This document shows, piece by piece, positions 1 to 64,000 of a stretch of 64,000 nucleotides of DNA. A model generated the notes under the pieces. That model had not been told where the DNA came from. It was given only the letters and a program-made list of their open reading frames with translations, and searched no databases. How positions within the stretch are numbered: the stretch's first letter is position 1; each line of letters begins with the position of its first letter. Both the position numbers and the translations under genes were made by a program. Origin of the DNA: an uncultured virus (IMG/VR IMGVR_UViG_3300042691_036566) (lineage: Duplodnaviria; Heunggongvirae; Uroviricota; Caudoviricetes); the IMG/VR virus record IMGVR_UViG_3300042691_036566, positions 1-64,000 of that record. One strand, 5' to 3'.

Positions 1-2
1 CC

Positions 3-887
3 AATGGTCAACCTGTTGGGGGAATTACTGGTTTTGTAAAAATTTTACAAAAATTAATTAGGGAAACAAACCCAAACAGGGTTGTAATTTGTTGGGATGG
101 AAAAGGTGGGTCTTCTAAACGTAAATCCATGAATAAGGGATATAAAGAAGGCAGAAGTCCGATTCGACTAAATAGAAATATTAGAAATCTATCTGAAAAT
201 GAAGAAATAGATAATAAAATTTGGCAAATGACTAGATTGGTAGAATATATCAATGCTATGCCTATTGTACAACTTCTGCTTGACGGTGTTGAGGCAGATG
301 ATATTATATCAGCCGTAGTTAATCATAAAACATTGACTAACTACAATAAGGTAATTGTATCTAGTGACAAAGATTTTATTCAGTTATGTGATAATTCGAC
401 TGTTCTGTACCGTCCTGTCCAGCATGAAGTTCTTAACAAGAAAAAAATAATAGAAGAATATGGAATTCATCCAAATAACTTCTGTTTGGCTAGAGCTTTA
501 TCTGGGGATAAATCAGATAATATTGAAGGCATTGGTGGAGTTGGATTGCCAACTGTTGCCAAACGTTTTCCTATTCTTGCTGAAGAAAAAACATATACTG
601 TGGATGAATTAGTAGATTTTTGTGTAAACGCAGAATCTAAAGTAAAAGCATATAGTAGTGTTCTTGAGCAACAAAATAAAATTAGAGACAATTACAAAAT
701 TATGCAGTTAGCTATTCCCAATATTTCTATTCAGGATTCACAAAAAATAGATTATGCATTAGAGAATAGTGAATGTACATTTAATAAATTAGATATTGTC
801 CGTATGATGATACAAGATGGATTCCCATCTTTAAATTTGGACGACCTTTTTATTCACCTAAAAAAGATTGTACTTGAGAACTGCTAA
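3..887 (+). CDS. 5'-3' exonuclease / FEN-like flap endonuclease (T4 RNase H / PolI N-terminal type), 5'-truncated by window edge
   Basis: Frame is open from base 3 (NGQPVGGITGF...VICWDG...R...YKEGR); motifs EADDII, SSDKDFIQL, GDKSDNIEGIGGVG (H3TH). Confidence 0.9.
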   Translation, partial: NGQPVGGITGFVKILQKLIRETNPNRVVICWDGKGGSSKRKSMNKGYKEGRSPIRLNRNIRNLSENEEIDNKIWQMTRLVEYINAMPIVQLLLDGVEADDIISAVVNHKTLTNYNKVIVSSDKDFIQLCDNSTVLYRPVQHEVLNKKKIIEEYGIHPNNFCLARALSGDKSDNIEGIGGVGLPTVAKRFPILAEEKTYTVDELVDFCVNAESKVKAYSSVLEQQNKIRDNYKIMQLAIPNISIQDSQKIDYALENSECTFNKLDIVRMMIQDGFPSLNLDDLFIHLKKIVLENC

Positions 888-925
888 TTTCCTGTGCTAT
901 AGTGTACATGATTTGGGAGAAATAT

Positions 926-2314
926 ATGTCATTTGTTAATGAAAAAGCTACATTTGAAAAATTTGGAACAAAGTTTCAAGAGAACCTAGTCCAACTTATG
1001 TTGGACGATAGACAGTTTTGTGATCAAATTAGTGAAGTTCTAGATATCAACTTTCTAGATGTAAAATATCTACGTCTTTTCGTAGAAAAAGTTTTTGCAT
1101 ATAGAAAAAAATATGGTACGCACCCATCACGCGATACTATGACAACCATACTTAGGTCAGATATTGAGAAAGAGAATGAACTATTACAGAAACAAGTTCG
1201 TGATTTCTATGCTCGTATTCAATCTAATGAATTTTCACTTGATGGTGAACAGCACATTAAAGACGTATCTTTGGATTTCTGCAAAAAGCAGAAACTAAAA
1301 GAAGCTATGATTAAAAGTGTTGGATTAATTCAAAACTCATCTTATGATGAGATTAGTAAAATTATCAACGATGCTCTAAAACTAGGCACAGACAATGATC
1401 ATGGTTACGATTTTATTGTTGACTTTGAAAAGCGTTTTGATATTGTAGCTCGTAATCCAATTACAACTGGCTGGGATCTAATTGATAATATTACAAAAGG
1501 TGGATTAGGCAGAGGCGAACTAGGTGTAGTTATTGCTCCAACCGGCGCAGGTAAATCTATGGCACTTGTACATTTAGGTGCGATGGCTTTACAGGCAGGT
1601 TTAAACGTGGTACATTACACTCTGGAGCTTCAAGATAAAGTTGTAGCTTTACGTTACGATTCATGTATTACTGGTATTCAATTATCTGATGTAAAAGAAC
1701 AAAAAGATCAGGTATGGGAAGGTGTAAAAGACGTACAGGGTAAGCTTATTATTAAAGAGTATCCTACAAAATCTGCATCGACAAATACAATTAAAAATCA
1801 CCTTGAGAAATTAAAACGTAAAGATTTTAAAATTGATATGGTCATTGTGGACTACGGCGATCTACTTAAACCTATCTCTGCACAAAAAGAGAAACGAAAT
1901 GAGTTGGAGAGCATCTATGAAGAACTTAGAGGGTTGGCACAAACATATGGTTGTACATTATGGACCGCCTCGCAAACCAATCGAAGCGGGCTTAACGCAG
2001 AAGTCATCACAATGGAGTCAATTAGCGAAGCCTTTAACAAGTGTTTCGTTGCAGACCTCATCTTTACCGTATCCAGAACAATAAAAGATAAGAACACAAA
2101 CGAGGGACGTATTTTCGTTGCTAAGAATCGAAATGGTCCCGATGGTTTAGTATTCCCTATTTTTATGGATACAAGCAATGTTAAGATTAAAGTCCTATCT
2201 CAGAGTACGGAAACAGCAAGTGAAATTATTGAAAGTGCTACAAAAAAGCAAGAAGAGAACTTAAAGCAAAAATACAAGAGCTTTCGTAAGGAACGAAAAG
2301 CCGTAGGAGAATAA
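926..2314 (+). CDS. dnaB: Replicative DnaB-like (SF4) helicase
   Basis: Walker A APTGAGKS, TLEL, IVDYGDLL, TASQTNR, AKNRNGPDG; GGAGA RBS before ATG 926. Confidence 0.9.
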   Translation: MSFVNEKATFEKFGTKFQENLVQLMLDDRQFCDQISEVLDINFLDVKYLRLFVEKVFAYRKKYGTHPSRDTMTTILRSDIEKENELLQKQVRDFYARIQSNEFSLDGEQHIKDVSLDFCKKQKLKEAMIKSVGLIQNSSYDEISKIINDALKLGTDNDHGYDFIVDFEKRFDIVARNPITTGWDLIDNITKGGLGRGELGVVIAPTGAGKSMALVHLGAMALQAGLNVVHYTLELQDKVVALRYDSCITGIQLSDVKEQKDQVWEGVKDVQGKLIIKEYPTKSASTNTIKNHLEKLKRKDFKIDMVIVDYGDLLKPISAQKEKRNELESIYEELRGLAQTYGCTLWTASQTNRSGLNAEVITMESISEAFNKCFVADLIFTVSRTIKDKNTNEGRIFVAKNRNGPDGLVFPIFMDTSNVKIKVLSQSTETASEIIESATKKQEENLKQKYKSFRKERKAVGE

Positions 2315-2315
2315 A

Positions 2316-2564
2316 ATGAAGAAAGTAATTATGTTTTCAGCTAGTTGGTGTGGTCCATGTCGTCAAGCAAAGCCCGTATTTAATCAATTAAAAGAGTCAG
2401 TACAGGGAGTTCAATTTGAAGTAGTTGACGTTGACGAAAACCCAGTAATGGCTACTAATTTTGGTGTAGCGGGGGTTCCAACATTTGTTGTATTAGAAAA
2501 TAACACAGAGGTACAAAGAGTGGTTGGTGGTGCAAATGTCACCAAGTTAAAAGAAATTCTATAA
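2316..2564 (+). CDS. trxA: Thioredoxin
   Basis: WCGPC active site, cis-Pro GVPTF; adjacent to RNR. Confidence 0.95.
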   Translation: MKKVIMFSASWCGPCRQAKPVFNQLKESVQGVQFEVVDVDENPVMATNFGVAGVPTFVVLENNTEVQRVVGGANVTKLKEIL

Positions 2565-2579
2565 TAGGAGAAATAAGTA

Positions 2580-4439
2580 ATGTCAAATTGGTCCAATCTA
2601 GCTAAAGTTGTATATAAAAGAACATACGCACGTAAAGATTATGGCGCGTTAGAAAATTGGGAAGACACCGTAGAACGTGTTATACATGGAAATGTAGTTG
2701 GTCATAATGTAAGCGAAGAAGAAATTAATCGTCTACGATACTATTTAATGCAACGTAAAGCTGGTCCCGCTGGTCGTGGTTGGTGGTATTCAGGTGCTCC
2801 ATCTCATAAGCGGCTCGGTGGTGTTGCATTAAATAACTGTTGGTTCGTTGCTGGTGATGATTGGACCAATTTTGTACTTGCTCAAGATCTACTTATGTTA
2901 GGTGGCGGTGTTGGTATGTCTGTTGAGCACAGATATGTCAGCAAGTTACCAAAAGTTAAGAAAGAAGTACAAATTGTCAATAAAGACACTCACGATGCTG
3001 ATTTTATTGTACCAGATAGTCGTGAAGGTTGGAACGAGCTAACTCGTCGTATTTTGGAGTCATACTTTGTTACTGGTAAGTCTTTTAGCTATAGTACTGT
3101 ATGCATTCGTCCTGCTGGTGAGCCTATACGCGGTTTCGGAGGTTCTTCGTCAGGGCCAAAGCCTCTTATCTCGTTTGTTGAAAAACTATGCGGAATTCTC
3201 AACGCCAGAGGCGGAAAACACGTCAAACCTCTTGACGCATCTGATATCTTGTGTTCAATTGCTGAGATGGTCGTTGCCGGTAATGTTCGTCGTTCAGCTA
3301 TTATTATTCTCGGTGATTGTTGGGATAAAGAGTACTTAAAGGCTAAACGCTGGGATCTTGGTAATATTCCAACCCAAAGAGCTATGGCTAACTTCTCAGT
3401 TGTTGTAGATGATGCACAAGATTTACATCCACTATTCTGGAAAACCTATGAAGAAGGTGAACCATTTGGTATTGTAAACCGTGAGAATATGCAAAAATTT
3501 GCTCGCATGGGTGAACTAAAGCCAGATACAGCTATTGGTGTTAATCCATGTGCAGAGGCAACTCTAGAAGATGGTGAGCCATGTAATCTTCAAGAAATTG
3601 CTCTTCCCAATCTAAAAAATGAAGAAGAGTTTATTGAAGCTGCGCGTCTTATGCACCGTTGGGGTAAGCGTGTAACAACAGAAAAATATCATCAGCCTAA
3701 ATGTGATGCGGTTGTAAAACGTAATCGTAGAATTGGAACTGGTATTACTGGTTGCCTACAAAGCCCATTATTTACGCCAGATGTTCTTGACCGTGCATAT
3801 GCTGCAATCCAAGACGAGAACGTAAAATATTCACGCGAACTAGGAATTCCAGAAAGTATTCGTACCACAGTTATTAAGCCTTCTGGAACTATTTCTAAGG
3901 TATTTGATTGCTATGAAGGAGTACATCCAGGATATTCACGCTATATTATTCAGCGTGTACGATTCTCAGCAAATGATTCATTAATTCCACTCCTAAAAGA
4001 AGCTGGACATTACATGGAGCCTGTGGTAAGATTCGACGGTAGCTTAGATCACAACACTCTTGTTGTTGATTTCTATGTTGCAGCACCAGACGATGCGCCT
4101 GTTGCAGATGAAGATTGGACAACTTGGAAACAATTAGATGTTGTAAAGATGGCCCAAAAACACTGGGCAGATCAATCCGTGTCAGTTACAGTATATTATA
4201 AGCGTGAAGATATTGAACAATTAAAGGTATGGCTAAATGATAATTTGAAATATCTAAAAACTATTTCATTCCTATGTCATAGCGAACACGGTTTCAAACA
4301 AGCTCCAAAAGAAACCATTACAAAAGATCAATACGAGAAACTATCAGCAAAAATTAAGCCTATTAACGACCAAAATATTGGTGATGGTGAACTAGAAGAT
4401 TCTATGGAATGTGCTGGTGGTGCTTGCCCAGTTAAATAA
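2580..4439 (+). CDS. nrdJ: Class II (adenosylcobalamin-dependent) ribonucleotide reductase
   Basis: RTYAR, LNNC, GNVRRSA, NPCAE...PCNL, TVIKPSGT, C-terminal CAGGACPVK; no beta subunit nearby. Confidence 0.9.
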   Translation: MSNWSNLAKVVYKRTYARKDYGALENWEDTVERVIHGNVVGHNVSEEEINRLRYYLMQRKAGPAGRGWWYSGAPSHKRLGGVALNNCWFVAGDDWTNFVLAQDLLMLGGGVGMSVEHRYVSKLPKVKKEVQIVNKDTHDADFIVPDSREGWNELTRRILESYFVTGKSFSYSTVCIRPAGEPIRGFGGSSSGPKPLISFVEKLCGILNARGGKHVKPLDASDILCSIAEMVVAGNVRRSAIIILGDCWDKEYLKAKRWDLGNIPTQRAMANFSVVVDDAQDLHPLFWKTYEEGEPFGIVNRENMQKFARMGELKPDTAIGVNPCAEATLEDGEPCNLQEIALPNLKNEEEFIEAARLMHRWGKRVTTEKYHQPKCDAVVKRNRRIGTGITGCLQSPLFTPDVLDRAYAAIQDENVKYSRELGIPESIRTTVIKPSGTISKVFDCYEGVHPGYSRYIIQRVRFSANDSLIPLLKEAGHYMEPVVRFDGSLDHNTLVVDFYVAAPDDAPVADEDWTTWKQLDVVKMAQKHWADQSVSVTVYYKREDIEQLKVWLNDNLKYLKTISFLCHSEHGFKQAPKETITKDQYEKLSAKIKPINDQNIGDGELEDSMECAGGACPVK

Positions 4440-4452
4440 ATTTTACTAATAC

Positions 4453-4485
4453 ACTCCGATAATACTATTTAAGTATTATCGGAGT
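4453..4485 (+). promoter_or_regulatory. Perfect 13-bp hairpin whose loop overlaps the ACTATTTA motif (terminator and/or putative late promoter)
   Basis: ACTCCGATAATAC-TATTTAA-GTATTATCGGAGT. Confidence 0.5.
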
Positions 4486-4503
4486 TTTATTAGGGGAATT
4501 AAT

Positions 4504-5532
4504 ATGAGAGATATGCAGCTTATCATGGAAAATTGGAGAAATTTTTCAAATGATGTAGAAAAAAAATCTACTGATTTATTGTTAGAAACAAAATTTGGCT
4601 CTTTCAAGTTAGATGTTCTAAATGAAGAATTATCATTAAACAGAATTTCAAGAGAAGAATATATTAAGATATTAGCAGAATCTATAGAAAATGATTTAAA
4701 ATTTATAAATGAAGGAATCCTAACAAAAGCTGTTGGAGCGTTAAAGGGAATAAAAGATGCAGTCGTTAATAAAATTAACGAAATGGGCATTAAAGTGCTA
4801 CAATTAGCTATTAAGGGTGCAGGTGCTGTCTTTGGCTTAATACAAAAAGTCTTTAGTTTAGTTGAAAAATTTAAACAAAATTATCCAACTCTTTATAGTA
4901 TAGTTGCACTGGTTGTTAAAGTGGCTTTTTGGGCAGCTATAGCATATTTAGTATATAATTCTATGGTTGGAACTGCAAAAGCTGATGTTGTTTATAGCGA
5001 TTATGGAGAAAAGGTTAGATTAACATCGGATTCTCAAGCGATGCTAAACTTACTACATAATAAAGCCGCTATGCATAAAATGGGAGTAGATCTTTCTCCT
5101 CAGATGGTAGAAAAACTAGATGCATTTATAAGATCAAAGAAAACATTTGATGTGTCAGATATGACAGAATTTAATAATATGTTTACTGCCATGCATGAAC
5201 ATTTAAAATCAGATGCGGTTCTAAAATCGCCAGAGGTTCTAGACAGAATGGGTAGTTTAATTGATGCCACACAAGCGACCGCAGAGCAAAGTGCTCAATA
5301 TTTGCAAGAAGCAGCAAAATTTGCTGGCAGAGAAACAGTAGCAGCTATTCATTCTAAAGCAGAATTATTAGCTGCGCTTAAAAAAGCTGGATACACTGGT
5401 GAGGTTGATGCTCAACATCTAAAAGATATTGTAACTGCATTACTAAAAAAGAAACATGTAACAGGCGACCCTTCCCAGTATAAAACAGCATTTTTTAGTT
5501 TGATGAATAATATAAGGGCTTTTGTTAAATAA
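4504..5532 (+). CDS. Hypothetical membrane-anchored protein with 'IMENWRNF' leader (putative virion-internal protein)
   Basis: ORF with RBS; hydrophobic segment YSIVALVVKVAFWAAIAYLVY; leader shared with 23043 and 28332. Confidence 0.6.
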   Translation: MRDMQLIMENWRNFSNDVEKKSTDLLLETKFGSFKLDVLNEELSLNRISREEYIKILAESIENDLKFINEGILTKAVGALKGIKDAVVNKINEMGIKVLQLAIKGAGAVFGLIQKVFSLVEKFKQNYPTLYSIVALVVKVAFWAAIAYLVYNSMVGTAKADVVYSDYGEKVRLTSDSQAMLNLLHNKAAMHKMGVDLSPQMVEKLDAFIRSKKTFDVSDMTEFNNMFTAMHEHLKSDAVLKSPEVLDRMGSLIDATQATAEQSAQYLQEAAKFAGRETVAAIHSKAELLAALKKAGYTGEVDAQHLKDIVTALLKKKHVTGDPSQYKTAFFSLMNNIRAFVK

Positions 5533-5551
5533 ATAAAATTTATAATTTTTT

Positions 5552-5585
5552 ATACGCCGCTTAAAAAACGGCGTATATTTTTTTA
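5552..5585 (+). terminator. Rho-independent terminator
   Basis: ATACGCCG...CGGCGTAT followed by T-run. Confidence 0.7.
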
Positions 5586-5650
5586 TTTGCACACAATATT
5601 TTTGTGTGTTATAGTATGTTCGTTGTACTTGGTACAAGAATGGAGATAAA

Positions 5651-5923
5651 ATGGGTTCAGTAATGTCATTAAACGGTACGAAAGATGAAAAAACTAAAGA
5701 GGATCGAGTAAGAGATTTTGTAAAGTCGCTTGTAGCAATTGAACAAGCTATTCAGCCATTCAAAGATCAAAAAACAGATCTTAAGAAAAGTTACGTTAGC
5801 AATAATTGGCTATCAAAAGATGATATTAAGATGGCACTAAAGGCATATCGTTTAATGAAAGATGAAACCGATATGACCGAATTAGATTCTATGTACAAAA
5901 AGGTTACAGGAAAGAAGGTATAG
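5651..5923 (+). CDS. Small helical protein, possibly GapR/T4 DsbA-like DNA-binding
   Basis: Pattern LVAIEQAI..FKDQKTDLKKSY...DIKMALKAYRL; GGAGA RBS. Confidence 0.45.
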   Translation: MGSVMSLNGTKDEKTKEDRVRDFVKSLVAIEQAIQPFKDQKTDLKKSYVSNNWLSKDDIKMALKAYRLMKDETDMTELDSMYKKVTGKKV

Positions 5924-5924
5924 C

Positions 5925-6227
5925 ATGAATTTCTATTCTAGAAATAGAAATCTAGTAATTGAAGTAGAAGATGAAAAACAACAGCAACAAAACGGTGTTT
6001 TTCTACCAGATGATTATGTAAAAGCAGCTTCTAGACTAAAAGTTGCAAAAGTTATAGATGCACAATCTGGTCAATTTCAACATGATGTTGGAAGCTATGT
6101 GTTATTTGAAGCACATATGATGCAAACTTTTGACCATGAAGGGAAAAAGTATTCAATCATTCCAGAATCAGCAGTATATGGAGTTTTTAAAAATGGACCA
6201 GACTACAAAGAATCAATTGAGTATTAA
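5925..6227 (+). CDS. groES: GroES-like co-chaperonin (Cpn10)
   Basis: NLVIE...NGVFLPD mobile loop, VGSYVLF, EGKKYSIIPESAVYGV. Confidence 0.75.
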   Translation: MNFYSRNRNLVIEVEDEKQQQQNGVFLPDDYVKAASRLKVAKVIDAQSGQFQHDVGSYVLFEAHMMQTFDHEGKKYSIIPESAVYGVFKNGPDYKESIEY

Positions 6228-6933
6228 TTTATATCATGACGGAATTGGAAAAGTGGAACTTGTTGATCATGTCGGAAGTGATCTTACAATTGTTAACTCT
6301 GCTAGGGTTAGTTTTGGAGTTCACAAAGCCGAACTGGAAGATAAAGACCGTAAGCTCATTAGATATCTTATTAAGCATAGGCATACTTCAACTCTTGAGC
6401 ACTGTTTTGTTACTTTCCGTGTAAAAGTACCATTATTTATTAGATCACAACATCACAGACACCGAACATGGAGTTACAATGAAATCAGTAGGCGTTATAC
6501 GCCGGAAAATCTTGAGTTTTACGCCCCTACAGAGTTTAGAACTCAGCATTCTAATAACAGACAAGCAAGTAATAACGACGAGCAAATTAATCCATGGATC
6601 GAAGAACCAGATCAATGGATTCAAGGAAGACGAGCATCAGATATTGTCAGAGACTTACACGACGATGCCGTTAGAACATATAACCAGTTAATGGAAGCTG
6701 GAGTTTGCCGTGAACAAGCCCGTGGTGTATTGCCACAAAATATGTATACAGAGTATTATGCAAGTGCAAACTTGAATAATATCCTAAAGTTTATTGATTT
6801 AAGGAGCCACGATGGCGCACAATGGGAAATTCAGAAAGTTGCCGATGCGATGCTCAAAATCCTTGAGCAGCTTTATCCAGAAACAATTAAAGCGTATTAT
6901 GAAGTAAGGAATCCATCTCATGAAGAAAAATAA
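6193..6933 (+). CDS. thyX: Flavin-dependent thymidylate synthase
   Basis: NSARVS, HTSTLEH, signature RHRTWSYNEISRRY, REQARGVLP, AQWEI. Confidence 0.95.
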   Translation: MDQTTKNQLSINLYHDGIGKVELVDHVGSDLTIVNSARVSFGVHKAELEDKDRKLIRYLIKHRHTSTLEHCFVTFRVKVPLFIRSQHHRHRTWSYNEISRRYTPENLEFYAPTEFRTQHSNNRQASNNDEQINPWIEEPDQWIQGRRASDIVRDLHDDAVRTYNQLMEAGVCREQARGVLPQNMYTEYYASANLNNILKFIDLRSHDGAQWEIQKVADAMLKILEQLYPETIKAYYEVRNPSHEEK

Positions 6934-6956
6934 ATCTAAAGAAACTAAGGTAAAAA

Positions 6957-7614
6957 ATGCTATTGGGGATTGTAGTTATTGTGGTCACAGTATTGTTTAT
7001 CATGCACCGATGGTTGGGTGTCTCAAATGCAGTTGCGACGAATATGAATAAACGCATGACAAAAGATCCAATGCTTCTAACTCATCATTATAATTGTTTA
7101 TCATGGGAAAAAAACATATACCGTTGTAATTGTTATATGCAGTGGGTTCAAGAAGATATGAAAGAATTAGATCGTTTTAGGGAGACTACTTCGGAGTAAA
7201 TATGAAAATAACAAGAAAATCATCAATACATAAATTAAACTTTAAAGAAGTCACATTAGGACAAGTTTTTGAATGGAATATGAATTGTTATATTAAAATT
7301 GAAGAAGTTCTACATCCAGAAGAGGATTTAAAATTTAATTCTGTTTGTATTAGTGACGGATGTGTTTGTCATTTTTCAGATACTAGTTTAGTAATACTTC
7401 TTGATGCAGAATTAATTTTGAGGGGATAATGAAATTTATAGGTAGTTGGGAATCTAAATATTTTGGATTTGTATATAAGGATATGGCATATTATGTAGGT
7501 TGGAATCATCCAACTTGCCGTGATTGGGGATATACTGAAGACTGGTATGACGGACCCATACATAGATTTTCATTATACTTTATTGCATTCCTTAAACACT
7601 ACGATAGAGGATAA
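6957..7614 (+). CDS. Three small hypothetical ORFs (6957-7199, 7202-7429, 7429-7614)
   Basis: Abutting ORFs, some with RBS-like GGAG; no recognisable motif. Confidence 0.55.
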
Positions 7615-7616
7615 AA

Positions 7617-8384
7617 ATGGAGCGCACTCTAGATTTACACTATGACACAATTGTTATAGGCGCAGATCTGAGTGCGCTTTCTTTTTCTTATGCCCAAAAA
7701 GTTCCGTTTATATATATTCGTAGATTAAAACCATATAAATATGGATTTGATTTTGATTATGAAGAAAAATTAAAAATATACGAACATATGTTTTATATGC
7801 TATCAATAAATAGATATTGTCCTTTATCAGACAAAGTTCAATCTATAAGATTAGACGAAGAAAATATGCTAAGAGTAACAACAAATACTAATTGTCTAAT
7901 TAAGATTAAATATAATAAATTAATAATAAGTGATGATTATAAAGTGGAAGGACTTCCACCGGTAAAAGATAAAACATCTTATAGTAATTGTGTAATTGAT
8001 TATTTTGGAATAGCAGATACATACGTATTAAAATTTATGGGAGACACAAGCAATGACTGTCCAAGAACAATATATTACCCAGGTACTTATGTTTCTGGAA
8101 CTAAACAGTTTAAGAATTTAATAATAAATTCGCTATTGTCGGATGAAGAATTAGAAAAAATAGACTTCTCAGAGTCTTACATGCGACTAAGGTTATATCG
8201 GATATATCAGAATATGCAAACCTTACAACACATTAGGAGAGAAATATATCCTTTAGGCAAGAATATTTATGAATTTCCAGACAATATTTCTATTTTAACG
8301 GATTCCCATGAAAAAATCTTAGGTGGTCCAAAAGTAGAAGATAGATATCTAAACTTTATAGAAAGCAGATTATGGAAAGCCTAA
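7617..8384 (+). CDS. Hypothetical protein with a degenerate N-terminal Rossmann (FAD/NAD-binding) motif
   Basis: YDTIVIGADLSAL resembles GxGxxG but two glycines are lost. Confidence 0.45.
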   Translation: MERTLDLHYDTIVIGADLSALSFSYAQKVPFIYIRRLKPYKYGFDFDYEEKLKIYEHMFYMLSINRYCPLSDKVQSIRLDEENMLRVTTNTNCLIKIKYNKLIISDDYKVEGLPPVKDKTSYSNCVIDYFGIADTYVLKFMGDTSNDCPRTIYYPGTYVSGTKQFKNLIINSLLSDEELEKIDFSESYMRLRLYRIYQNMQTLQHIRREIYPLGKNIYEFPDNISILTDSHEKILGGPKVEDRYLNFIESRLWKA

Positions 8385-9229
8385 TAAAATCAGACAATAC
8401 AGTATATCATTTAGCGGGTATAGTACCAGTTGCTGGACAACCTCTGGATTTTAATATGCCATGGCCTGATGCAATGATGCCAATAGCACAAGATTATTTA
8501 GCTGTTGAAAAATCTATTTGGGAATGTGTATTAGCGGGGTGTTCTACAGTTTGGATTGTGTGCCACATGGGTACTATCCCTCTTCTTAGAAAAAGAATAG
8601 GAGATACGGTCGTAAGACCGATAAGTGTAAATATATCTGAGAGAGATGATGCAAAACTGTCGAGCAGAGTTAACATATACTACATACCAGTTCATCCAAA
8701 AGATAGAGATAGAAGAGACTCAATAGGTTGGAGTGTACTATACGGCGCTAATAGAGCTTACTGCTTATGTAAAATGATAAGTAAGTGGGTCACTCCAGAA
8801 AAATTTTTTTGCTCATTTCCTTATGGAGTAATCGATGACGACACAATAAAAAATAATAGAAAATTGTTATTAAGCCCAAAACAGGTTATATTTTCAAATC
8901 TAGGTAAAACAGTAAAAGACGGTATTTATATAAATTTTACATTTGATGCTAATGATTTTAAAAAAGCTAGAGATCTAGTAAAAAGATATGCAATAGATAC
9001 ATGGTCAGGAGATTCTGAGCATATACCTCTTTCTCATAGGAAGAAAACTTTAGCTCTTGGTGTAGAATATATATTTAAAAATCTTGACTTAGAAAATTCT
9101 TCTGTGGTAGAATCACCATGGTTTTATGATATTTCTTCTTGGGAAAGATATTCTAATTTTATAGGTAAAAATTTACAATTAGTCAGAAATAAAGATCTTT
9201 TTATCGGAGAAAAAAGAGATAAGATATGA
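8372..9229 (+). CDS. Divergent sugar-phosphate nucleotidyltransferase-like protein
   Basis: LAGIVPVAG...PWPDAMMPI...CVLAGCSTVWIV resembles the NTP_transferase N-terminus (GIILAAG...PKxLLPI). Confidence 0.5.
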   Translation: MESLIKSDNTVYHLAGIVPVAGQPLDFNMPWPDAMMPIAQDYLAVEKSIWECVLAGCSTVWIVCHMGTIPLLRKRIGDTVVRPISVNISERDDAKLSSRVNIYYIPVHPKDRDRRDSIGWSVLYGANRAYCLCKMISKWVTPEKFFCSFPYGVIDDDTIKNNRKLLLSPKQVIFSNLGKTVKDGIYINFTFDANDFKKARDLVKRYAIDTWSGDSEHIPLSHRKKTLALGVEYIFKNLDLENSSVVESPWFYDISSWERYSNFIGKNLQLVRNKDLFIGEKRDKI

Positions 9230-10405
9230 CAAAAGAGGAAGAAGAGATTTTTCAAAAAGTTGTAAAAATGCATAGAGAGAATGAATTACTTATGGTTCTT
9301 TTTGAAGAGCTTGATGATCTTAAAAAAGATGGCTATGGGTGCTATATTTGTGATGAAAAACTATCAGGTTTATTTTTTGCTTATGAAGAATACAAAAAAT
9401 GGAAACAAAATGGATAAAAAAAAACTAATACTGGATTTTATAAATGGACCCCTTAAAGAGTATTTAGATGGGGGAGAAATTTCTTTTGGAAAATTTAAAG
9501 AAAGAATAAACGAAACATGCGGAACAGATTTCAGTTATAGTGATCTTTACCCAAGTTATCTTTTTAATGCTAAACTTACATATGAATATTTAGAGTTGTT
9601 TGAAGTAGATTCACAATACCAATGTAAAGAAATAATTCCTGGTACATTTATTGCCTGTGGTGAAGGTGTAGGAGAACAAAAGCAATATTGCTCAAACTCA
9701 TGCTATCAAAAATCAAAGGAAAATAGATGAAATACGTTATTATCAGATATTGTGATGCCGGTAGCTGGATAGAAACAGACGGCAGTTTAAAACCTATTTT
9801 ATTTGAAAACAGAGATGACGCGCAAAAAAATGCTGATATGAGAAATGATAATTGTTGGTGGTCTACTCTTAGATTTAAAGTAGGAGAGTATAAGGAGGAA
9901 GAAATAAATGATTAAATTTTTTAAAAAGTTATATTATGATTGGAAATTTAGAAATAGTACAGCGCCAGAGACAGTTTATATTGTTGCAAGACAACCAGAT
10001 GAGTTAACAGGTCTGATAAAAATTTTATCAATCCATAAAACACTAGAAGGTGCTTCAGAAGCTCGAAAAGAATATGTCCAGCAACATATGGATGGTCAAG
10101 TGGATGTTCGAAGATACGGTCTTTGGGAATAGGAGAAAATTATGAATTTTATCGGACCAACATTGAAAGATCTCTTCAATAAAGAAGAAGTTGTTGTAGT
10201 AAAAAGAGAATACAGAAGAATGTATAGGATAAATTGGGCAATCTTTTTTTCAAACCTTTATAAATTTATTGCGTTTTGGAAGCCAAAAAATAAAAGGTAT
10301 TTATATAATACGATAGTATCTAGTCAAACAGAAGATGAAGTAGCATTACTAAAAAACAGCAATATTGAGGCAGCAGTCGTGGGCAAAAATAATATGGAAG
10401 AGTAA
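9226..10405 (+). CDS. Five small hypothetical ORFs (9226, ~9410, 9727, 9908, 10142)
   Basis: Mostly overlapping stop/start junctions, RBS. Confidence 0.55.
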
Positions 10406-10413
10406 AAACTTCT

Positions 10414-10441
10414 TGACTCTGAGAATTTACAGTGCTACAAT
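10414..10441 (+). promoter_or_regulatory. sigma70-like promoter for dnaE
   Basis: TTGACT...TGcTACAAT with near-consensus spacing. Confidence 0.65.
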
Positions 10442-10488
10442 AGCCACTGATAGTTGAACCTATCGGTGGCTTTCTTATTGGAGAATAA

Positions 10489-13400
10489 ATGTCTGATCGT
10501 AAAAATTCAAACCTAAAGTTCGCAAATCTACACAATCACGATACATTTAGTATTTTCGATGGTCTAGGCTTTCCCGACGAGCATATTGATTATGCTTACG
10601 GTAATGGTTTGGATGGTATTGCATTTACTAATCATGGTAATATGAACTCTTTTTCTTATGCCTTTATGAAGTCAAAGAAAATGAAGGACGAAGGTAAAAC
10701 TGATTTTAAGGTTATGTATGGAATTGAAGCCTATGTCCATCCTTCAATTCCAGACTGGAAAAAAGAAAAGGAAAGATATGAAGATGATGCAAAACTTGCA
10801 AAACAGGTTGATGATGAAATTGGTTTGGTTGTCGAAGATGAATCTGAAACAAAAAAAGGAATTAAAAGCGCCCTCAATCAAAGAAGCCACCTTGTTCTTG
10901 TTGCCCAAAACCAAACAGGTCTTAACAATCTTTTTAAGCTGGTTTCTACCAGTTATAGTGGTGACAACTTTTACCGTTTCCCCCGTATTGACTACGATAT
11001 GCTTCGTCAACATGGCGAAGGAATCATCGCTTCCTCTGCCTGTTTGGGTGGGGTTCTTGCTAATGATTATTGGCGTAACCGAGATGCTGGTGAGACCGCT
11101 GTTTATAGTGCTATGGAAAAAACTGTTCAACAGATGATGAACATCTTTGGAGATCGTTTTTATGGCGAACTTCAATGGGCTATGGCACCAGAACAGCATA
11201 TCCTAAATCAATATATTATCAAGCTTTCCCAACAATATGGGTTTAAGCTTGTAACAACTTGTGATGCCCACTATCCTTCACCAGACCTTTGGAAGGATCG
11301 TGAAATTTACAAAATGCTTGGATGGCTTGGAAAAAACAAAGAAGAGCTATCTATGGGCAACCTCCCTGTTTCTCTAGAAGAAATGGCTTATCAACTATAT
11401 CCAAAAAACGGTGATCAACTATTTCAATTTTATAAAGAGACTTCTAAGAAACTAGGATTTAAATACGATGATGATCTTATCGCTGAAAGTATCGAGAGAA
11501 CTAGCGATATTGTAAAAAATCGTATCGAGAATTATGTACCAGATACAGAAGTAAAATTGCCATCATTCGTAATTCCAGAAGGCGAAAGTGCCGACTCTGC
11601 TCTAGCTAAAATTGCAATTGAAAAGCTAAAAGCAGCTGGACTACACAAAGATAATGTATATGTTGATCGTCTAAAGGAAGAACTTCACACGATCAAGGAT
11701 CGTGGTTTTTCTCGTTACTTCCTAACAATGAAAAATATTGCTAATGACGCTAAAGATGTACAACTTTGTGGTGGTGGTCGTGGATCTGGTGCTGGCTCTC
11801 TAGTATCGTACCTTCTTGATATTACAGAAGTCGATCCAATCAAGTATAAACTTCAGTTCTCACGTTTTATTCGTAAGAACGCAAAGGATTATCCTGATAT
11901 TGACTTCGACGTAAGTGATCCAATGGCAATCAAAGAATTGATGATTGCAAAGTATGGTGAAAATACTGTAGTTCCAATCTCCAACTACAACACCCTACAA
12001 ATTCGTTCACTGATTAAGGATATCTCTAAGCTTTACGATATTCCATTTCAAGAGGTAAATGAAGTAACCAGCAAGATGCAAGCAGAGGCAATTCCTGTAT
12101 GTAAACGTATTCACGGAATTACCGCTGGTGTTTATATTCCGACTTGGGAAGAACTGAAAGAGCACTCTCCGTCGCTCCGTGGATATTTGGAGAGATATCC
12201 AGATGTAGCTACGCATGTAGAGAACCTACAGGGTCAGATTCGCAGTATTTCCCGTCATGCTGGTGGTGTACTATTTGCAGAAAATATCAACGAAAAAATG
12301 CCGTTGATTAATAGTGGTGGAGTAACACAAACTCCTTGGACTGAGGGCCAAACTGTACGTCATTTGGAACCTCTTGGATTCATTAAATTTGATATTCTTG
12401 GTCTAGCATCGCTAAGGATGATCGAAACTTGTATTGAGCACATCTTAAAGCGTAAACATGGGATTAAAAATCCAACGTTTGAAGATGTGAAGAAGTATTA
12501 TCGTGATAATCTACATCCAGACAAGATTGATCTAAATGATCAAAAAGTCTATGATTATGTATTTGGAGAGGGAAACTTCTGTGGTACATTTCAGTTTACT
12601 AACATGGGTGCTCAAAAGTTTTGTATGCAGGCAAAACCAAAAAGCATTGTAGATATTGCCGCCATTACTTCTATCTATCGTCCCGGTCCACTTTCTGCAA
12701 ACGTACATACAAAATACATCGAAGCAAAAAATAATCCAAGCGATATTTTCTATATGCATGATGTAGTAAAAGAAGTAACAGAAGAGACATATGGATTTAT
12801 CGTGTTCCAAGAACAATTGAGCCTGCTTGCTCATAAACTTGGAAAAGATATTTCGCTTGATGAAGGTAATGAACTTCGTAAGGTATTAACTAAAAAAGGT
12901 ACTGGTAAGGAAGCCCAAGTAAAGGAGAAACTATATGGAAAATTTGTGGACGGCTGCATGGAAAAAAACATTAGAAAAGTCGATGCAGAAAATCTATGGA
13001 AAACTATGGAATTTTTCTCTGGTTACGGGTTCAATTTGTCTCACGCTGTTTGTTATTCCATTCTATCTTACCAGTGTGCCTATCTTTTTCATTATCACCC
13101 AGCGGAATGGCTCGCTGCATTCCTAGATAAAGAACCGGAAGATAGAAAAGAGCAGGCTATTGCTACAGCTAAAGGCTATGGATATAATATTCGTCGATTA
13201 GATATTAACTCGTCTGGAGTTAAATGGGAAGTTGGCGATGATGGCAAAACTCTTATCCAGCCCTTGACTTCGGTTAAAGGTCTCGGTGAAGTAGCCATTG
13301 ATCAGATTATGAAATATCGTCCATTTAAGACAGTTGAAGAAATATTATTTCACGATGAAATTATCTATAGTAAGGTAAATAAAAAAGCTCTTGATGCTCT

Positions 13401-13926
13401 AGTTAGAACCGAAGCAATGAATTCATTAGTGGATAATCGTTTTAGTGGATTAAAACATTTCTGGTCAGCAGTTGTAGTGGACAGACCAAAAACTAAGAAA
13501 AAATTGGATGAAAATATCCAAAAATATAAACCAGAAGGAGATTTTTCTGTTGAAGAAAAAATTGAAAACTTGGTATCATTATCCGGTATTTATCCGATAA
13601 GTCTTGTTATGGATGCACCCACTTTAAAACGACTGGAGGAGAAGTATATTCCACCCATCAGCATGTTTGAGGAAAATGAAGACTTAAACCAGGTTGTATG
13701 GTTTATTCCACGTAAATATACCGAAAAGAAAACCAAAAACGGTAAAATCTATTGGATACTTGAAGTTACGGATAATACAAATCAGCTGACCAGTATTAAA
13801 TGCTGGGGTGTTGATCCTAAAAAAGATAAGGTCTGGTTAAATAGACCATACCTCGGAAAACTTCAACATGATGATTGGGGATTTAGCACTAGAAGCATTA
13901 AGCATAATTTTAAACTATTAGGATAA
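10489..13926 (+). CDS. dnaE: DNA polymerase III alpha subunit (family C)
   Basis: PHP domain (LHNHDTFS, TNHG, DAHY), GRGSGAGSLV, PDIDFD, SRHAGGV, KFDILGL, YGFNLSHAVCY, C-terminal OB fold. Confidence 0.97.
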   Translation: MSDRKNSNLKFANLHNHDTFSIFDGLGFPDEHIDYAYGNGLDGIAFTNHGNMNSFSYAFMKSKKMKDEGKTDFKVMYGIEAYVHPSIPDWKKEKERYEDDAKLAKQVDDEIGLVVEDESETKKGIKSALNQRSHLVLVAQNQTGLNNLFKLVSTSYSGDNFYRFPRIDYDMLRQHGEGIIASSACLGGVLANDYWRNRDAGETAVYSAMEKTVQQMMNIFGDRFYGELQWAMAPEQHILNQYIIKLSQQYGFKLVTTCDAHYPSPDLWKDREIYKMLGWLGKNKEELSMGNLPVSLEEMAYQLYPKNGDQLFQFYKETSKKLGFKYDDDLIAESIERTSDIVKNRIENYVPDTEVKLPSFVIPEGESADSALAKIAIEKLKAAGLHKDNVYVDRLKEELHTIKDRGFSRYFLTMKNIANDAKDVQLCGGGRGSGAGSLVSYLLDITEVDPIKYKLQFSRFIRKNAKDYPDIDFDVSDPMAIKELMIAKYGENTVVPISNYNTLQIRSLIKDISKLYDIPFQEVNEVTSKMQAEAIPVCKRIHGITAGVYIPTWEELKEHSPSLRGYLERYPDVATHVENLQGQIRSISRHAGGVLFAENINEKMPLINSGGVTQTPWTEGQTVRHLEPLGFIKFDILGLASLRMIETCIEHILKRKHGIKNPTFEDVKKYYRDNLHPDKIDLNDQKVYDYVFGEGNFCGTFQFTNMGAQKFCMQAKPKSIVDIAAITSIYRPGPLSANVHTKYIEAKNNPSDIFYMHDVVKEVTEETYGFIVFQEQLSLLAHKLGKDISLDEGNELRKVLTKKGTGKEAQVKEKLYGKFVDGCMEKNIRKVDAENLWKTMEFFSGYGFNLSHAVCYSILSYQCAYLFHYHPAEWLAAFLDKEPEDRKEQAIATAKGYGYNIRRLDINSSGVKWEVGDDGKTLIQPLTSVKGLGEVAIDQIMKYRPFKTVEEILFHDEIIYSKVNKKALDALVRTEAMNSLVDNRFSGLKHFWSAVVVDRPKTKKKLDENIQKYKPEGDFSVEEKIENLVSLSGIYPISLVMDAPTLKRLEEKYIPPISMFEENEDLNQVVWFIPRKYTEKKTKNGKIYWILEVTDNTNQLTSIKCWGVDPKKDKVWLNRPYLGKLQHDDWGFSTRSIKHNFKLLG

Positions 13927-13941
13927 TTGGAGGCAAAATGA

Positions 13942-14172
13942 ATGTCGTTAGAAAACGAAGAAATATGGGAATTTTTACAGATTGAATCTAATGTATATGT
14001 GGTCGGAGAACCATATCCAGAAGAAAAATTTGATTTTTATATTGAAGGAGTCTCAGAAAAAAATCTGTACTGCTCCAATGAGGGTATAAAAACTCAAATA
14101 CAAGAATCTTTAAAACTAAATTCAAATAGGGAGAAAGTAGTATACTTTTTCTATAAAAGGATAGAAACATGA
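13942..14172 (+). CDS. Hypothetical protein
   Basis: GGAGG RBS, coupled to next gene. Confidence 0.55.
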   Translation: MSLENEEIWEFLQIESNVYVVGEPYPEEKFDFYIEGVSEKNLYCSNEGIKTQIQESLKLNSNREKVVYFFYKRIET

Positions 14173-14570
14173 AAATCGTAGCAGCAAGTGGTTACTTCAA
14201 TCCTCTACATAAAGGACATGTAGAGTATCTTGAGAGAGCTAAAACTCTCGGTGATAAGCTTATTGTTATCGTCAATAATGACTTTCAAGTAAAACTTAAA
14301 GGCTCTAAAGAGTTTATGGATGAGCAAGAGAGATTACAAATTGTTAGATCTTTAAGTTGTGTTGACATGGCAATTCTATCAGCAGATGTAGATCCTACGG
14401 TGTGTAAAACGCTATGGCTTGTTAGACCTGATATTTTTGCCAAAGGCGGAGATAGATACACCTATGAAATACCCGAATCAAAAATTTGTAGAGAATTAGG
14501 TATTGCAATTATTGATGGTTTAGGTGCAAAAATTCAAAGTTCATCTTGGCTATTGAGCCGAAAGGATTAA
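14169..14570 (+). CDS. HxGH cytidylyl/adenylyltransferase (TagD/RfaE-II family)
   Basis: SGYFNPLHKGH, ER...VD, PDIFAKGGD, terminal SSS. Confidence 0.85.
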   Translation: MKIVAASGYFNPLHKGHVEYLERAKTLGDKLIVIVNNDFQVKLKGSKEFMDEQERLQIVRSLSCVDMAILSADVDPTVCKTLWLVRPDIFAKGGDRYTYEIPESKICRELGIAIIDGLGAKIQSSSWLLSRKD

Positions 14571-14571
14571 A

Positions 14572-15054
14572 ATGGGAAGCATTAAAATTGATGGAGTAGA
14601 TGTTCTAATGGATCAATCAGTTCGTCTACAGTGGAAGAAATTAACACAAACAGCTAAAGGCCCGCAAAAAGCACATCACGAAGATGCAGCATGGGATTTA
14701 TATGCCGATTGCCCAGGAGGCATGTTAATCATCTCAGGAGCAACGACTATTGTTCCAACTAATATTGCTATTATGCCACCTGAAGGCTGGGCTTGTGATA
14801 TCCGTGGTCGTAGCGGTATGAACAGTAAAGGCAAGTTCGTTATTCTTGGACTAGTTGATTCATATTATACTGGCCCTTGGGGTATTGTTGTCCATAATGG
14901 AACAAAAGATGAAATTAGGATTGGGCATCATGATAAGATTGCTCAATTTACAGTTCAACGAGTTTACAACTCACAATTGGTGGAAGTCGAGGAATTTGAT
15001 GTAAGTGGTGATAAGCGTGGCTCGGGAGGTTTTGGTAGCACAGGAACCCGATAA
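14572..15054 (+). CDS. dut: Trimeric dUTPase
   Basis: AAWDL, GRSG, GLVDSYYTG, KIAQ, RGSGGFGSTG. Confidence 0.95.
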   Translation: MGSIKIDGVDVLMDQSVRLQWKKLTQTAKGPQKAHHEDAAWDLYADCPGGMLIISGATTIVPTNIAIMPPEGWACDIRGRSGMNSKGKFVILGLVDSYYTGPWGIVVHNGTKDEIRIGHHDKIAQFTVQRVYNSQLVEVEEFDVSGDKRGSGGFGSTGTR

Positions 15055-15060
15055 AATTAA

Positions 15061-15090
15061 CCCGTGGTGCCAAAACACCACGGGTTTTTT
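15061..15090 (+). terminator. Rho-independent terminator
   Basis: CCCGTGGTG-CCAAAA-CACCACGGG-TTTTTT. Confidence 0.8.
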
Positions 15091-15111
15091 ATGTGCTTTT
15101 TTGAGGAACAT

Positions 15112-15366
15112 ATGAATAGAAAACAAAAAAGAAGTCTAGAAAAGCAAATGGGCAAAGAAAATGTAGAAAAAATAAATTTAATGTTAAATATACCCACAGA
15201 GTGCTTGACTTGTAAAAAAAGTTATGATAAACTTAACAAAGAAATGGTGATGACATGGTTCGTAGAGGTATATAACGAACAAAAACGAGTGGACTTATAT
15301 TGTCCCGAGTGTTATGAAAAGAGGAAACATGAGTTGCAGCAAAAACAATCTAGCACTAACATATGA
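15112..15366 (+). CDS. Hypothetical Zn-ribbon protein
   Basis: CxxC ... CxxC; GAGG RBS. Confidence 0.6.
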   Translation: MNRKQKRSLEKQMGKENVEKINLMLNIPTECLTCKKSYDKLNKEMVMTWFVEVYNEQKRVDLYCPECYEKRKHELQQKQSSTNI

Positions 15367-16384
15367 TGATATTTTATTAATTCCGAATTATTCTGATATT
15401 CAATCAAGGTCAGAAGTATCAATAGCCAATAAACTTTCTGATGAAATTGAGTTGGAAGTTCCCATTTTTTCTGCTCCGATGGATACTGTATCTGGTTTAG
15501 ATATGGCAGAGTCAATTAGTAGACTTGGTGGTTGTGCTATTATACACAGGTATAACACAATACCAGAACAAGTTACACTGGTTAGAGAAGCAAAACGTAA
15601 TGGAACAAAATTTGTTGGTGCCGCAGTAGGTGCAACTGGGGATTTTGATGAAAGAGCATTTGCGCTAACCGCCGCTGGTGCTGATTTTATTTGTATTGAT
15701 ATTGCTCATGGTCATCATATGCATATGAAAAATGCAATTGATAAATTGAAACAAAATTCAAATATTAAACACGTTATGGCTGGTAATGTTGCAACATCAG
15801 ATGCATATGAAGATTTGGCTGGTTGGGGAGCTGATTCAGTTAAAGTTGGTATTGGAAACGGATCTATTTGTAGCACTAGGTTAAACACTGGTCATGGGGT
15901 TCCAAGTGTTACAGCTTTGCAGGATTGCGCTAGGAGTAAGAAAAGTTACTTTTATGCATGTGGACAAAAAGCTCCTGCGATTATTGCTGACGGGGGAATT
16001 AAAAATAGCGGAGACATTGTAAAAGCTTTAGCCGTTGGTGCTGATTTTGTAATGCTTGGATCGATGCTAGCCGGAACTAAAGAAGCGCCAGGAGAATTGC
16101 TTTCAACCGCAAACGGTATGCGTAAAGTTTATCGTGGTATGGCTAGTCGTGAAGCTCAGAATGATTGGAGAGGTAAATCATCCGCACCAGAAGGAATTTC
16201 TACAACTATTCCATACAAAGGAGAACTTGAGCCACTATTTATGGATATCGTAGGAGGAATTAAAAGTGGGTTCTCATATACTGGAGCAAGAAGCATTGAT
16301 GAATTTAAAAGACTCGCAAAATACGTCCAGCAAACAACGGCAGGACAACATGAAAGCTGGACACACATTCTCTCGAAAGCATAA
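15329..16384 (+). CDS. guaB: IMP dehydrogenase / GMP reductase family protein (no CBS domain)
   Basis: [33 protein letters not shown] (catalytic Cys), IIADGGI, YRGMAS. Confidence 0.9.
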
Positions 16385-16694
16385 ACCCGGAGAGAAAAAG
16401 GTAGTATTTTTTGCTGATGAAAATTTTCATGCTAGATTTAGAATACAGTTAAGATATGATGATTTAGCGCAAGCTAAATTTTTTAGAATGTGTATGGAAG
16501 CTTATGAAAATAAAGATGAAGAGTTTATGTCTTTCATATATAAAAAAATTGAAAAAGAAAAAAGTGCTAGAAGTAAAAAAAATATAAAAAAAGATCTTAA
16601 GCAATTAAGACAAAATGAAGAAAATTTTGGATTAAATGAAGAGGAGATTAAAGATATTTTTGATATTATAGCGATGGAGAATCCAGACCTATGA
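16350..16694 (+). CDS. Hypothetical protein
   Basis: ORF overlapping guaB end, ATGA-coupled to next gene. Confidence 0.55.
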   Translation: MKAGHTFSRKHKPGEKKVVFFADENFHARFRIQLRYDDLAQAKFFRMCMEAYENKDEEFMSFIYKKIEKEKSARSKKNIKKDLKQLRQNEENFGLNEEEIKDIFDIIAMENPDL

Positions 16695-16948
16695 GTGAAT
16701 ATAAATTTAAAACATGTACAGAAGCCTGCATTAAATTAGATGAATCATGCCCGAATAAAGATTGCAGAAATTGGATGAATTATGAAGATGATCTAAATTG
16801 CGCTGTTATTGCGGCGGATAAATATGGTGAGTTGACACTGAGAGAGGTATCGGAGCGTATAGGCTTATCTTTTGTTAGGGTAAAACAAATAGAAGACACA
16901 GCTAAAGAAAAAATAAAAGCCTCTTTGAAGGATTCTTACTATTTATAG
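16691..16948 (+). CDS. Cys-rich domain plus sigma70 region-4-like HTH
   Basis: Five Cys, then ELTLREVSERIGLSFVRVKQIE (sigma70 region 4.2 pattern TLxEVG..FxVTRERIRQIE). Confidence 0.75.
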   Translation: MSEYKFKTCTEACIKLDESCPNKDCRNWMNYEDDLNCAVIAADKYGELTLREVSERIGLSFVRVKQIEDTAKEKIKASLKDSYYL

Positions 16949-17024
16949 TATAAATAAAATCCTTTCTAGGATTTACACACTATTTATTTGTTAAGAACAT
17001 CAATCTTTTTAGGAGATACCTTAT

Positions 17025-17984
17025 ATGAGTAAAAAACAATTGCTAGAAGAATCAACAATTCGCAAGTTTATGAGACTTGCAAATCTTGAGCCACTAACCG
17101 ACAGATTCTTAAGTGAATCAGGACCGGGATATAACGAAGAAGAAGAAATGAAAGAAAGCGAAGTGGCTAAAAAATATGGCCGTCCAGATATGGATACACA
17201 AGAAGAAGCCGAAGAATTAGATTTAGGCGGAGATGAAGAAGATTCTGAAGACGGTGAGGATATGGATTTTGGAGATGATGAAGGAGCAGATTTTTCTGAT
17301 GAAGAATCTGGTGCCGTATCTCCAGAGGTCGCAAAAAGAGTTGTTCAAGCTGTTCTAGACGCTTTAGGCGTTGAAGGAACAGTCGAAGACGACGAAGAAG
17401 GTGGAGAGTTTGACGTAGACATGGATGACGACGACATGGGCGATGTAGACATGGGCGACGACGAAATGGATATGGGCGATGAGGAAGATGGCGAAGGCGA
17501 CGAAGAAGATGAAATGAATGAAGAAGATATGTATCAAGAAGAAGATGAAATGAATGAAGAAGAAGAGATGGATGAAGAAGAACTAAAAGAATCTCGATTC
17601 ATGAATAAATCTGAGTTAGTAGAAAATGTATTACGCAGAGTAACTGCTAGATTATTAGCAGAAGCCAAGAAAAAACCAGAAGATAAAAAAGCTAAAGACG
17701 TTAAGAAGAAAATGCAGGCAAAGAAAAAAGAAGCCGAAGCTAAGAAAAAGAAACTAGAAGAAGAAAAAAGCCACAAAGTAACACATGGAAAATCTTCAGG
17801 TTCTGGTTTGGCTTCAAAGGGAAAGAATAAAGATAAACTATATTCTAAACACAAGAATATGAAGTGGTCTAAAAAAGGTGAAGGTGGTCATGAAATGACA
17901 CCTCTAAAATCTTCTGGTGGGCATACAACAACTCACAAGAAAACCAGCGGTTTGACTGGAAAAGGTAGCAACAAACACAAATAA
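17025..17984 (+). CDS. Highly acidic low-complexity protein with Lys-rich tail (possible head core/scaffold)
   Basis: D/E-rich middle with DMGD and EDEMNEE repeats; basic C-terminus; AGGAGA RBS. Confidence 0.55.
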   Translation: MSKKQLLEESTIRKFMRLANLEPLTDRFLSESGPGYNEEEEMKESEVAKKYGRPDMDTQEEAEELDLGGDEEDSEDGEDMDFGDDEGADFSDEESGAVSPEVAKRVVQAVLDALGVEGTVEDDEEGGEFDVDMDDDDMGDVDMGDDEMDMGDEEDGEGDEEDEMNEEDMYQEEDEMNEEEEMDEEELKESRFMNKSELVENVLRRVTARLLAEAKKKPEDKKAKDVKKKMQAKKKEAEAKKKKLEEEKSHKVTHGKSSGSGLASKGKNKDKLYSKHKNMKWSKKGEGGHEMTPLKSSGGHTTTHKKTSGLTGKGSNKHK

Positions 17985-17993
17985 GGAATCACT

Positions 17994-18266
17994 ATGCAAA
18001 TTACAAGAGGCGAATTAAAGCAAATTATTGCAGAAGAAGTCCAACGTGTTGAAAAAGAAAAAGATCACACAGAGACTTTGGTAGAAAGCTATGCCTATGG
18101 ATATGCAGAAGATGCTGATGCAGAGTTCGTTTCTAAAGATGCGATTATAGATTTTCTAGAAGTTTTAGAGGAATCTCAAATTCCAAGAGAAGCATTAGAA
18201 GCGTTTATGGAAAATCTGCCAGAAGGTATGGTACAGAATGTTCTAAAAGATGTTTTAGAAGATTAA
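17994..18266 (+). CDS. Hypothetical acidic protein with MQITRGELKQIIAEE leader
   Basis: Leader shared with 27897, 29726, 32380. Confidence 0.6.
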   Translation: MQITRGELKQIIAEEVQRVEKEKDHTETLVESYAYGYAEDADAEFVSKDAIIDFLEVLEESQIPREALEAFMENLPEGMVQNVLKDVLED

Positions 18267-18294
18267 AAAAGGTTCTAAGTAAAGATTGATAAAA

Positions 18295-18322
18295 AAACCC
18301 ACCTATTTTAGGTGGGTTTTTT
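18295..18322 (+). terminator. Bidirectional Rho-independent terminator
   Basis: AAACCCACCTA-TTT-TAGGTGGGTTTTTT. Confidence 0.75.
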
Positions 18323-18360
18323 CTTTATTAAGTGTGGTATAATTATGTCAGGAGTTAGGA

Positions 18361-19315
18361 ATGACTAATCAATTTATTATCTGGTGTTTAGGATTTTTTA
18401 TAGGTTTTTTTATTAGATCTCTATTTTCATATCTATTTATGATAGGTACATATGTAAAATATATGCAAGAGTTAGAAATGAGATTTTTACTATTAAGCTC
18501 TCTTTTTATTCAATGGAGATCTCAAGCTATAAAAATTCTAGAACTATCTTATGAAGATGCGGCATATAGAGATCTGAAGTATCAAGAAGAATTTAAACTT
18601 GTAAAAATAAAAATTGAACAGAAATATCAAGAGTTGGGGGAACAATACGTTAAAAGAATTACTGACATGCTACCGTATAAACCAGCATATAAAAATTGGG
18701 ATGAAGCAGTAAAATTCCTAGAAAGGAATTATAAGAAATTATGACGGAAAATATCGACATGAAAATAAAACCTCCAGAAGATATAATAAAAGGATTAAAA
18801 ATCAAATACTGCTCTTCTGAGGATAATGTTTATTATCTAGAAAAATTATTTGTTGCTGCGTCTGTTGTAAAATGGATCTTTAGTAATACAAAAGATACAA
18901 ATGAAATCTTACAATATCTCAGTCAAGTTGAAAGACATATGACTGGGCAAATTAATTTATATTGGGATAATGGGATAATCAAAGTTGGTTCCATAAAAAG
19001 AGGTAAAGAATGAAAATGTATGCATGTGCTTGGAAAAGTTATGCCAATGTTTATAGCTTGCAAGTTAATGAAGTTAAGCAGTCCGATAAGAGTGAATTAA
19101 AGAAATTATTTAAGGAATGGAAACAGTCTGCTACCGGATGGAATATGAAAAACGGTGATCAATTCCTCGTATATAACAAGGAGTTTGAAGATCAAAAAGA
19201 ATGGTTAAAGTGGGCCAAAACTTGTCCAATAAAACTTTTTGAAATAAAAGTTAAACGGGATAAAGAAGAAAAGGTACAATTAACCTGTAAGAATAAAAAG
19301 AAAAGAGGAAAATAA
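18361..19315 (+). CDS. Three hypothetical ORFs (18361-18744 with N-terminal TM segment, 18741-19013, 19010-19315)
   Basis: ATGA-coupled ORFs behind a TGTGGTATAAT -10 element. Confidence 0.55.
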
Positions 19316-20001
19316 TGAGTCTTACAAGCCGCAGAAATAACAAGAAGAAGGAAGTAGAATCCGAAGAGACATCAGAAGATGTCTCAACAGAAAAGACTGT
19401 ACAGAATTTAATAATGTTACCAGGACTAGATGATGCTCAGGGAGGTATCAAGAGTATTGGATTATTTGGTGATATAAACGAAGAAAAGGGTAGTGAAATC
19501 GTATACGCTCTTTTAACAATTTGGAATGAAAATAGAAATAAAGCAAAAATCGAAGAACAGGATAAAAAATCTAAAAAAGAGAAACCAGATCCAATTGAAT
19601 TATACATTAGCACACACGGTGGATCAGCTAGTGATATGTTTGCAATTTATGATATCATGCGTCAAGTCAAAAAGGATATTGATATTTCTACAATCGGAGT
19701 AGGAAAGGTGATGAGTGCTGGTGTTCTTTTATTAGCAGCAGGCAGCAAAGGTAAGAGAAAAATCGGTAAAAATTGTAGAGTGATGCTACATTCTGTTTTG
19801 GGAGGGAGTGAAGGACCAATTCATAGTCTGGAAAATGAGATGAATGAAATTAGATGGACACAGGATCGCTATATCAATGCCCTAATTGCAGAAACTAAAT
19901 TAACACAAACTACAATGAAAAAATTGCTTGAAAAGCATGTTAACATCTATTTATCAGCAGAAGAGGCGGTGAAATACGGAATAGCTGATGAGGTAATCTA
20001 A
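19315..20001 (+). CDS. clpP: ClpP-family serine protease
   Basis: IELYISTHGG, AIYDIM, VMSAG (catalytic Ser), VMLH (His), YLSAEEAVKYGIADEVI. Confidence 0.9.
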   Translation: MSLTSRRNNKKKEVESEETSEDVSTEKTVQNLIMLPGLDDAQGGIKSIGLFGDINEEKGSEIVYALLTIWNENRNKAKIEEQDKKSKKEKPDPIELYISTHGGSASDMFAIYDIMRQVKKDIDISTIGVGKVMSAGVLLLAAGSKGKRKIGKNCRVMLHSVLGGSEGPIHSLENEMNEIRWTQDRYINALIAETKLTQTTMKKLLEKHVNIYLSAEEAVKYGIADEVI

Positions 20002-20003
20002 AA

Positions 20004-21785
20004 ATGAAAAAAGATATGAATCAAATTGTTGAATCCTTTTTTGCTAAAAAGGAAAATGTCATTACTACAGGACTTCTTGAATATTTAGTTAGAGAAGAGT
20101 TTAATAAACTATTAAACGAAGAAGCAGTTGCGCCTATTCCAAAAAATTTTGGAATTAAATTTAGTTCGATCCCGGAAATCTCAGTTTCTGAACTTGGTTG
20201 GTCATCGCTTGTTGAATCAGAGGCTGGTTCAACCATTAAAGTTTCTTCTGAGCAGAGAAAACAGCTAGAACAGTACTTAAACAATATCAAAGGCGCAGAT
20301 CTTGCAGAAAAGTTTAAAAATATAAGTGAGTTTTATAATGCTGATCTAGATGCCCTGATGGAAAAAGGAATCCTAGATAAATCTTCCAGAACTACTAGAA
20401 TTCAACAAATTATGTCTTATCTAGTGTTTATTAAAACATTAACCACTATTATAACAAACTTTAATGCTGCTGCAGCCGGTTTCGCTTTTGAATCATTTTT
20501 AGGTGTTTTATTGGGCGGTGAGCAGGTTCCTACAAACAGTGGTACGATTGCAGACTTAAAAACAAGCGATGGAATAGGAATAAGCTTAAAACTATATTCG
20601 GATAAAAAAGTACACGTAGGCGGAAGTTTTTCGGATTTAGTTAATGATATGATTAGTCCAAAAAATCCATCTAAGCCTTTTATTAGATATGTTGTAGCTG
20701 TGAAGAGTCTAAGCGGTGAAGCATTAAAAATGACAGGTACTATAGATGTACACCAATTTGATATAGATTTAAAAAACATAGAAAATGTTATGTCTCTAGG
20801 AGGTAAAAGCTCCAGATTGTGTATAAGACTACCAGTGTCATTTATAAAAAATGGAACTGACTATTCACACCTTAAGAAGACTTATAAATCTCAAGAAGAA
20901 ATAGAAGATTGGTTCGATGCACAAGTTCGAAAATCAGAGTATGCAAAAGATGAAAATTTTGAACAGTGGTATAAAATCCTAAAACAAAGCGAGATGTCAG
21001 AACCTAAATTTTTTGAAGGCGGCAAAGAAGATAAGCTAGGTGTCCTTGGAAAGAGTAGCCCAGGAAAGACATTTGTAAATAATTTATTTACTGGTTTTGC
21101 CGAACAAGGTCTATTAGATAATCCAGACATGGCATCGTCCGCTAGAAAAGTGTTTAAAAGTGATATAACTGGTGAAAAAAGAGCATGGCCTTCTTATGCA
21201 AATTTCTTTATTGACTTGTATGAAAAAGCAAAAGATTTTGCTATAGTAAAAGGCGAAGCTACTCCTCAAGCTTTAGAAGAAGCTAGAAAGAGAAATTTAT
21301 TTACAGCATCCAATCTTCTAACTGAAAAAAAGACAACAAAATCAAAAGCACCAGCTAGTGAAGAGCTAATGCCTGGTATTCTTTTTGCTTCAACAGAAGA
21401 ATCTGTAGCATATTTAAATTCTGTAGACGCAAATCAAGAATTAAAAAAGAAAGCTTTAAAGAATACTTATGGATATTTAGATATCATGCAGTTTGGTTTT
21501 ACTAAACTAGAAGTGTTTGATCTTATTGCTGCAGCAGGACAAGAGCAAAAAGTTGCTACCCTTACTGTCGGTAGAACGTCAATAGAAGGCTTATTGAATA
21601 AGCTAAAAGATGCTATTAATACAGAAGTATATGAAATTTTTGAAAGTTTAAATGTGCTAACTACTAATATTAATGCATATTTTGCAAATGGTATGGTTGA
21701 AGATGCTAACGCAACAGCAGCCCAACAAGCTGCAAAAAATATTGATGTTAAAACTGCGCTTGTTCAACAGCAAGTAAAAAAATAA
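20004..21785 (+). CDS. Large protein with a putative PD-(D/E)xK nuclease-like domain
   Basis: GFAFESFL...IADL...GISLKL. Confidence 0.45.
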   Translation: MKKDMNQIVESFFAKKENVITTGLLEYLVREEFNKLLNEEAVAPIPKNFGIKFSSIPEISVSELGWSSLVESEAGSTIKVSSEQRKQLEQYLNNIKGADLAEKFKNISEFYNADLDALMEKGILDKSSRTTRIQQIMSYLVFIKTLTTIITNFNAAAAGFAFESFLGVLLGGEQVPTNSGTIADLKTSDGIGISLKLYSDKKVHVGGSFSDLVNDMISPKNPSKPFIRYVVAVKSLSGEALKMTGTIDVHQFDIDLKNIENVMSLGGKSSRLCIRLPVSFIKNGTDYSHLKKTYKSQEEIEDWFDAQVRKSEYAKDENFEQWYKILKQSEMSEPKFFEGGKEDKLGVLGKSSPGKTFVNNLFTGFAEQGLLDNPDMASSARKVFKSDITGEKRAWPSYANFFIDLYEKAKDFAIVKGEATPQALEEARKRNLFTASNLLTEKKTTKSKAPASEELMPGILFASTEESVAYLNSVDANQELKKKALKNTYGYLDIMQFGFTKLEVFDLIAAAGQEQKVATLTVGRTSIEGLLNKLKDAINTEVYEIFESLNVLTTNINAYFANGMVEDANATAAQQAAKNIDVKTALVQQQVKK

Positions 21786-21789
21786 AATA

Positions 21790-23037
21790 ATGAATAAGAT
21801 CAGTAGATATCTATTAAGTGAAATAAGGGCTTCTCTTGATGAAGAATTATATAATCAAGAGAAGCTTATAAACTATCTTTATCAAAAGATAGGTTCCGTA
21901 AAAGATGCCGGAATAGTCTCCGTTACAGCATCAAATAAAACGGATTTGGGAGTGGTCGTTAGGTTTGAAGATAAGGACAGTCTTACCAAAGGGGTGAAAA
22001 AAATCAAGACTGCCATCAAAAACTCTGATTTGAGTTTGTCTGACGACCATATCCCAAAGTTTTATTCTTCTGCCGATGTTACTACTGTTGAATATAAAGA
22101 TGGTAGTGGAAAGGCGTATATTGTCTATAAAACAGAATTAGGTATAAGGGATGGTCTTGCTCTTGAGCAGATCATCCGTTTTTTATTATCTGGTCAAATA
22201 GACGACCAGTTAAAAAATCGCATTGATTTATCTCCTAATTCATCAAAAGATGATGTTATAAGTAAATTAAAAAATGAATTCTTAGAAGTTTTTAAAGTTG
22301 CTCTAGTAGGTAAAAAAAAGATAATAAAATCAGTTGGAAAAATAAAAAAGGTAGAATCCGTAGGAAGTCAAAATTCAAAAGCGGATCTAGTTCTTTATTC
22401 GGAAGACGGAAAAAAAATAGGCTTGTCTATTAAGTTAGTAACAGAGGAAGGTCGTGGTGTAAGATTTACATATAATAAAAATCTTGGATATGGTGATGAA
22501 AAAGATGACAATCTAGTTCGTAATCCATCTGGGGAACCGTGGTGGGTTGTAGGAAGACAAATCTTCGCTAAAAAAGTTGGTAAGCGTAAATATGTGCCAA
22601 AAGGAGAAGGCGTTGAATGTCCAGCTTGGATGACAAAAGCGAAGGAGGATCATCCAGACTTATACAAGGAGGCGATGGAGGAAGTCTACGCCAAGATAAG
22701 AGAAGTGTTAATACATAATTTAAAACGCCTACGTTTAAAAGATCTAGTTGACATGGTTAACGAAGCCCATCTAGGAGTTGCTGACGAGCGTAAAGAATAT
22801 GATAAATTTTTGAAGTTAACATCGACATCAGAAGGTGTTAAATTGATCTCTCAAGAGGAAGCGAAGCCTAATATTAATAAATTAAAAATGATGAATAAAA
22901 ATGATATTATTAGAAGTGAAGGAGCTAATATTATTATAGATATTCCTGGATTAGAACCATTAACAATACATTCTGTTAAGTTTCATTCTAACATGTTAAG
23001 TGATAAAAGAGATGATCTAAAGATAAAGACGAGGTAA
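21790..23037 (+). CDS. Putative PD-(D/E)xK restriction-endonuclease-like protein
   Basis: GLALEQII...SKADLVL...IGLSIKL. Confidence 0.5.
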   Translation: MNKISRYLLSEIRASLDEELYNQEKLINYLYQKIGSVKDAGIVSVTASNKTDLGVVVRFEDKDSLTKGVKKIKTAIKNSDLSLSDDHIPKFYSSADVTTVEYKDGSGKAYIVYKTELGIRDGLALEQIIRFLLSGQIDDQLKNRIDLSPNSSKDDVISKLKNEFLEVFKVALVGKKKIIKSVGKIKKVESVGSQNSKADLVLYSEDGKKIGLSIKLVTEEGRGVRFTYNKNLGYGDEKDDNLVRNPSGEPWWVVGRQIFAKKVGKRKYVPKGEGVECPAWMTKAKEDHPDLYKEAMEEVYAKIREVLIHNLKRLRLKDLVDMVNEAHLGVADERKEYDKFLKLTSTSEGVKLISQEEAKPNINKLKMMNKNDIIRSEGANIIIDIPGLEPLTIHSVKFHSNMLSDKRDDLKIKTR

Positions 23038-23042
23038 AGTGA

Positions 23043-23513
23043 ATGAGTTTAGATAAATTAATGGAAGGTTGGAGAAATTTCTTAAAAGAAGATGCTAAAG
23101 TAGCGTTATATACAGGTGCTGTTGTACAAGATGTAGAAAATTTAAATTCTAAGCTAGATGAATTAGGACTTAGGGTAGAAGGATGGAAAGACTCCTCTGT
23201 AGGTTCTCATGGGAATGAACAATTAAATCATCACATGACTATAGTACCTTCCCCAGCAAATAAATCTAAAACTCCTATAGAGTTAAATGTACCAACTAAA
23301 CTAAAGATAGTTGCCTTTGGAGTAGATGAAAAGCTTGGAATAGCCGCTTGGAAAGTTGATACGGATATGTACGTACAAAGTGGAGTGCCTCATATAACAG
23401 CCATGTTAAGAGATGAAACAGTAAAGCCGTTTTTAGCGGCAAAAATTAAAGATTGGAAATCAATTGAACCTTTTACTGTAGATGCTACAGTAGAAGAAGT
23501 TTTTTCAAAATAG
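23043..23513 (+). CDS. 2H phosphoesterase (cyclic phosphodiesterase-like) with 'LMEGWRNFLKE' leader
   Basis: Two HxT motifs: HHMTI and PHITA. Confidence 0.75.
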   Translation: MSLDKLMEGWRNFLKEDAKVALYTGAVVQDVENLNSKLDELGLRVEGWKDSSVGSHGNEQLNHHMTIVPSPANKSKTPIELNVPTKLKIVAFGVDEKLGIAAWKVDTDMYVQSGVPHITAMLRDETVKPFLAAKIKDWKSIEPFTVDATVEEVFSK

Positions 23514-23532
23514 AAAGGTAAAGGGTAATACT

Positions 23533-25110
23533 TTGAAAGTATATGATAATGGAACTTCTTTAAATAAAGCAATATTAGATGGAGTCAACAAACTGGCAGA
23601 TGCTGTCAGTTCAACTCTCGGCCCTAAAGGAAGAAACGTAGTAATACATCTTAAGGGTAGAAACCCTATAATTACAAAAGATGGAGTTACCGTAGCTAAA
23701 AATATTGAATATGAAAATCCTTTTGAGAATGTTGGAGCGCAAGTGCTAAAACAAGCTTCTGAGGTTACTGCTATAGAAGCTGGAGATGGAACTACAACTG
23801 CTACTGTCCTAGCTAGAGCAGTTATGCAAAACGCTCAAAAATACATTACAGCCGGAGCAAGCCCAGTAGAACTTAAACGTGGGATGGATAAAGCAGTAAC
23901 TGCGATTGTATCTAGATTGCATCGCATGTCAAAAGAAGTATCTAGTATAGAAGACATAGAACATATCGCAACAATATCTGCCAATGGTGATAAACAGATT
24001 GGTAAACTTATTGCTATGGCTGTTGATAAAGTAGGAAAAGATGGCGCTATTTCAATTGAGGAAGGCAAATCTGTAGATACAACTTTAGATGTTGTTGAGG
24101 GGTTTCAAATTCCATCCGGCTTTGTATCAGCAGAGTTTGTAACTGATCCACGTCGAGGGGCAATGAGATATGAAAATGCTATACTATTAGTAACTGATTA
24201 CTCAATTGACAACCTTGACGATATAATGCCAGCACTGGAAATTGCTGCAAGAGAGAATAAACCTTTTATTATTTTTGCAGAAAATGTAGAGGGACAATCT
24301 TTAGCTGCTATGGTTCTAAACCTTAAAAGAGGCAGCATGAAAGTCGCTGCCATCAAAGCGCCTAAATACGGTGAAGAAAGAAGAAACCTGCTAAAAGATT
24401 TAGCGTTGGCAACAGGTGCGACATTTATTTCTAGAGAAAGTGGTATGTCATTAAAAGAAGTAAAAAGAAGTCATATGGGAAGCTGTAAGACTATTGAATC
24501 TTTGAAAAACTGGACAACGGTAGTCGGCGGCGGCGGAAACTATGAGGAAGTACAAAAAAAGATAGACTCTCTTAAAGCAGAAATTGAACAAAGTAGTGAT
24601 GTAAAAGAGTGTGAATCTATTCAAGATAGAATTACGCGTTTAGTTGCGGGTATTGCAATTATAAGAGTTGGTGGTTCTACGGAAGTAGATATGACTGAAA
24701 GAAAGCATCGCATAGAAGATGCTTTAGAAGCTGTACGCAGCGCACAACAAGAGGGTATTTTACCTGGAGGTGGATTGGCACTATTGAGATGTTCATTTGA
24801 ACTAGAAAAAGAAGTAGAACTGGATAATGAAGATCAAAAATTTGGTGTAGAAATAATTAAAAAAGCCTGTTACGAGCCAATAAAAACACTTTCTAAGAAC
24901 TGCGATGAAAGCCCAGACGTTATAGTTCATCAGGTATTATATATTTCCGATCTCCCTTTGGTTGGTTATGATTTTGTTAGTAGGTCTTATGTTGATTTAA
25001 TTGAAGAAGGTATTGTAGATCCAACAAAAGTTACAAGATGTGCATTACAAAATGCTGTATCTGCTGCCTCAACTTTATTAACAACTTCTCATGCTATTAT
25101 TGAAGTATAA
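23533..25110 (+). CDS. groEL: Chaperonin GroEL (no GGM tail)
   Basis: TLGPKGRNV, ITKDGVTVA, AGDGTTTATVLA, EDALEA, GILPGGG, GIVDPTKV; TTG start. Confidence 0.97.
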   Translation: MKVYDNGTSLNKAILDGVNKLADAVSSTLGPKGRNVVIHLKGRNPIITKDGVTVAKNIEYENPFENVGAQVLKQASEVTAIEAGDGTTTATVLARAVMQNAQKYITAGASPVELKRGMDKAVTAIVSRLHRMSKEVSSIEDIEHIATISANGDKQIGKLIAMAVDKVGKDGAISIEEGKSVDTTLDVVEGFQIPSGFVSAEFVTDPRRGAMRYENAILLVTDYSIDNLDDIMPALEIAARENKPFIIFAENVEGQSLAAMVLNLKRGSMKVAAIKAPKYGEERRNLLKDLALATGATFISRESGMSLKEVKRSHMGSCKTIESLKNWTTVVGGGGNYEEVQKKIDSLKAEIEQSSDVKECESIQDRITRLVAGIAIIRVGGSTEVDMTERKHRIEDALEAVRSAQQEGILPGGGLALLRCSFELEKEVELDNEDQKFGVEIIKKACYEPIKTLSKNCDESPDVIVHQVLYISDLPLVGYDFVSRSYVDLIEEGIVDPTKVTRCALQNAVSAASTLLTTSHAIIEV

Positions 25111-25142
25111 AACTATTTACTATCATCTAACGAGGAAATAAG

Positions 25143-25463
25143 ATGTCTGAACAAGATAATAAAAAAGACTTAGAGATGATGGTTATAGAAATAAAATTAG
25201 GAACGGAAAGACTAATATCAAAATTAGATCAATTAAATAGCGGAGTCTCCAGACTCGAAACCTCATTATGCAAAATGGATAAAACGGTAGAAGAATTAGA
25301 GAAAAAAGTTCTTGTATTAGAGCAGACAACCCCGCCAGAATTACATAAAGAATTAGCTCTTATCAAAAATTCACAAGAAACTCATGCTAAATTTATGTGG
25401 TTACTAGGAGGCGGAATTATTTCAGTTATGGTTAAAATTTTTACAGATTTAATATCTAAATAA
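25143..25463 (+). CDS. Coiled-coil protein with C-terminal TM helix (XhlA/holin-like architecture)
   Basis: Heptad repeat, then FMWLLGGGIISVMV. Confidence 0.5.
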   Translation: MSEQDNKKDLEMMVIEIKLGTERLISKLDQLNSGVSRLETSLCKMDKTVEELEKKVLVLEQTTPPELHKELALIKNSQETHAKFMWLLGGGIISVMVKIFTDLISK

Positions 25464-25467
25464 TGGC

Positions 25468-25530
25468 TTGACTGAGTAAAATAAATGAGTTATAATGATC
25501 GGACAGTTGAAAAACAACTGTCCGATTTTT
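25468..25530 (+). promoter_or_regulatory. sigma70 promoter followed immediately by a terminator-like hairpin
   Basis: TTGACT-N17-TATAAT, then ATCGGACAGTTG-AAAAA-CAACTGTCCGAT-TTTTT. Confidence 0.6.
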
Positions 25531-25542
25531 TATGGAGAAAAT

Positions 25543-26774
25543 ATGAAAAATGCAAAAATACAAATAACTGTAAAAGTAGATGATCTTCCAAAAGAAGTTA
25601 CTGCAAAATTACAATCAGTAAATATGATGCAAAAATCAGCCTGTAAAATACTTGAAGATGTTTTGAGCCTTATCCAGACTCAAAACATTATAAAAGCAGC
25701 AGAAACCCTAAATAATTTTAGGGATGAAATAGCATATATAGATATGGTTTGCTCTGATTGTTTTAGTATTTTAACTGCTTATGCTAAACATAAAGCTAGC
25801 GAGCTAGAGCCTGAAAGATTAGTGCTTCCTAACGTAAATAAAGATGAAAATAAAGAAAATGGAGAGGGATAATACATGACTGTTAAACTTAGTAAAAACG
25901 GTAAAAGACTAGGGCGACCTCCAAAAGATAAAAATAAAACACCAGAGGTTTTTGTAGTTGAATCTAAACCATATGTAGCTCCTACATTTGATCTCTCTAC
26001 TGAAGAAATGTTAGAATGTTCTCTTGTACCCATTAATGAATATTCACATATCAATAACGAAATTAAAAAAGCTGGTAGATATGCACAATCTACATATACA
26101 TTAAATAGATTTGGTAAGAACTCTTTTGTTGTTTTGGCCTATTTGGATACAGACCTAGAAAAACATAGAAATAATGGTCTTACAGATGAACAAATCGTTG
26201 TAAGATGTGTAAACTATTTAAATCAGACCGAAACTAAAAAGAAAGGTCAGAAAAAAGATCCCAAAAAACCATATGGTAATTTGCAGTTATATGGTTTTAG
26301 AACCATAAACAAGTTTAATAAAGAAATAATTGCTATTGAACTCGTTACAGATTCTAAATCAAACGAAAATTTTTGGGGTATAGGAAACAGATAATGGCAA
26401 AAGAGCAACCACAATATTATACTATTCTATTTGATAAGTATATAGAACTGATGACTGACACTGATAGATATTATTATATGGTTGCCGATAAATTAAAAGA
26501 GTTGATACTAGAACATAATATAGATAATTGGGAAAATACACCAATTCCTGATTTTATGGAAACTGTTGTTATATTATCCTCTTTGAGGGAACTATTAGAT
26601 AAAAAGATAAACGACCCACCAGAAGAAGAAATAAAATTCTGTAATGAAAATAACATAAAAGATGTTCTAGTTACAAAATTTGAGTTGACCCTTCTACAGA
26701 AATTTTCTTTATCCATAGAGGAACAAAAACAATTACTGCTTCAAGAATATGGATTTAAGTATGAATTAAATTGA
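25543..26774 (+). CDS. Three hypothetical ORFs (25543-25872; 25876-26394 with AT-hook-like KRLGRPPK; ~26394-26774)
   Basis: Coupled ORFs with RBS. Confidence 0.55.
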
Positions 26775-26846
26775 TCTTGACACACAAAAATTGTGTTTTA
26801 GATTATTTGTTGAGCGGGATTCCGCAACAACAAAGGAGAAATATAT

Positions 26847-27230
26847 ATGGCAATTGGTAATTTAGACGTACTTTTTGATGATGTAACAAAAGCATTTACA
26901 ACACCTCACACATATTATCGAAAACCTCAACACAGAACGCCGGAATATGTACAACATAAAAATGATAATGGATATAGACTTGAAATACCAGCAATTGGTG
27001 CGTCAAAAGACGATGTATCTGTTAAAGTTGTAGATAAAATGCTAAAAATTGTGGTAAAACCTTCTACTGATTCAGCTTATGCAAGACAGTTTGAAGAAAA
27101 CTGGTTAGTTCCTGATAATATTGATAGCGAATCTGTTTCTGCTAAACTTGTAAATGGATTACTGACTGTAATTTTGAATCATAAAGAGCCAGTGACAAAA
27201 AAAATAAATGTTGATGTAGTTGTAAATTAA
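26847..27230 (+). CDS. Small heat-shock protein (Hsp20 / alpha-crystallin)
   Basis: YRLEIPAIGASKDDVSV...F...VPDNID...SAKLVNGLLTV; own promoter and terminator. Confidence 0.9.
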   Translation: MAIGNLDVLFDDVTKAFTTPHTYYRKPQHRTPEYVQHKNDNGYRLEIPAIGASKDDVSVKVVDKMLKIVVKPSTDSAYARQFEENWLVPDNIDSESVSAKLVNGLLTVILNHKEPVTKKINVDVVVN

Positions 27231-27250
27231 AAGATATATTTTTTAATCGA

Positions 27251-27281
27251 CGGGAGGCAGAAATGCCTCCCGTTTTGTTTT
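27251..27281 (+). terminator. Rho-independent terminator
   Basis: CGGGAGGCA-GAAA-TGCCTCCCG-TTTTGTTTT. Confidence 0.85.
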
Positions 27282-27300
27282 AATGTTACTATTTATTCGT

Positions 27301-27900
27301 ATGATAAAAGTAAAAATTTCACGTAAAAGAGTTTTAGAGTTAAATAAACAAAATGATGATTTACGACGAGGAGCGGGAGAGATAGACTCTGCTGGTGATA
27401 ATCGTTTAGAATACGTTGGAATGGAAGAAGACTCTAACTTAGATGAAAGTGTTATTTATGAAAAAAAAGATAGATGTTATCATTTAGCCAAACAAAAATA
27501 TGATGTATTCCCTTCAGCATATGCTTCAGGATTTATTGTTCGTTGCCGTAAAGGTAAAGTAGGACGTAAAAAAAAAGCAAATGAAGAGGTAGATGAAACT
27601 CTAGAGTTAGAACTGGATGAAGGCACTTTTGATAAAGAAAAATCTCAAGGTCTTCATGGATGGTTTGCTCGTAAGGGCGGCAAGGGTAAAAGTAAAGGAT
27701 GGGTAGATTGTAATACCTGTAGGACTAATCCTAAGACTGGTCGAAAAACTTGTAAAACCTGTGGCAGAAGTGACGGTGAAAAAAGAAGTAAATATCCGGC
27801 CTGTCGTCCTACTCCAAGTGCTTGTAACAGAAAAGGGGCTAGTCAGAAAAAAAGCTCAAAAAGAGTATCTTGGAAAACTAAAAAAGAGGAACAAGAATGA
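27301..27900 (+). CDS. Basic Cys-rich phage protein
   Basis: FPSAYASG, GLHGWF, GWVDC, KYPACRP motifs typical of basic virion-associated phage proteins. Confidence 0.55.
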   Translation: MIKVKISRKRVLELNKQNDDLRRGAGEIDSAGDNRLEYVGMEEDSNLDESVIYEKKDRCYHLAKQKYDVFPSAYASGFIVRCRKGKVGRKKKANEEVDETLELELDEGTFDKEKSQGLHGWFARKGGKGKSKGWVDCNTCRTNPKTGRKTCKTCGRSDGEKRSKYPACRPTPSACNRKGASQKKSSKRVSWKTKKEEQE

Positions 27901-28307
27901 AAATTTCACAATCAGACTTAAGAAAAGTCGTAAAAGAAAGCATCCATGAAGCATTAATTGTTGAACAACTAGGCAATAATGATTCTACCTTAGAAGACGG
28001 CACTCTTGTTTGCGAAGCATGTCTATATGAAGAATTAACATGCGGATGCCCAGATAAACTTGAAGAAGCAAAGTATCAAGGACGTACTGTTCCTCTAGGA
28101 AAACCAATGAGGGGAGATGTAAAAAAGTTTAAAGTATTTGTACGCGACCCTTCAACCGGAAACGTTAAAAAAGTAAACTTTGGCGATAAGAATATGCGTA
28201 TTAAAAAAAGTAATCCAAAACGTCGTAAATCATTTCGTGCTCGTCATAACTGCGCTAATCCAGGTCCAAGAACAAAAGCTAGATATTGGTCATGTAGGAA
28301 GTGGTAA
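27897..28307 (+). CDS. Basic phage protein with MKISQSDLRKVVKE leader
   Basis: KKVNFGD...RRKSFRARHNC...ARYWSC domain. Confidence 0.6.
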   Translation: MKISQSDLRKVVKESIHEALIVEQLGNNDSTLEDGTLVCEACLYEELTCGCPDKLEEAKYQGRTVPLGKPMRGDVKKFKVFVRDPSTGNVKKVNFGDKNMRIKKSNPKRRKSFRARHNCANPGPRTKARYWSCRKW

Positions 28308-28331
28308 TAAGATATAATATAGGATAATAAT

Positions 28332-29351
28332 ATGAAAAATATGAAAATTATTATGGAAAACTGGAGGAAGTTTTCTACGCTAAATGAAGAATTGGATAAA
28401 AAGAAAATTTACGTTTTAGTTGGTCCACCATCTGTTGGAAAATCTACTTGGATTCAAAAAACTTTTGGAAATCAAGATCCATATATTATTAATAGAGATG
28501 ATATTGTAGAGGCAATTGCAGCTGACTATGGATGGACATATGATGATATGTTTATGCTTCCTCCACCAGATGCTAAAGAGGGAGATGTTAGTGAAAAATA
28601 TGGTACAGTGATTAAATCTCCTCCACATGCAGCCTTTAATCCAACCGCCTATGACAAAGTTATTGAGGCAAACGGAAGAGTCTTTGGAAGGTTCAATGGC
28701 AGAGTTCAGGAAGCAAAAGGACAACCAGTTATTGTTGTCGATATGACTAATATGACTCCAGGAGCTAGAAAAGGAGCTTTAAAAGCAATTGAAGGGTCTG
28801 AAAGTGATTATCACAAAGTCGCTGTGGTGTTTAACTTTGAAGGCGCAGAAGATATAATTAAGAGTGTGGCAGCAAAACGCGCAGCCGAAGCAAAAGCAGC
28901 AGGTAAATCAAAAACAATCCCAGAAGCTGCATTTGATAGAATGTTTAAAAGTTTTCAAAAAGTTGATCAAGCCGCAGAAGGTTTTGATGAAGTGGTTTCT
29001 GTTGATAATGTCCCAAGCTTAAAAAAGGTAGCTGATTCCATGAAAGAGAATAAACAAAAAATTACTAAAAAGTATATAAGAACTCTTATAGAGCAAAAAA
29101 TATCCGAAATTACAGATTTTCAAAAAAAACAGCGAGAGAAAGAAAATATTTATGATGATGTTGAAAGTAGATTTGCAGATGAATACCCTCAAATTTATGG
29201 ATTTTTACCTTCCGAGGCAGAATTTGAAAATATGTCAGTAGAAGAATACAAGCAAGCACTAGCAAAAGAAATTCCTGAATATGCAGAAGAGCTAGAATTG
29301 CAAGATATGGCAGATAAAGATAAATATGGTTCTGAAACAGGGGATTTTTAA
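28332..29351 (+). CDS. P-loop kinase (polynucleotide kinase / AAA_33-like) with 'IMENWRKF' leader
   Basis: LVGPPSVGKST, INRDDI, VVDMTN..R, lid Arg and TIPE..FDRM. Confidence 0.75.
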   Translation: MKNMKIIMENWRKFSTLNEELDKKKIYVLVGPPSVGKSTWIQKTFGNQDPYIINRDDIVEAIAADYGWTYDDMFMLPPPDAKEGDVSEKYGTVIKSPPHAAFNPTAYDKVIEANGRVFGRFNGRVQEAKGQPVIVVDMTNMTPGARKGALKAIEGSESDYHKVAVVFNFEGAEDIIKSVAAKRAAEAKAAGKSKTIPEAAFDRMFKSFQKVDQAAEGFDEVVSVDNVPSLKKVADSMKENKQKITKKYIRTLIEQKISEITDFQKKQREKENIYDDVESRFADEYPQIYGFLPSEAEFENMSVEEYKQALAKEIPEYAEELELQDMADKDKYGSETGDF

Positions 29352-29716
29352 TGGATAAGATAATTATTTCACTTATACAAATGGAACAGCAGTTAAGAAT
29401 ATTTCATTGGCAAACAAAATCTTATGCTCGTCACCAAGCTTTTGGTGCTACTTATGATACATTAAGTGGCCTTATAGACAAATATGTTGAAATATGCATG
29501 GGAAAACATGATAGATTTATTTTAGATGAATCTTGTAGTTTGGAGTTAAAAAATTTACAAGAATTAAAACCAATAGAATTTTGTAACGCATGTTGTGAAA
29601 TGTTAATTGGAATCAGTGCTATACTAGATCCTAGTTGCGATAGTGATCTTATGAATATAAGAGATGAAATGTTAGCAGAAGTTAACAAACTAAAGTACTT
29701 ATTAACCTTACAGTAG
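29351..29716 (+). CDS. Ferritin/Dps-like four-helix protein
   Basis: IFHWQT..YARHQAF...YD.L..LIDKYVE...NIRDEM...NKLKYLLTL. Confidence 0.7.
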   Translation: MDKIIISLIQMEQQLRIFHWQTKSYARHQAFGATYDTLSGLIDKYVEICMGKHDRFILDESCSLELKNLQELKPIEFCNACCEMLIGISAILDPSCDSDLMNIRDEMLAEVNKLKYLLTLQ

Positions 29717-29725
29717 GAGAAAAAA

Positions 29726-30346
29726 ATGAAAATTACAGTATCAAAACTCAATCAAATTGTATCAGAAGAAATTAAAAAAGAGTTGGAGCAAGAAGAACTA
29801 TTCGAAGGTTTAAAACAAAACATCGCAGCATTGTTTGCTGGCGCTCTTATGAGCATGGGTTACGGTGCTGCCAATACAGCAGAAGCAGAACCAGTAAAAG
29901 TAACCGTCAAGAATGTTAAAGATGGATCTACTCGTTCAATTGTTGTTGATGATTTAGGTGCAAACGCTTCCGAAGTTAGAGATGTTATGAACGATCTACT
30001 AGATAGTAGATACGGCCCAGGAAAATTTGTAACAGTTGGTGTAAAACCAACATCAGGAGCAGATTTAGGATCTGATGCTGGCTCTGTCAAACCATCAGCC
30101 CCTGCCAAAAAAGCTGGAAGAGGTGAAGTCCTTAAGGTAGATGGAAATGTAGTAACCGTAAAAGTTCCTGTAAGAGGTGGCAGCATGGGATTAGAGTCTG
30201 CTCAAATGGACGCAAGAGCTATGGCTGTTGATGCGGTAAGAGGTAGAGATGTTGGTGGATCCAGAGTATCAAGCGGAAAAGCAAGTACTGTTAGTTCAGA
30301 GGTTAAAGACGGCTTCTTGATTATGAAAGTTAAAGTTGGAGGTTAG
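29726..30346 (+). CDS. Hypothetical protein with MKITVSKLNQIVSEE leader and a hydrophobic segment
   Basis: Leader, then IAALFAGALMSMG and a G/V/S-rich domain. Confidence 0.55.
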   Translation: MKITVSKLNQIVSEEIKKELEQEELFEGLKQNIAALFAGALMSMGYGAANTAEAEPVKVTVKNVKDGSTRSIVVDDLGANASEVRDVMNDLLDSRYGPGKFVTVGVKPTSGADLGSDAGSVKPSAPAKKAGRGEVLKVDGNVVTVKVPVRGGSMGLESAQMDARAMAVDAVRGRDVGGSRVSSGKASTVSSEVKDGFLIMKVKVGG

Positions 30347-30348
30347 TA

Positions 30349-32370
30349 GTGAATATATTTAAATTCAAGAAATGGCTATTAGAAGAAAAAGAAGAATCTA
30401 ATTCTTCTAAAAGAAATTTCTTTGTCTTAATAGGACCGCCAGCTGTAGGAAAATCTAGCTGGATAGAGAACAATGTTAAGGACAATAGAATTATTATATC
30501 TAAAGATGAAATAATAGAGGATGTTATATTTCCAAAATATAATCTAGCAAACAAGGATATTTTTAAGGTTCCAACACAAGATCTTGAAGTTGGTGAAGAG
30601 CATCCAGAAAAAAAGAAACTTGGAAGATTAACAAAATATACAAGATTCAGTAAGAGTAAGGGAAAGGAAGTAGAAGAATTAGCGTTTGAAAACGCTCATG
30701 CTGCTGGTGAAGAATTAAATGCCATATATGATTCAGAATTAAAAAATGCTATTTCTTCTGATGTAAAAAATATTGTAGTAGATGCAATACATATGACTAG
30801 AAGCAATAGAAAAACTACAATTGATTATATATCTGGCAGGGACGATTTTAATATAATTGGTGTTGTATTTCCTTTTAAGGGATATGAAAAACAAATTTTA
30901 AGATCAGCGGAATTAAGAGCAAAAGACTTCCTAGAAAGATACGGTCCAGAATTTGATAGGGGAGTATCTAAATCAGATTACGAAGAAATATATAAAAACT
31001 TTGAAGAACCTTCTAAATCAGAAGGTTTTGATCGATTAATAACATCTAACAGGTTTAAAAAAACAGATAGGGAGATAGGAATTTCTGATGAAACATTCAA
31101 TGAGATGTTAGTCAGAAATACTAAAAATTTATTAGGGGAAGCCACTTTAAGTAATTATTGGAAAATAAGAGCAGATTCAAGATCTAAACACGCGAAAAGA
31201 AAACCAGGAAACAAGCTAGATCTTGAATGGGCACAACTACAACAGGAAAAGTCCAGAAGTATGAATGCAAAGATACATAAAATCTTTGAAAAAGAACTAC
31301 AAGGCACAGAGGAGTTATCAGAGGAGATTTCTGAATTTTTAGAGAAAGTCAAGAAAAAGAGATTAGCTCTAAAGAAAAAAATGCAAGAAAAAAAATTAGC
31401 AAAATTAAAATCTCCAAAAAATTTAAGTAAAAAAAAGTCCTTGCCAAATCCATATAAAGATGCTAAAATAACCTCTAAATATCCGTACAGTAAAGATAGA
31501 ACTGGTGGCGTAGCTAAAGTTTATAGAAAAAGAAGTAAACAAGCTGGCGGCGCGACAATTGCACCGGGCGAATCATTTGGTCCAATTGGAGAAAACCAAT
31601 CTAATCCACTATTTGATTCATTATCGGATATACAAAAAGAAAATTTTTTTAAACTAATTGGCGATGTAGAAGAATATGATATTTTAAAGCTTGGGCAAAG
31701 AAAAAGAACTAAAAATATTCTTAAATATTTTAATTTAAGTTTACAAGATGCCGTTGAGTTAGTAAAAAAATGCCCTGTGTTAAGTAAGCCAATTCAAGAG
31801 TTGTTAACAGCTGGAACAAAAGGTTTTATCTACCTACTAGATAATGGGCATATATTAAAACTATATCAGGATGACTATTCTGGCGGTGGTGATATGTATT
31901 GGTATAAGGGAACAAAAGCAAGAATGTTCTCAAGTGCTGGTAATATTACAGATCTTCCAATATATGACGAGGGTGAAATAAAACTTGATGCTGGAGAGCA
32001 AGTAAATTATGTAGAAATGGCTAGAGTAATTCCATTATCAGATTTTATGGAAGAAACTAGAAGATCTGCAGATGATGCTGAATCTGACTATGAATTGTGT
32101 AAGGATATGATGATAGAAATAGAGCAGAAATATAGTAAAAAGTTTTTTCTTTTTAGCCAAGAAAAGATCGCTTCTATATTTAAAGATTTTATGCAAAAAA
32201 AGAAAATGTATCCAAGTGCTTTAACAAAAAATGAATTTGTGAGTTTAGCAAAGACAATTTATTTGTTTATAAAAACTGGAAATTATTTACATGATTCTCA
32301 TGTAGGAAATATTGGTATACTTCCACAAAGTAATCCATCAAATCCTGTATTTGTAATATTTGATAATTGA
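30349..32370 (+). CDS. Fusion of N-terminal P-loop kinase, basic linker and C-terminal protein-kinase-like (APH/PKL) domain
   Basis: LIGPPAVGKSS/IVVDA (paralog of 28332); C-terminal AGTKGFIY..ILKL..YVEM..LHDSHVGNIG..VIFD. Confidence 0.65.
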   Translation: MNIFKFKKWLLEEKEESNSSKRNFFVLIGPPAVGKSSWIENNVKDNRIIISKDEIIEDVIFPKYNLANKDIFKVPTQDLEVGEEHPEKKKLGRLTKYTRFSKSKGKEVEELAFENAHAAGEELNAIYDSELKNAISSDVKNIVVDAIHMTRSNRKTTIDYISGRDDFNIIGVVFPFKGYEKQILRSAELRAKDFLERYGPEFDRGVSKSDYEEIYKNFEEPSKSEGFDRLITSNRFKKTDREIGISDETFNEMLVRNTKNLLGEATLSNYWKIRADSRSKHAKRKPGNKLDLEWAQLQQEKSRSMNAKIHKIFEKELQGTEELSEEISEFLEKVKKKRLALKKKMQEKKLAKLKSPKNLSKKKSLPNPYKDAKITSKYPYSKDRTGGVAKVYRKRSKQAGGATIAPGESFGPIGENQSNPLFDSLSDIQKENFFKLIGDVEEYDILKLGQRKRTKNILKYFNLSLQDAVELVKKCPVLSKPIQELLTAGTKGFIYLLDNGHILKLYQDDYSGGGDMYWYKGTKARMFSSAGNITDLPIYDEGEIKLDAGEQVNYVEMARVIPLSDFMEETRRSADDAESDYELCKDMMIEIEQKYSKKFFLFSQEKIASIFKDFMQKKKMYPSALTKNEFVSLAKTIYLFIKTGNYLHDSHVGNIGILPQSNPSNPVFVIFDN

Positions 32371-32379
32371 GGAAAAAAT

Positions 32380-32712
32380 ATGAAAATAACCAAAGAATCT
32401 TTAAAAAAGATTATATCTGAAGAAATACAAGAATGTATGGCAGATATGGGAATGTTAAGTGGAGATATGCCATTCACTGGAGGTGGTGTAGTAAAACTAA
32501 AATTAGGAGACTCCGATAAAGAAAGCTACGACTCAGATGGTCGTATGGCTAGAAGTAATGTTTATAACTTAATGAAACACGCCTCAATGCTATCTAAGTT
32601 AGTAAATGATGAAGATGATTTAGAACCTTGGGTTCAAGAGAAAATTGCAGTTGCTACAGAAGCTATAGAGACAGTGGCAGAATATTTAGAATACGAAAAA
32701 ACAAGAGGATAG
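32380..32712 (+). CDS. Hypothetical protein with MKITKESLKKIISEE leader
   Basis: Leader; GRMARS...DLEPWVQEKI...YLEY. Confidence 0.6.
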   Translation: MKITKESLKKIISEEIQECMADMGMLSGDMPFTGGGVVKLKLGDSDKESYDSDGRMARSNVYNLMKHASMLSKLVNDEDDLEPWVQEKIAVATEAIETVAEYLEYEKTRG

Positions 32713-32713
32713 A

Positions 32714-33223
32714 ATGATTAAAATTACCCTAACGGAAAGACGAGAATATTATAATAAATTATCGGTATTTGATTTCGATGGAACTTTATTTAGAAGTCCA
32801 AATAAACCGCAGGGTTATAAAAGAAATTGGTGGGGAGAACTAATATCATTATCTCCTCCTTCTGTACCATTAAAAGGTAATGGATTTTGGATAGATTCCA
32901 CTGTTGATGCCGCAAAAAAAGAATTATCTGACAGAAAAACATTTTGTATCATGCTTACTGGAAGAGTAGATTCTGTTTTTGATGAAAGAATTAGGGATCT
33001 GATAAAATTTAAAGGTCTTAATTTTGATTTTGTTAAATTGAATCCTATGGGTATGGATACAGGAGATTTTAAGACAGAAGAAATAAGAAAAATTTTAAGA
33101 AAACATCCAACAATTAAAAAAATTGAGATGTGGGATGACGAACAGAAAAAGATCGATCTATATACTGATAAATTTTCCTCTCATTATGAATTTATTGCGA
33201 ATAAACTTCCAGATAGAGAGTGA
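32714..33223 (+). CDS. HAD-family phosphatase (RNA-repair-type HAD)
   Basis: VFDFDGTLF, MLTGR, K, EMWDD. Confidence 0.8.
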   Translation: MIKITLTERREYYNKLSVFDFDGTLFRSPNKPQGYKRNWWGELISLSPPSVPLKGNGFWIDSTVDAAKKELSDRKTFCIMLTGRVDSVFDERIRDLIKFKGLNFDFVKLNPMGMDTGDFKTEEIRKILRKHPTIKKIEMWDDEQKKIDLYTDKFSSHYEFIANKLPDRE

Positions 33224-33288
33224 AAAAAGTGCTTTACCCCGCGATTTTTCCGTGGTATAAATACACAGTCAGCAGGAGCCGATAATAT

Positions 33289-33561
33289 ATGTCATTATTT
33301 AAAATTTTAAAAAAAGGTTTAGAGTCAGGAAAATATGATGTAGAACAGGCAAGAGATAAATATGAAGATATGATGGATCTCTTGGATGAAGATGAGCAAG
33401 AAAAAATAGAAGATCTACTAGCCGAGTTCGAAGAAGATAAATTTTATTGGAATGAAGCACAGAAAGATTATTATCGCAAAGATGATGATATAGTAGACGA
33501 TGAAGACTTACTTGAAGAAGCTCTTATAGATGATGAGTTTGAAGATGACCTAGACGATTAG
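33289..33561 (+). CDS. Very acidic small protein (possible nucleic-acid mimic)
   Basis: D/E-dominated 90 aa ORF behind its own promoter. Confidence 0.5.
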   Translation: MSLFKILKKGLESGKYDVEQARDKYEDMMDLLDEDEQEKIEDLLAEFEEDKFYWNEAQKDYYRKDDDIVDDEDLLEEALIDDEFEDDLDD

Positions 33562-33607
33562 TGTCCTTCCACTCTCAGTAAAAAAACATCGACAGTATTT
33601 TTTGCCC

Positions 33608-33636
33608 TTGACGGCGCTATTTTAGCGTGGTATTAT
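33608..33636 (+). promoter_or_regulatory. sigma70-like promoter
   Basis: TTGACG-N17-TATTAT with extended TG. Confidence 0.7.
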
Positions 33637-33642
33637 GTCTCT

Positions 33643-33978
33643 ATGATTGAGAGCTACCCCGCCAAAATGAATCAGCCTCCTGCTATTTTAGTGTCTGGAG
33701 GTAAAACTTACGCCGTTGGAGGAAATTGGGTCGAGATTCCAAACGGTACAACCCGTGAAAATTTGCATCTTTATGCAATTTATGAAAGACCCGAATTACC
33801 GAAACCAATGCAAAAATATTCCGTTAAATCTTCTAATGGAAAATCAAAATATATTGTCGAGGTATGGAATGATAAAAAAATTACTTGTGATTGTAGCGGA
33901 TATCGTTTCCGCAATAAATGCAAACATGCTTCTGCTGTGCAGAAAGCTGTTTTTAACCGCCCCAAAGGCAAAGGATGA
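33643..33978 (+). CDS. SWIM zinc-finger protein (probably leaderless mRNA)
   Basis: CDCSGYRFRNKCKH (CxC...CxH); ATG 7 nt after the -10 element. Confidence 0.75.
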   Translation: MIESYPAKMNQPPAILVSGGKTYAVGGNWVEIPNGTTRENLHLYAIYERPELPKPMQKYSVKSSNGKSKYIVEVWNDKKITCDCSGYRFRNKCKHASAVQKAVFNRPKGKG

Positions 33979-33982
33979 TAAT

Positions 33983-35545
33983 ATGTCAGTACGCAACACT
34001 AACACCAACACCCGTTCTAACAACCGTTCTTCAGATCGCTCTTCAAGCCGCCCAACTTCAACACGTACTCAAAAGCGTCAGGTTGAAGTTTTTGATCCAT
34101 CTGAATATGATGGTGGTGTTTACAAGAGCGAGCGCAAACTAAAGCGCATTGGTATGGGTATTCGTCGTGGCGACACCCGACACGGTGACTACAGCAATGT
34201 AGTTCTTTGGAAGCCAACAGATGCGGACGGCCCTTCTCGTCGTTTTGTAATGACACTATCAGAAGCCCGTGCATTCAAGGCGTTCCTTGACCGCGAACTA
34301 GAAGTCCGCGCTCGTTAAAAATAGAATATAATTATGGGCAGCATATCAAAAGATATGCTGCCCTTTTTATTGGAGGCGATATGAATAAAATCTGGCTAGT
34401 AACTTCCCGAAAAAGAGATGGCTATTTTGCTGAAAGAGTGAAAATATATGGTACTCTAGATCAAGCTAAATTTGTTGGTGAGCTTATGCTACATTCTAAC
34501 TCTATTAAATATGAGATCTATGAAGATGGGAAAGAATATATGGGAGATTTTAGAAATAAACCAATATATGTTTGCGAGGGAACAAATGAAATTTAGAGGA
34601 GAGAGAATGTATAAACTCTCTGAAATGCAGAGAGGGAGAATGTATGTAGTTGTGCATGAAGAATTTGTAGACTATCATTCTCGTACTCCAAAAGAGCAAG
34701 CTTATGCTTTCGTATTTCTTGATAGCGTTATTCATGACAAAGAAGTATTAAACAATAAAAAGTTTCAAGAAATTACATATGTGTGTGATCTTATAAATGC
34801 ACCAGAGGGTGAGTCAGAGTTTAAATTATATGAAACAATTGATCAAGTTTCAATAGATGAAGAAAAAACTGGATTATATAGTCTTGTGCAAATCTAACAA
34901 AGGAGTCCCATGGGATTATCATCAAGAAAGCCTGAAGGTGGAATTAGATTTTGGTTAGATCCAAGAAAAAGAGATCCTAGTACCCCAGTACCAGTGTGGG
35001 AGGGGGTCTATAACGGAACTCCAAATTATATGGATATTGCTCTATATGGTATGATGTCCATGTCTAAACAAAATATAAAAAGTCAAATGCAACTTCAAAA
35101 GCATCTAACTTTTACAGAAGTATTACAAGTTAATAGGATAAATACAAACAGTTTTACTCCATGCCTTCCACACAACAAACTTAGGTCTGATAGAATTTAT
35201 TTTGTAAATTCTGGTGAAATTGGCTATGTTATAGGTTATACTAAATTTGATGAGTTAGATACATATCGACCAGCTGAAGAGCAGCAAAAATATAATGCAG
35301 CATTAATTCAGTTCGAAGATCTAAAGTGGGAACCAAATTATTATAATCCAAACTCAAATGTAAAAATTAAATATCACAGACCACAGTATAAAATTTTAAC
35401 AATGTATGATGAAAATTTTATTCTAGCGAAAGAATGTGAAATGTTAAGTATAGACGAATTGGAAGAATATATGAAAAATTGGGAATCAAATTATGATGGG
35501 GAATTACTCGACGCTCCAGAACAGAGCGGAGTTCTAAAACAGTAG
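33983..35545 (+). CDS. Four hypothetical ORFs (33983-34318, 34381-34596, ~34586-34897, 34910-35545)
   Basis: RBS-preceded ORFs; terminator hairpin GGGCAGCATATC...GATATGCTGCCC-TTTT at 34336-34368. Confidence 0.55.
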
Positions 35546-35677
35546 TTATATCGAGATGATTAATTCATCTGCTAGATAACAAACTACAGCAGTAGAGTAA
35601 AGAAGTTCCAAGATCAAAACAAATAGATTCTAACTAAAATAGTTAAATGACTAATCTGAATTCAACCGAGATGTGTT

Positions 35678-35707
35678 ATTATATCACAGAATAATGTTCC
35701 GCGTCAA
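35678..35707 (-). promoter_or_regulatory. Minus-strand sigma70-like promoter
   Basis: Reverse complement TTGACG-N18-TATAAT with extended TG. Confidence 0.55.
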
Positions 35708-35745
35708 GGGCCGTAAATTATTAAAAACATTAAAAATAAAATCTT

Positions 35746-35925
35746 TACTCTAGCCGTAGTGTTTTTGTGTGCTAGATTTCACACACCGATCTATGGTAAT
35801 ATCGCGGACGGGGCGTGTAGTCGCAAACCAGCCGCCGTTTATTCTATTAGAATAAACCAGCCGCCGCTACTCTATTTGTAGTGTTTTTTTGTTGGTTGAC
35901 TTCACAACCCCTCCCGTGGTACTCT
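35746..35925 (+). promoter_or_regulatory. Two tandem TACTCTA-class promoters
   Basis: TACTCTA at 35746 and 35868, T-tracts, -35 elements at 35773 and 35896. Confidence 0.6.
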
Positions 35926-35975
35926 AGGGCATCTGTTTGGCGCTACAGTAGCACCATTTTTGATTTGAGGTAGAT

Positions 35976-36563
35976 ATGCATCGTCGTTGTGGATATTGTC
36001 GAGTAGCTGGACACAATAGGCAAACGTGTCCACATATTAGTAAAACTATTCCTACTGGAACGGAGAATAACTTTTCTCCATCAGGTAAGCGTTCTGCTTC
36101 ATGTAGTTATTGTCGTCGTTATGAGTTTAAGGTTGATCGCACTCACACCCGTTCAACCTGCCCTATTCGTAAAACGGCAAGAGAAAACTGGATCGAGGAT
36201 AACAGCAGCTGGGCATATAAATTTAAAGAAGATATGAAGCAAGCTGGTCTTGGTATTGGTGCGCTTGTGCAATATGGTGGTGAAGATAATGTCTATGAGA
36301 TTGTTGATATTAATTTCAACGATCTGTCAAAAGATAGTTTGTATGGATTTGGTGGTAAATCAATTACAGCAGCAGATGATCGCTGGGTGATGATTTCGTG
36401 GATTCCACCGCCTACTTCTGGGACTTGGGGATGCAAGGTTCTTTCTCCTATCGCCCCAGAAATAGTTGATCGTCAGTTTCCAAAAGATTGGGGTTACGGC
36501 ACATATGGTGTTCCCCGAGTCTTGGAAGATACGAAGCGCAATAAACGTAAGTCGCGCAGATAG
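35976..36563 (+). CDS. Zinc-knuckle protein
   Basis: CGYCRVAGHNRQTCP and CSYC...HTRSTCP. Confidence 0.7.
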   Translation: MHRRCGYCRVAGHNRQTCPHISKTIPTGTENNFSPSGKRSASCSYCRRYEFKVDRTHTRSTCPIRKTARENWIEDNSSWAYKFKEDMKQAGLGIGALVQYGGEDNVYEIVDINFNDLSKDSLYGFGGKSITAADDRWVMISWIPPPTSGTWGCKVLSPIAPEIVDRQFPKDWGYGTYGVPRVLEDTKRNKRKSRR

Positions 36564-36565
36564 TT

Positions 36566-36715
36566 TACTCTATCGGTGTTGTTTTTTTGTTGTGGACTTC
36601 ACAAGCGGGCCGTGGTAATATAGGCGCTGTTCGGTTGCGAGAAAAACAGGCGGATTTTTTACTCTATGGCTGCTGTTTTTTTGTGCTGGACACGCGCCAT
36701 GCCGCGTGCTATAAT
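36566..36715 (+). promoter_or_regulatory. Two tandem TACTCTA-class promoters
   Basis: TACTCTA 36566/36660; TGGACT-N17-TAATAT and TGGACA-N17-TATAAT. Confidence 0.65.
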
Positions 36716-36790
36716 GTCTGCTCTGTTTCGGTGGGAAATGGGTTCCCATTGATTCTTTAACGTAAGTAAAAAAGGAAAAGGTAATACAAG

Positions 36791-37867
36791 ATGGCTATTG
36801 ATTTTAAGTCCTTCCTCAAGGTTGTCCCTTTCGTAACGGATATTCGCAAGCCTGTTCTGCTCCGTGGTCGTCACGGTATTGGTAAGTCTGAACTGGTTTA
36901 TCAGTATGCTTTGATGCGTAATATGTCTGTTGTCGAGCGTCGTGCTTCTCAAATGACCGAAGGTGATCTTATGGGTCTGCCTTCTATTGAGGGTAATTCG
37001 ACGCGATGGAACGCGCCGGATTGGCTCAAGGAGGCTTGTGATAATGGCGTTGTCCTGTTTCTGGACGAGGTTGATCGTGCAACGCAGGAAGTCCGTCAGG
37101 GTATCTTCGAACTGACTGACTCCCGTAAGCTGAACGGTTGGCATCTGCACCGCAATACTTTGATCTTTGCTGCCGTTAACGGTGGTGAGCATGGTTCACA
37201 GTATCAGGTTGGCGAGATGGACCCTGCTGAGTTGGATCGTTGGACGGTGTTCGACGTTGAGCCTTCTATCGAGGATTGGCTTGATCATGCTAAGGGTAAG
37301 GTTCTCCCTATCGTTTGGGACTTTATCAACCAGGATCGCGCTCACCTTGAGTTCAAGGGTGAATATGAGCCTAACAAGGTTTTTCCTTCACGACGTTCGT
37401 GGTTCCGTCTAAACGATTGCCTTGCAACTGGTAAGCTGCTTGAGGGTTCTTCTAAGGACTTCAAGCACAATCTCGGTACGGTGTTTGAGTTGGCTACTGC
37501 GTTCGTTGGTTTCGAGGCAGCGGTTAAGTTCCGCGACTTTGCCGAGAAGTACGAATCGCAGGTCACTGTTGACGATATCATGAATGGTCGCCATGATGCT
37601 ATGGAGACTTGGGGTATCAATGATCACGTTTCAATGATCGACAAGGTTATTGCAAGCGAAGTTCTCAAGAAGCCGCTTGATGCAAAGACGATCAAGCATC
37701 TTGCTGATTGGGGTCGCCGTATGCCCGGTGAGGCTCTTATGAAGCTGTGGAAGTCAGTTGGTCCGCAGAACATTAAGAACGCCGTTAACCTGCATAACGC
37801 TCTTGGCAACCACATTGTTGAAATCATGACTGGTGGTAATGCAGAGAAGGCTCCTGAGAAGAAGTAA
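36791..37867 (+). CDS. MoxR-like AAA+ ATPase
   Basis: GRHGIGKS, GDLMGLP, LFLDEVDRA, AAVN, DPAELDRW, PSRRSW. Confidence 0.9.
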   Translation: MAIDFKSFLKVVPFVTDIRKPVLLRGRHGIGKSELVYQYALMRNMSVVERRASQMTEGDLMGLPSIEGNSTRWNAPDWLKEACDNGVVLFLDEVDRATQEVRQGIFELTDSRKLNGWHLHRNTLIFAAVNGGEHGSQYQVGEMDPAELDRWTVFDVEPSIEDWLDHAKGKVLPIVWDFINQDRAHLEFKGEYEPNKVFPSRRSWFRLNDCLATGKLLEGSSKDFKHNLGTVFELATAFVGFEAAVKFRDFAEKYESQVTVDDIMNGRHDAMETWGINDHVSMIDKVIASEVLKKPLDAKTIKHLADWGRRMPGEALMKLWKSVGPQNIKNAVNLHNALGNHIVEIMTGGNAEKAPEKK

Positions 37868-37944
37868 TTAGGTTGGATTGGGCAACTGGTTTTCGCCAGT
37901 TGCCCTTTCCTATATATGGACAAACAAAAAACCGTGAGGTAGAA

Positions 37945-39114
37945 ATGTCAGAAGAAAATACTGTTATTCAGAAGCCTGCATTTGATCTTAATATCATGCT
38001 CTATCATTTGCTCAAGGAGGAGCCTTTCTTTGCCGCTTTGTCTCGACACGTTGACAAGCGTGAAGATAAATCATGTCCTACTGCTGGTGTTCGCGTAACA
38101 GAAGAAGGTCGTTATGAGATGGTATATAATAACAACTTTTTTAGTGAGTTGACCGAGCAACAGCAAAAGGGTGTTCTGATGCATGAGTTCTATCATCTGC
38201 TTCTGGAACACGTTACAACTCGTAAGCCCGAAGACAAGGAGCTTTTTCGACGTTGGAATGTTGCTGCAGATCTTGCAATTAATTCTCACATTCCCCGCGA
38301 TATGTTGCCTGAAAAGGGTTGTATTCCTGGTGAGGGACCGTTTGAGAAGTATCCTAGCAAGCAAGTTGCCGAGTATTATTTTGCTCGCCTAAACGAGGAA
38401 GATAATGATGATGGCAACGAGATGGATGATCATTCTGGTTGGGATGGTGAAGGCAGTCCTTTGCCTGATGAAATTAAGGAGATTGCAAAGCAGCGTCTAA
38501 AGGAAATGATGAAGCAAGCTGCTGAAGATACTGCAAAGCGTGGAAGTAGTTGGGGTACGGTATCTGAAGATATGCGTAAGGATATTATGAAGCGGATCAA
38601 GGGCAAGGTTAATTGGCGTGCCGTTCTCCGTTACTTCATTAAGACCTCTCGCCGTTCCGACAAGAATTCAACGGTTAAGCGCCTCAACAAGCGTTATCCG
38701 ATGATTCATCCCGGCAAGAAGGTTCGTCGTCATGCAAACATCGCTATTTCAATCGACCAGTCTGGTTCGGTTAGTGATGAACTACTGACCAAGTTCTTTA
38801 CTGAACTTAACGAACTTTCTGATCTTGCGTCGTTCACGGTTATTCCGTTCGACTTTGATGTTGCACCAGATAAGATCTATGTCTGGAAGAAGGGTCAAAA
38901 TCGCAAGGTTGAGCGTGTGCTTTGCGGTGGTACTAACTTTGATGCACCTACAAAGTATGTTAACGAGCATAACTTTGATGGTCATATCATCCTAACTGAC
39001 ATGGAGGCACCGAAGCCCGGACCTTCCAAGTGTCAGCGAATGTGGATGACCGATGATGCTGGTGCTAATAATCCGTATTTCAGCACGACTGAACGGGTTA
39101 TCAGCGTTGACTAA
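37945..39114 (+). CDS. Metallopeptidase-like plus vWA-domain protein (MoxR partner)
   Basis: HEFYH (HExxH), NVAADLAIN, MIDAS IDQSGSV, GGTNF, ILTD. Confidence 0.85.
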   Translation: MSEENTVIQKPAFDLNIMLYHLLKEEPFFAALSRHVDKREDKSCPTAGVRVTEEGRYEMVYNNNFFSELTEQQQKGVLMHEFYHLLLEHVTTRKPEDKELFRRWNVAADLAINSHIPRDMLPEKGCIPGEGPFEKYPSKQVAEYYFARLNEEDNDDGNEMDDHSGWDGEGSPLPDEIKEIAKQRLKEMMKQAAEDTAKRGSSWGTVSEDMRKDIMKRIKGKVNWRAVLRYFIKTSRRSDKNSTVKRLNKRYPMIHPGKKVRRHANIAISIDQSGSVSDELLTKFFTELNELSDLASFTVIPFDFDVAPDKIYVWKKGQNRKVERVLCGGTNFDAPTKYVNEHNFDGHIILTDMEAPKPGPSKCQRMWMTDDAGANNPYFSTTERVISVD

Positions 39115-39176
39115 AATATTTGCGTGCGGTTGGTAGTCTTTTTGTGGCTACCAGCCGCCGCAAATGTTTTTGGAGC

Positions 39177-40822
39177 AATATGAAGAAGTGGCGAATTGGT
39201 AGCCTGATAACTGGTGTTTGGCAAAACTCCGCTGTATTTGAGATTTGTTATCCTTTGACTCTTTCAAATGGTACAAAGATGGTACATCTTAGGTGTATCA
39301 AAACAGAAACAGATTTACCAATGAGTGAACTGAAGTTTTCAAGATTATCTCACCTCGATGGTGAAATTGAATCTGGTAAGATTGTTGTTTTGTCGTACTG
39401 ATGTTTTACTATCACGCTGTAGTATTTTTGTGGGTTGACTTCACAAGCTGTCCGTGGTATACTGACGGGGTACTTTTGAGAAAAGGTGATCAAAATGGAT
39501 AATAGCGTACTTGTTGCTGATTTTACAGATGAAACATATAAGATGGTAATTGATCATATTAACACTCTCAATGATAAAGATATGTACGAGTGCTGGAGAA
39601 AGGTTGGTATTGCAAATGTAAATAATGCAATTCGTGTTCATAAAGAAATTCGTCCAAGGATCGTTAGATACCTTATGAGCGTTTACCATTCAGACGGAAA
39701 GGAAAAGAACACAAATGTCTAATGAGCAGAAGATCAAGCGTAATAGTGCAAAGTGTATGCTTTGTGGAGAAGAGATTGAGAGCAAGCATCGTCACGATTT
39801 TGTGATGTGCAAGTGTGAAAATCTATTCGTTGACGGCGGAAAAGATTATCTGCGTCGTGGCGCAAGAGACATTGACAAGTGTGTTGATACAAGCATCTAC
39901 GAGGAGGTCTGAAATGGAGTGTAATTGCCGCGATAATATGTATCTCGTTAATCGTGAGGAAGTTCATGAGTGGAACGATGATCTCTATGATCTCACAATT
40001 TTTGAAAATTGGGAGTGTGGCAGTTGCGGTAAGACAGAGCAAGTAGATAATACTGAGATTCTTTGCGAGAACCCGTACTAAATTTTAACCCCTAACCAGT
40101 AATACCCAAACCACTAAGAAAAAAGGAAACTACACAAATGGCTACTACCGTTACCAAGTCTGACATTATCTCTGCTATCACCCTGTATATCGCGTCTAAT
40201 GACGAGGGTCGAACTAACTGTCCCGTTAATTATCTAATTGACGAGAAGTTTGGCAAGCAACATAAGAAGCTGATTCTAAAGCTAGTTGCAGATCTAAAGA
40301 AGGCAGGAGCTATTGTCGGAAAGCGCGGTCGAACGGGCGGACTTTGTTTTCCCGAGTCTGCAACTATTGAGGCAAAATCAGTAGAGACCGAAGATTCTGA
40401 GAATGATGAGTCAGACGATACTGACGTTCGGGCAAGTGATGAAGATACCATTGAGCAAGATGGTATGGAAATCGAGCCTATTCCATTTTAATTAGGAATC
40501 GGGGGCAACCAATTAATTTTGGTTGCCCTTTCCTATTTATGGAGACCCAATGCACAACAATGAGTATTATACCAAGTTTTATATGGAAAATAAAACTGAA
40601 ACTGGATTTATAGTAATCACTGTTGAACACAGGTCTGCTCATATGGAATATAATAGAATAAAATTTAATGAGAGAAAGTATGAAACAATGGTCTTTCCAT
40701 GCAAAAATGATGGATCGCCAGATATTGACAGATGTGTAAAAACAAAGTATACATACTCAGAAGATAAAGCGTATTTGTGTCACTTACAAACATGGGAAAG
40801 TTTCAGAGGAAACAATGATTAG
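39177..40822 (+). CDS. Cluster of small early ORFs including Zn-ribbon proteins (39715, ~39913) and a winged-helix-like protein with acidic tail (40138-40491)
   Basis: CxxC...CxC...VDGG (39715); GKRGRTGG wing-like motif (40138); TACTCTA-class promoter 39407-39463. Confidence 0.55.
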
Positions 40823-41465
40823 TCTTTCGCAAGGAAACGCAAAGCTTAGTAAGCCAAACGGAACCGAATATAAAATTATCGGTTTCGGAATTCCAGCATA
40901 TATGGACTTTTCTGTAAACGGAGAGTCGTATAATACCTGTCGAGGCGCTAATGCTTGCATTAAACCTTGTTATGCGCGGCAGGGTCGTTATTTGATGCCT
41001 AATGTAAAAGCTGCAAGGGAAAAGAATCTTGATGCTACCATTTCAAATTATTTTGTAAATGATATGGTCGAGGCGCTAAGATCAAAGCGTAGTTATAACA
41101 CTGTTCGCGTACATGATTCTGGTGACTTCTATAATCAAGAGTATCTTGACAAGTGGTATGAAATTGCAACCAAGATGCCTGATAGGTTATTTTACGCCTA
41201 CACAAAAGCACTTGATCTTGATCTGTGGACAAATAAGCCATCTAATTTTCAGATTATTCAATCTTTAGGTGGAATCTATGATAGAATCCTTGATAGGTCT
41301 AAGAGTCATTCTCGTATCTTTTCAAGCCATGAGGCAAGAGAGAAAGCCGGTTACATTGATGGTAATGTAAACGATCTTCCAGCAATTACTGGCGAGATTA
41401 ATATTGGCCTTGTTTATCATGGTCAAAAGAAGCTGACACTTACACAGATTAATTACTTTTCCTAG
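40815..41465 (+). CDS. Phage Gp88-like protein (radical-SAM-like Cys motif)
   Basis: GNAKL, CRGANACIKPCYA, VRVHDSGDFY, FYAYTK. Confidence 0.75.
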   Translation: MISLSQGNAKLSKPNGTEYKIIGFGIPAYMDFSVNGESYNTCRGANACIKPCYARQGRYLMPNVKAAREKNLDATISNYFVNDMVEALRSKRSYNTVRVHDSGDFYNQEYLDKWYEIATKMPDRLFYAYTKALDLDLWTNKPSNFQIIQSLGGIYDRILDRSKSHSRIFSSHEAREKAGYIDGNVNDLPAITGEINIGLVYHGQKKLTLTQINYFS

Positions 41466-41473
41466 GAGATAAA

Positions 41474-44400
41474 ATGTTTGATTTGGATTTGATGGGCAAG
41501 ATGCAATCATATGATAAGCAGAAGAAGCACTATACTAAGAATGGTAGGTACTTTATTTCAACAAATCTAACCTGGGATCAGGGTTGGGAGACTATGGTCT
41601 TTAATCGTAATTCTGAGACAGGTGACATTGATTTTGCAGAAGTGGACGTTGATCGTTATAACGATGAAACTGAAGCATATGAAGGTCATGAAGAAATGAT
41701 CCGCAAGTGGGAGGCGAAGGCTTAATATGGGCGTCGTAAAATGTACTTCCTGCAAACGATATATTGATGAATCAGAAGTTGTGATGGTGCCAGTAGATGA
41801 TACGCATGATGCTCCATATTGCGTAAGTTGCGCTCCAGAAGATGATAGTGATTCCTATGACGAGGATTATTAATGACTGAAATTAGCAGAACTGATATGG
41901 TATTTAAACATTACGGTACAAATCAAAAAATGTCTGGTGATCAAATGCTTTTCTCTGTAGAGTGGAATTCAGTATCGCCAGCCGCCGTTCATATTCCTCA
42001 AACCGAGGTAAATAAGTGGGTTGAGGAAATGGTACGCGAGATGATTGTAGAGGAAGGAAATTTACAATCTCGAGTTTGTGGTGATACAATTGTAACTGTA
42101 TTTAGGGAAGACGAAGACAAAAATTATTTTAGTGTTGAAGTTGCAAAACGCATTTCAGTAGCAAACGTGATTGAGCGAAAAGGGGTGTAACGTGAAACAG
42201 TATTGGAACATTAAGGCAATCTATCCACTTGGTGGGCATTTAATCAGAAACAACAAAGGCGAACTATTGCGCTATGAAAGTGAGCAACTGGCAGCATTTG
42301 AGTGTGAATGCATGAACAGCAAACGCCCTGATTCAACCACAAAGTTTATTACTGTTAAGGAACAGTAATTTAGGGCAGATGATATACTCTATCCCTAGTG
42401 TTTCTTTGTGGGTTGACTTTACACGCGGTCTTTGATACAATGGGTGGGTAAGGTTGAGGGAGATGCTATGAAAATTAATGTCGGCTCAATTGTTACCCAT
42501 CCATTGTTTCTTGGACCGGGTGTTGTAATGAATATTCACAACGAGAACGGAAAACAGATTGTGCAGGTAATGTGGCAATCTATGGGTAGATACGGATTTC
42601 ATAGTTTGGATCATCTGGAACTAATCACGGAAAACTTTTTCACGGAGAATGAATAAAATGGGTTATCTTGCTGACCGCGCTCGCAATCGTAGTTTTAACT
42701 CTGCCCCTGCAACGGATCGCGTTACTGATCCTGTTGTTGGCGAACGTCTTACCAAGCTGCTTGCAAATGCGTCCCTGACGCAGAAGGATCGTGAATTTAT
42801 TACGAGCCTTGATAGCACTTGGAAGCGGTTTAACAACATGAGCGCCAATCAGTATAAGTATTTTGAGGTTGTCGAGAATCGGTATGATCCTGCTGTAGTT
42901 GCTCAAGCGCAGGCAGATCGTGCTGCATGGGCAAACACTTGGGATGCTTGGAAGGCGAAGCAGCTTGAGATTTGCGCTAAGTATTATTCCCAGACTCCTT
43001 ACTTCCAAGATTTGGCAGCTAAGGCTCTCAAGGATAAGTCGTTCATCCCGACTGAAAAGCAGTTCCGCGCTATGTGTGAGAACAAGTATGCAAAGCGTCT
43101 AATTCATAACATGACAAATAATGCTTTTGAGCCGGGTGATGTTGTTCAAATGCGTCGTCGTGGTGATGAACCCGAAGTTGGTACAGTCGTCAAGGTTCTT
43201 GACGAGGTTAATCGTCGCTCTGCAAACATTGGTGGTCGTCAGTACCGAGTCCTTTGGATGAATTCTGGCGAGGAAAACACCGTTGAAGAGAAGATGCTCA
43301 AGAAGTATCGGATGAAGGATTAATAATGTCAACTAAAATTCCTTATGAGCAAATGGTTTTTTATTACGAAATTGCCGTAAATAAGGCACTTGAAAAACTA
43401 TTTAGCGAAGATGCAGAACATGGCTGGACTAAAGAAGAATTTGATAAAATGTTGTATGAGGAGGCGCTAAGAAATGCGTTGCAGGGAAGAGAACACGTTG
43501 TACATTGATCCTAACGATATTAAAACTAGAGATTACAATATGCTGCTTATTATCGCTGGAGCGACTAAGGCAGCAATTCATGTTGATAAGAGGAAAGAAA
43601 ATAATCGCAAGGCTTGCCGTAATTGGAAAAACAATAGGGAGGAATAGTGGGTTACACAAGTTCACAGTATAAGTTGGATTTTAAGTATAAGCATGGTACT
43701 AAAAGGAAGTATAATGCTGATGAATGTATTTTTTATCACAACAGCTCTTATTATAGACATCAAGGCTTGCTGAGTCAAATTCACAGAGATTATATAGAGT
43801 CTGGAAAAGAGAAAGAATTCTGGTCAATGATGGTTGATTCAGATTATCCAGAAGAAGTAGGATTTCAACAAGAAATTGTTAAGACGCAATTTCAAGAAAT
43901 GTTGAAATTTGTAGCAGATGGAAAGCCATCTGAGCAATATAGGCCAGAAGATGGAACTAGGCTAACTTATGAATTTCAGACAGTTACAAACATGGTCGCT
44001 AAAAAAATTGCGATGCGTACTGCTACATTTCAAGATGCTGTAAATGCTTTTAATGAATGGATCAAAACTCGTCCCGGTGTTGCCGAAGTATATAATGCAT
44101 ATCGTGTTGAAGTCAATGCCAGGATTCGTAACCGCAAGAGTACATATGAATATGGCAGTCAAGGTGAAGAACTAGCAGAAGAACTTACTTTGTATTCTTT
44201 TGCACAAGCCTGTAATGGTAGAAAATTTAAGTCGATGGTAGAAAATTCAAGACCGTTGAAGTTTTCTGCTGGAGATGTTGTAAGGCTGAAGCGTGAATTT
44301 TATGATAAGCGTGGGAAAGATCCACTATATCATAATTACAATCCCGATCTAAAGAAGATGGATCGAATTGGCACTGTAATGAAAAAAATTGGTGCAAATC

Positions 44401-46408
44401 ACACTTATGGTGTGGGATCGCGTGAAATTAGGGTCATGTGGTTTATGCACGGTCAAGAATCTGCTGTAATGGAGCGATGCCTGAAACTTGTTGACGTTGA
44501 CGAGTTACCAGCCGCCGCAGATAGTAAATAATATGATTTGGGCAGCAATTGCATTTGGTTTTATCTGCATTCTTTTTGTTTTTGCAGCCATATCAGTATT
44601 TGTGGAAATTGTCGTAGATATTATACAACGTATCTACGACTTTTTCCGCTACCTGTAAGGAGTCAATATGTCAACAACTGGAAAACCACAAAAACTGTAC
44701 AAAACAACAATTACAATCTGGACTGAGTATCCCACAAACGAGTGGAGTATTGAGGACTTAGCGCGAGAAGCAACAAGAGGCGATGCTTACTGTGAGAGTC
44801 AGAAATGTGTGGGCGTATCGGACCCAGCAAAATTTCCACAAACAGAATTTTTTGGCGATGATACGGTCGATGATGATTAGCAGAGAAAAGTTAGATACAA
44901 CTTTAATAATTTTGTCTCTTATATATCTTGTGTCATTTATTGTGTATATGGTTTCTCTCAGAGGGTAAAATGGAAAACGATAAGCTAGTGCAGGCGCAAA
45001 AGGAAGCTGCTGAATTTGGAATGGTTGCTCTTAGAATCTGGATGTATGCTTACGAAAATGCTAGGGCAAGTAATAGCATGGAGGATTCTATCAAGATTGC
45101 AAACGATTCACTACACGAAGAAGATTGGCGTTTTCACCAGCAAAACTGGATGAAGCGTGGTGCAACACTTGCTGATGTTGTTTAGAGGGTGAAATGGACA
45201 TTGAATATGTAGATAGCAAAGTTCCTACAAAACAATTATATACCCTATCGCTTGGTGATGTATTTACCATTCCTGATGGGTTTAATGATGTTTGTATGTA
45301 TCTTGGATATGATCATCAGAACAATCTATATGAGTACGTGATTCTTGGGGAATATCCAGAAAAAACTTTTGTTGAGGAAAAAGAAAAAGACCTGTTGGTT
45401 AGGGAATTAAAAGCTAAGTTGGTTGTGGAGATTTAATGCAGGAATCAGTGTATATCGTTACAAGACATAATCCAGATATGAGGGACCATATGGTTGAAAT
45501 TATGGGTGTCTTTAGGAATGAATCAGAAGCGCAAAAACGTAGACAAGAAATCTGGGATAGAAAAGAAATACTAACCCATGTTCAATCATATTTTGTTCTA
45601 GACACTCTTGACTGGGAAGAGAAGGTATAAAATGCAGAACCGTGTTATTCCGATGGGTGAACTAAAGGCTATGCTCGACAAGTATTTCACCACTAATCCA
45701 GATCTTCCTGAGATTATGGAAGATTTCAACGATGCACTAAATGGTGGTTGCAAGTTTGCACTTCTACAGTTTGATGAAGATGGTAGCGTTGCTTGGGATT
45801 TTCTAAGTGATGTTCGTGTTTGCGATGATCCTAACTGTACGGTCGATCACGATAACGTAACTGATATGAGCCAGCATACGTTTGATGAGTTGAAGTCGTG
45901 ATAACCTTAACATCTGGTGGAGTTGTTTATAAACATAAATTAGAGGCAGTTGCTGGTGATTTGTGGATTTCTACAAACCCACCTTATACAAGTTTAGTGG
46001 GAATTGTTAGAGTCTGTGGTAACTATATTGAGGTTGAACCCATGACACCAGATTCACCAATGTTGCAGCTTTATGCAACACAGTTTTATACACAGTTTAT
46101 GAAGGTTACAAAATATACCCGTAAATGCTATAATGATAAAAAGGTGACAGATGGAAAACGAGATTCCTAAGCATCGCTCAAAAAAAAATAGACGTAAATG
46201 GTGCAAAGGAAAAGAGGGTGTTGAACATAAACCTGTTTGGGTAATGCGTGGCGATAATAGCAATGCTTTAGATTTTCGCTGTGAGAACTGTAATAAAATT
46301 CTAGACACATATTGGGATTTTATGAGAGAATTTAGAATAAGGTATTACGGGGAAGATCCAGGTCCACCTCCAAATGTTGGCTCAAGAGAGCCATTAAAAA
46401 ATATTTAA
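41474..46408 (+). CDS. Run of about 17 small to medium hypothetical early ORFs (including 42649-43323 and 43647-44531 with related C-terminal SH3/KOW-like domains; sub-60-aa ORFs 41727-41873 and 43474-43647)
   Basis: Coupled ORFs; F.xGDVV.L...G.V...G.R...V.W motif in both larger ORFs; promoter 42385-42441. Confidence 0.55.
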
Positions 46409-46485
46409 CAAAAAAATAAACTGTGATATAGTCTTTTCTAGAACTAGCTACTATATAGTTTATACAATGCCATGCGTAACCGATT

Positions 46486-46744
46486 AAAAAACGACATGGT
46501 GCCTAAATAAAGTGCTTGACTCCCTCCGCTGCCCGTGGTACAATGTGCGGGTAAGTTTGAGAGAGAAACAGTATCAGAGGTTTGTTATGAAAACGCTTTT
46601 ATCAACATTAAGTTATAAGCGAAATCAATGCAGGGTTGTCGATCCGTCGTTTAAATACGAACCGACCCAAACAAACTTTCTCATACAGAGTTGGCGCTAA
46701 TCCGAAAAAAAACGACATGGCACTGAAAAAAAGTGCTTGACTCC
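46486..46744 (+). repeat. Imperfect direct repeat of a promoter unit (46486-46523 and 46707-46744)
   Basis: AAAAAACGACATGG...AAAGTGCTTGACTCC occurs twice. Confidence 0.8.
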
Positions 46745-46859
46745 GCCCGCCGACTTGTGGTATAATCTACCGGGCGGTTGTGCAGCGTTATGAATGAAAT
46801 TTTTACTCTATCGCTGCTGTTTTTTTCTTCTTGACCGGCACTTTTGCTTGTGCTATAAT
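46516..46859 (+). promoter_or_regulatory. Three tandem sigma70 promoters driving the tRNA/ncRNA operon
   Basis: TTGACT-N17-TACAAT (46516), TTGACT-N18-TATAAT (46737), TTGACC-N17-TATAAT (46831). Confidence 0.8.
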
Positions 46860-46892
46860 GGGCAGGTAATTAAGTGAGAAAGAAAAAAACTT

Positions 46893-46905
46893 TGCTCTTT
46901 AACAA
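46893..46905 (+). promoter_or_regulatory. boxA: rRNA-operon-type boxA antitermination element
   Basis: TGCTCTTTAACAA matches the rrn boxA consensus; lies between the last promoter and the first tRNA. Confidence 0.8.
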
Positions 46906-46942
46906 CTGAATTAAGTATGATATAGTAATTAATGTAAGTTAT

Positions 46943-47033
46943 GCGCCGTCGCATTGGATGCAGGGGAGACTTATAAACTCCTTCCGACAGATTATCGGCC
47001 TTAGTGTGGGTTCGATTCCCTCACGGCGCACCA
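46943..47033 (+). tRNA. tRNA-Ile(UAU), atypical, long variable arm
   Basis: GCGCCGT/ACGGCGC-A-CCA; anticodon loop CTTATAA; GGTTCGATTCC. Confidence 0.75.
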
Positions 47034-47117
47034 TAAGGCAAAGAGATGCCATTGTTGGTTTCCAACAGAAATACTCTGACGGGTTTGCAAGTTCCCTTGA
47101 CAAAAACTTGCCCATAT

Positions 47118-47203
47118 GGGTGTGTGGTGGAATGGTATACACGACAGACTTAAAATCTGTTGCCTTAACAGGCTTGACGGTTCGAGTCCGTCCACACCTA
47201 CCA
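47118..47203 (+). tRNA. tRNA-Leu(UAA)
   Basis: Cloverleaf, loop CTTAAAA, long variable arm, CCA. Confidence 0.95.
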
Positions 47204-47210
47204 ATTTAAT

Positions 47211-47287
47211 GGTTCCGTAGCTCAATTGGATAGAGCAAGTGGCTTCTACCCACTAGGTTGCAGGTTCGACTCCTGCCGGGATCGCCA
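47211..47287 (+). tRNA. tRNA-Arg(UCU)
   Basis: Loop CTTCTAC, CCA. Confidence 0.95.
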
Positions 47288-47302
47288 ATTTAGGAGAGTT
47301 CA

Positions 47303-47503
47303 ATGAATCGTTTTAAGCCGGGTGATCTTGTAACTTGTATCTTCTCAGAAGAGATTATTCAGCCAATGCGAATCGTTGGACCAAATTTGTGGTATGGTAG
47401 TAATAGCGGAGTTTATTATGTAGTCGGTAAGCATAGACGAAATGGTAACGAAGTTACTATAACCCTAACAGAATCTGTACTAAAAGAATATGTTGATCCG
47501 TAG
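47303..47503 (+). CDS. Small SH3/KOW-like protein inside the tRNA cluster
   Basis: AGGAG RBS, FKPGDLV motif; stop codon lies inside tRNA-Asn. Confidence 0.6.
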   Translation: MNRFKPGDLVTCIFSEEIIQPMRIVGPNLWYGSNSGVYYVVGKHRRNGNEVTITLTESVLKEYVDP

Positions 47504-47569
47504 CCAAGCAGGTAAGGCAGCGAGCTGTTAACTCGCCTACCGTAGGTTCGAATCCTACCGGATCAGCCA
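47494..47569 (+). tRNA. tRNA-Asn(GUU)
   Basis: Loop CTGTTAA, G73, CCA. Confidence 0.95.
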
Positions 47570-47575
47570 ATTCAT

Positions 47576-47652
47576 GGGAAATTAGCTCAGTCGGTTAGAG
47601 CACTCGCCTTTTAAGCGATTGGTCGTGAGTTCGAATCTCACATTTCCTACCA
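47576..47652 (+). tRNA. tRNA-Lys(UUU)
   Basis: Loop CTTTTAA, CCA. Confidence 0.95.
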
Positions 47653-47656
47653 TAAC

Positions 47657-47708
47657 GGCCCTTGCCTCTGCCCGTTTAGTCTGTAGACTATTCGGGTACG
47701 CAGGGGTC
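47657..47708 (+). ncRNA. Small bulged-hairpin RNA between tRNAs
   Basis: GGCCCTTGC/GCAGGGGTC, TGCCCG/CGGGTA, TAGTC-TGTA-GACTA. Confidence 0.45.
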
Positions 47709-47717
47709 ATCTTTCAT

Positions 47718-47792
47718 GGCCCTATCGTCTAACGGTTAGGACACAGCCCTTTCAAGGCTGTTACAGCGGTTCAAATCCGCTTAGGGTCACCA
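47718..47792 (+). tRNA. tRNA-Glu(UUC)
   Basis: Loop CTTTCAA, CCA. Confidence 0.95.
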
Positions 47793-47797
47793 ATTAT

Positions 47798-47873
47798 GCT
47801 GCTTTAGCTGATGTGGTCATAGCGGAGGTCTGAAGAGCCTTTGAACTTGGTTCGATTCCAAGGGGCAGCACCA
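47798..47873 (+). tRNA. tRNA-Phe(GAA)
   Basis: Loop CTGAAGA, CCA. Confidence 0.92.
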
Positions 47874-47878
47874 AATAT

Positions 47879-47954
47879 GAATCGGTAACTCAATTGGTAG
47901 AGTAACTGGCTCTTAACCAGTTTGTTGAGGGTTCGATTCCCTCCCGATTCACCA
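47879..47954 (+). tRNA. tRNA-Lys(CUU)
   Basis: Loop CTCTTAA, CCA. Confidence 0.95.
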
Positions 47955-47956
47955 TT

Positions 47957-48270
47957 AGACGAGCGCACATAAGATTCCCCAATATGAGCGGGAATCTTAT
48001 GTGCGGTTCTTGCAGAAGCGAAGGAAGCTTAACTGCAATTAAGCGGTACTGACTCGTCTTTCTTTTTCGGTCTAATCTACCATCTGTGTTTCCTTTCGGG
48101 CAATCAACTCACAGAAAAAAGATTTTGGCTTGGAACTGCCAATGCTTGCGATGGAGCAAAAAGGTTCCACTAACATTAAGAAAGCGAGTGGTTCTCGTAT
48201 AGCGAAAGCTATAAATCAGCCAGCATCGAACAAGTTTCCAGCTTCTTGGCGAAAAAGCTGGACTTTTTTT
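47957..48270 (+). ncRNA. Structured non-coding region (three-way-junction RNA 47957-48059 plus a second hairpin-rich domain)
   Basis: AGACGAG/CTCGTCT closing stem, perfect 16-bp hairpin, TATAGC-GAAA-GCTATA, TCCAGC/GCTGGA followed by T-run. Confidence 0.55.
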
Positions 48271-48295
48271 GGAGACTGTTAAGATAATTAGAAAT

Positions 48296-48382
48296 GGGAG
48301 GTTATACCGTTAGAGGGACGGGGTAGACTGTAAATCTATCGTCCATGGGACTCCGTAGGCGCGACTCCTTCATCTCCCACCA
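48296..48382 (+). tRNA. tRNA-Tyr(GUA), non-canonical D/T loops
   Basis: Loop CTGTAAA, long variable arm, T-loop CGCGACT, CCA. Confidence 0.8.
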
Positions 48383-48386
48383 TAAC

Positions 48387-48463
48387 CGGGGTATAGCACA
48401 GCTTGGTAGTGCGCTTGATTTGGGATCAAGAGGTCGCAGGTTCGAATCCTGCTACCCCGACCA
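48387..48463 (+). tRNA. tRNA-Pro(UGG)
   Basis: C1-G72, loop TTTGGGA, CCA. Confidence 0.95.
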
Positions 48464-48475
48464 ATTTTGTTTTAT

Positions 48476-48550
48476 CGGAACATAGCTCAATGGTAGAGCG
48501 TCTGCTTTACACGCAGAATGTTACAGGTTCAAATCCTGTTGTTCCGACCA
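48476..48550 (+). tRNA. tRNA-Val(UAC)
   Basis: Loop TTTACAC; C1-G72 acceptor; CCA. Confidence 0.9.
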
Positions 48551-48557
48551 AGATCGT

Positions 48558-48634
48558 TGAAACGTAGCTTAACAGGTTAAAGCATCTGTCTCATACGCAG
48601 ATTATTGTGGGTTCGACTCCCACCGTTTCAACCA
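48558..48634 (+). tRNA. tRNA-Met(CAU) (or Ile2 if lysidine-modified)
   Basis: Loop CTCATAC, U1-A72, CCA. Confidence 0.88.
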
Positions 48635-48639
48635 AAAGT

Positions 48640-48715
48640 GTGGACATATCTTAAATGGTTAAAGTACTGGACTGTGACTCCGGCTATACGGGTTCGATTC
48701 CCGTTGTCCACCCCA
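48640..48715 (+). tRNA. tRNA-His(GUG)
   Basis: Loop CTGTGAC, C73, CCA; position -1 is T. Confidence 0.9.
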
Positions 48716-48719
48716 ATTT

Positions 48720-48794
48720 GGCCCTATCGTCTAAAGGTTAGGACAAGAGATTCTCAATCTCTAGATCAGGGTTCAATTCCCTGTAGGGTCACCA
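48720..48794 (+). tRNA. tRNA-Glu(CUC)
   Basis: Loop TTCTCAA, CCA. Confidence 0.93.
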
Positions 48795-48821
48795 AATATG
48801 TTCTAACTACTTGAGGATAAT

Positions 48822-49202
48822 ATGAAGGAAAAGCAGGAAGAAAATAAAATCTATATGATTCGTCGTCGTAAAGATGGTCTTTTTTCATCTGGATCAAGTT
48901 GGCCGTGTTTTGGTCGTCATGGTAAAATGTGGGATTCGTTAAAGACTCTTAACCTACATCTAACCAATGTATACAAAGATAATTATTACGGAAGAAATGC
49001 TGTTCTAAAGCGTGGACAGGATGGAAGATTTAGCACGTTTGACTTTGGTGCATTTGCTGATATGAAGCACAATCCATATCTGAACTGCGATATTGTTGAG
49101 GTTGAACTTAGTTATAACGTCAAGGTAGATATCTTTAATCATCTTGCCCTGCGTTATGTTAAGGATGAAACCCCAGCAGAGGAAACAAAGTCAGAAACGT
49201 AA
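48822..49202 (+). CDS. Hypothetical protein in the tRNA cluster
   Basis: GAGG RBS; YMIRRRKDGLFS..G..W motif. Confidence 0.65.
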   Translation: MKEKQEENKIYMIRRRKDGLFSSGSSWPCFGRHGKMWDSLKTLNLHLTNVYKDNYYGRNAVLKRGQDGRFSTFDFGAFADMKHNPYLNCDIVEVELSYNVKVDIFNHLALRYVKDETPAEETKSET

Positions 49203-49209
49203 GGTTAGT

Positions 49210-49283
49210 GGGTCGTTAGTGTAATGGAAACATAACTGCCTCCAAATCAGTTGACGAGGGTTCGATTCCTTCACGACCTGCCA
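49210..49283 (+). tRNA. tRNA-Trp(CCA)
   Basis: Loop CTCCAAA, G73, CCA. Confidence 0.93.
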
Positions 49284-49287
49284 ACAT

Positions 49288-49364
49288 GGGGATATAACTC
49301 AATTGGAGAGAGTACCAGATTACGAGTCTGGAAGTTGTAGGTTCAACTCCTACTATCCTCGCCA
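49288..49364 (+). tRNA. tRNA-Arg(ACG)
   Basis: Loop TTACGAG, CCA. Confidence 0.93.
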
Positions 49365-49369
49365 TTTGT

Positions 49370-49444
49370 TGGGGAATCGTCTAACGGGCAGGACGGCAGA
49401 CTCTGAATCTGCCTATCTAGGTTCGAATCCTAGTTCTCCAACCA
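49370..49444 (+). tRNA. tRNA-Gln(CUG)
   Basis: U1-A72, loop CTCTGAA, CCA. Confidence 0.95.
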
Positions 49445-49447
49445 ATT

Positions 49448-49663
49448 TGAATCTGCAAAAGATAGATGAATAACTTTAGTGGATGTTTTGCTACTTACAC
49501 CATGCAAACTGACGACTAGGAGTTGCCAACTCTGTTAAGCGGCATCAGAGCAATTAACAAACAAAGCAGCTAGTGTGCAAACAGCGAAGATCGTTTGCCA
49601 TCGACAAGGGTTGAATAGGGCTTGCAAACCCCATTGAAATTCAATCTTTCAATTGCAGATTCA
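49448..49663 (+). ncRNA. Unknown structured RNA, 'GCGAAGA' family copy 1
   Basis: 11-bp closing stem TGAATCTGCAA/TTGCAGATTCA; core CTAGTGT-GCAAAC-AGCGAAGATC-GTTTGC-CATCGACAAG. Confidence 0.7.
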
Positions 49664-49667
49664 TCAT

Positions 49668-49741
49668 GCTTCTATAGTTAAACGGTATAACTCTGCCTTT
49701 GTAACGCAGCGTTCTCAGTTCGATTCTGAGTGGAAGCACCA
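49668..49741 (+). tRNA. tRNA-Thr(UGU)
   Basis: Loop TTTGTAA, CCA. Confidence 0.9.
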
Positions 49742-49791
49742 AATTTTGTCTAACGCGGCCTGCCAGCCGCCACAAATCGTATAGGTGTATT

Positions 49792-50190
49792 ATGGGTTAT
49801 AATGATTTTGAGCCGATGGTGGGCAAAACGATTACTGATGCGCTTATCAACCAGAACCGCGACGTTATGATGTGGAAGGTTGATGGTGTGTGGTATAGCC
49901 TTAACGCCTACGGTGATTGTTGTTCTAATTCATGGTTTGAACATTGTGATAACGCTCTGGTGTTTGACAATGCCAAGTTCCTTGAATACGAGAATGTTGG
50001 CGGGGATTCATGGGAGGACAACTATAACCTTATCCAGGTTAACATGATCAAGGTTAAGACCGATAAGGGTCACTGTACGATTGAATTCCGTAACTCATCA
50101 AACGGCTACTACAGCGGTTGGGTAGAGGTACGCGAGGAACCCTTGGTTATGGAACCGGGTACTGAATTCAAGAAGATTGTAGATTTCTAA
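49792..50190 (+). CDS. Conserved-looking phage hypothetical protein
   Basis: GDCCSNSW...KTDKG...SNGYYSG motif. Confidence 0.7.
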   Translation: MGYNDFEPMVGKTITDALINQNRDVMMWKVDGVWYSLNAYGDCCSNSWFEHCDNALVFDNAKFLEYENVGGDSWEDNYNLIQVNMIKVKTDKGHCTIEFRNSSNGYYSGWVEVREEPLVMEPGTEFKKIVDF

Positions 50191-50199
50191 TAGTAGTAT

Positions 50200-50284
50200 G
50201 GGCAGGTGGCGTAACTGGTAGCCGCGCTGGTCTTAGAAGCCAGTTCCGAAAGGAGTGTCGGTTCGATTCCGACCTTGCCCACCA
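50200..50284 (+). tRNA. tRNA-Leu(UAG)
   Basis: Loop CTTAGAA, long variable arm, CCA. Confidence 0.95.
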
Positions 50285-50289
50285 TTTGA

Positions 50290-50364
50290 TCCGGTATCGT
50301 CTAACTGGCAGGACAGCAGACTTTGAATCTGTGAACGGTGGTTCGAATCCATCTACCGGAACCA
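50290..50364 (+). tRNA. tRNA-Gln(UUG)
   Basis: Loop CTTTGAA, CCA. Confidence 0.95.
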
Positions 50365-50374
50365 AATAGTTGTA

Positions 50375-50718
50375 AACAGCATACGGGAAGTTGGCTTAAG
50401 AGTAGCCATCTTATAATGAGTAGGACGAAATCCTAGGCAGGTGTTAGTTAAGCTGTTTTCCAGCGTGGACAGAGCGAAAGCGTACTGAAAATTGTCTATG
50501 GAAACCCCGATAAACTATAGATGGTTCAAAACCGTAATCAGCCGGGTTAAGTAGGTAAACCACGACTAACTTAATTGTAAATAAATCAGTCCTGCTGGGT
50601 TGGGGAATAGGAGAATGCCCGGCATACAAGCAGAACAGTGCCAAGCGGATGATAACGTGAGGTATGCAAAGTAGCAAGTATGGGTTCCTTTTGGTGTAGT
50701 AACACACCTTATGCTGTT
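50375..50718 (+). ncRNA. Large RNA containing a 23S rRNA H43-H44 (L11-binding / GTPase-associated centre) mimic with a ~270-nt insertion
   Basis: Closing stem AACAGCATA/TATGCTGTT; GGAAGTTGGCTTAAGAGTAGCCATCTTATAATGAG ... GTGTAGTAACACAC aligns to 23S nt 1055-1104. Confidence 0.8.
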
Positions 50719-50726
50719 CTTTTTGT

Positions 50727-50811
50727 GGGGTCATGGTGTAACAGGTAGCCACGCTAGACTCAAAATCTGGTTCCGCAAGGAGTGTCGGTTCGAATCCGAC
50801 TGACCCTACCA
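50727..50811 (+). tRNA. tRNA-Leu(CAA)
   Basis: Loop CTCAAAA, long variable arm, CCA. Confidence 0.95.
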
Positions 50812-50822
50812 AATCTTTTAAT

Positions 50823-50900
50823 GGGGAGTTAGCTTAGTTGGTTTAAAGCACTGGCCTGTCACGCCAGAGATCACGGGTTCAAGTCCCGTACTCCTCGCCA
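50823..50900 (+). tRNA. tRNA-Asp(GUC)
   Basis: Loop CTGTCAC, G73, CCA. Confidence 0.95.
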
Positions 50901-50901
50901 A

Positions 50902-51175
50902 TAACAAAACCTGTCAAGGCTATGCTGAAACTTAGTATCCTCAAACTGATGGGTTACTTTTTGTAGTTAGCTAGATGAATCCCTGGCGTGGGATAATAGG
51001 TGGGTTGGTGATTAAGCCCCCTTGGTTCCCCTAGACTTAGAATCTGGAATGGGCCTAAAAGCTAAAAAATAACTCTAGTGTGGTAACAGCGAAGATAGTT
51101 ACCCATCGAAAAGGACATTTCTTCGATCCCATTGGGGACCATAGTCGAAGTGTCCCTGTTAACTACTTGCTTTGT
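50902..51175 (+). ncRNA. Unknown structured RNA, 'GCGAAGA' family copy 2 (ends approximate)
   Basis: Core CTAGTGT-GGTAAC-AGCGAAGATA-GTTACC-CATCGAAAAG at 51075-51113, then GGACA/TGTCC stem. Confidence 0.7.
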
Positions 51176-51177
51176 GA

Positions 51178-51253
51178 GGGTTCATAGCTTAATTAGTAAA
51201 GCACTCGACTGATAATCGAGAGAGTACAGGTGCAATTCCTGTTGAACCTACCA
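51178..51253 (+). tRNA. tRNA-Ile(GAU)
   Basis: Loop CTGATAA; T-loop TGCAATT; CCA. Confidence 0.9.
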
Positions 51254-51260
51254 ATTTTTT

Positions 51261-51349
51261 GGAAGAATGACCGAGCGGTTTATGGTACTTGTCTAGAAAA
51301 CAAGAGATCCCACAAGGGTCCGTGAGTTCGAATCTCACTTCTTCCTCCA
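51261..51349 (+). tRNA. tRNA-Ser(AGA)
   Basis: CTTGT-CTAGAAA-ACAAG, long variable arm, U73, CCA. Confidence 0.88.
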
Positions 51350-51352
51350 TAT

Positions 51353-51428
51353 GAGGGTATAGCCAAGAGAGTAAGGCAGGAGCCTGCAAAACTCCCAATC
51401 GTAAGTGCGAATCTTACTACCCTCTCCA
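51353..51428 (+). tRNA. tRNA-Cys(GCA)
   Basis: Loop CTGCAAA, U73, T-loop TGCGAAT, CCA. Confidence 0.9.
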
Positions 51429-51436
51429 GTTTTCAT

Positions 51437-51525
51437 GGAAAGTTGCGTGAGCGGCTTAAACGAGCAGTTTGCTAAACTGTCGATCCCTAAAGGGTCCGTT
51501 GGTTCAAATCCAACACTTTCCGCCA
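51437..51525 (+). tRNA. tRNA-Ser(GCU)
   Basis: Loop TTGCTAA, long variable arm, G73, CCA. Confidence 0.95.
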
Positions 51526-51545
51526 ATTTGTACTTAATTCAGAAC

Positions 51546-51763
51546 TAAGTGGATAGGACATATTTTACAGTAAATGGTGTTTTACGATGCTGATGAACAC
51601 CAGTCTAGGTTTTGGGACTTTTTATTTTTACATACATTTATCCCTTCCATGTTCCCATGGAGAGCCTAGAAAGTTATTGAAGTGCATCTAGTGACTTGCC
51701 CGCGAAGAGATGGCAAAACCCGATAAGCTACACATTATTATATTCTAGTGTGGTTTCCACTTA
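51546..51763 (+). ncRNA. Unknown structured RNA, 'GCGAAGA' family copy 3 (more diverged)
   Basis: Closing stem TAAGTGGA/TCCACTTA; core CTAGTGAC-TTGCC-CGCGAAGAGAT-GGCAA-AACCCGATAAG, then GCTACAC/GTGTGGT. Confidence 0.6.
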
Positions 51764-51794
51764 CCCCGCCTATTAAGTTAGGCGGGGTTTTTTT
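51764..51794 (+). terminator. Terminator closing the stable-RNA operon
   Basis: CCCCGCCTA-TTAAGT-TAGGCGGGG-TTTTTTT. Confidence 0.85.
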
Positions 51795-51894
51795 GTTCTA
51801 TCCGTGCAGTTTTTTTCCTGGTTGACTTCACAGCCAGTTTTTGCTATACTATCTGCTGGGTTTGGGCGCTTATACCACTTTTTCAGAGGTTTAT

Positions 51895-52481
51895 ATGATC
51901 CGCGAATGTGTTGAGTGTGGTGGTGAGTTTGATACGTTTAGTAAGGCAAAGCGTGCTGCTGGTGGTTTGTCTACTCACTGTGTTGATTGCAGCGACGAGA
52001 CTACTGTTCGTTATGCTGGTGTGCAGAATTCTGACGGTAAGCAGGCAGGCGTGTCCATTATGCGCTTCAATACGGAAGCTGATCGTGCTGCCTATATTGA
52101 TTTCTGGCAGGTAAACAGCGGTTTCCACAAGGGTAAGTCATGCCAGATTGGTCATGGACTTAAGTCGTCACCCGGTTTTGCTTATCAGACTGTTGCCGTG
52201 TTTGAGGGTAACACCAATCACAAGGGTAAGGCGTAATGCGTGATGTACTGTATATGATTATTTTCATTAACTGTACTATCTTCTTCTTTAACATCTGGAA
52301 CCTCTTTATTCTTCCAAAGATTGAAAGCTGGGTTCTTGATCGTAGGTTTATAAAGGATATGGAGCGTGCAAAACAAGATAGGCATATCAGATTAATGCAA
52401 CAGCTAAAGACGGCTACGTTGTTAGCTAAAAGAAACTCAGAAAGGCTCCGTAAGCACAATGAGCGGAACAGGAAGGCATAA
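51895..52481 (+). CDS. Zn-ribbon protein (51895-52236) and small membrane protein (52236-52481)
   Basis: CVEC...CVDC; hydrophobic N-terminus; promoter TTGACT-N17-TATACT at 51822. Confidence 0.6.
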
Positions 52482-53892
52482 TGGCAAACGATACAGTAGA
52501 CGTAAAATGTTGTGATGAGTCTGAACGTTATGGAATCTATTTTAATTACGAAGTTGATAGATTCTATTTAATCATGGAACCACAACCAATTACGTATTGT
52601 CCTTGGTGTGGTATCTTGTTGGATATTAATATTGTGGAAAAATATAACCCATGAAATTGACTTTTCTTGACCTAAAGGAAAAACAATGATCCTTAAGATA
52701 GGAACTCCAGTTGTTTGTTATATAGATACTGGACCCAATTACGAAAAAATTATGACCCCACAGTTGGGCGCAATTGTGGACATAAAAGAAGAGGACAACG
52801 AATACGTATACAGAATCATCTGGGAAGATGATGAAGATTCATGGTATGAAGAACCTTGGGTTGAACTGTATTGGAAACAAGCTGTTAACGGCAAGATGAT
52901 GCCAGAAGAAGCTGAAAGGTTGAGTGAGGAATATGGATACGGATTATAAAGTTGGTACACCTGTTTTGTTTCTACCAAAACCAGATAGAGAAGATCATAA
53001 ATTTCTTCAACCCTCTATTGGAGTGATTGTTGCGATAGATAAAAATCCTAATACTTCATTCCCATACAACATCATCTTTGACGATAACGATGATGATTGG
53101 TACAGCGACGAAGCAAACTTTATTGCTGAGATTATTCAAAACTATCAGGATGCGTTAAATGGATTGCCAATTCAAATTCAAGAACGGTCAATTGATATAT
53201 GATGAATATTATGGTCTTGGAGTGATAATCAAGAAAAAAAATCATCGTGGAAGATATAATGATTATCTTATTCACTTCTGCGAGCCTTCTGAAGATTTAG
53301 GTGAATTTGGTGTTGATTGTGGTTGGTTTGCAGAAGAATGGGTAGAAGATAAGGTAAATGAGCCATGCCTAGTGGTTACAAAGTAAATTTTGAAAAGCAT
53401 AAAGTTGGCGATCTGGTTATGTGTGTAGAGCCAGATTATTTTGATTCAATGGATGTACCAATTATTGGTTATATTTCGGAAATTACTCCAGGTGTTATTA
53501 AGGGATATAAAGAATATCATGTTCTTTGGAACGACGAAGATGAACTCATGAGCTACGATAGCGGTTCAATAGCTAGATATAAACATTTACTTGTGGAAAC
53601 ACTTGAGGGATACGAAAATGAAGAAGAAGCCAGAGACTAAAGTAGAAATTAAGAATGGTGATATGATCTACGCAAAACCGTCACAAGAACATGAATCACC
53701 AATTGTAGGAACTGTTGTTGGTTATGATGAATCTACAAAATTATATGCAATTGAGTGGTCAGACGAATCAATGCCAGGATATGAAAAAGAGGCATTTGTT
53801 CGTTCTGGTAAGTTCATGATGAAGTGTATTAACGAAGCTATGGGGCTTCATTTTAAGCCGGAGGATCTCGATGGAAACGATATTCAGCCTGA

Positions 53893-54291
53893 GTGATGCA
53901 TCTAAGAAGATTCGGAGGTTACTCCAAGTTGGCACAAAAACTCGCTGTTAGTAGCGAATACGGTAATTTTCGGCATGGTGCAGTTCTTGAAAAGGGTTCG
54001 GCAATCCTCGGCTTGGGTGTTAATAACGAGAAGTATTCTAGTGTTGGTGCTAAGTTTAGGCATAGTGATAAGGGACACAGCACTTATCACGCTGAGATTT
54101 CAGCCATACTTGGCCTTGATCGTAGCGTAACAAAGGGTGCAACGATGTATGTTGTTCGTGCGTCTAAGAAGGATGGTTCGATGCGTATGAGCAAACCCTG
54201 CAATATGTGCCATGCTTTGCTTGAGGAACGAGGAATTTCTAAGGTTGTTTATAGTGTTGATGAAACCATGATTGGGACTTACAAGTTTTAG
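53893..54291 (+). CDS. Cytidine/deoxycytidylate deaminase-like protein
   Basis: RHGAVL, HAE, SKPCNMC zinc-binding motifs. Confidence 0.85.
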   Translation: MMHLRRFGGYSKLAQKLAVSSEYGNFRHGAVLEKGSAILGLGVNNEKYSSVGAKFRHSDKGHSTYHAEISAILGLDRSVTKGATMYVVRASKKDGSMRMSKPCNMCHALLEERGISKVVYSVDETMIGTYKF

Positions 54292-54871
54292 GATTTAATA
54301 TGAGACCACAACCAAAATTCAAAGTTGGTGAAATTGTATTAGATGATTACTTTGATGATAAGCAAAATATAGTAGAAGGACAATATGCAATTGGTGAAAT
54401 TACTGAAGTTTTAATTCCTACCAACTTTGATACTAGTGGATATTATTATCGTCTTGTATGGTCAGATAATGAAGGTGATGATGAAGCCTTCGCTGAAAAA
54501 GATGTTCTTGAGTATCGAGAGAAGTATCTTGAATTTAGCGAGGTGTGTCAAAAAGAACTAGAAGCAAGCGGATAATGCGGCGGCTGGTATGCGACATAAA
54601 CAGAAAACTCAGAGAAAAATAAAATACAAAGTAGGGGATCTGGTGCTGTACCGGGTTGCTGGTGTTACCAAACTATCTGAACAATTTTTTTCTGATGGTG
54701 GTGAATACATTATGGGATGTGTTCAAAATTTCCAATCAGATGGGATATATGCAGAAGTGTTATGGTGGGAGGGAGGGAAGGAATCTATTGTCCCACATGA
54801 TATTTATGATGTTAATAGATTCAGAGATAATTATTTACAGTTTCTAATAAATCCTGACGGTAAAAAAGTTC

Positions 54872-54900
54872 TTGACTTCTAAACCGGCCCGTGATATACT
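54872..54900 (+). promoter_or_regulatory. sigma70 promoter with A-tract UP element
   Basis: AAAAAAGTTC-TTGACT...TGaTATACT. Confidence 0.7.
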
Positions 54901-57900
54901 GGCGGTGTCTTTTCAGCGAGGAAATAACATATGTCGAGCATCTATAAGGTAGGAACCAGCGTCGTATGCCCCGAAGCCACTAAGTATGGTGATAAGGGAA
55001 ATGTTTCGGGTACTATTCAAAATTTTAGATTAGGCACTTCAATTCCTTATATTGAATGGAGTGACGGACTGACAGGTTATGTCAAACCGCAATTTTTGAT
55101 CACAGAAGAAAAGTATAACCAACTCACAAGTGCAGGTTTCAAAGATTCTGAAATCTCTGAATACGTGAGGTTGTTTAATGGCAATATTTACAATTAAGAA
55201 GGGAGGCGATACACATGGCACATCCACACAAGAACCGTCCACGAAAAGGACGCAGGAAGTTAGGAAGCAAGAAACGTCGAGCACGTCGTCTAAACAGAAA
55301 GCGATAGATGCTATGACAAATGAGTGGAAAGTCGGAGATTTGGCTAGAACAAATTACTATGTGTTTCAAGATTCTATAGTAGCAATCAATAGCATCTTCT
55401 ATCAACGTAACGGCTTTCCACTCATTTCATGTACGATCATGGATGATAAATATACTGGAGAGTTTGTTATCCCTCTTAAATATCTTCGGAGGGTAGATGA
55501 GTGACGGAAGCGGTTTTCCAGCAAGAAAGATAACAAAACTTTCTAAGTATGAATATGATGAAGCAATAATTGAAATTGGTAAGATATATAGCAATTCAGT
55601 TGCTGTGACAGATATTGAAAAAGTAGAATGGACAACAAGGATTAAGCCAGTTAAAAAATGTGTTCATACAGTCAAATACATTGACATAGCAACTGGAAAA
55701 GAGTGTGAACTATATGCTGAATCATTCTGGAAATACTTTGTTCGACAATCCTAAATTCAATGTTGGCGATATGGTTGAAGAGTTCTGTATCGAAGATCAA
55801 ACTTCTGTGATGATAACAGTACTTAAAGTTAAGCTAAACATAGAATCACAATATTTATATGATGTGTATTGCTTGAATACCGGAATTGAGTATAACGATA
55901 TGCTCCTAAAAGACACTCCAGAATCAGATTATCCTTTTACGTACAGAAAGGTTCCAAATGTATTTCAACCATGAACAGCCAATATATGTAAAAGTAGGTT
56001 CTCCAATATTTACAATTTATTACAAAGGTAAAAATGAAAAAGAACTACACGCTATTGGTAAGGTGATGGAGAAAGAAAGTAAAGGATATGCAGTAAATGA
56101 AGTTTTTACTGAATCTACTGCATATGATCAAGAACATACTCATGTTAGATTAGATGGAAATTTTTGGATTGTAGCAAATGAAAATATTTCTCTAAGGGAA
56201 GAGGAAGAAGAGAAAACCGATGAAGTTTAAAATTGGTGATGTAATAAAACAAACTCATATGATTGGAGATACAAATCATTTTGTTGTTACCGATTATAGA
56301 TCCGATATAAATAGATATAAAGTTTATTGGATTGAAAAAAATCTTGATATGTGTGATTGGTTCCCGCTAACAAACGAACCTGATGTAATGTTTGGATATA
56401 CTTTTCAAAAAATGGAGAAAGGATATGATGTCACTAACTAAAGAAATGATTACAGCTATTGATAAAGAAGTAGAATTATTTTCTGATGAAGAATTATTAA
56501 TTTATCATAATACATATATTGGATTGCATCAAATGCGTCCAAACTCGTATGATAAATACAAAGTTACTAAGAGCTTTGAAGAAATTACCAAAAGAGGAAT
56601 AGAGGATAAGATTAATGAGTTTTCCATCTATAGGTGAACTTTGGTTTAGATACGATCCAGACATTGGAGATGACAAATATGTTGTTATCCTCGATATAAA
56701 AGGATCTACCGTATTTGCAGAATATATTTCAAATCTTGCAGATGTTGGGACATTCTATCCAACATTTTGTAGAACTGTAAGTGATTTTAGAAATATATTT
56801 ACGAAAAAGGATGGATCATGGGTATAATTCCAGTTGCTCCGGTCACACCAATTTCTCCAATTAAGCCGGTTAAAAGATAGAATATGATGGAGTATTATAG
56901 TCTCAAAGACAAAAAAAAAAGAACCACTTATCGGTAGGATGTATCGAATAATTGTTGACGGGGATGAGGCAATTCCTGTGGTTGTGAGTGATATCTTTGA
57001 AGCATATAAAGGCATGATAATTGAATACTATGCTATAGATGATCCAGAACATATGATTACAGATTCTGTCTCAGTTTTTTGCGAGTGGTATGGAGAATGG
57101 TAATGGCTAAAAGATCACTTAAGGTCGGACATTTTTATTATCAAAAGATGAGTATGCTGGATGTATATTGTGTTCTTAAAACATATATGGATGGCAACCT
57201 AAAGTGGGTTCAGCTACATAATCTTAAGTCAGATGAAATTAGGTATGATCTTTATGATAGTTTTCTAGGTAAAACAAGGGAAGTAAATGAGCGTTATTGG
57301 AAAAGTATTCAAGGATAAAAACGAAAATCATGTCGTAGTGATCTCGCAAGGTAAAAGATTACCGCAAGGATTCGCATATGAAGTTATGATGTATAAAATT
57401 AGATATATGACTTACGATAAAGAATCTTGGTTTTCTAAAATGTTATTTTTGAATTGCTTTACTGAAGTAAAGGATTGAAATGATGAAAGTAAAAGCCAAT
57501 AAAGAGAAAGACCCAGAGAGATGGTATATTTATGTAAATAAGGAGACTAAAGGTGTACAATCATCCTTAGAACTACCTGAAGAAATGAATAAAGAAAATA
57601 AATATATTGTCCATGGACCATATAAAAATTCAAAGGTGATTGATGAATGGATCAGAGTCAAAAAAGAGAGCCAGCAGAAATAAAGCTGGGTAAAATATAT
57701 GCAACAAAATGGAAATCATATATTGATCCTGTCACTATGGAACCAGTTCCAGAATATGTTATTGTAACCGAAAAAAAGTCGGATATGGTAATATTTCACT
57801 ATGTTTCTGACTTAGAAAAACATCCGATGGGTAAAACAGTTAAATCTTTTTTACAAGATTTTAAAGAGACATGGAATGATAATACAGCCGGGAAAAATAT

Positions 57901-60900
57901 ACAGAGAAAAAGATAAGTTATATGAAAAATCTTTTTTGGTAATAACGGATATTATAAATCCTAATACCGAAGACGCGATCTGTAGAGTATTTAGATTACA
58001 CGCTCCAAGTTTTCCATTTAAAGAATATTTAGACGTTTTGATAGATAAAATAGATGAACTAGAAAATTTTGATGATTAAAAGAAATCCAACAAATTACTA
58101 CAAAGTAGGTTGCCTATACAGAGGAAGTTATGGGTCTGAATCTGTTATATGCATTACCAAAGTAGATGATAAAGGATTTCAGTTTATTTATCTTGAAGAA
58201 CCAGACGAAGAGTTGTTTACTTTTTTCTTAAATGAGACAGGATTTTGGGTGAGAATAAATGAAGATGCAACCGGGAAGCCTTAAGAGATTGATGGAATTG
58301 GTTAAAGAAAAAAATAATGGTGTTGAGCAACTAGAAAGGGAAATAATTCCCGGTAAGATGTATAAAGATAGAGAAACAGGAAGATATCTAGTTGTAGAAT
58401 CAATTTTAGATCAAATGCCAAATCAACTAAGACAGATTGTTTTTTGGTATATTGATGAACCAAATTTTAACCATGGTGCTTGGAATCAGGATGCCTACAG
58501 AAATTGGGAAGAAACCTAGTTGGGAAAAAGCTAGAGAAGTTAATATTGGTGATTTTGTAATGACACCATATCAAGACTGTCTTGGACAAATAATAGAAAA
58601 ACTGGAAAGAGGAGATGTTTATCGAATTGAGTGGTATACTCATGGAGGTAATAACTTTAGTAAGTTTAGCTGGAATACAGCAGTAAATTACAGACACTGT
58701 TATGAAGATTGGTTGAGAGTAAATGAATCAAGTATTCAAAATTGGTAAAGCATATCAAAACTACGTCTTTCCAGAAGAGTGTGTTGTAATCTTAAAAATC
58801 TTTAAGAGTGAAGGCGATGTATATGTAGAATATCAATGTATGCATGAACCTGATTTAATCGAACAAACGCCGATTGAAAATTTTGAGGATTGGTATGGCG
58901 AATGTTGATTTTTTCGAGGTTGGTAGATTGTATGTAAATAAACATACAGGGATGGTTGTTTGTATAGATTATGTAGATATGTGGGCAGGTGAGCGTTTTG
59001 CATCTGCCTACGATATACAAGATCCAGATGTAGAGCTTAATGTACACGTTATGAGTAATTGGGCCAAGCTATGAAAAAACACACTATCGAAGTCGGTAAA
59101 ATATACAGGTCCAAAACTCACAAAAACACTTATATACTTATTCAAGAGGTTATTAAACATATGATAGGATCCACATATCATCCTAATAACATCTATTATA
59201 CCGTAATATACAGCTATTTAGACAATCTTGAAACAAAGCACGTTGTATTCGACAAATTTATTCGTCGTGGTTGGGAAGTGTGTAATGAGACAATTTAAAT
59301 TAGAAATTGGAAAAGTTTATAAAAGAACCTTTCGTCAAACGGGGGTAGATCATACATCTTATATTGTTATAGCTGGTCACTCAATTGATAACGAAATGTA
59401 TGAATACTATAATTACTATTTTCTAAATGATGCAGAATATATACACAGTTCTCTTCTAGATGAAAGCGATTGGGAATTAGCGTGACAACAATAAAAATAG
59501 GCAAATTATACTTGTGGCCCGATACAGCAGATTGGGATAAGAAGATTATCTGTGTTACAAAGTTCTCAACAGAAAAATTTGGTCCAAATGATATTGTGAA
59601 TGGATATATCTATCATTATCTAGATGAACCAAATAATGAGAGGTTCTTATGGAAAGATACCGCTGAACGTGAATGGGTATTGATAAAAGAAAACATGAGG
59701 ATGTTTAAATGGAATTCCAAGTAGGAAAACTTTACCGTAAAAGAACTAAATTCTCAAGATATATGGAAGAAGATCCAGACGAACAACCAATTATGGTTAT
59801 CACCGATGTAAAAAGAAGCCGTCTACAGGAAAATACTTTAATTGAATATCATATGCTTGATGAACCAGATAATATTCATGTAGCATATGAAAATGATCAG
59901 GTGGATAGATGGCAGATGATAAAAAAATAAAGGTAGGAGGATTTTATTATCATATCTTCTTTGGAAGAGAAGAAACTGTTTGTGTGACAGATGAAAAAAA
60001 CGGCCATCTAGAATATGTTCTTTTAAAAGACCCAACAATTCATAGATGGGTTCCTTATTCGTTAATTAAAAACGTTTGGATTGAATATGACAATGATCAA
60101 ATTTAAAGCCGGTAAAGTTTATAAGTGTCTAAAAAACAATTCAATTGTGTTTATTTCTAGGGTTCATTTATATAAAGAAGGATGGACACAAGCTAGTTTT
60201 TTCCGAATGACTGATAACAATGATGAACTGGAAGGTGCGTTTATTAACAAAAATTGGGTTGAGCATGAAGGTTAAACCAGGATCTGTCTGGTATATGAAT
60301 GGATTTGAGGAATACATAATTGTATTAGAATTTGTTGTAAAAACAAAAAGATATAAAGTTGCAAACGTAAGAAACCTCGATTTTCAACAAACAATGCCAG
60401 AAGAATTTTTTGATAATTGTAAAAAAGTAATGGGATTCATTTAATGGTTAAACTTGGCAGAGTCTATAAAAAAAGAAAAGATGTTCAAGATCTATTAGAT
60501 ATCCTGTATCCTCCATACATTATCCTTATGGAGGATGCAACAGCTGCCACCGCAATAAATGGACCAGATTATACTCAATATCGGTACATGGAATTAGATA
60601 AGCCAGATAAATTGTTTCCTATTTCCAGAAGAACATTACTTGATACATTTGAATTAATGGAGGTGGAAGATGGTAACTGATTCAGTAAAAGTTGGCAAGA
60701 TTTACAGAATGAAACCAAACGCACAAATTGATACAATGCCACAAGTTGTGATAGTAAAAAAAATCTATCCACGTGGGGAAGTTCAATTTGCAGTTCTAGA
60801 AGAACTTGAATCTAATTTTCATTGTAACATTTCAATCTTTAGAAGCAGATATTTTGAAATAACAGAAGATTGGCACATGCAAGGTCTATGATGGTTAAAT

Positions 60901-62443
60901 TAGGGCGGATATATAAAATATCTAATCAATATGTGTTGATATGTAATCATCATCCCGATGGAATTCCCAATAAAGAAGCAATTGGAGAGTTCTATTCCGG
61001 CTTCAATCTAAACTCCCCAGACCATATAATGTTTATAACACCAGAAATCATTCAAATGCAGAAATGGAAACTAGTGGAGGGACAAATATGAATCTCTGTT
61101 TAGGAAGAATATACAAACTAAAGTTTAAAAAGCCAGAAAATACATTTGCCGGAGAAGAAGAAAGATATATTATGTTTGACGAGATAGGATCTATCGCAAA
61201 TGGTGGATGGATAAACTATCATTACATCAATAGGGAAAGTAATTGTATTGGAAACATGAGAACTTTTTTTGATACATTTATAGTTGAAGAGATAAGGGAA
61301 TTTATATGATACAATTTGGAAAGGTATATGTAACAAAAAAAGTAGAAAAATGCACAAGAGTATATTTTATACCTTTAGAAATTGTCTCAACACAACCAAC
61401 AACGTACACAGCATATAAAGTATGGGGTCATATAGTCCATTTGGGTTACGAAGCATTTTTTAATCTATATGAGTTTACACAATATTACGAGATTTGTAAT
61501 GGTCAAGAAGATTGAGCCGGGACGTTTGTATATTGAGCCAATTAAAAATGATGTTGTCGTTGTTGATAACATAGAAGAAATCTCCGATTCAGTTTGGTAT
61601 CATCATATTAACAGACCTGATTTTCCTGTAGTTGAAGGAGCATTAGGGTTAGCTAAGATGTATTGGAAAGATATTCAACATGAAAATACAAATAGGTAAA
61701 CTGTATACTCGTTGTAAGCCATATTTACATGAAGATGATGTTGTTGTTGTAACTGGCAAAAGAAGAGTAAAGCATGAAGTCTTAATCGAATTTTTTTACC
61801 TAGATGAACCAGATGAACACTGCACTTGGAATACAGCAGCATTTAAAGATGGGATGAATGAATTAAATGCCGAAACAGGATTTTAAGGAAGGAAGGTTGT
61901 ACTGTAATCAAAACAAAAATGAAGTTATAGTAATAACTGGCGTAAATGAATCGTATATAACCTATATTGAATTAGATTGGACACATGAGGAATTTTGTTC
62001 TCCAAAGCATATCTTTAGTGATTGGGAATTAACAGATGAAGAACAAGGATCTGGTGAAACAGATAAAGTTCGGAAAGATATATAAAAATAGAAGATGGCA
62101 AGGTGATGATTATGTCGTTCCAACTGAATACATGAGAGACTCTCATATGATTCATGTTGTCCGCTTAGACGATCCCAAGCATGATGGTTATATAACAGTA
62201 AAAGGTTTTATAGACGGATACGGGTTGGTGGAAAATGTTAATACCGGGTAGAATCTATCGAGCAAGCAATTGTGAATATGTACTAGTTGATGAGGTAATA
62301 GAGGATAGAAATGCTGCTGGTGGATATTATGTAGCATTTACAGTTGTTGGCGGAAAACCAGTTGAAGGAATAAATGGTAGAATGTTTGAACCATCACACG
62401 GATCAGATATAGATTATATAGGTCATTGGAAGTTAGTAACTAA

Positions 62444-62926
62444 ATGGGTAAAATAATGGAAAACAAAACAACAAAATTTTGTAATGGATGCAAACAAGAA
62501 AAAGATCTTTCAGAGTTCACAGATAGAAAATATAAAAAAAGTGGAAACGTAGGGAAATACTTTGTTTGTAAATCATGTAAGCAGATAAATAACCGCAAGT
62601 GGGCCTTGTCAACAAAAGGTGGTTGGGTATCTACAATGCTAACAAAAGCAAAGACAAGATCAAAAGAGAAAAATATTGAATTCAATATCACAAAAGAAGA
62701 TATAAACATTCCAGAGTATTGCCCTGTATTAGGAATCAAGATCGAAAAGAACCCAGATGCAATAACAAAAAACTCACCCAATCTTCCAACCTTGGATCGC
62801 GTAGACAATAACAAAGGATACATTAAAGGAAATATTAAAGTTATAAGCTATAGGGCAAATGCATTAAAGAACAATGCAACCCTAGAGGAATTGGAGATGG
62901 TCATAAATTATATGAGAGAGACATGA
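62444..62926 (+). CDS. HNH / His-Cys homing-endonuclease-like protein inserted in the small-ORF array
   Basis: CNGC...CKSC; CPVLG...PTLDRVDNNKGYIKGNIKVISYRANALKN. Confidence 0.8.
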   Translation: MGKIMENKTTKFCNGCKQEKDLSEFTDRKYKKSGNVGKYFVCKSCKQINNRKWALSTKGGWVSTMLTKAKTRSKEKNIEFNITKEDINIPEYCPVLGIKIEKNPDAITKNSPNLPTLDRVDNNKGYIKGNIKVISYRANALKNNATLEELEMVINYMRET

Positions 62927-64000
62927 AAATAAAACTAGGAAAGATTTATAAGATAAGGGCAACAGAATCATGGATCTCTATGGAAGTATGGCATAAGGCA
63001 AAAGCTAAATGGGAAATAAAATAGAGATAGGAAAACTTTATATAAACATCCTTGATCAAAAAAGACCTCCAGACATATATTGTGTAACGGGGTTTAGACA
63101 AGAAGAACAAGGAAAGTTTGTAGAGTTTGTATGGATGAACAATAGAGCAGATGCAGAACAGAAACACGGTGATCCAAAATATGTGGAGGAAACTGCAATT
63201 GAATTGGGAGAGTGGATAAAATTAATTGAGGAAGAACTAGATGGACAAGAAAGAAAAAATCAAGATAGGCAGGATATACAAAAGAAACCCCAATCAACAA
63301 AGTATATATCCAGAATATGTCCTGATAACAGGCGACTACTCAGTAGGCGATAGAATGGGTAACAAAAGATATTCATATCACAGGATAGACAAGGACAAGG
63401 AATCAATTGCATATATATCCCATGTGGATCTGTATTTCCATTACCAGTTGGTTGAGGATGATGTTTAAATGCTGGAGACAACAGTGGTAAAACTTGGTAG
63501 GATATACAAGAGCTTAAAAACAAATGAGTACATCGTCCCAACCGAGTTTATCAACATAATAGAGGCGCAGTTTGTTAAGTATAATGTGATTGAAACTGGT
63601 AACTATGCAATAATGAAGCTAGGCGAGTTTATAACAAGATGGAGACTCATGGAGGATAGTTTTTGGGAATGACAAAAGAAAAAGTATATCTAGGGAAGGT
63701 ATATAAGTTAAAGTCATTAGAGAACTATTCAGCAATTGCAACATTTCCAAGATACATGATATTAACACATAAAGTATATCGACAAAAAGAATATTATATG
63801 ACAATGTATAGATACTACGATATAGGTTATGCATCTGTATCGGGGAGACCTATAAGCGAGTATGATATCACATCGTTCTATAAGGTTATAGAAGAAGGTG
63901 AGTGGCAAGAATGATTAAGCTTGGGAGGATATACAAAAGAAAACCAAGTAATAAAGCATCACCATATCCAGCTTACCTGATACCAACAGGTGTTAACCAG

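Follow-up and report, generated by a model that had tools for sequence, protein, structure and literature searches.

Some phage tRNA clusters also carry stable RNAs that are not tRNAs and whose purpose is unexplained, as has been known since T4, and some RNAs of the bacterial YrlA type are phage-encoded near tRNAs. In the T4 annotation (NC_000866), species 1 (rnaC, 139 nt) and species 2 (rnaD, 119 nt) lie on the tRNA strand and abut tRNAs, with no role explained. GOLLD and ROOL are large, ornate RNAs of phages or prophages, in many cases beside tRNA genes, whose role is likewise unexplained (10.1101/2024.12.08.627333). The three RNAs described here resemble the two T4 species in being non-tRNA RNA genes within a phage tRNA cluster, and all three share this cluster and strand arrangement.

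The stretch of DNA analysed (the window, 64,000 nt) belongs to an uncultivated phage with a 187-kb genome, of which G001 is an identical IMG/VR record. Its tRNA operon contains 24 tRNAs on one strand, most of them separated by just 4-12 nt with no intervening block, and each of the three RNAs (copies 1, 2 and 3) occupies an ORF-poor gap. The candidate promoters upstream are consensus matches only, with 10-11 of 12 hexamer positions matched and a TG before each -10 hexamer. The main features are as follows.

46516-46544, 46737-46766 and 46831-46859, + strand: strong sigma-70-like candidate promoters, three in number, ahead of the tRNA/RNA operon
49448..49663, + strand: copy 1, whole RNA from P1 to P1', between tRNA-Gln(ctg) and tRNA-Thr(tgt); core 61.9 bits with covariance model R1
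50908..50955, + strand: independent hairpin in the stretch from tRNA-Asp to copy 2, not enclosed by the copy 2 closing stem
50963..51166, + strand: copy 2, whole RNA, between tRNA-Asp(gtc) and tRNA-Ile(gat); R1 core 63.8 bits
51546..51763, + strand: copy 3, whole RNA, at the end of the operon behind tRNA-Ser(gct); R1 core 56.9 bits
51763..51797, + strand: predicted intrinsic terminator adjoining copy 3; 10-bp GC-rich stem and T run
51822-51850, + strand: promoter-like site 3' of the terminator

An earlier note on this DNA had located three recurring core strings, and pattern scans of the window confirm them: CTAGTG-N(4-12)-GCGAAGA matches three times (49570, 51075 and 51688, all on the + strand; 0.01 expected), and GCGAAGA-N(8-20)-CGANAAG matches at the same three sites (0.00 expected). 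With model R1 the three cores score 56.9-63.8 bits; elsewhere in the window the highest score is 13.7 bits. In the window ORF list no ORF longer than 56 aa, and no convincing ORF, overlaps any of the blocks. Two other ORF-free blocks of the array (47955-48295 and 50365-50726), which by eye looked like divergent copies, were rejected, as R1 finds neither even with its filters off.

The copies share one plan. Each RNA is closed by a stem, P1, whose 5' strand leads directly into a conserved upstream element that the earlier note had missed, UAG-R (copies 1 and 2 have UAGAUGAAU, copy 3 has UAGGACAUA); a variable P2 domain comes next, then CUAGUG and the P3 hairpin, which has 5-6 bp and a purine-rich 10-11-nt loop containing GCGAAGA; next come the strand Y-C-G-A-N-A-A-G (CGANAAG), P4 and, after 0-6 nt, P1'. 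As the earlier note described, the stem between the core strings varies yet pairs (6, 6 and 5 bp in copies 1, 2 and 3) and a helix immediately after CGANAA is present in each copy. Stem letters diverge among the copies with pairing retained, and conserved letters are restricted to the junction strands and the one loop. From the start of P1 to the end of P1', copies 1, 2 and 3 have 216, 204 and 218 nt, less than the 220-270 nt first estimated; the terminal stems reported for copies 1 and 3 are present, but they are not confined to those two, copy 2 being closed as well. The evidence supports the view that the three blocks are paralogues of a single structured RNA with a conserved junction core. 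Their elements are listed by copy.

49448..49458, + strand: copy 1 P1 5' strand; partner 49653-49663, mean pair probability 0.97
49463..49471, + strand: copy 1 J1 motif UAGAUGAAU; GAUG 49465-68 can pair with CAUC 49599-602 (proposed Px)
49472..49569, + strand: copy 1 variable P2 domain; closing helix 49521-26/49566-71, probability 0.84
49570..49608, + strand: copy 1 core; J2 CUAGUGU 49570-76, P3 49577-82/49593-98
49583-92, + strand: copy 1 P3 loop AGCGAAGAUC; CAUC-GACAAG then at 49599-608
49609..49646, + strand: copy 1 P4 arm; best reading 49609-16/49639-46 around an inner hairpin
50963-71/51158-66, + strand: copy 2 P1; J1 UAGAUGAAU at 50972-80
50981..51074, + strand: copy 2 P2 domain with three hairpins (50979-83/50990-94; 50998-51022; 51024-55)
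51075..51113, + strand: copy 2 core; CUAGUGU 51075-81, P3 51082-87/51098-103
51088-97, + strand: copy 2 P3 loop AGCGAAGAUA; CAUC-GAAAAG then at 51104-13
51113..51155, + strand: copy 2 P4 arm; 51113-21/51147-55, inner hairpin 51127-30/51135-38
51546-53/51756-63, + strand: copy 3 P1; J1 UAGGACAUA at 51554-62
51688..51727, + strand: copy 3 core; CUAGUGAC 51688-95, P3 51696-700/51712-16
51701-11, + strand: copy 3 P3 loop CGCGAAGAGAU; AACC-CGAUAAG then at 51717-27
51726..51755, + strand: copy 3 P4 hairpin; 51726-33/51748-55, probability 0.84

The helices were compared among six types, which comprise the window copies and the members from relatives introduced below. In all six, the 12 nt before UAG and the 3' end form a P1 duplex of -9.9 to -15.9 kcal/mol, compared with -3.7 to -6.8 kcal/mol for shuffles, of which at most 4% equal the real duplex. 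The P1 duplex of copy 1 (-10.2 kcal/mol against -4.8 +/- 1.6 for shuffles) begins 3 nt past tRNA-Gln and stops 4 nt short of tRNA-Thr. For P3, in an alignment fitted to the covariance model, 41 of 42 cells are paired, both-sided changes occur at five of the six pairs, and none of 500 shuffles reaches the score; a MAFFT alignment of eight full-length sequences misaligned P1, J1 and the copy 3 core. Fold energies of the whole RNAs are only modestly better than those of shuffles (z of -2.85, -2.06 and -1.72 for copies 1, 2 and 3).

Variation among strains points the same way: all nine substitutions that fall in P1, Px, P3 or P4 retain or create pairs (A49466>G in copy 1; 51116, 51117, the pair 51120 with 51148, and 51150 in copy 2; 51717, 51752 and 51763 in copy 3). 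The 3' 110 nt of copy 1 are identical in a relative with 92% regional identity, all differences but two lie within 49473-49556, and A49466>G turns an A-U into a G.U in the proposed Px. In copy 2 the first P2 hairpin changes from CCC/GGG to GGC/GCC, which is compensatory, and P4 has one both-sided and three one-sided changes with no pair broken; the separate hairpin at 50908..50955 differs by one G.U to A-U change. The version of copy 3 in run X5 gains a sixth P3 pair with C51695 through A51717>G, makes a U-A from a U.G in P4 through G51752>A, and has an altered loop motif (G51704>A). In one contig from the same run, at low depth and 80% likeness, tRNA-Ser(gct) runs at its end into sequence that resembles copy 1.

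Other pairings are less certain. P4 of copy 1 is ambiguous, with an alternative at 49608-12/49627-31 and an unconstrained fold that instead joins 49639-47 to J1; that of the G005 member is ambiguous too. We also propose a Px helix, more weakly supported than the P1/P3/P4 plan, in which nucleotides 3-6 of UAG-R would pair with the 4 nt preceding GANAAG; one three-way junction (P1/Px/P4) would then stack on another (Px/P2/P3), and the conserved letters would lie in the strands that join the helices. All 4 bp of Px form in both strain versions of copy 1, in copy 2, in the fourth type and in the G016 member, but only 2-3 bp form in copy 3 and the G005 member; its covariation is thin because non-cognate strands likewise yield 3-4 pairs. 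The helix that the earlier note has ending just before TAGTG is clear in copy 1 (49521-26/49566-71), where it reaches CTAGTG or stops just short of it; in copy 3 it stops 9 nt sooner, and copy 2 lacks it. The upstream AAA(C)TGR letters noted earlier are present, in copy 2 outside the closing stem, but their suggested pairing with YCG in the core is at chance level. A helix between a P2 or leader segment, AAACTGR included, and the P3-3'/Px-3' strand was rejected as no better than shuffles or non-cognate partners, the fraction of shuffles that do as well being 0.51, 0.03, 0.17, 0.06, 0.94 and 0.64 in the six types (five of which are not above shuffles).

The family is previously uncatalogued, absent from Rfam 15 and limited to a small, narrow clade of uncultivated phages. 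All 24 matches to the 4,227 Rfam 15 families at gathering score in the window are tRNAs, and over 46800-52000 at E values up to 10 the blocks attract sub-threshold matches only (E 0.98 to 7.1), namely, in bits and cut-off, PyrR (24.1/54), ncr1575 (22.2/60), GcvB (17.3/42), CRISPR-DR25 (21.5/36), mir-2833 (20.7/65) and three terminator-like sRNA models (16.6-19.7 bits), all far under their cut-offs. A distant-mode blastn search with 49300-51900 against 50,697 GenBank phage records returned 95 records, and among the 40 matches listed all are on tRNA genes. The core strings were not found in six supplement files of a catalogue of viral structured-RNA candidates (PMC10690425), and may be present elsewhere in that supplement.

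Pattern scans of IMG/VR gave 36 stretches with the strict and 22 with the relaxed pattern, with the hairpin formed only at the three sites of the identical record G001 in both. Two of 102 stretches from metagenome contigs are true members (L112 and L068); a third, L130, has an 8-bp stem and was rejected as GC-rich DNA without tRNAs. None of the 65 stretches from 185,579 prokaryote genomes is a true member, those with the best stems (L238 and L279) lying in GC-rich, apparently coding DNA without tRNAs.

Contigs about 92% identical to the window carry copies 1 and 2 plus a fourth type of 144 nt (31.3 bits with R1, E 4e-6, in contig L112), which together with an extra tRNA-His occupies the place of window ORF 49792-50190. 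One copy was found in G005 (26.0 bits, E 1e-4; polymerase identity 81%) and a borderline one in G016 (17.9 bits, E 0.017; polymerase identity 72%), on which a second model, R2, was trained. These three members all lie inside tRNA arrays and all have the same plan; core variants among members are CUAGUG, CUAGUU, CUAAGU and CUAUCA, and GCGAAGA, GCUAAGA and GCAAAGA. Homologues and covariation outside this genome, whose absence would have told against the earlier note, were both found, in a narrow clade only. The RNA was not found in the near-complete relatives G009, G014 and G018, and is therefore dispensable for this phage group. Of two window ORFs used as queries for further relatives, 49792-50190 found only G003, with no tRNAs nearby, and 48822-49202, alone or aligned with its G005 homologue, found only G001 and G005.

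Taken as a whole, the interpretation in the earlier note is partly supported; its central idea of paralogous structured RNAs with a junction core agrees with what was found, the blocks being non-coding, without an Rfam family, with covarying helices and with homologues in related phages. Our preferred reading, with a probability of roughly 0.5, is that this uncatalogued family provides stable, trans-acting RNAs that are released from the tRNA operon and bind a partner. Most likely they are excised along with the tRNAs, and the core and loop bind a putative partner. Transcription would start at the promoters (near 46.5-46.9 kb) and stop at the terminator (51763-51797). Host tRNA-processing nucleases would then free each RNA as a by-product, RNase P cutting ahead of the following tRNA, at its 5' end, and 3' trimming proceeding behind the preceding one. 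P1 would seal and protect both RNA ends. The freed RNA may then work in trans: two purine-rich motifs that resemble each other, the P3 loop and the CGANAAG strand, would be displayed by the rigid junction core for a protein or RNA of the host or phage to bind, with a resulting role as decoy, sponge or scaffold; the three copies might raise dosage, or differ through P2.

Candidate partners were sought by co-occurrence, comparing 285 ORFs with the genomes that have the RNA (G005 and G016) and those that lack it (G009, G014 and G018). Only two tandem paralogous ORFs of the source phage (71209-72147 and 72154-73005 in G000; 25-35% identity) fit its presence. They have no Pfam family, and the proteins that resemble them in the Atlas come from phages and give a weak hint of a protein-kinase-like identity. 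With six genomes, of which two are less than half complete, the co-occurrence is too thin to name a partner. Neither TROVE (Ro60) nor any other RNA-binding family was seen in a scan of 50 window proteins, taken from 113 ORFs with a length of at least 70 aa.

The location always among tRNAs, with a closing stem that abuts tRNA ends, would also suit passive processing or insulating spacers that offer nuclease entry, tRNA protection or spacing and are later degraded with no function in trans, and related phages do manage without the blocks. Spacers, however, have no need to keep junction letters and a loop motif while stems diverge completely, and the close packing of most tRNAs in this operon dispenses with them, so we regard this explanation as unlikely. 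The restriction of invariant letters to junction strands and one loop, with stems free to vary, is also the pattern of small ribozymes, and the smallest member has just 144 nt; on this reading the junction strands would make up a catalytic site for cutting the polycistronic precursor next to the tRNAs. Against such a new self-cleaving or otherwise catalytic RNA, no Rfam ribozyme model, hammerhead included, matches at E values up to 10, core letters vary among members beyond the usual tolerance of catalytic cores, and RNase P already splits such transcripts; it seems improbable.

A sensor is more doubtful still. The junction would serve as an aptamer that recognises a small ligand or a tRNA (the elbow, for example), possibly with a switch between two alternative folds; a multi-helix junction with conserved unpaired purines may recall riboswitch aptamers, and the tRNA surroundings could suit a tRNA binder. 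There is, however, no downstream gene or expression platform, copies 1 and 2 leading to tRNAs and copy 3 to a terminator, and the sole alternative pairing examined is the P2/leader helix rejected above. Least likely is a selfish, cassette-like element that moves within and between tRNA arrays by recombination with no benefit to the phage: copy number and position do vary among close relatives, the distribution is patchy, the fourth type and tRNA-His replace an ORF, and the run X5 contig contains a joint, but that joint is one low-depth contig, no homing endonuclease, integrase or target duplication is seen alongside, and purifying selection on the core with compensatory stem changes argues for a function at the RNA level.

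More boldly, the family could represent a functionally new kind of phage RNA that is active in its own right, either as a new self-cleaving or ligating ribozyme or as a decoy for a host tRNA-directed nuclease or RNA-processing enzyme during infection, with the hypervariable P2 domain engaged in an arms race. We consider this rather unlikely; if true, it would give a function to orphan RNAs of phage tRNA operons. Here one elaborate fold occurs three times in the same phage, in diverged copies, and its helices are preserved in relatives by compensatory change; the family, which Rfam lacks, is a compact and well-defined candidate (144-218 nt) that can be tested directly in vitro.

The letters GCGAAGA are those of the bulged strand of the Kt-7 kink-turn, in which a C helix, a 3-nt bulge and GA face a second strand with GA and the complement of the C helix; here they lie in a 10-11-nt hairpin loop without a partner strand, and the third letter is G, U or A among members. 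The three-way junction with a conserved, G/A-rich 7-nt joining strand starting with CU is reminiscent of the hammerhead, whose consensus strand is CUGANGA, but letters and strand lengths misfit: CUAGUGU stands in its place, P3 and Px are not joined by a GAA strand, and a single H strand is missing. Bacterial YrlA (RF02553) likewise has a multi-branched body held by a long closing stem of its 5' and 3' ends; unlike YrlA, the present RNAs have no tRNA-like T-arm module, and in this region RF02553 matches only over true tRNAs (18.3-27.6 bits against a cut-off of 69).

T4 rnaC and rnaD end in a tRNA-like T-arm and acceptor (with T-arms of the GGGTTCGAATCCC type), whereas the three copies have no T-arm or T-loop, close with a plain stem, are longer (204-218 nt) and exist as three paralogues. 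R2 has no match on T4 70908-71171 (rnaC/rnaD), its best hit in the 6-kb locus being at most 7.9 bits and elsewhere, and homology to these RNAs is rejected, there being no likeness of sequence or structure. No self-complementary loop conserved across the copies, such as would suggest the formation of a cage in the comparison with GOLLD and ROOL, was seen, and unlike these RNAs (500-800 nt) the present ones have no Rfam match and are 2-4 times smaller; like GOLLD and ROOL, they are phage-borne and ornate, and they adjoin tRNAs.

The three non-coding blocks among the tRNA genes are copies of a single structured RNA. The patterns CTAGTG-N(4-12)-GCGAAGA and GCGAAGA-N(8-20)-CGANAAG match the same three sites in the window (cores at 49570, 51075 and 51688), compared with 0.01 and 0.00 matches expected by chance, and the core strings reported in the earlier note are exact at all three. 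The covariance model that it had proposed, built on the 51-nt core of the three copies (R1), scores them at 63.8, 61.9 and 56.9 bits, far above the next-best site in the 64 kb (13.7 bits, E 0.27, filters off). No ORF of more than 56 aa overlaps any of the three gaps. The claim of novelty against Rfam stands, since Rfam 15 has no match at gathering score in these gaps; up to E 10 only sub-threshold noise falls over them (e.g., PyrR at 24 bits, cut-off 54), and terminator-like sRNA models, also sub-threshold, fall over the real terminator. Among the papers listed by full-text searches on stable or structured RNAs of phage tRNA clusters, none describes the family, and in the searchable supplement files of a catalogue of ~10,000 candidate viral structured RNAs (PMC10690425) the core strings were not found. 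The structured RNA family is real and new: six sequence types are known, and one genome has three paralogues. It is novel as a family, and its setting is ordinary.

The source record in IMG/VR has 126,749 bases and is estimated to be 70% complete, the window being its first 64 kb; a complete record of 187,450 bases (G001) is identical to this phage across the 6 kb compared. Among the phage's genes are those for a DnaE-type polymerase, DnaB, ribonucleotide reductase and GroEL, and no close cultured phage was found by tblastn, the top polymerase identity being ~30%. Its 24 tRNA genes (47118-51525, all on the + strand), on which ARAGORN and Rfam agree, are mostly spaced 4-12 nt apart, with a few long gaps. 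DNA contigs of sequencing runs X2, X3 and X4, from three studies, match parts of the three copies identically; none of the runs listed as containing the stretch is an RNA run.

Features of the window
19315-20001, + strand, ClpP-like protease
23533-25110, + strand, GroEL
26847-27230, + strand, Hsp20
28332-33223, + strand, RNA-repair-like gene set, overall span
28332-29351, + strand, AAA_33 kinase of this set
30349-32370, + strand, 673-aa protein of this set with a kinase-like N-terminus
32714-33223, + strand, HAD domain of 'Swiss Army Knife' RNA repair proteins, in this set
46516, 46737 and 46831, + strand, three strong sigma-70-like promoter sites (consensus matches) upstream of the tRNA genes
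49448-49663, + strand, copy 1, P1 to P1' (216 nt)
50908-50955, + strand, separate hairpin preceding copy 2
50963-51166, + strand, copy 2, P1 to P1' (204 nt)
51546-51763, + strand, copy 3, P1 to P1' (218 nt)
51763-51797, + strand, terminator at the downstream end of the operon, 10-bp GC-rich stem and T run
51822, + strand, next promoter-like site, after the terminator

Every gap folds as a multi-branched molecule with a terminal closing stem. When the three copies and their relatives were compared and re-folded with the conserved strands kept single-stranded, one plan of paired helices (P) and conserved joining strands (J) fitted all members.

Elements of the common plan, 5' to 3', ending in the 3' strand of P1
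P1: closing stem, 8-12 bp
J1: UAG-R letters, immediately 3' of the last P1 pair
P2: variable domain, made up of 1-3 hairpins
J2: CUAGUG-N
P3: stem of 5-6 bp closing a 9-11-nt loop (N-GCGAAGA-NN in the window copies)
J3: Y-N-Y-C-G-A-N-A-A-G
P4: starts at the last G (or AG) of J3
Linker between P4 and the 3' strand of P1: 0-6 nt

J1 reads UAGAUGAAU in copies 1 and 2, UAGGACAUA in copy 3, and UAGGUGAAU, UAGGUAAAA or UAGGUAAUA in relatives. The 9-mer UAGAUGAAU is not rare in itself (five matches in the window versus 1.65 expected); its informative feature is its placement right after P1. The P1 of copy 1 starts 3 nt past tRNA-Gln and ends 4 nt ahead of tRNA-Thr, and that of copy 3 adjoins the terminator. 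An upstream AAA(C)TGR, previously taken as an element common to all copies, did not hold up as one: it lies inside P2 in copies 1 and 3 and outside P1 in copy 2.

The helices were assessed by comparison among types and strains. In an alignment of seven distinct sequences fitted to the model, 41 of 42 P3 cells pair, with both-sided changes at five of the six pairs (15 cells); none of 500 shuffles reached the covariation score, and slid controls pair at 22-60%. For P1, the 12 nt that adjoin UAG on its 5' side pair with the 3' end in all six types, at duplex energies of -9.9 to -15.9 kcal/mol (shuffles, -3.7 to -6.8 kcal/mol); at most 4% of 300 shuffles equal the real duplex in any type, and in four of six rows the cognate partner ranks first among the six. 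Strain variation was read from two sources, the 92% relatives and the contigs of run X5 at 80% likeness. All but two of the differences in copy 1 lie within the P2 domain (49473-49556), none falls in its final 110 nt (J2 through P1'), and A49466>G converts an A-U pair of Px, a proposed additional helix, to G.U. Copy 2 shows a both-sided change in P4, U-A to C-G at 51120 with 51148, together with three one-sided compatible changes (51116, 51117 and 51150) and no broken pair, and its first P2 hairpin changes from CCC/GGG to GGC/GCC; the P4 letters are the same in run X5, which is probably the same strain type. For copy 3, X5 has A51717>G, which supplies the missing sixth pair of P3, G51752>A (P4 U.G to U-A), A51763>G (P1 U-A to U.G) and G51704>A, which changes the P3 loop motif. 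In P1, Px, P3 and P4 together there are nine substitutions, and every one of them either preserves a pair or adds one. Against this, changes at 51051 and 51575 break the end pair of predicted P2 sub-helices, and whole-molecule fold energies are only modestly better than those of shuffles (z of -2.85, -2.06 and -1.72 for copies 1-3).

Px would pair nucleotides 3-6 of J1 with the four nucleotides preceding GANAAG. The two strands are GAUG/CAUC in copies 1 and 2, GGUG/CAUC in the variant of copy 1, GGUA/UGCC in a fourth type, and GGUA/UACC in a relative, G016. Copy 3 and the relative G005 have only two to three pairs. Two positions covary (A-U with G-C, G-C with A-U). Non-cognate strand combinations likewise give three to four pairs because both strands are conserved, and we therefore regard Px as no more than plausible. 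If it is real, the RNA would contain two stacked three-way junctions, P1/Px/P4 and Px/P2/P3, with P3 stacked directly on Px and the conserved letters UA, CUAGUG and GANAA as joining strands.

Each copy also has an upstream segment complementary to the 3' strand of P3 and Px, which raised the idea of a switch. Tested against shuffles and non-cognate partners, this pairing was dropped because it is no better than chance in five of six types (fractions of shuffles as good: 0.51, 0.03, 0.17, 0.06, 0.94 and 0.64).

Exact-pattern scans of IMG/VR, prokaryote genomes and metagenome contigs found no true match beyond this phage lineage. The strict pattern gave 36 stretches in IMG/VR, with the hairpin formed only at the three sites of G001; the relaxed pattern gave 22, G001 alone being true; and 185,579 prokaryote species, one genome each, gave 65 stretches and no true member. 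Two of 102 stretches in metagenome contigs are true: L112 and L068 (92.2% and 92.9% identical to the window over ~1.2 kb) carry copies 1 and 2 at the same positions among the tRNAs. A polymerase alignment with a 72% relative, searched against IMG/VR, returned 22 loci, 16 of them at 69-81% identity, and R1 on 19 of these records found one clear match, G005 (81% polymerase identity; 26 bits, E 1.6e-4). With filters off in tRNA regions, R1 gave eight matches: the three G001 copies, two near-identical copies in L112 and L068, and three new members, all within tRNA arrays and with the full plan.

New members of the family
L112 137-187, minus strand, fourth type (R1 31.3 bits, E 4e-6)
G005 member (R1 26.0 bits)
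G016 member, borderline (R1 17.9 bits, E 0.017; 72% polymerase identity)

The fourth type (144 nt) follows an additional tRNA-His, at the place taken in the window by ORF 49792-50190; the G005 copy (206 nt) is just 5' of tRNA-Ile(gat), like copy 2; and the G016 candidate (280 nt) is flanked by tRNA-Arg and tRNA-Asn. The new members have CUAGUU, CUAAGU or CUAUCA in J2, GCGAAGA, GCUAAGA or CGAUAAGG in the P3 loop, and CGACAAA, CAAAAAG or CGAAAAG in J3. A second model (R2) was trained on the eight matches, its scores on which carry no weight; its search of 19 whole records and, with filters off, of the array loci brought no further member, so that three near-complete relatives with tRNA arrays have no recognisable copy (G009, 92% complete; G014, 89%; G018, 96%). 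A simple descriptor, in which CTA and 3-6 nt precede a stem of 5-6 bp whose loop contains AAG and C-R-A-N-A-A-R comes after it, found known members only in ~170 kb of real sequence; 20 shuffles gave 0-3 sites apiece. Within the reach of these searches, the family is confined to part of one clade of uncultivated phages.

The arrays differ in other respects. Compared with the window at 49668-50200 and 51253-51440, additional tRNA genes are present in the 92% relative (His following Thr, Ala preceding Leu(tag), and Ser(tga) between Ser(aga) and Cys), and the fourth RNA type stands at the position of the window's DUF7448 ORF 49792-50190; the array has thus been reshuffled between close strains. 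At the array head, a tRNA-like gene (46940-47030, +) shows an acceptor stem, a UAU anticodon region and a T-arm that is well formed; the sole match is a weak tRNA-Sec (24.5 bits, cut-off 47), and in the array stretch examined of each of four relatives the first tRNA that ARAGORN calls is a 'tRNA-Ile(tat)' of 86-91 nt. A cloverleaf-like RNA (48296-48382, +), called by neither ARAGORN nor the Rfam tRNA model, has an acceptor stem of 7 bp, an anticodon loop with GUA (Tyr) and a long extra arm; CCA is encoded, and there is no canonical T-loop; in one relative's array a tRNA-Tyr(gta) is called. Between tRNA-Lys(ctt) and this RNA is an ORF-poor block of 341 nt (47955-48295, +) without an R1 match, whose fold is much stronger than that of shuffles (z -4.64, 0 of 100 as good) and comprises a long near-perfect 5' hairpin, one hairpin capped by GAAA and, near 48232-48270, one that resembles a terminator. 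Another ORF-poor block (50365-50726, +; 362 nt), between tRNA-Gln(ttg) and tRNA-Leu(caa), is retained at the same place in L068 (93% relative), its fold energy being no better than that of shuffles (z -0.71). Two related phages share in their arrays another conserved, strongly folded non-tRNA element (L186:2045-2204 in G005, L187:4019-4403 in G009), starting GACUAUGCGGGCU, ending ACCCCGCAUAAUG and distinct from the three-copy family. Elsewhere, two tandem paralogous ORFs of 312 and 283 aa (71209-72147 and 72154-73005 of the phage's own record; L155:7209-9005), without a Pfam family, are a weak lead as the only genes found in both RNA-bearing relatives and in none of the three RNA-less ones; their Atlas look-alikes suggest a protein-kinase-like fold of phage type.

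The tRNA transcription unit thus contains a conserved, paralogous, non-coding fold. By established tRNA processing, RNase P cleavage where the next tRNA begins, together with 3' trimming after the previous tRNA, would free each block with both ends locked in P1. Because of the conservation pattern, we suggest that selection keeps a rigid junction presenting the P3 loop and CGANAAG, which are similar purine-rich motifs; the P3 loop of G016, CGAUAAG, is identical in letters to J3 of copy 3. Such a pattern would suit a surface that binds a protein or RNA partner better than it suits a mere spacer. We give a stable trans-acting RNA, released with the tRNAs, a probability of about 0.5, and any particular partner less. 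That the blocks are passive processing spacers is unlikely. A new ribozyme is marginally less probable still. A ligand or tRNA sensor is improbable, and a selfish cassette slightly more so.

Several known systems share features with these RNAs. GOLLD and ROOL have a phage and tRNA neighbourhood in common with them but are far larger, and their Rfam models do not match here. The letters GCGAAGA are those of the bulged strand of the Kt-7 kink-turn, and CUAGUGU resembles the hammerhead CUGANGA; in these RNAs both motifs stand without the partner strands needed for the two folds. YrlA-type Y RNAs have a similar closing stem; they require a tRNA-like module, which RF02553 does not find in the present RNAs, and a Ro60 partner, seen in none of the 50 window proteins scanned. 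The closest in setting are T4 rnaC and rnaD, whose products, the species 1 and 2 RNAs, arise from the same kind of gene neighbourhood; R2 has no match in them, and they end in tRNA-like T-arms that the present RNAs do not have.
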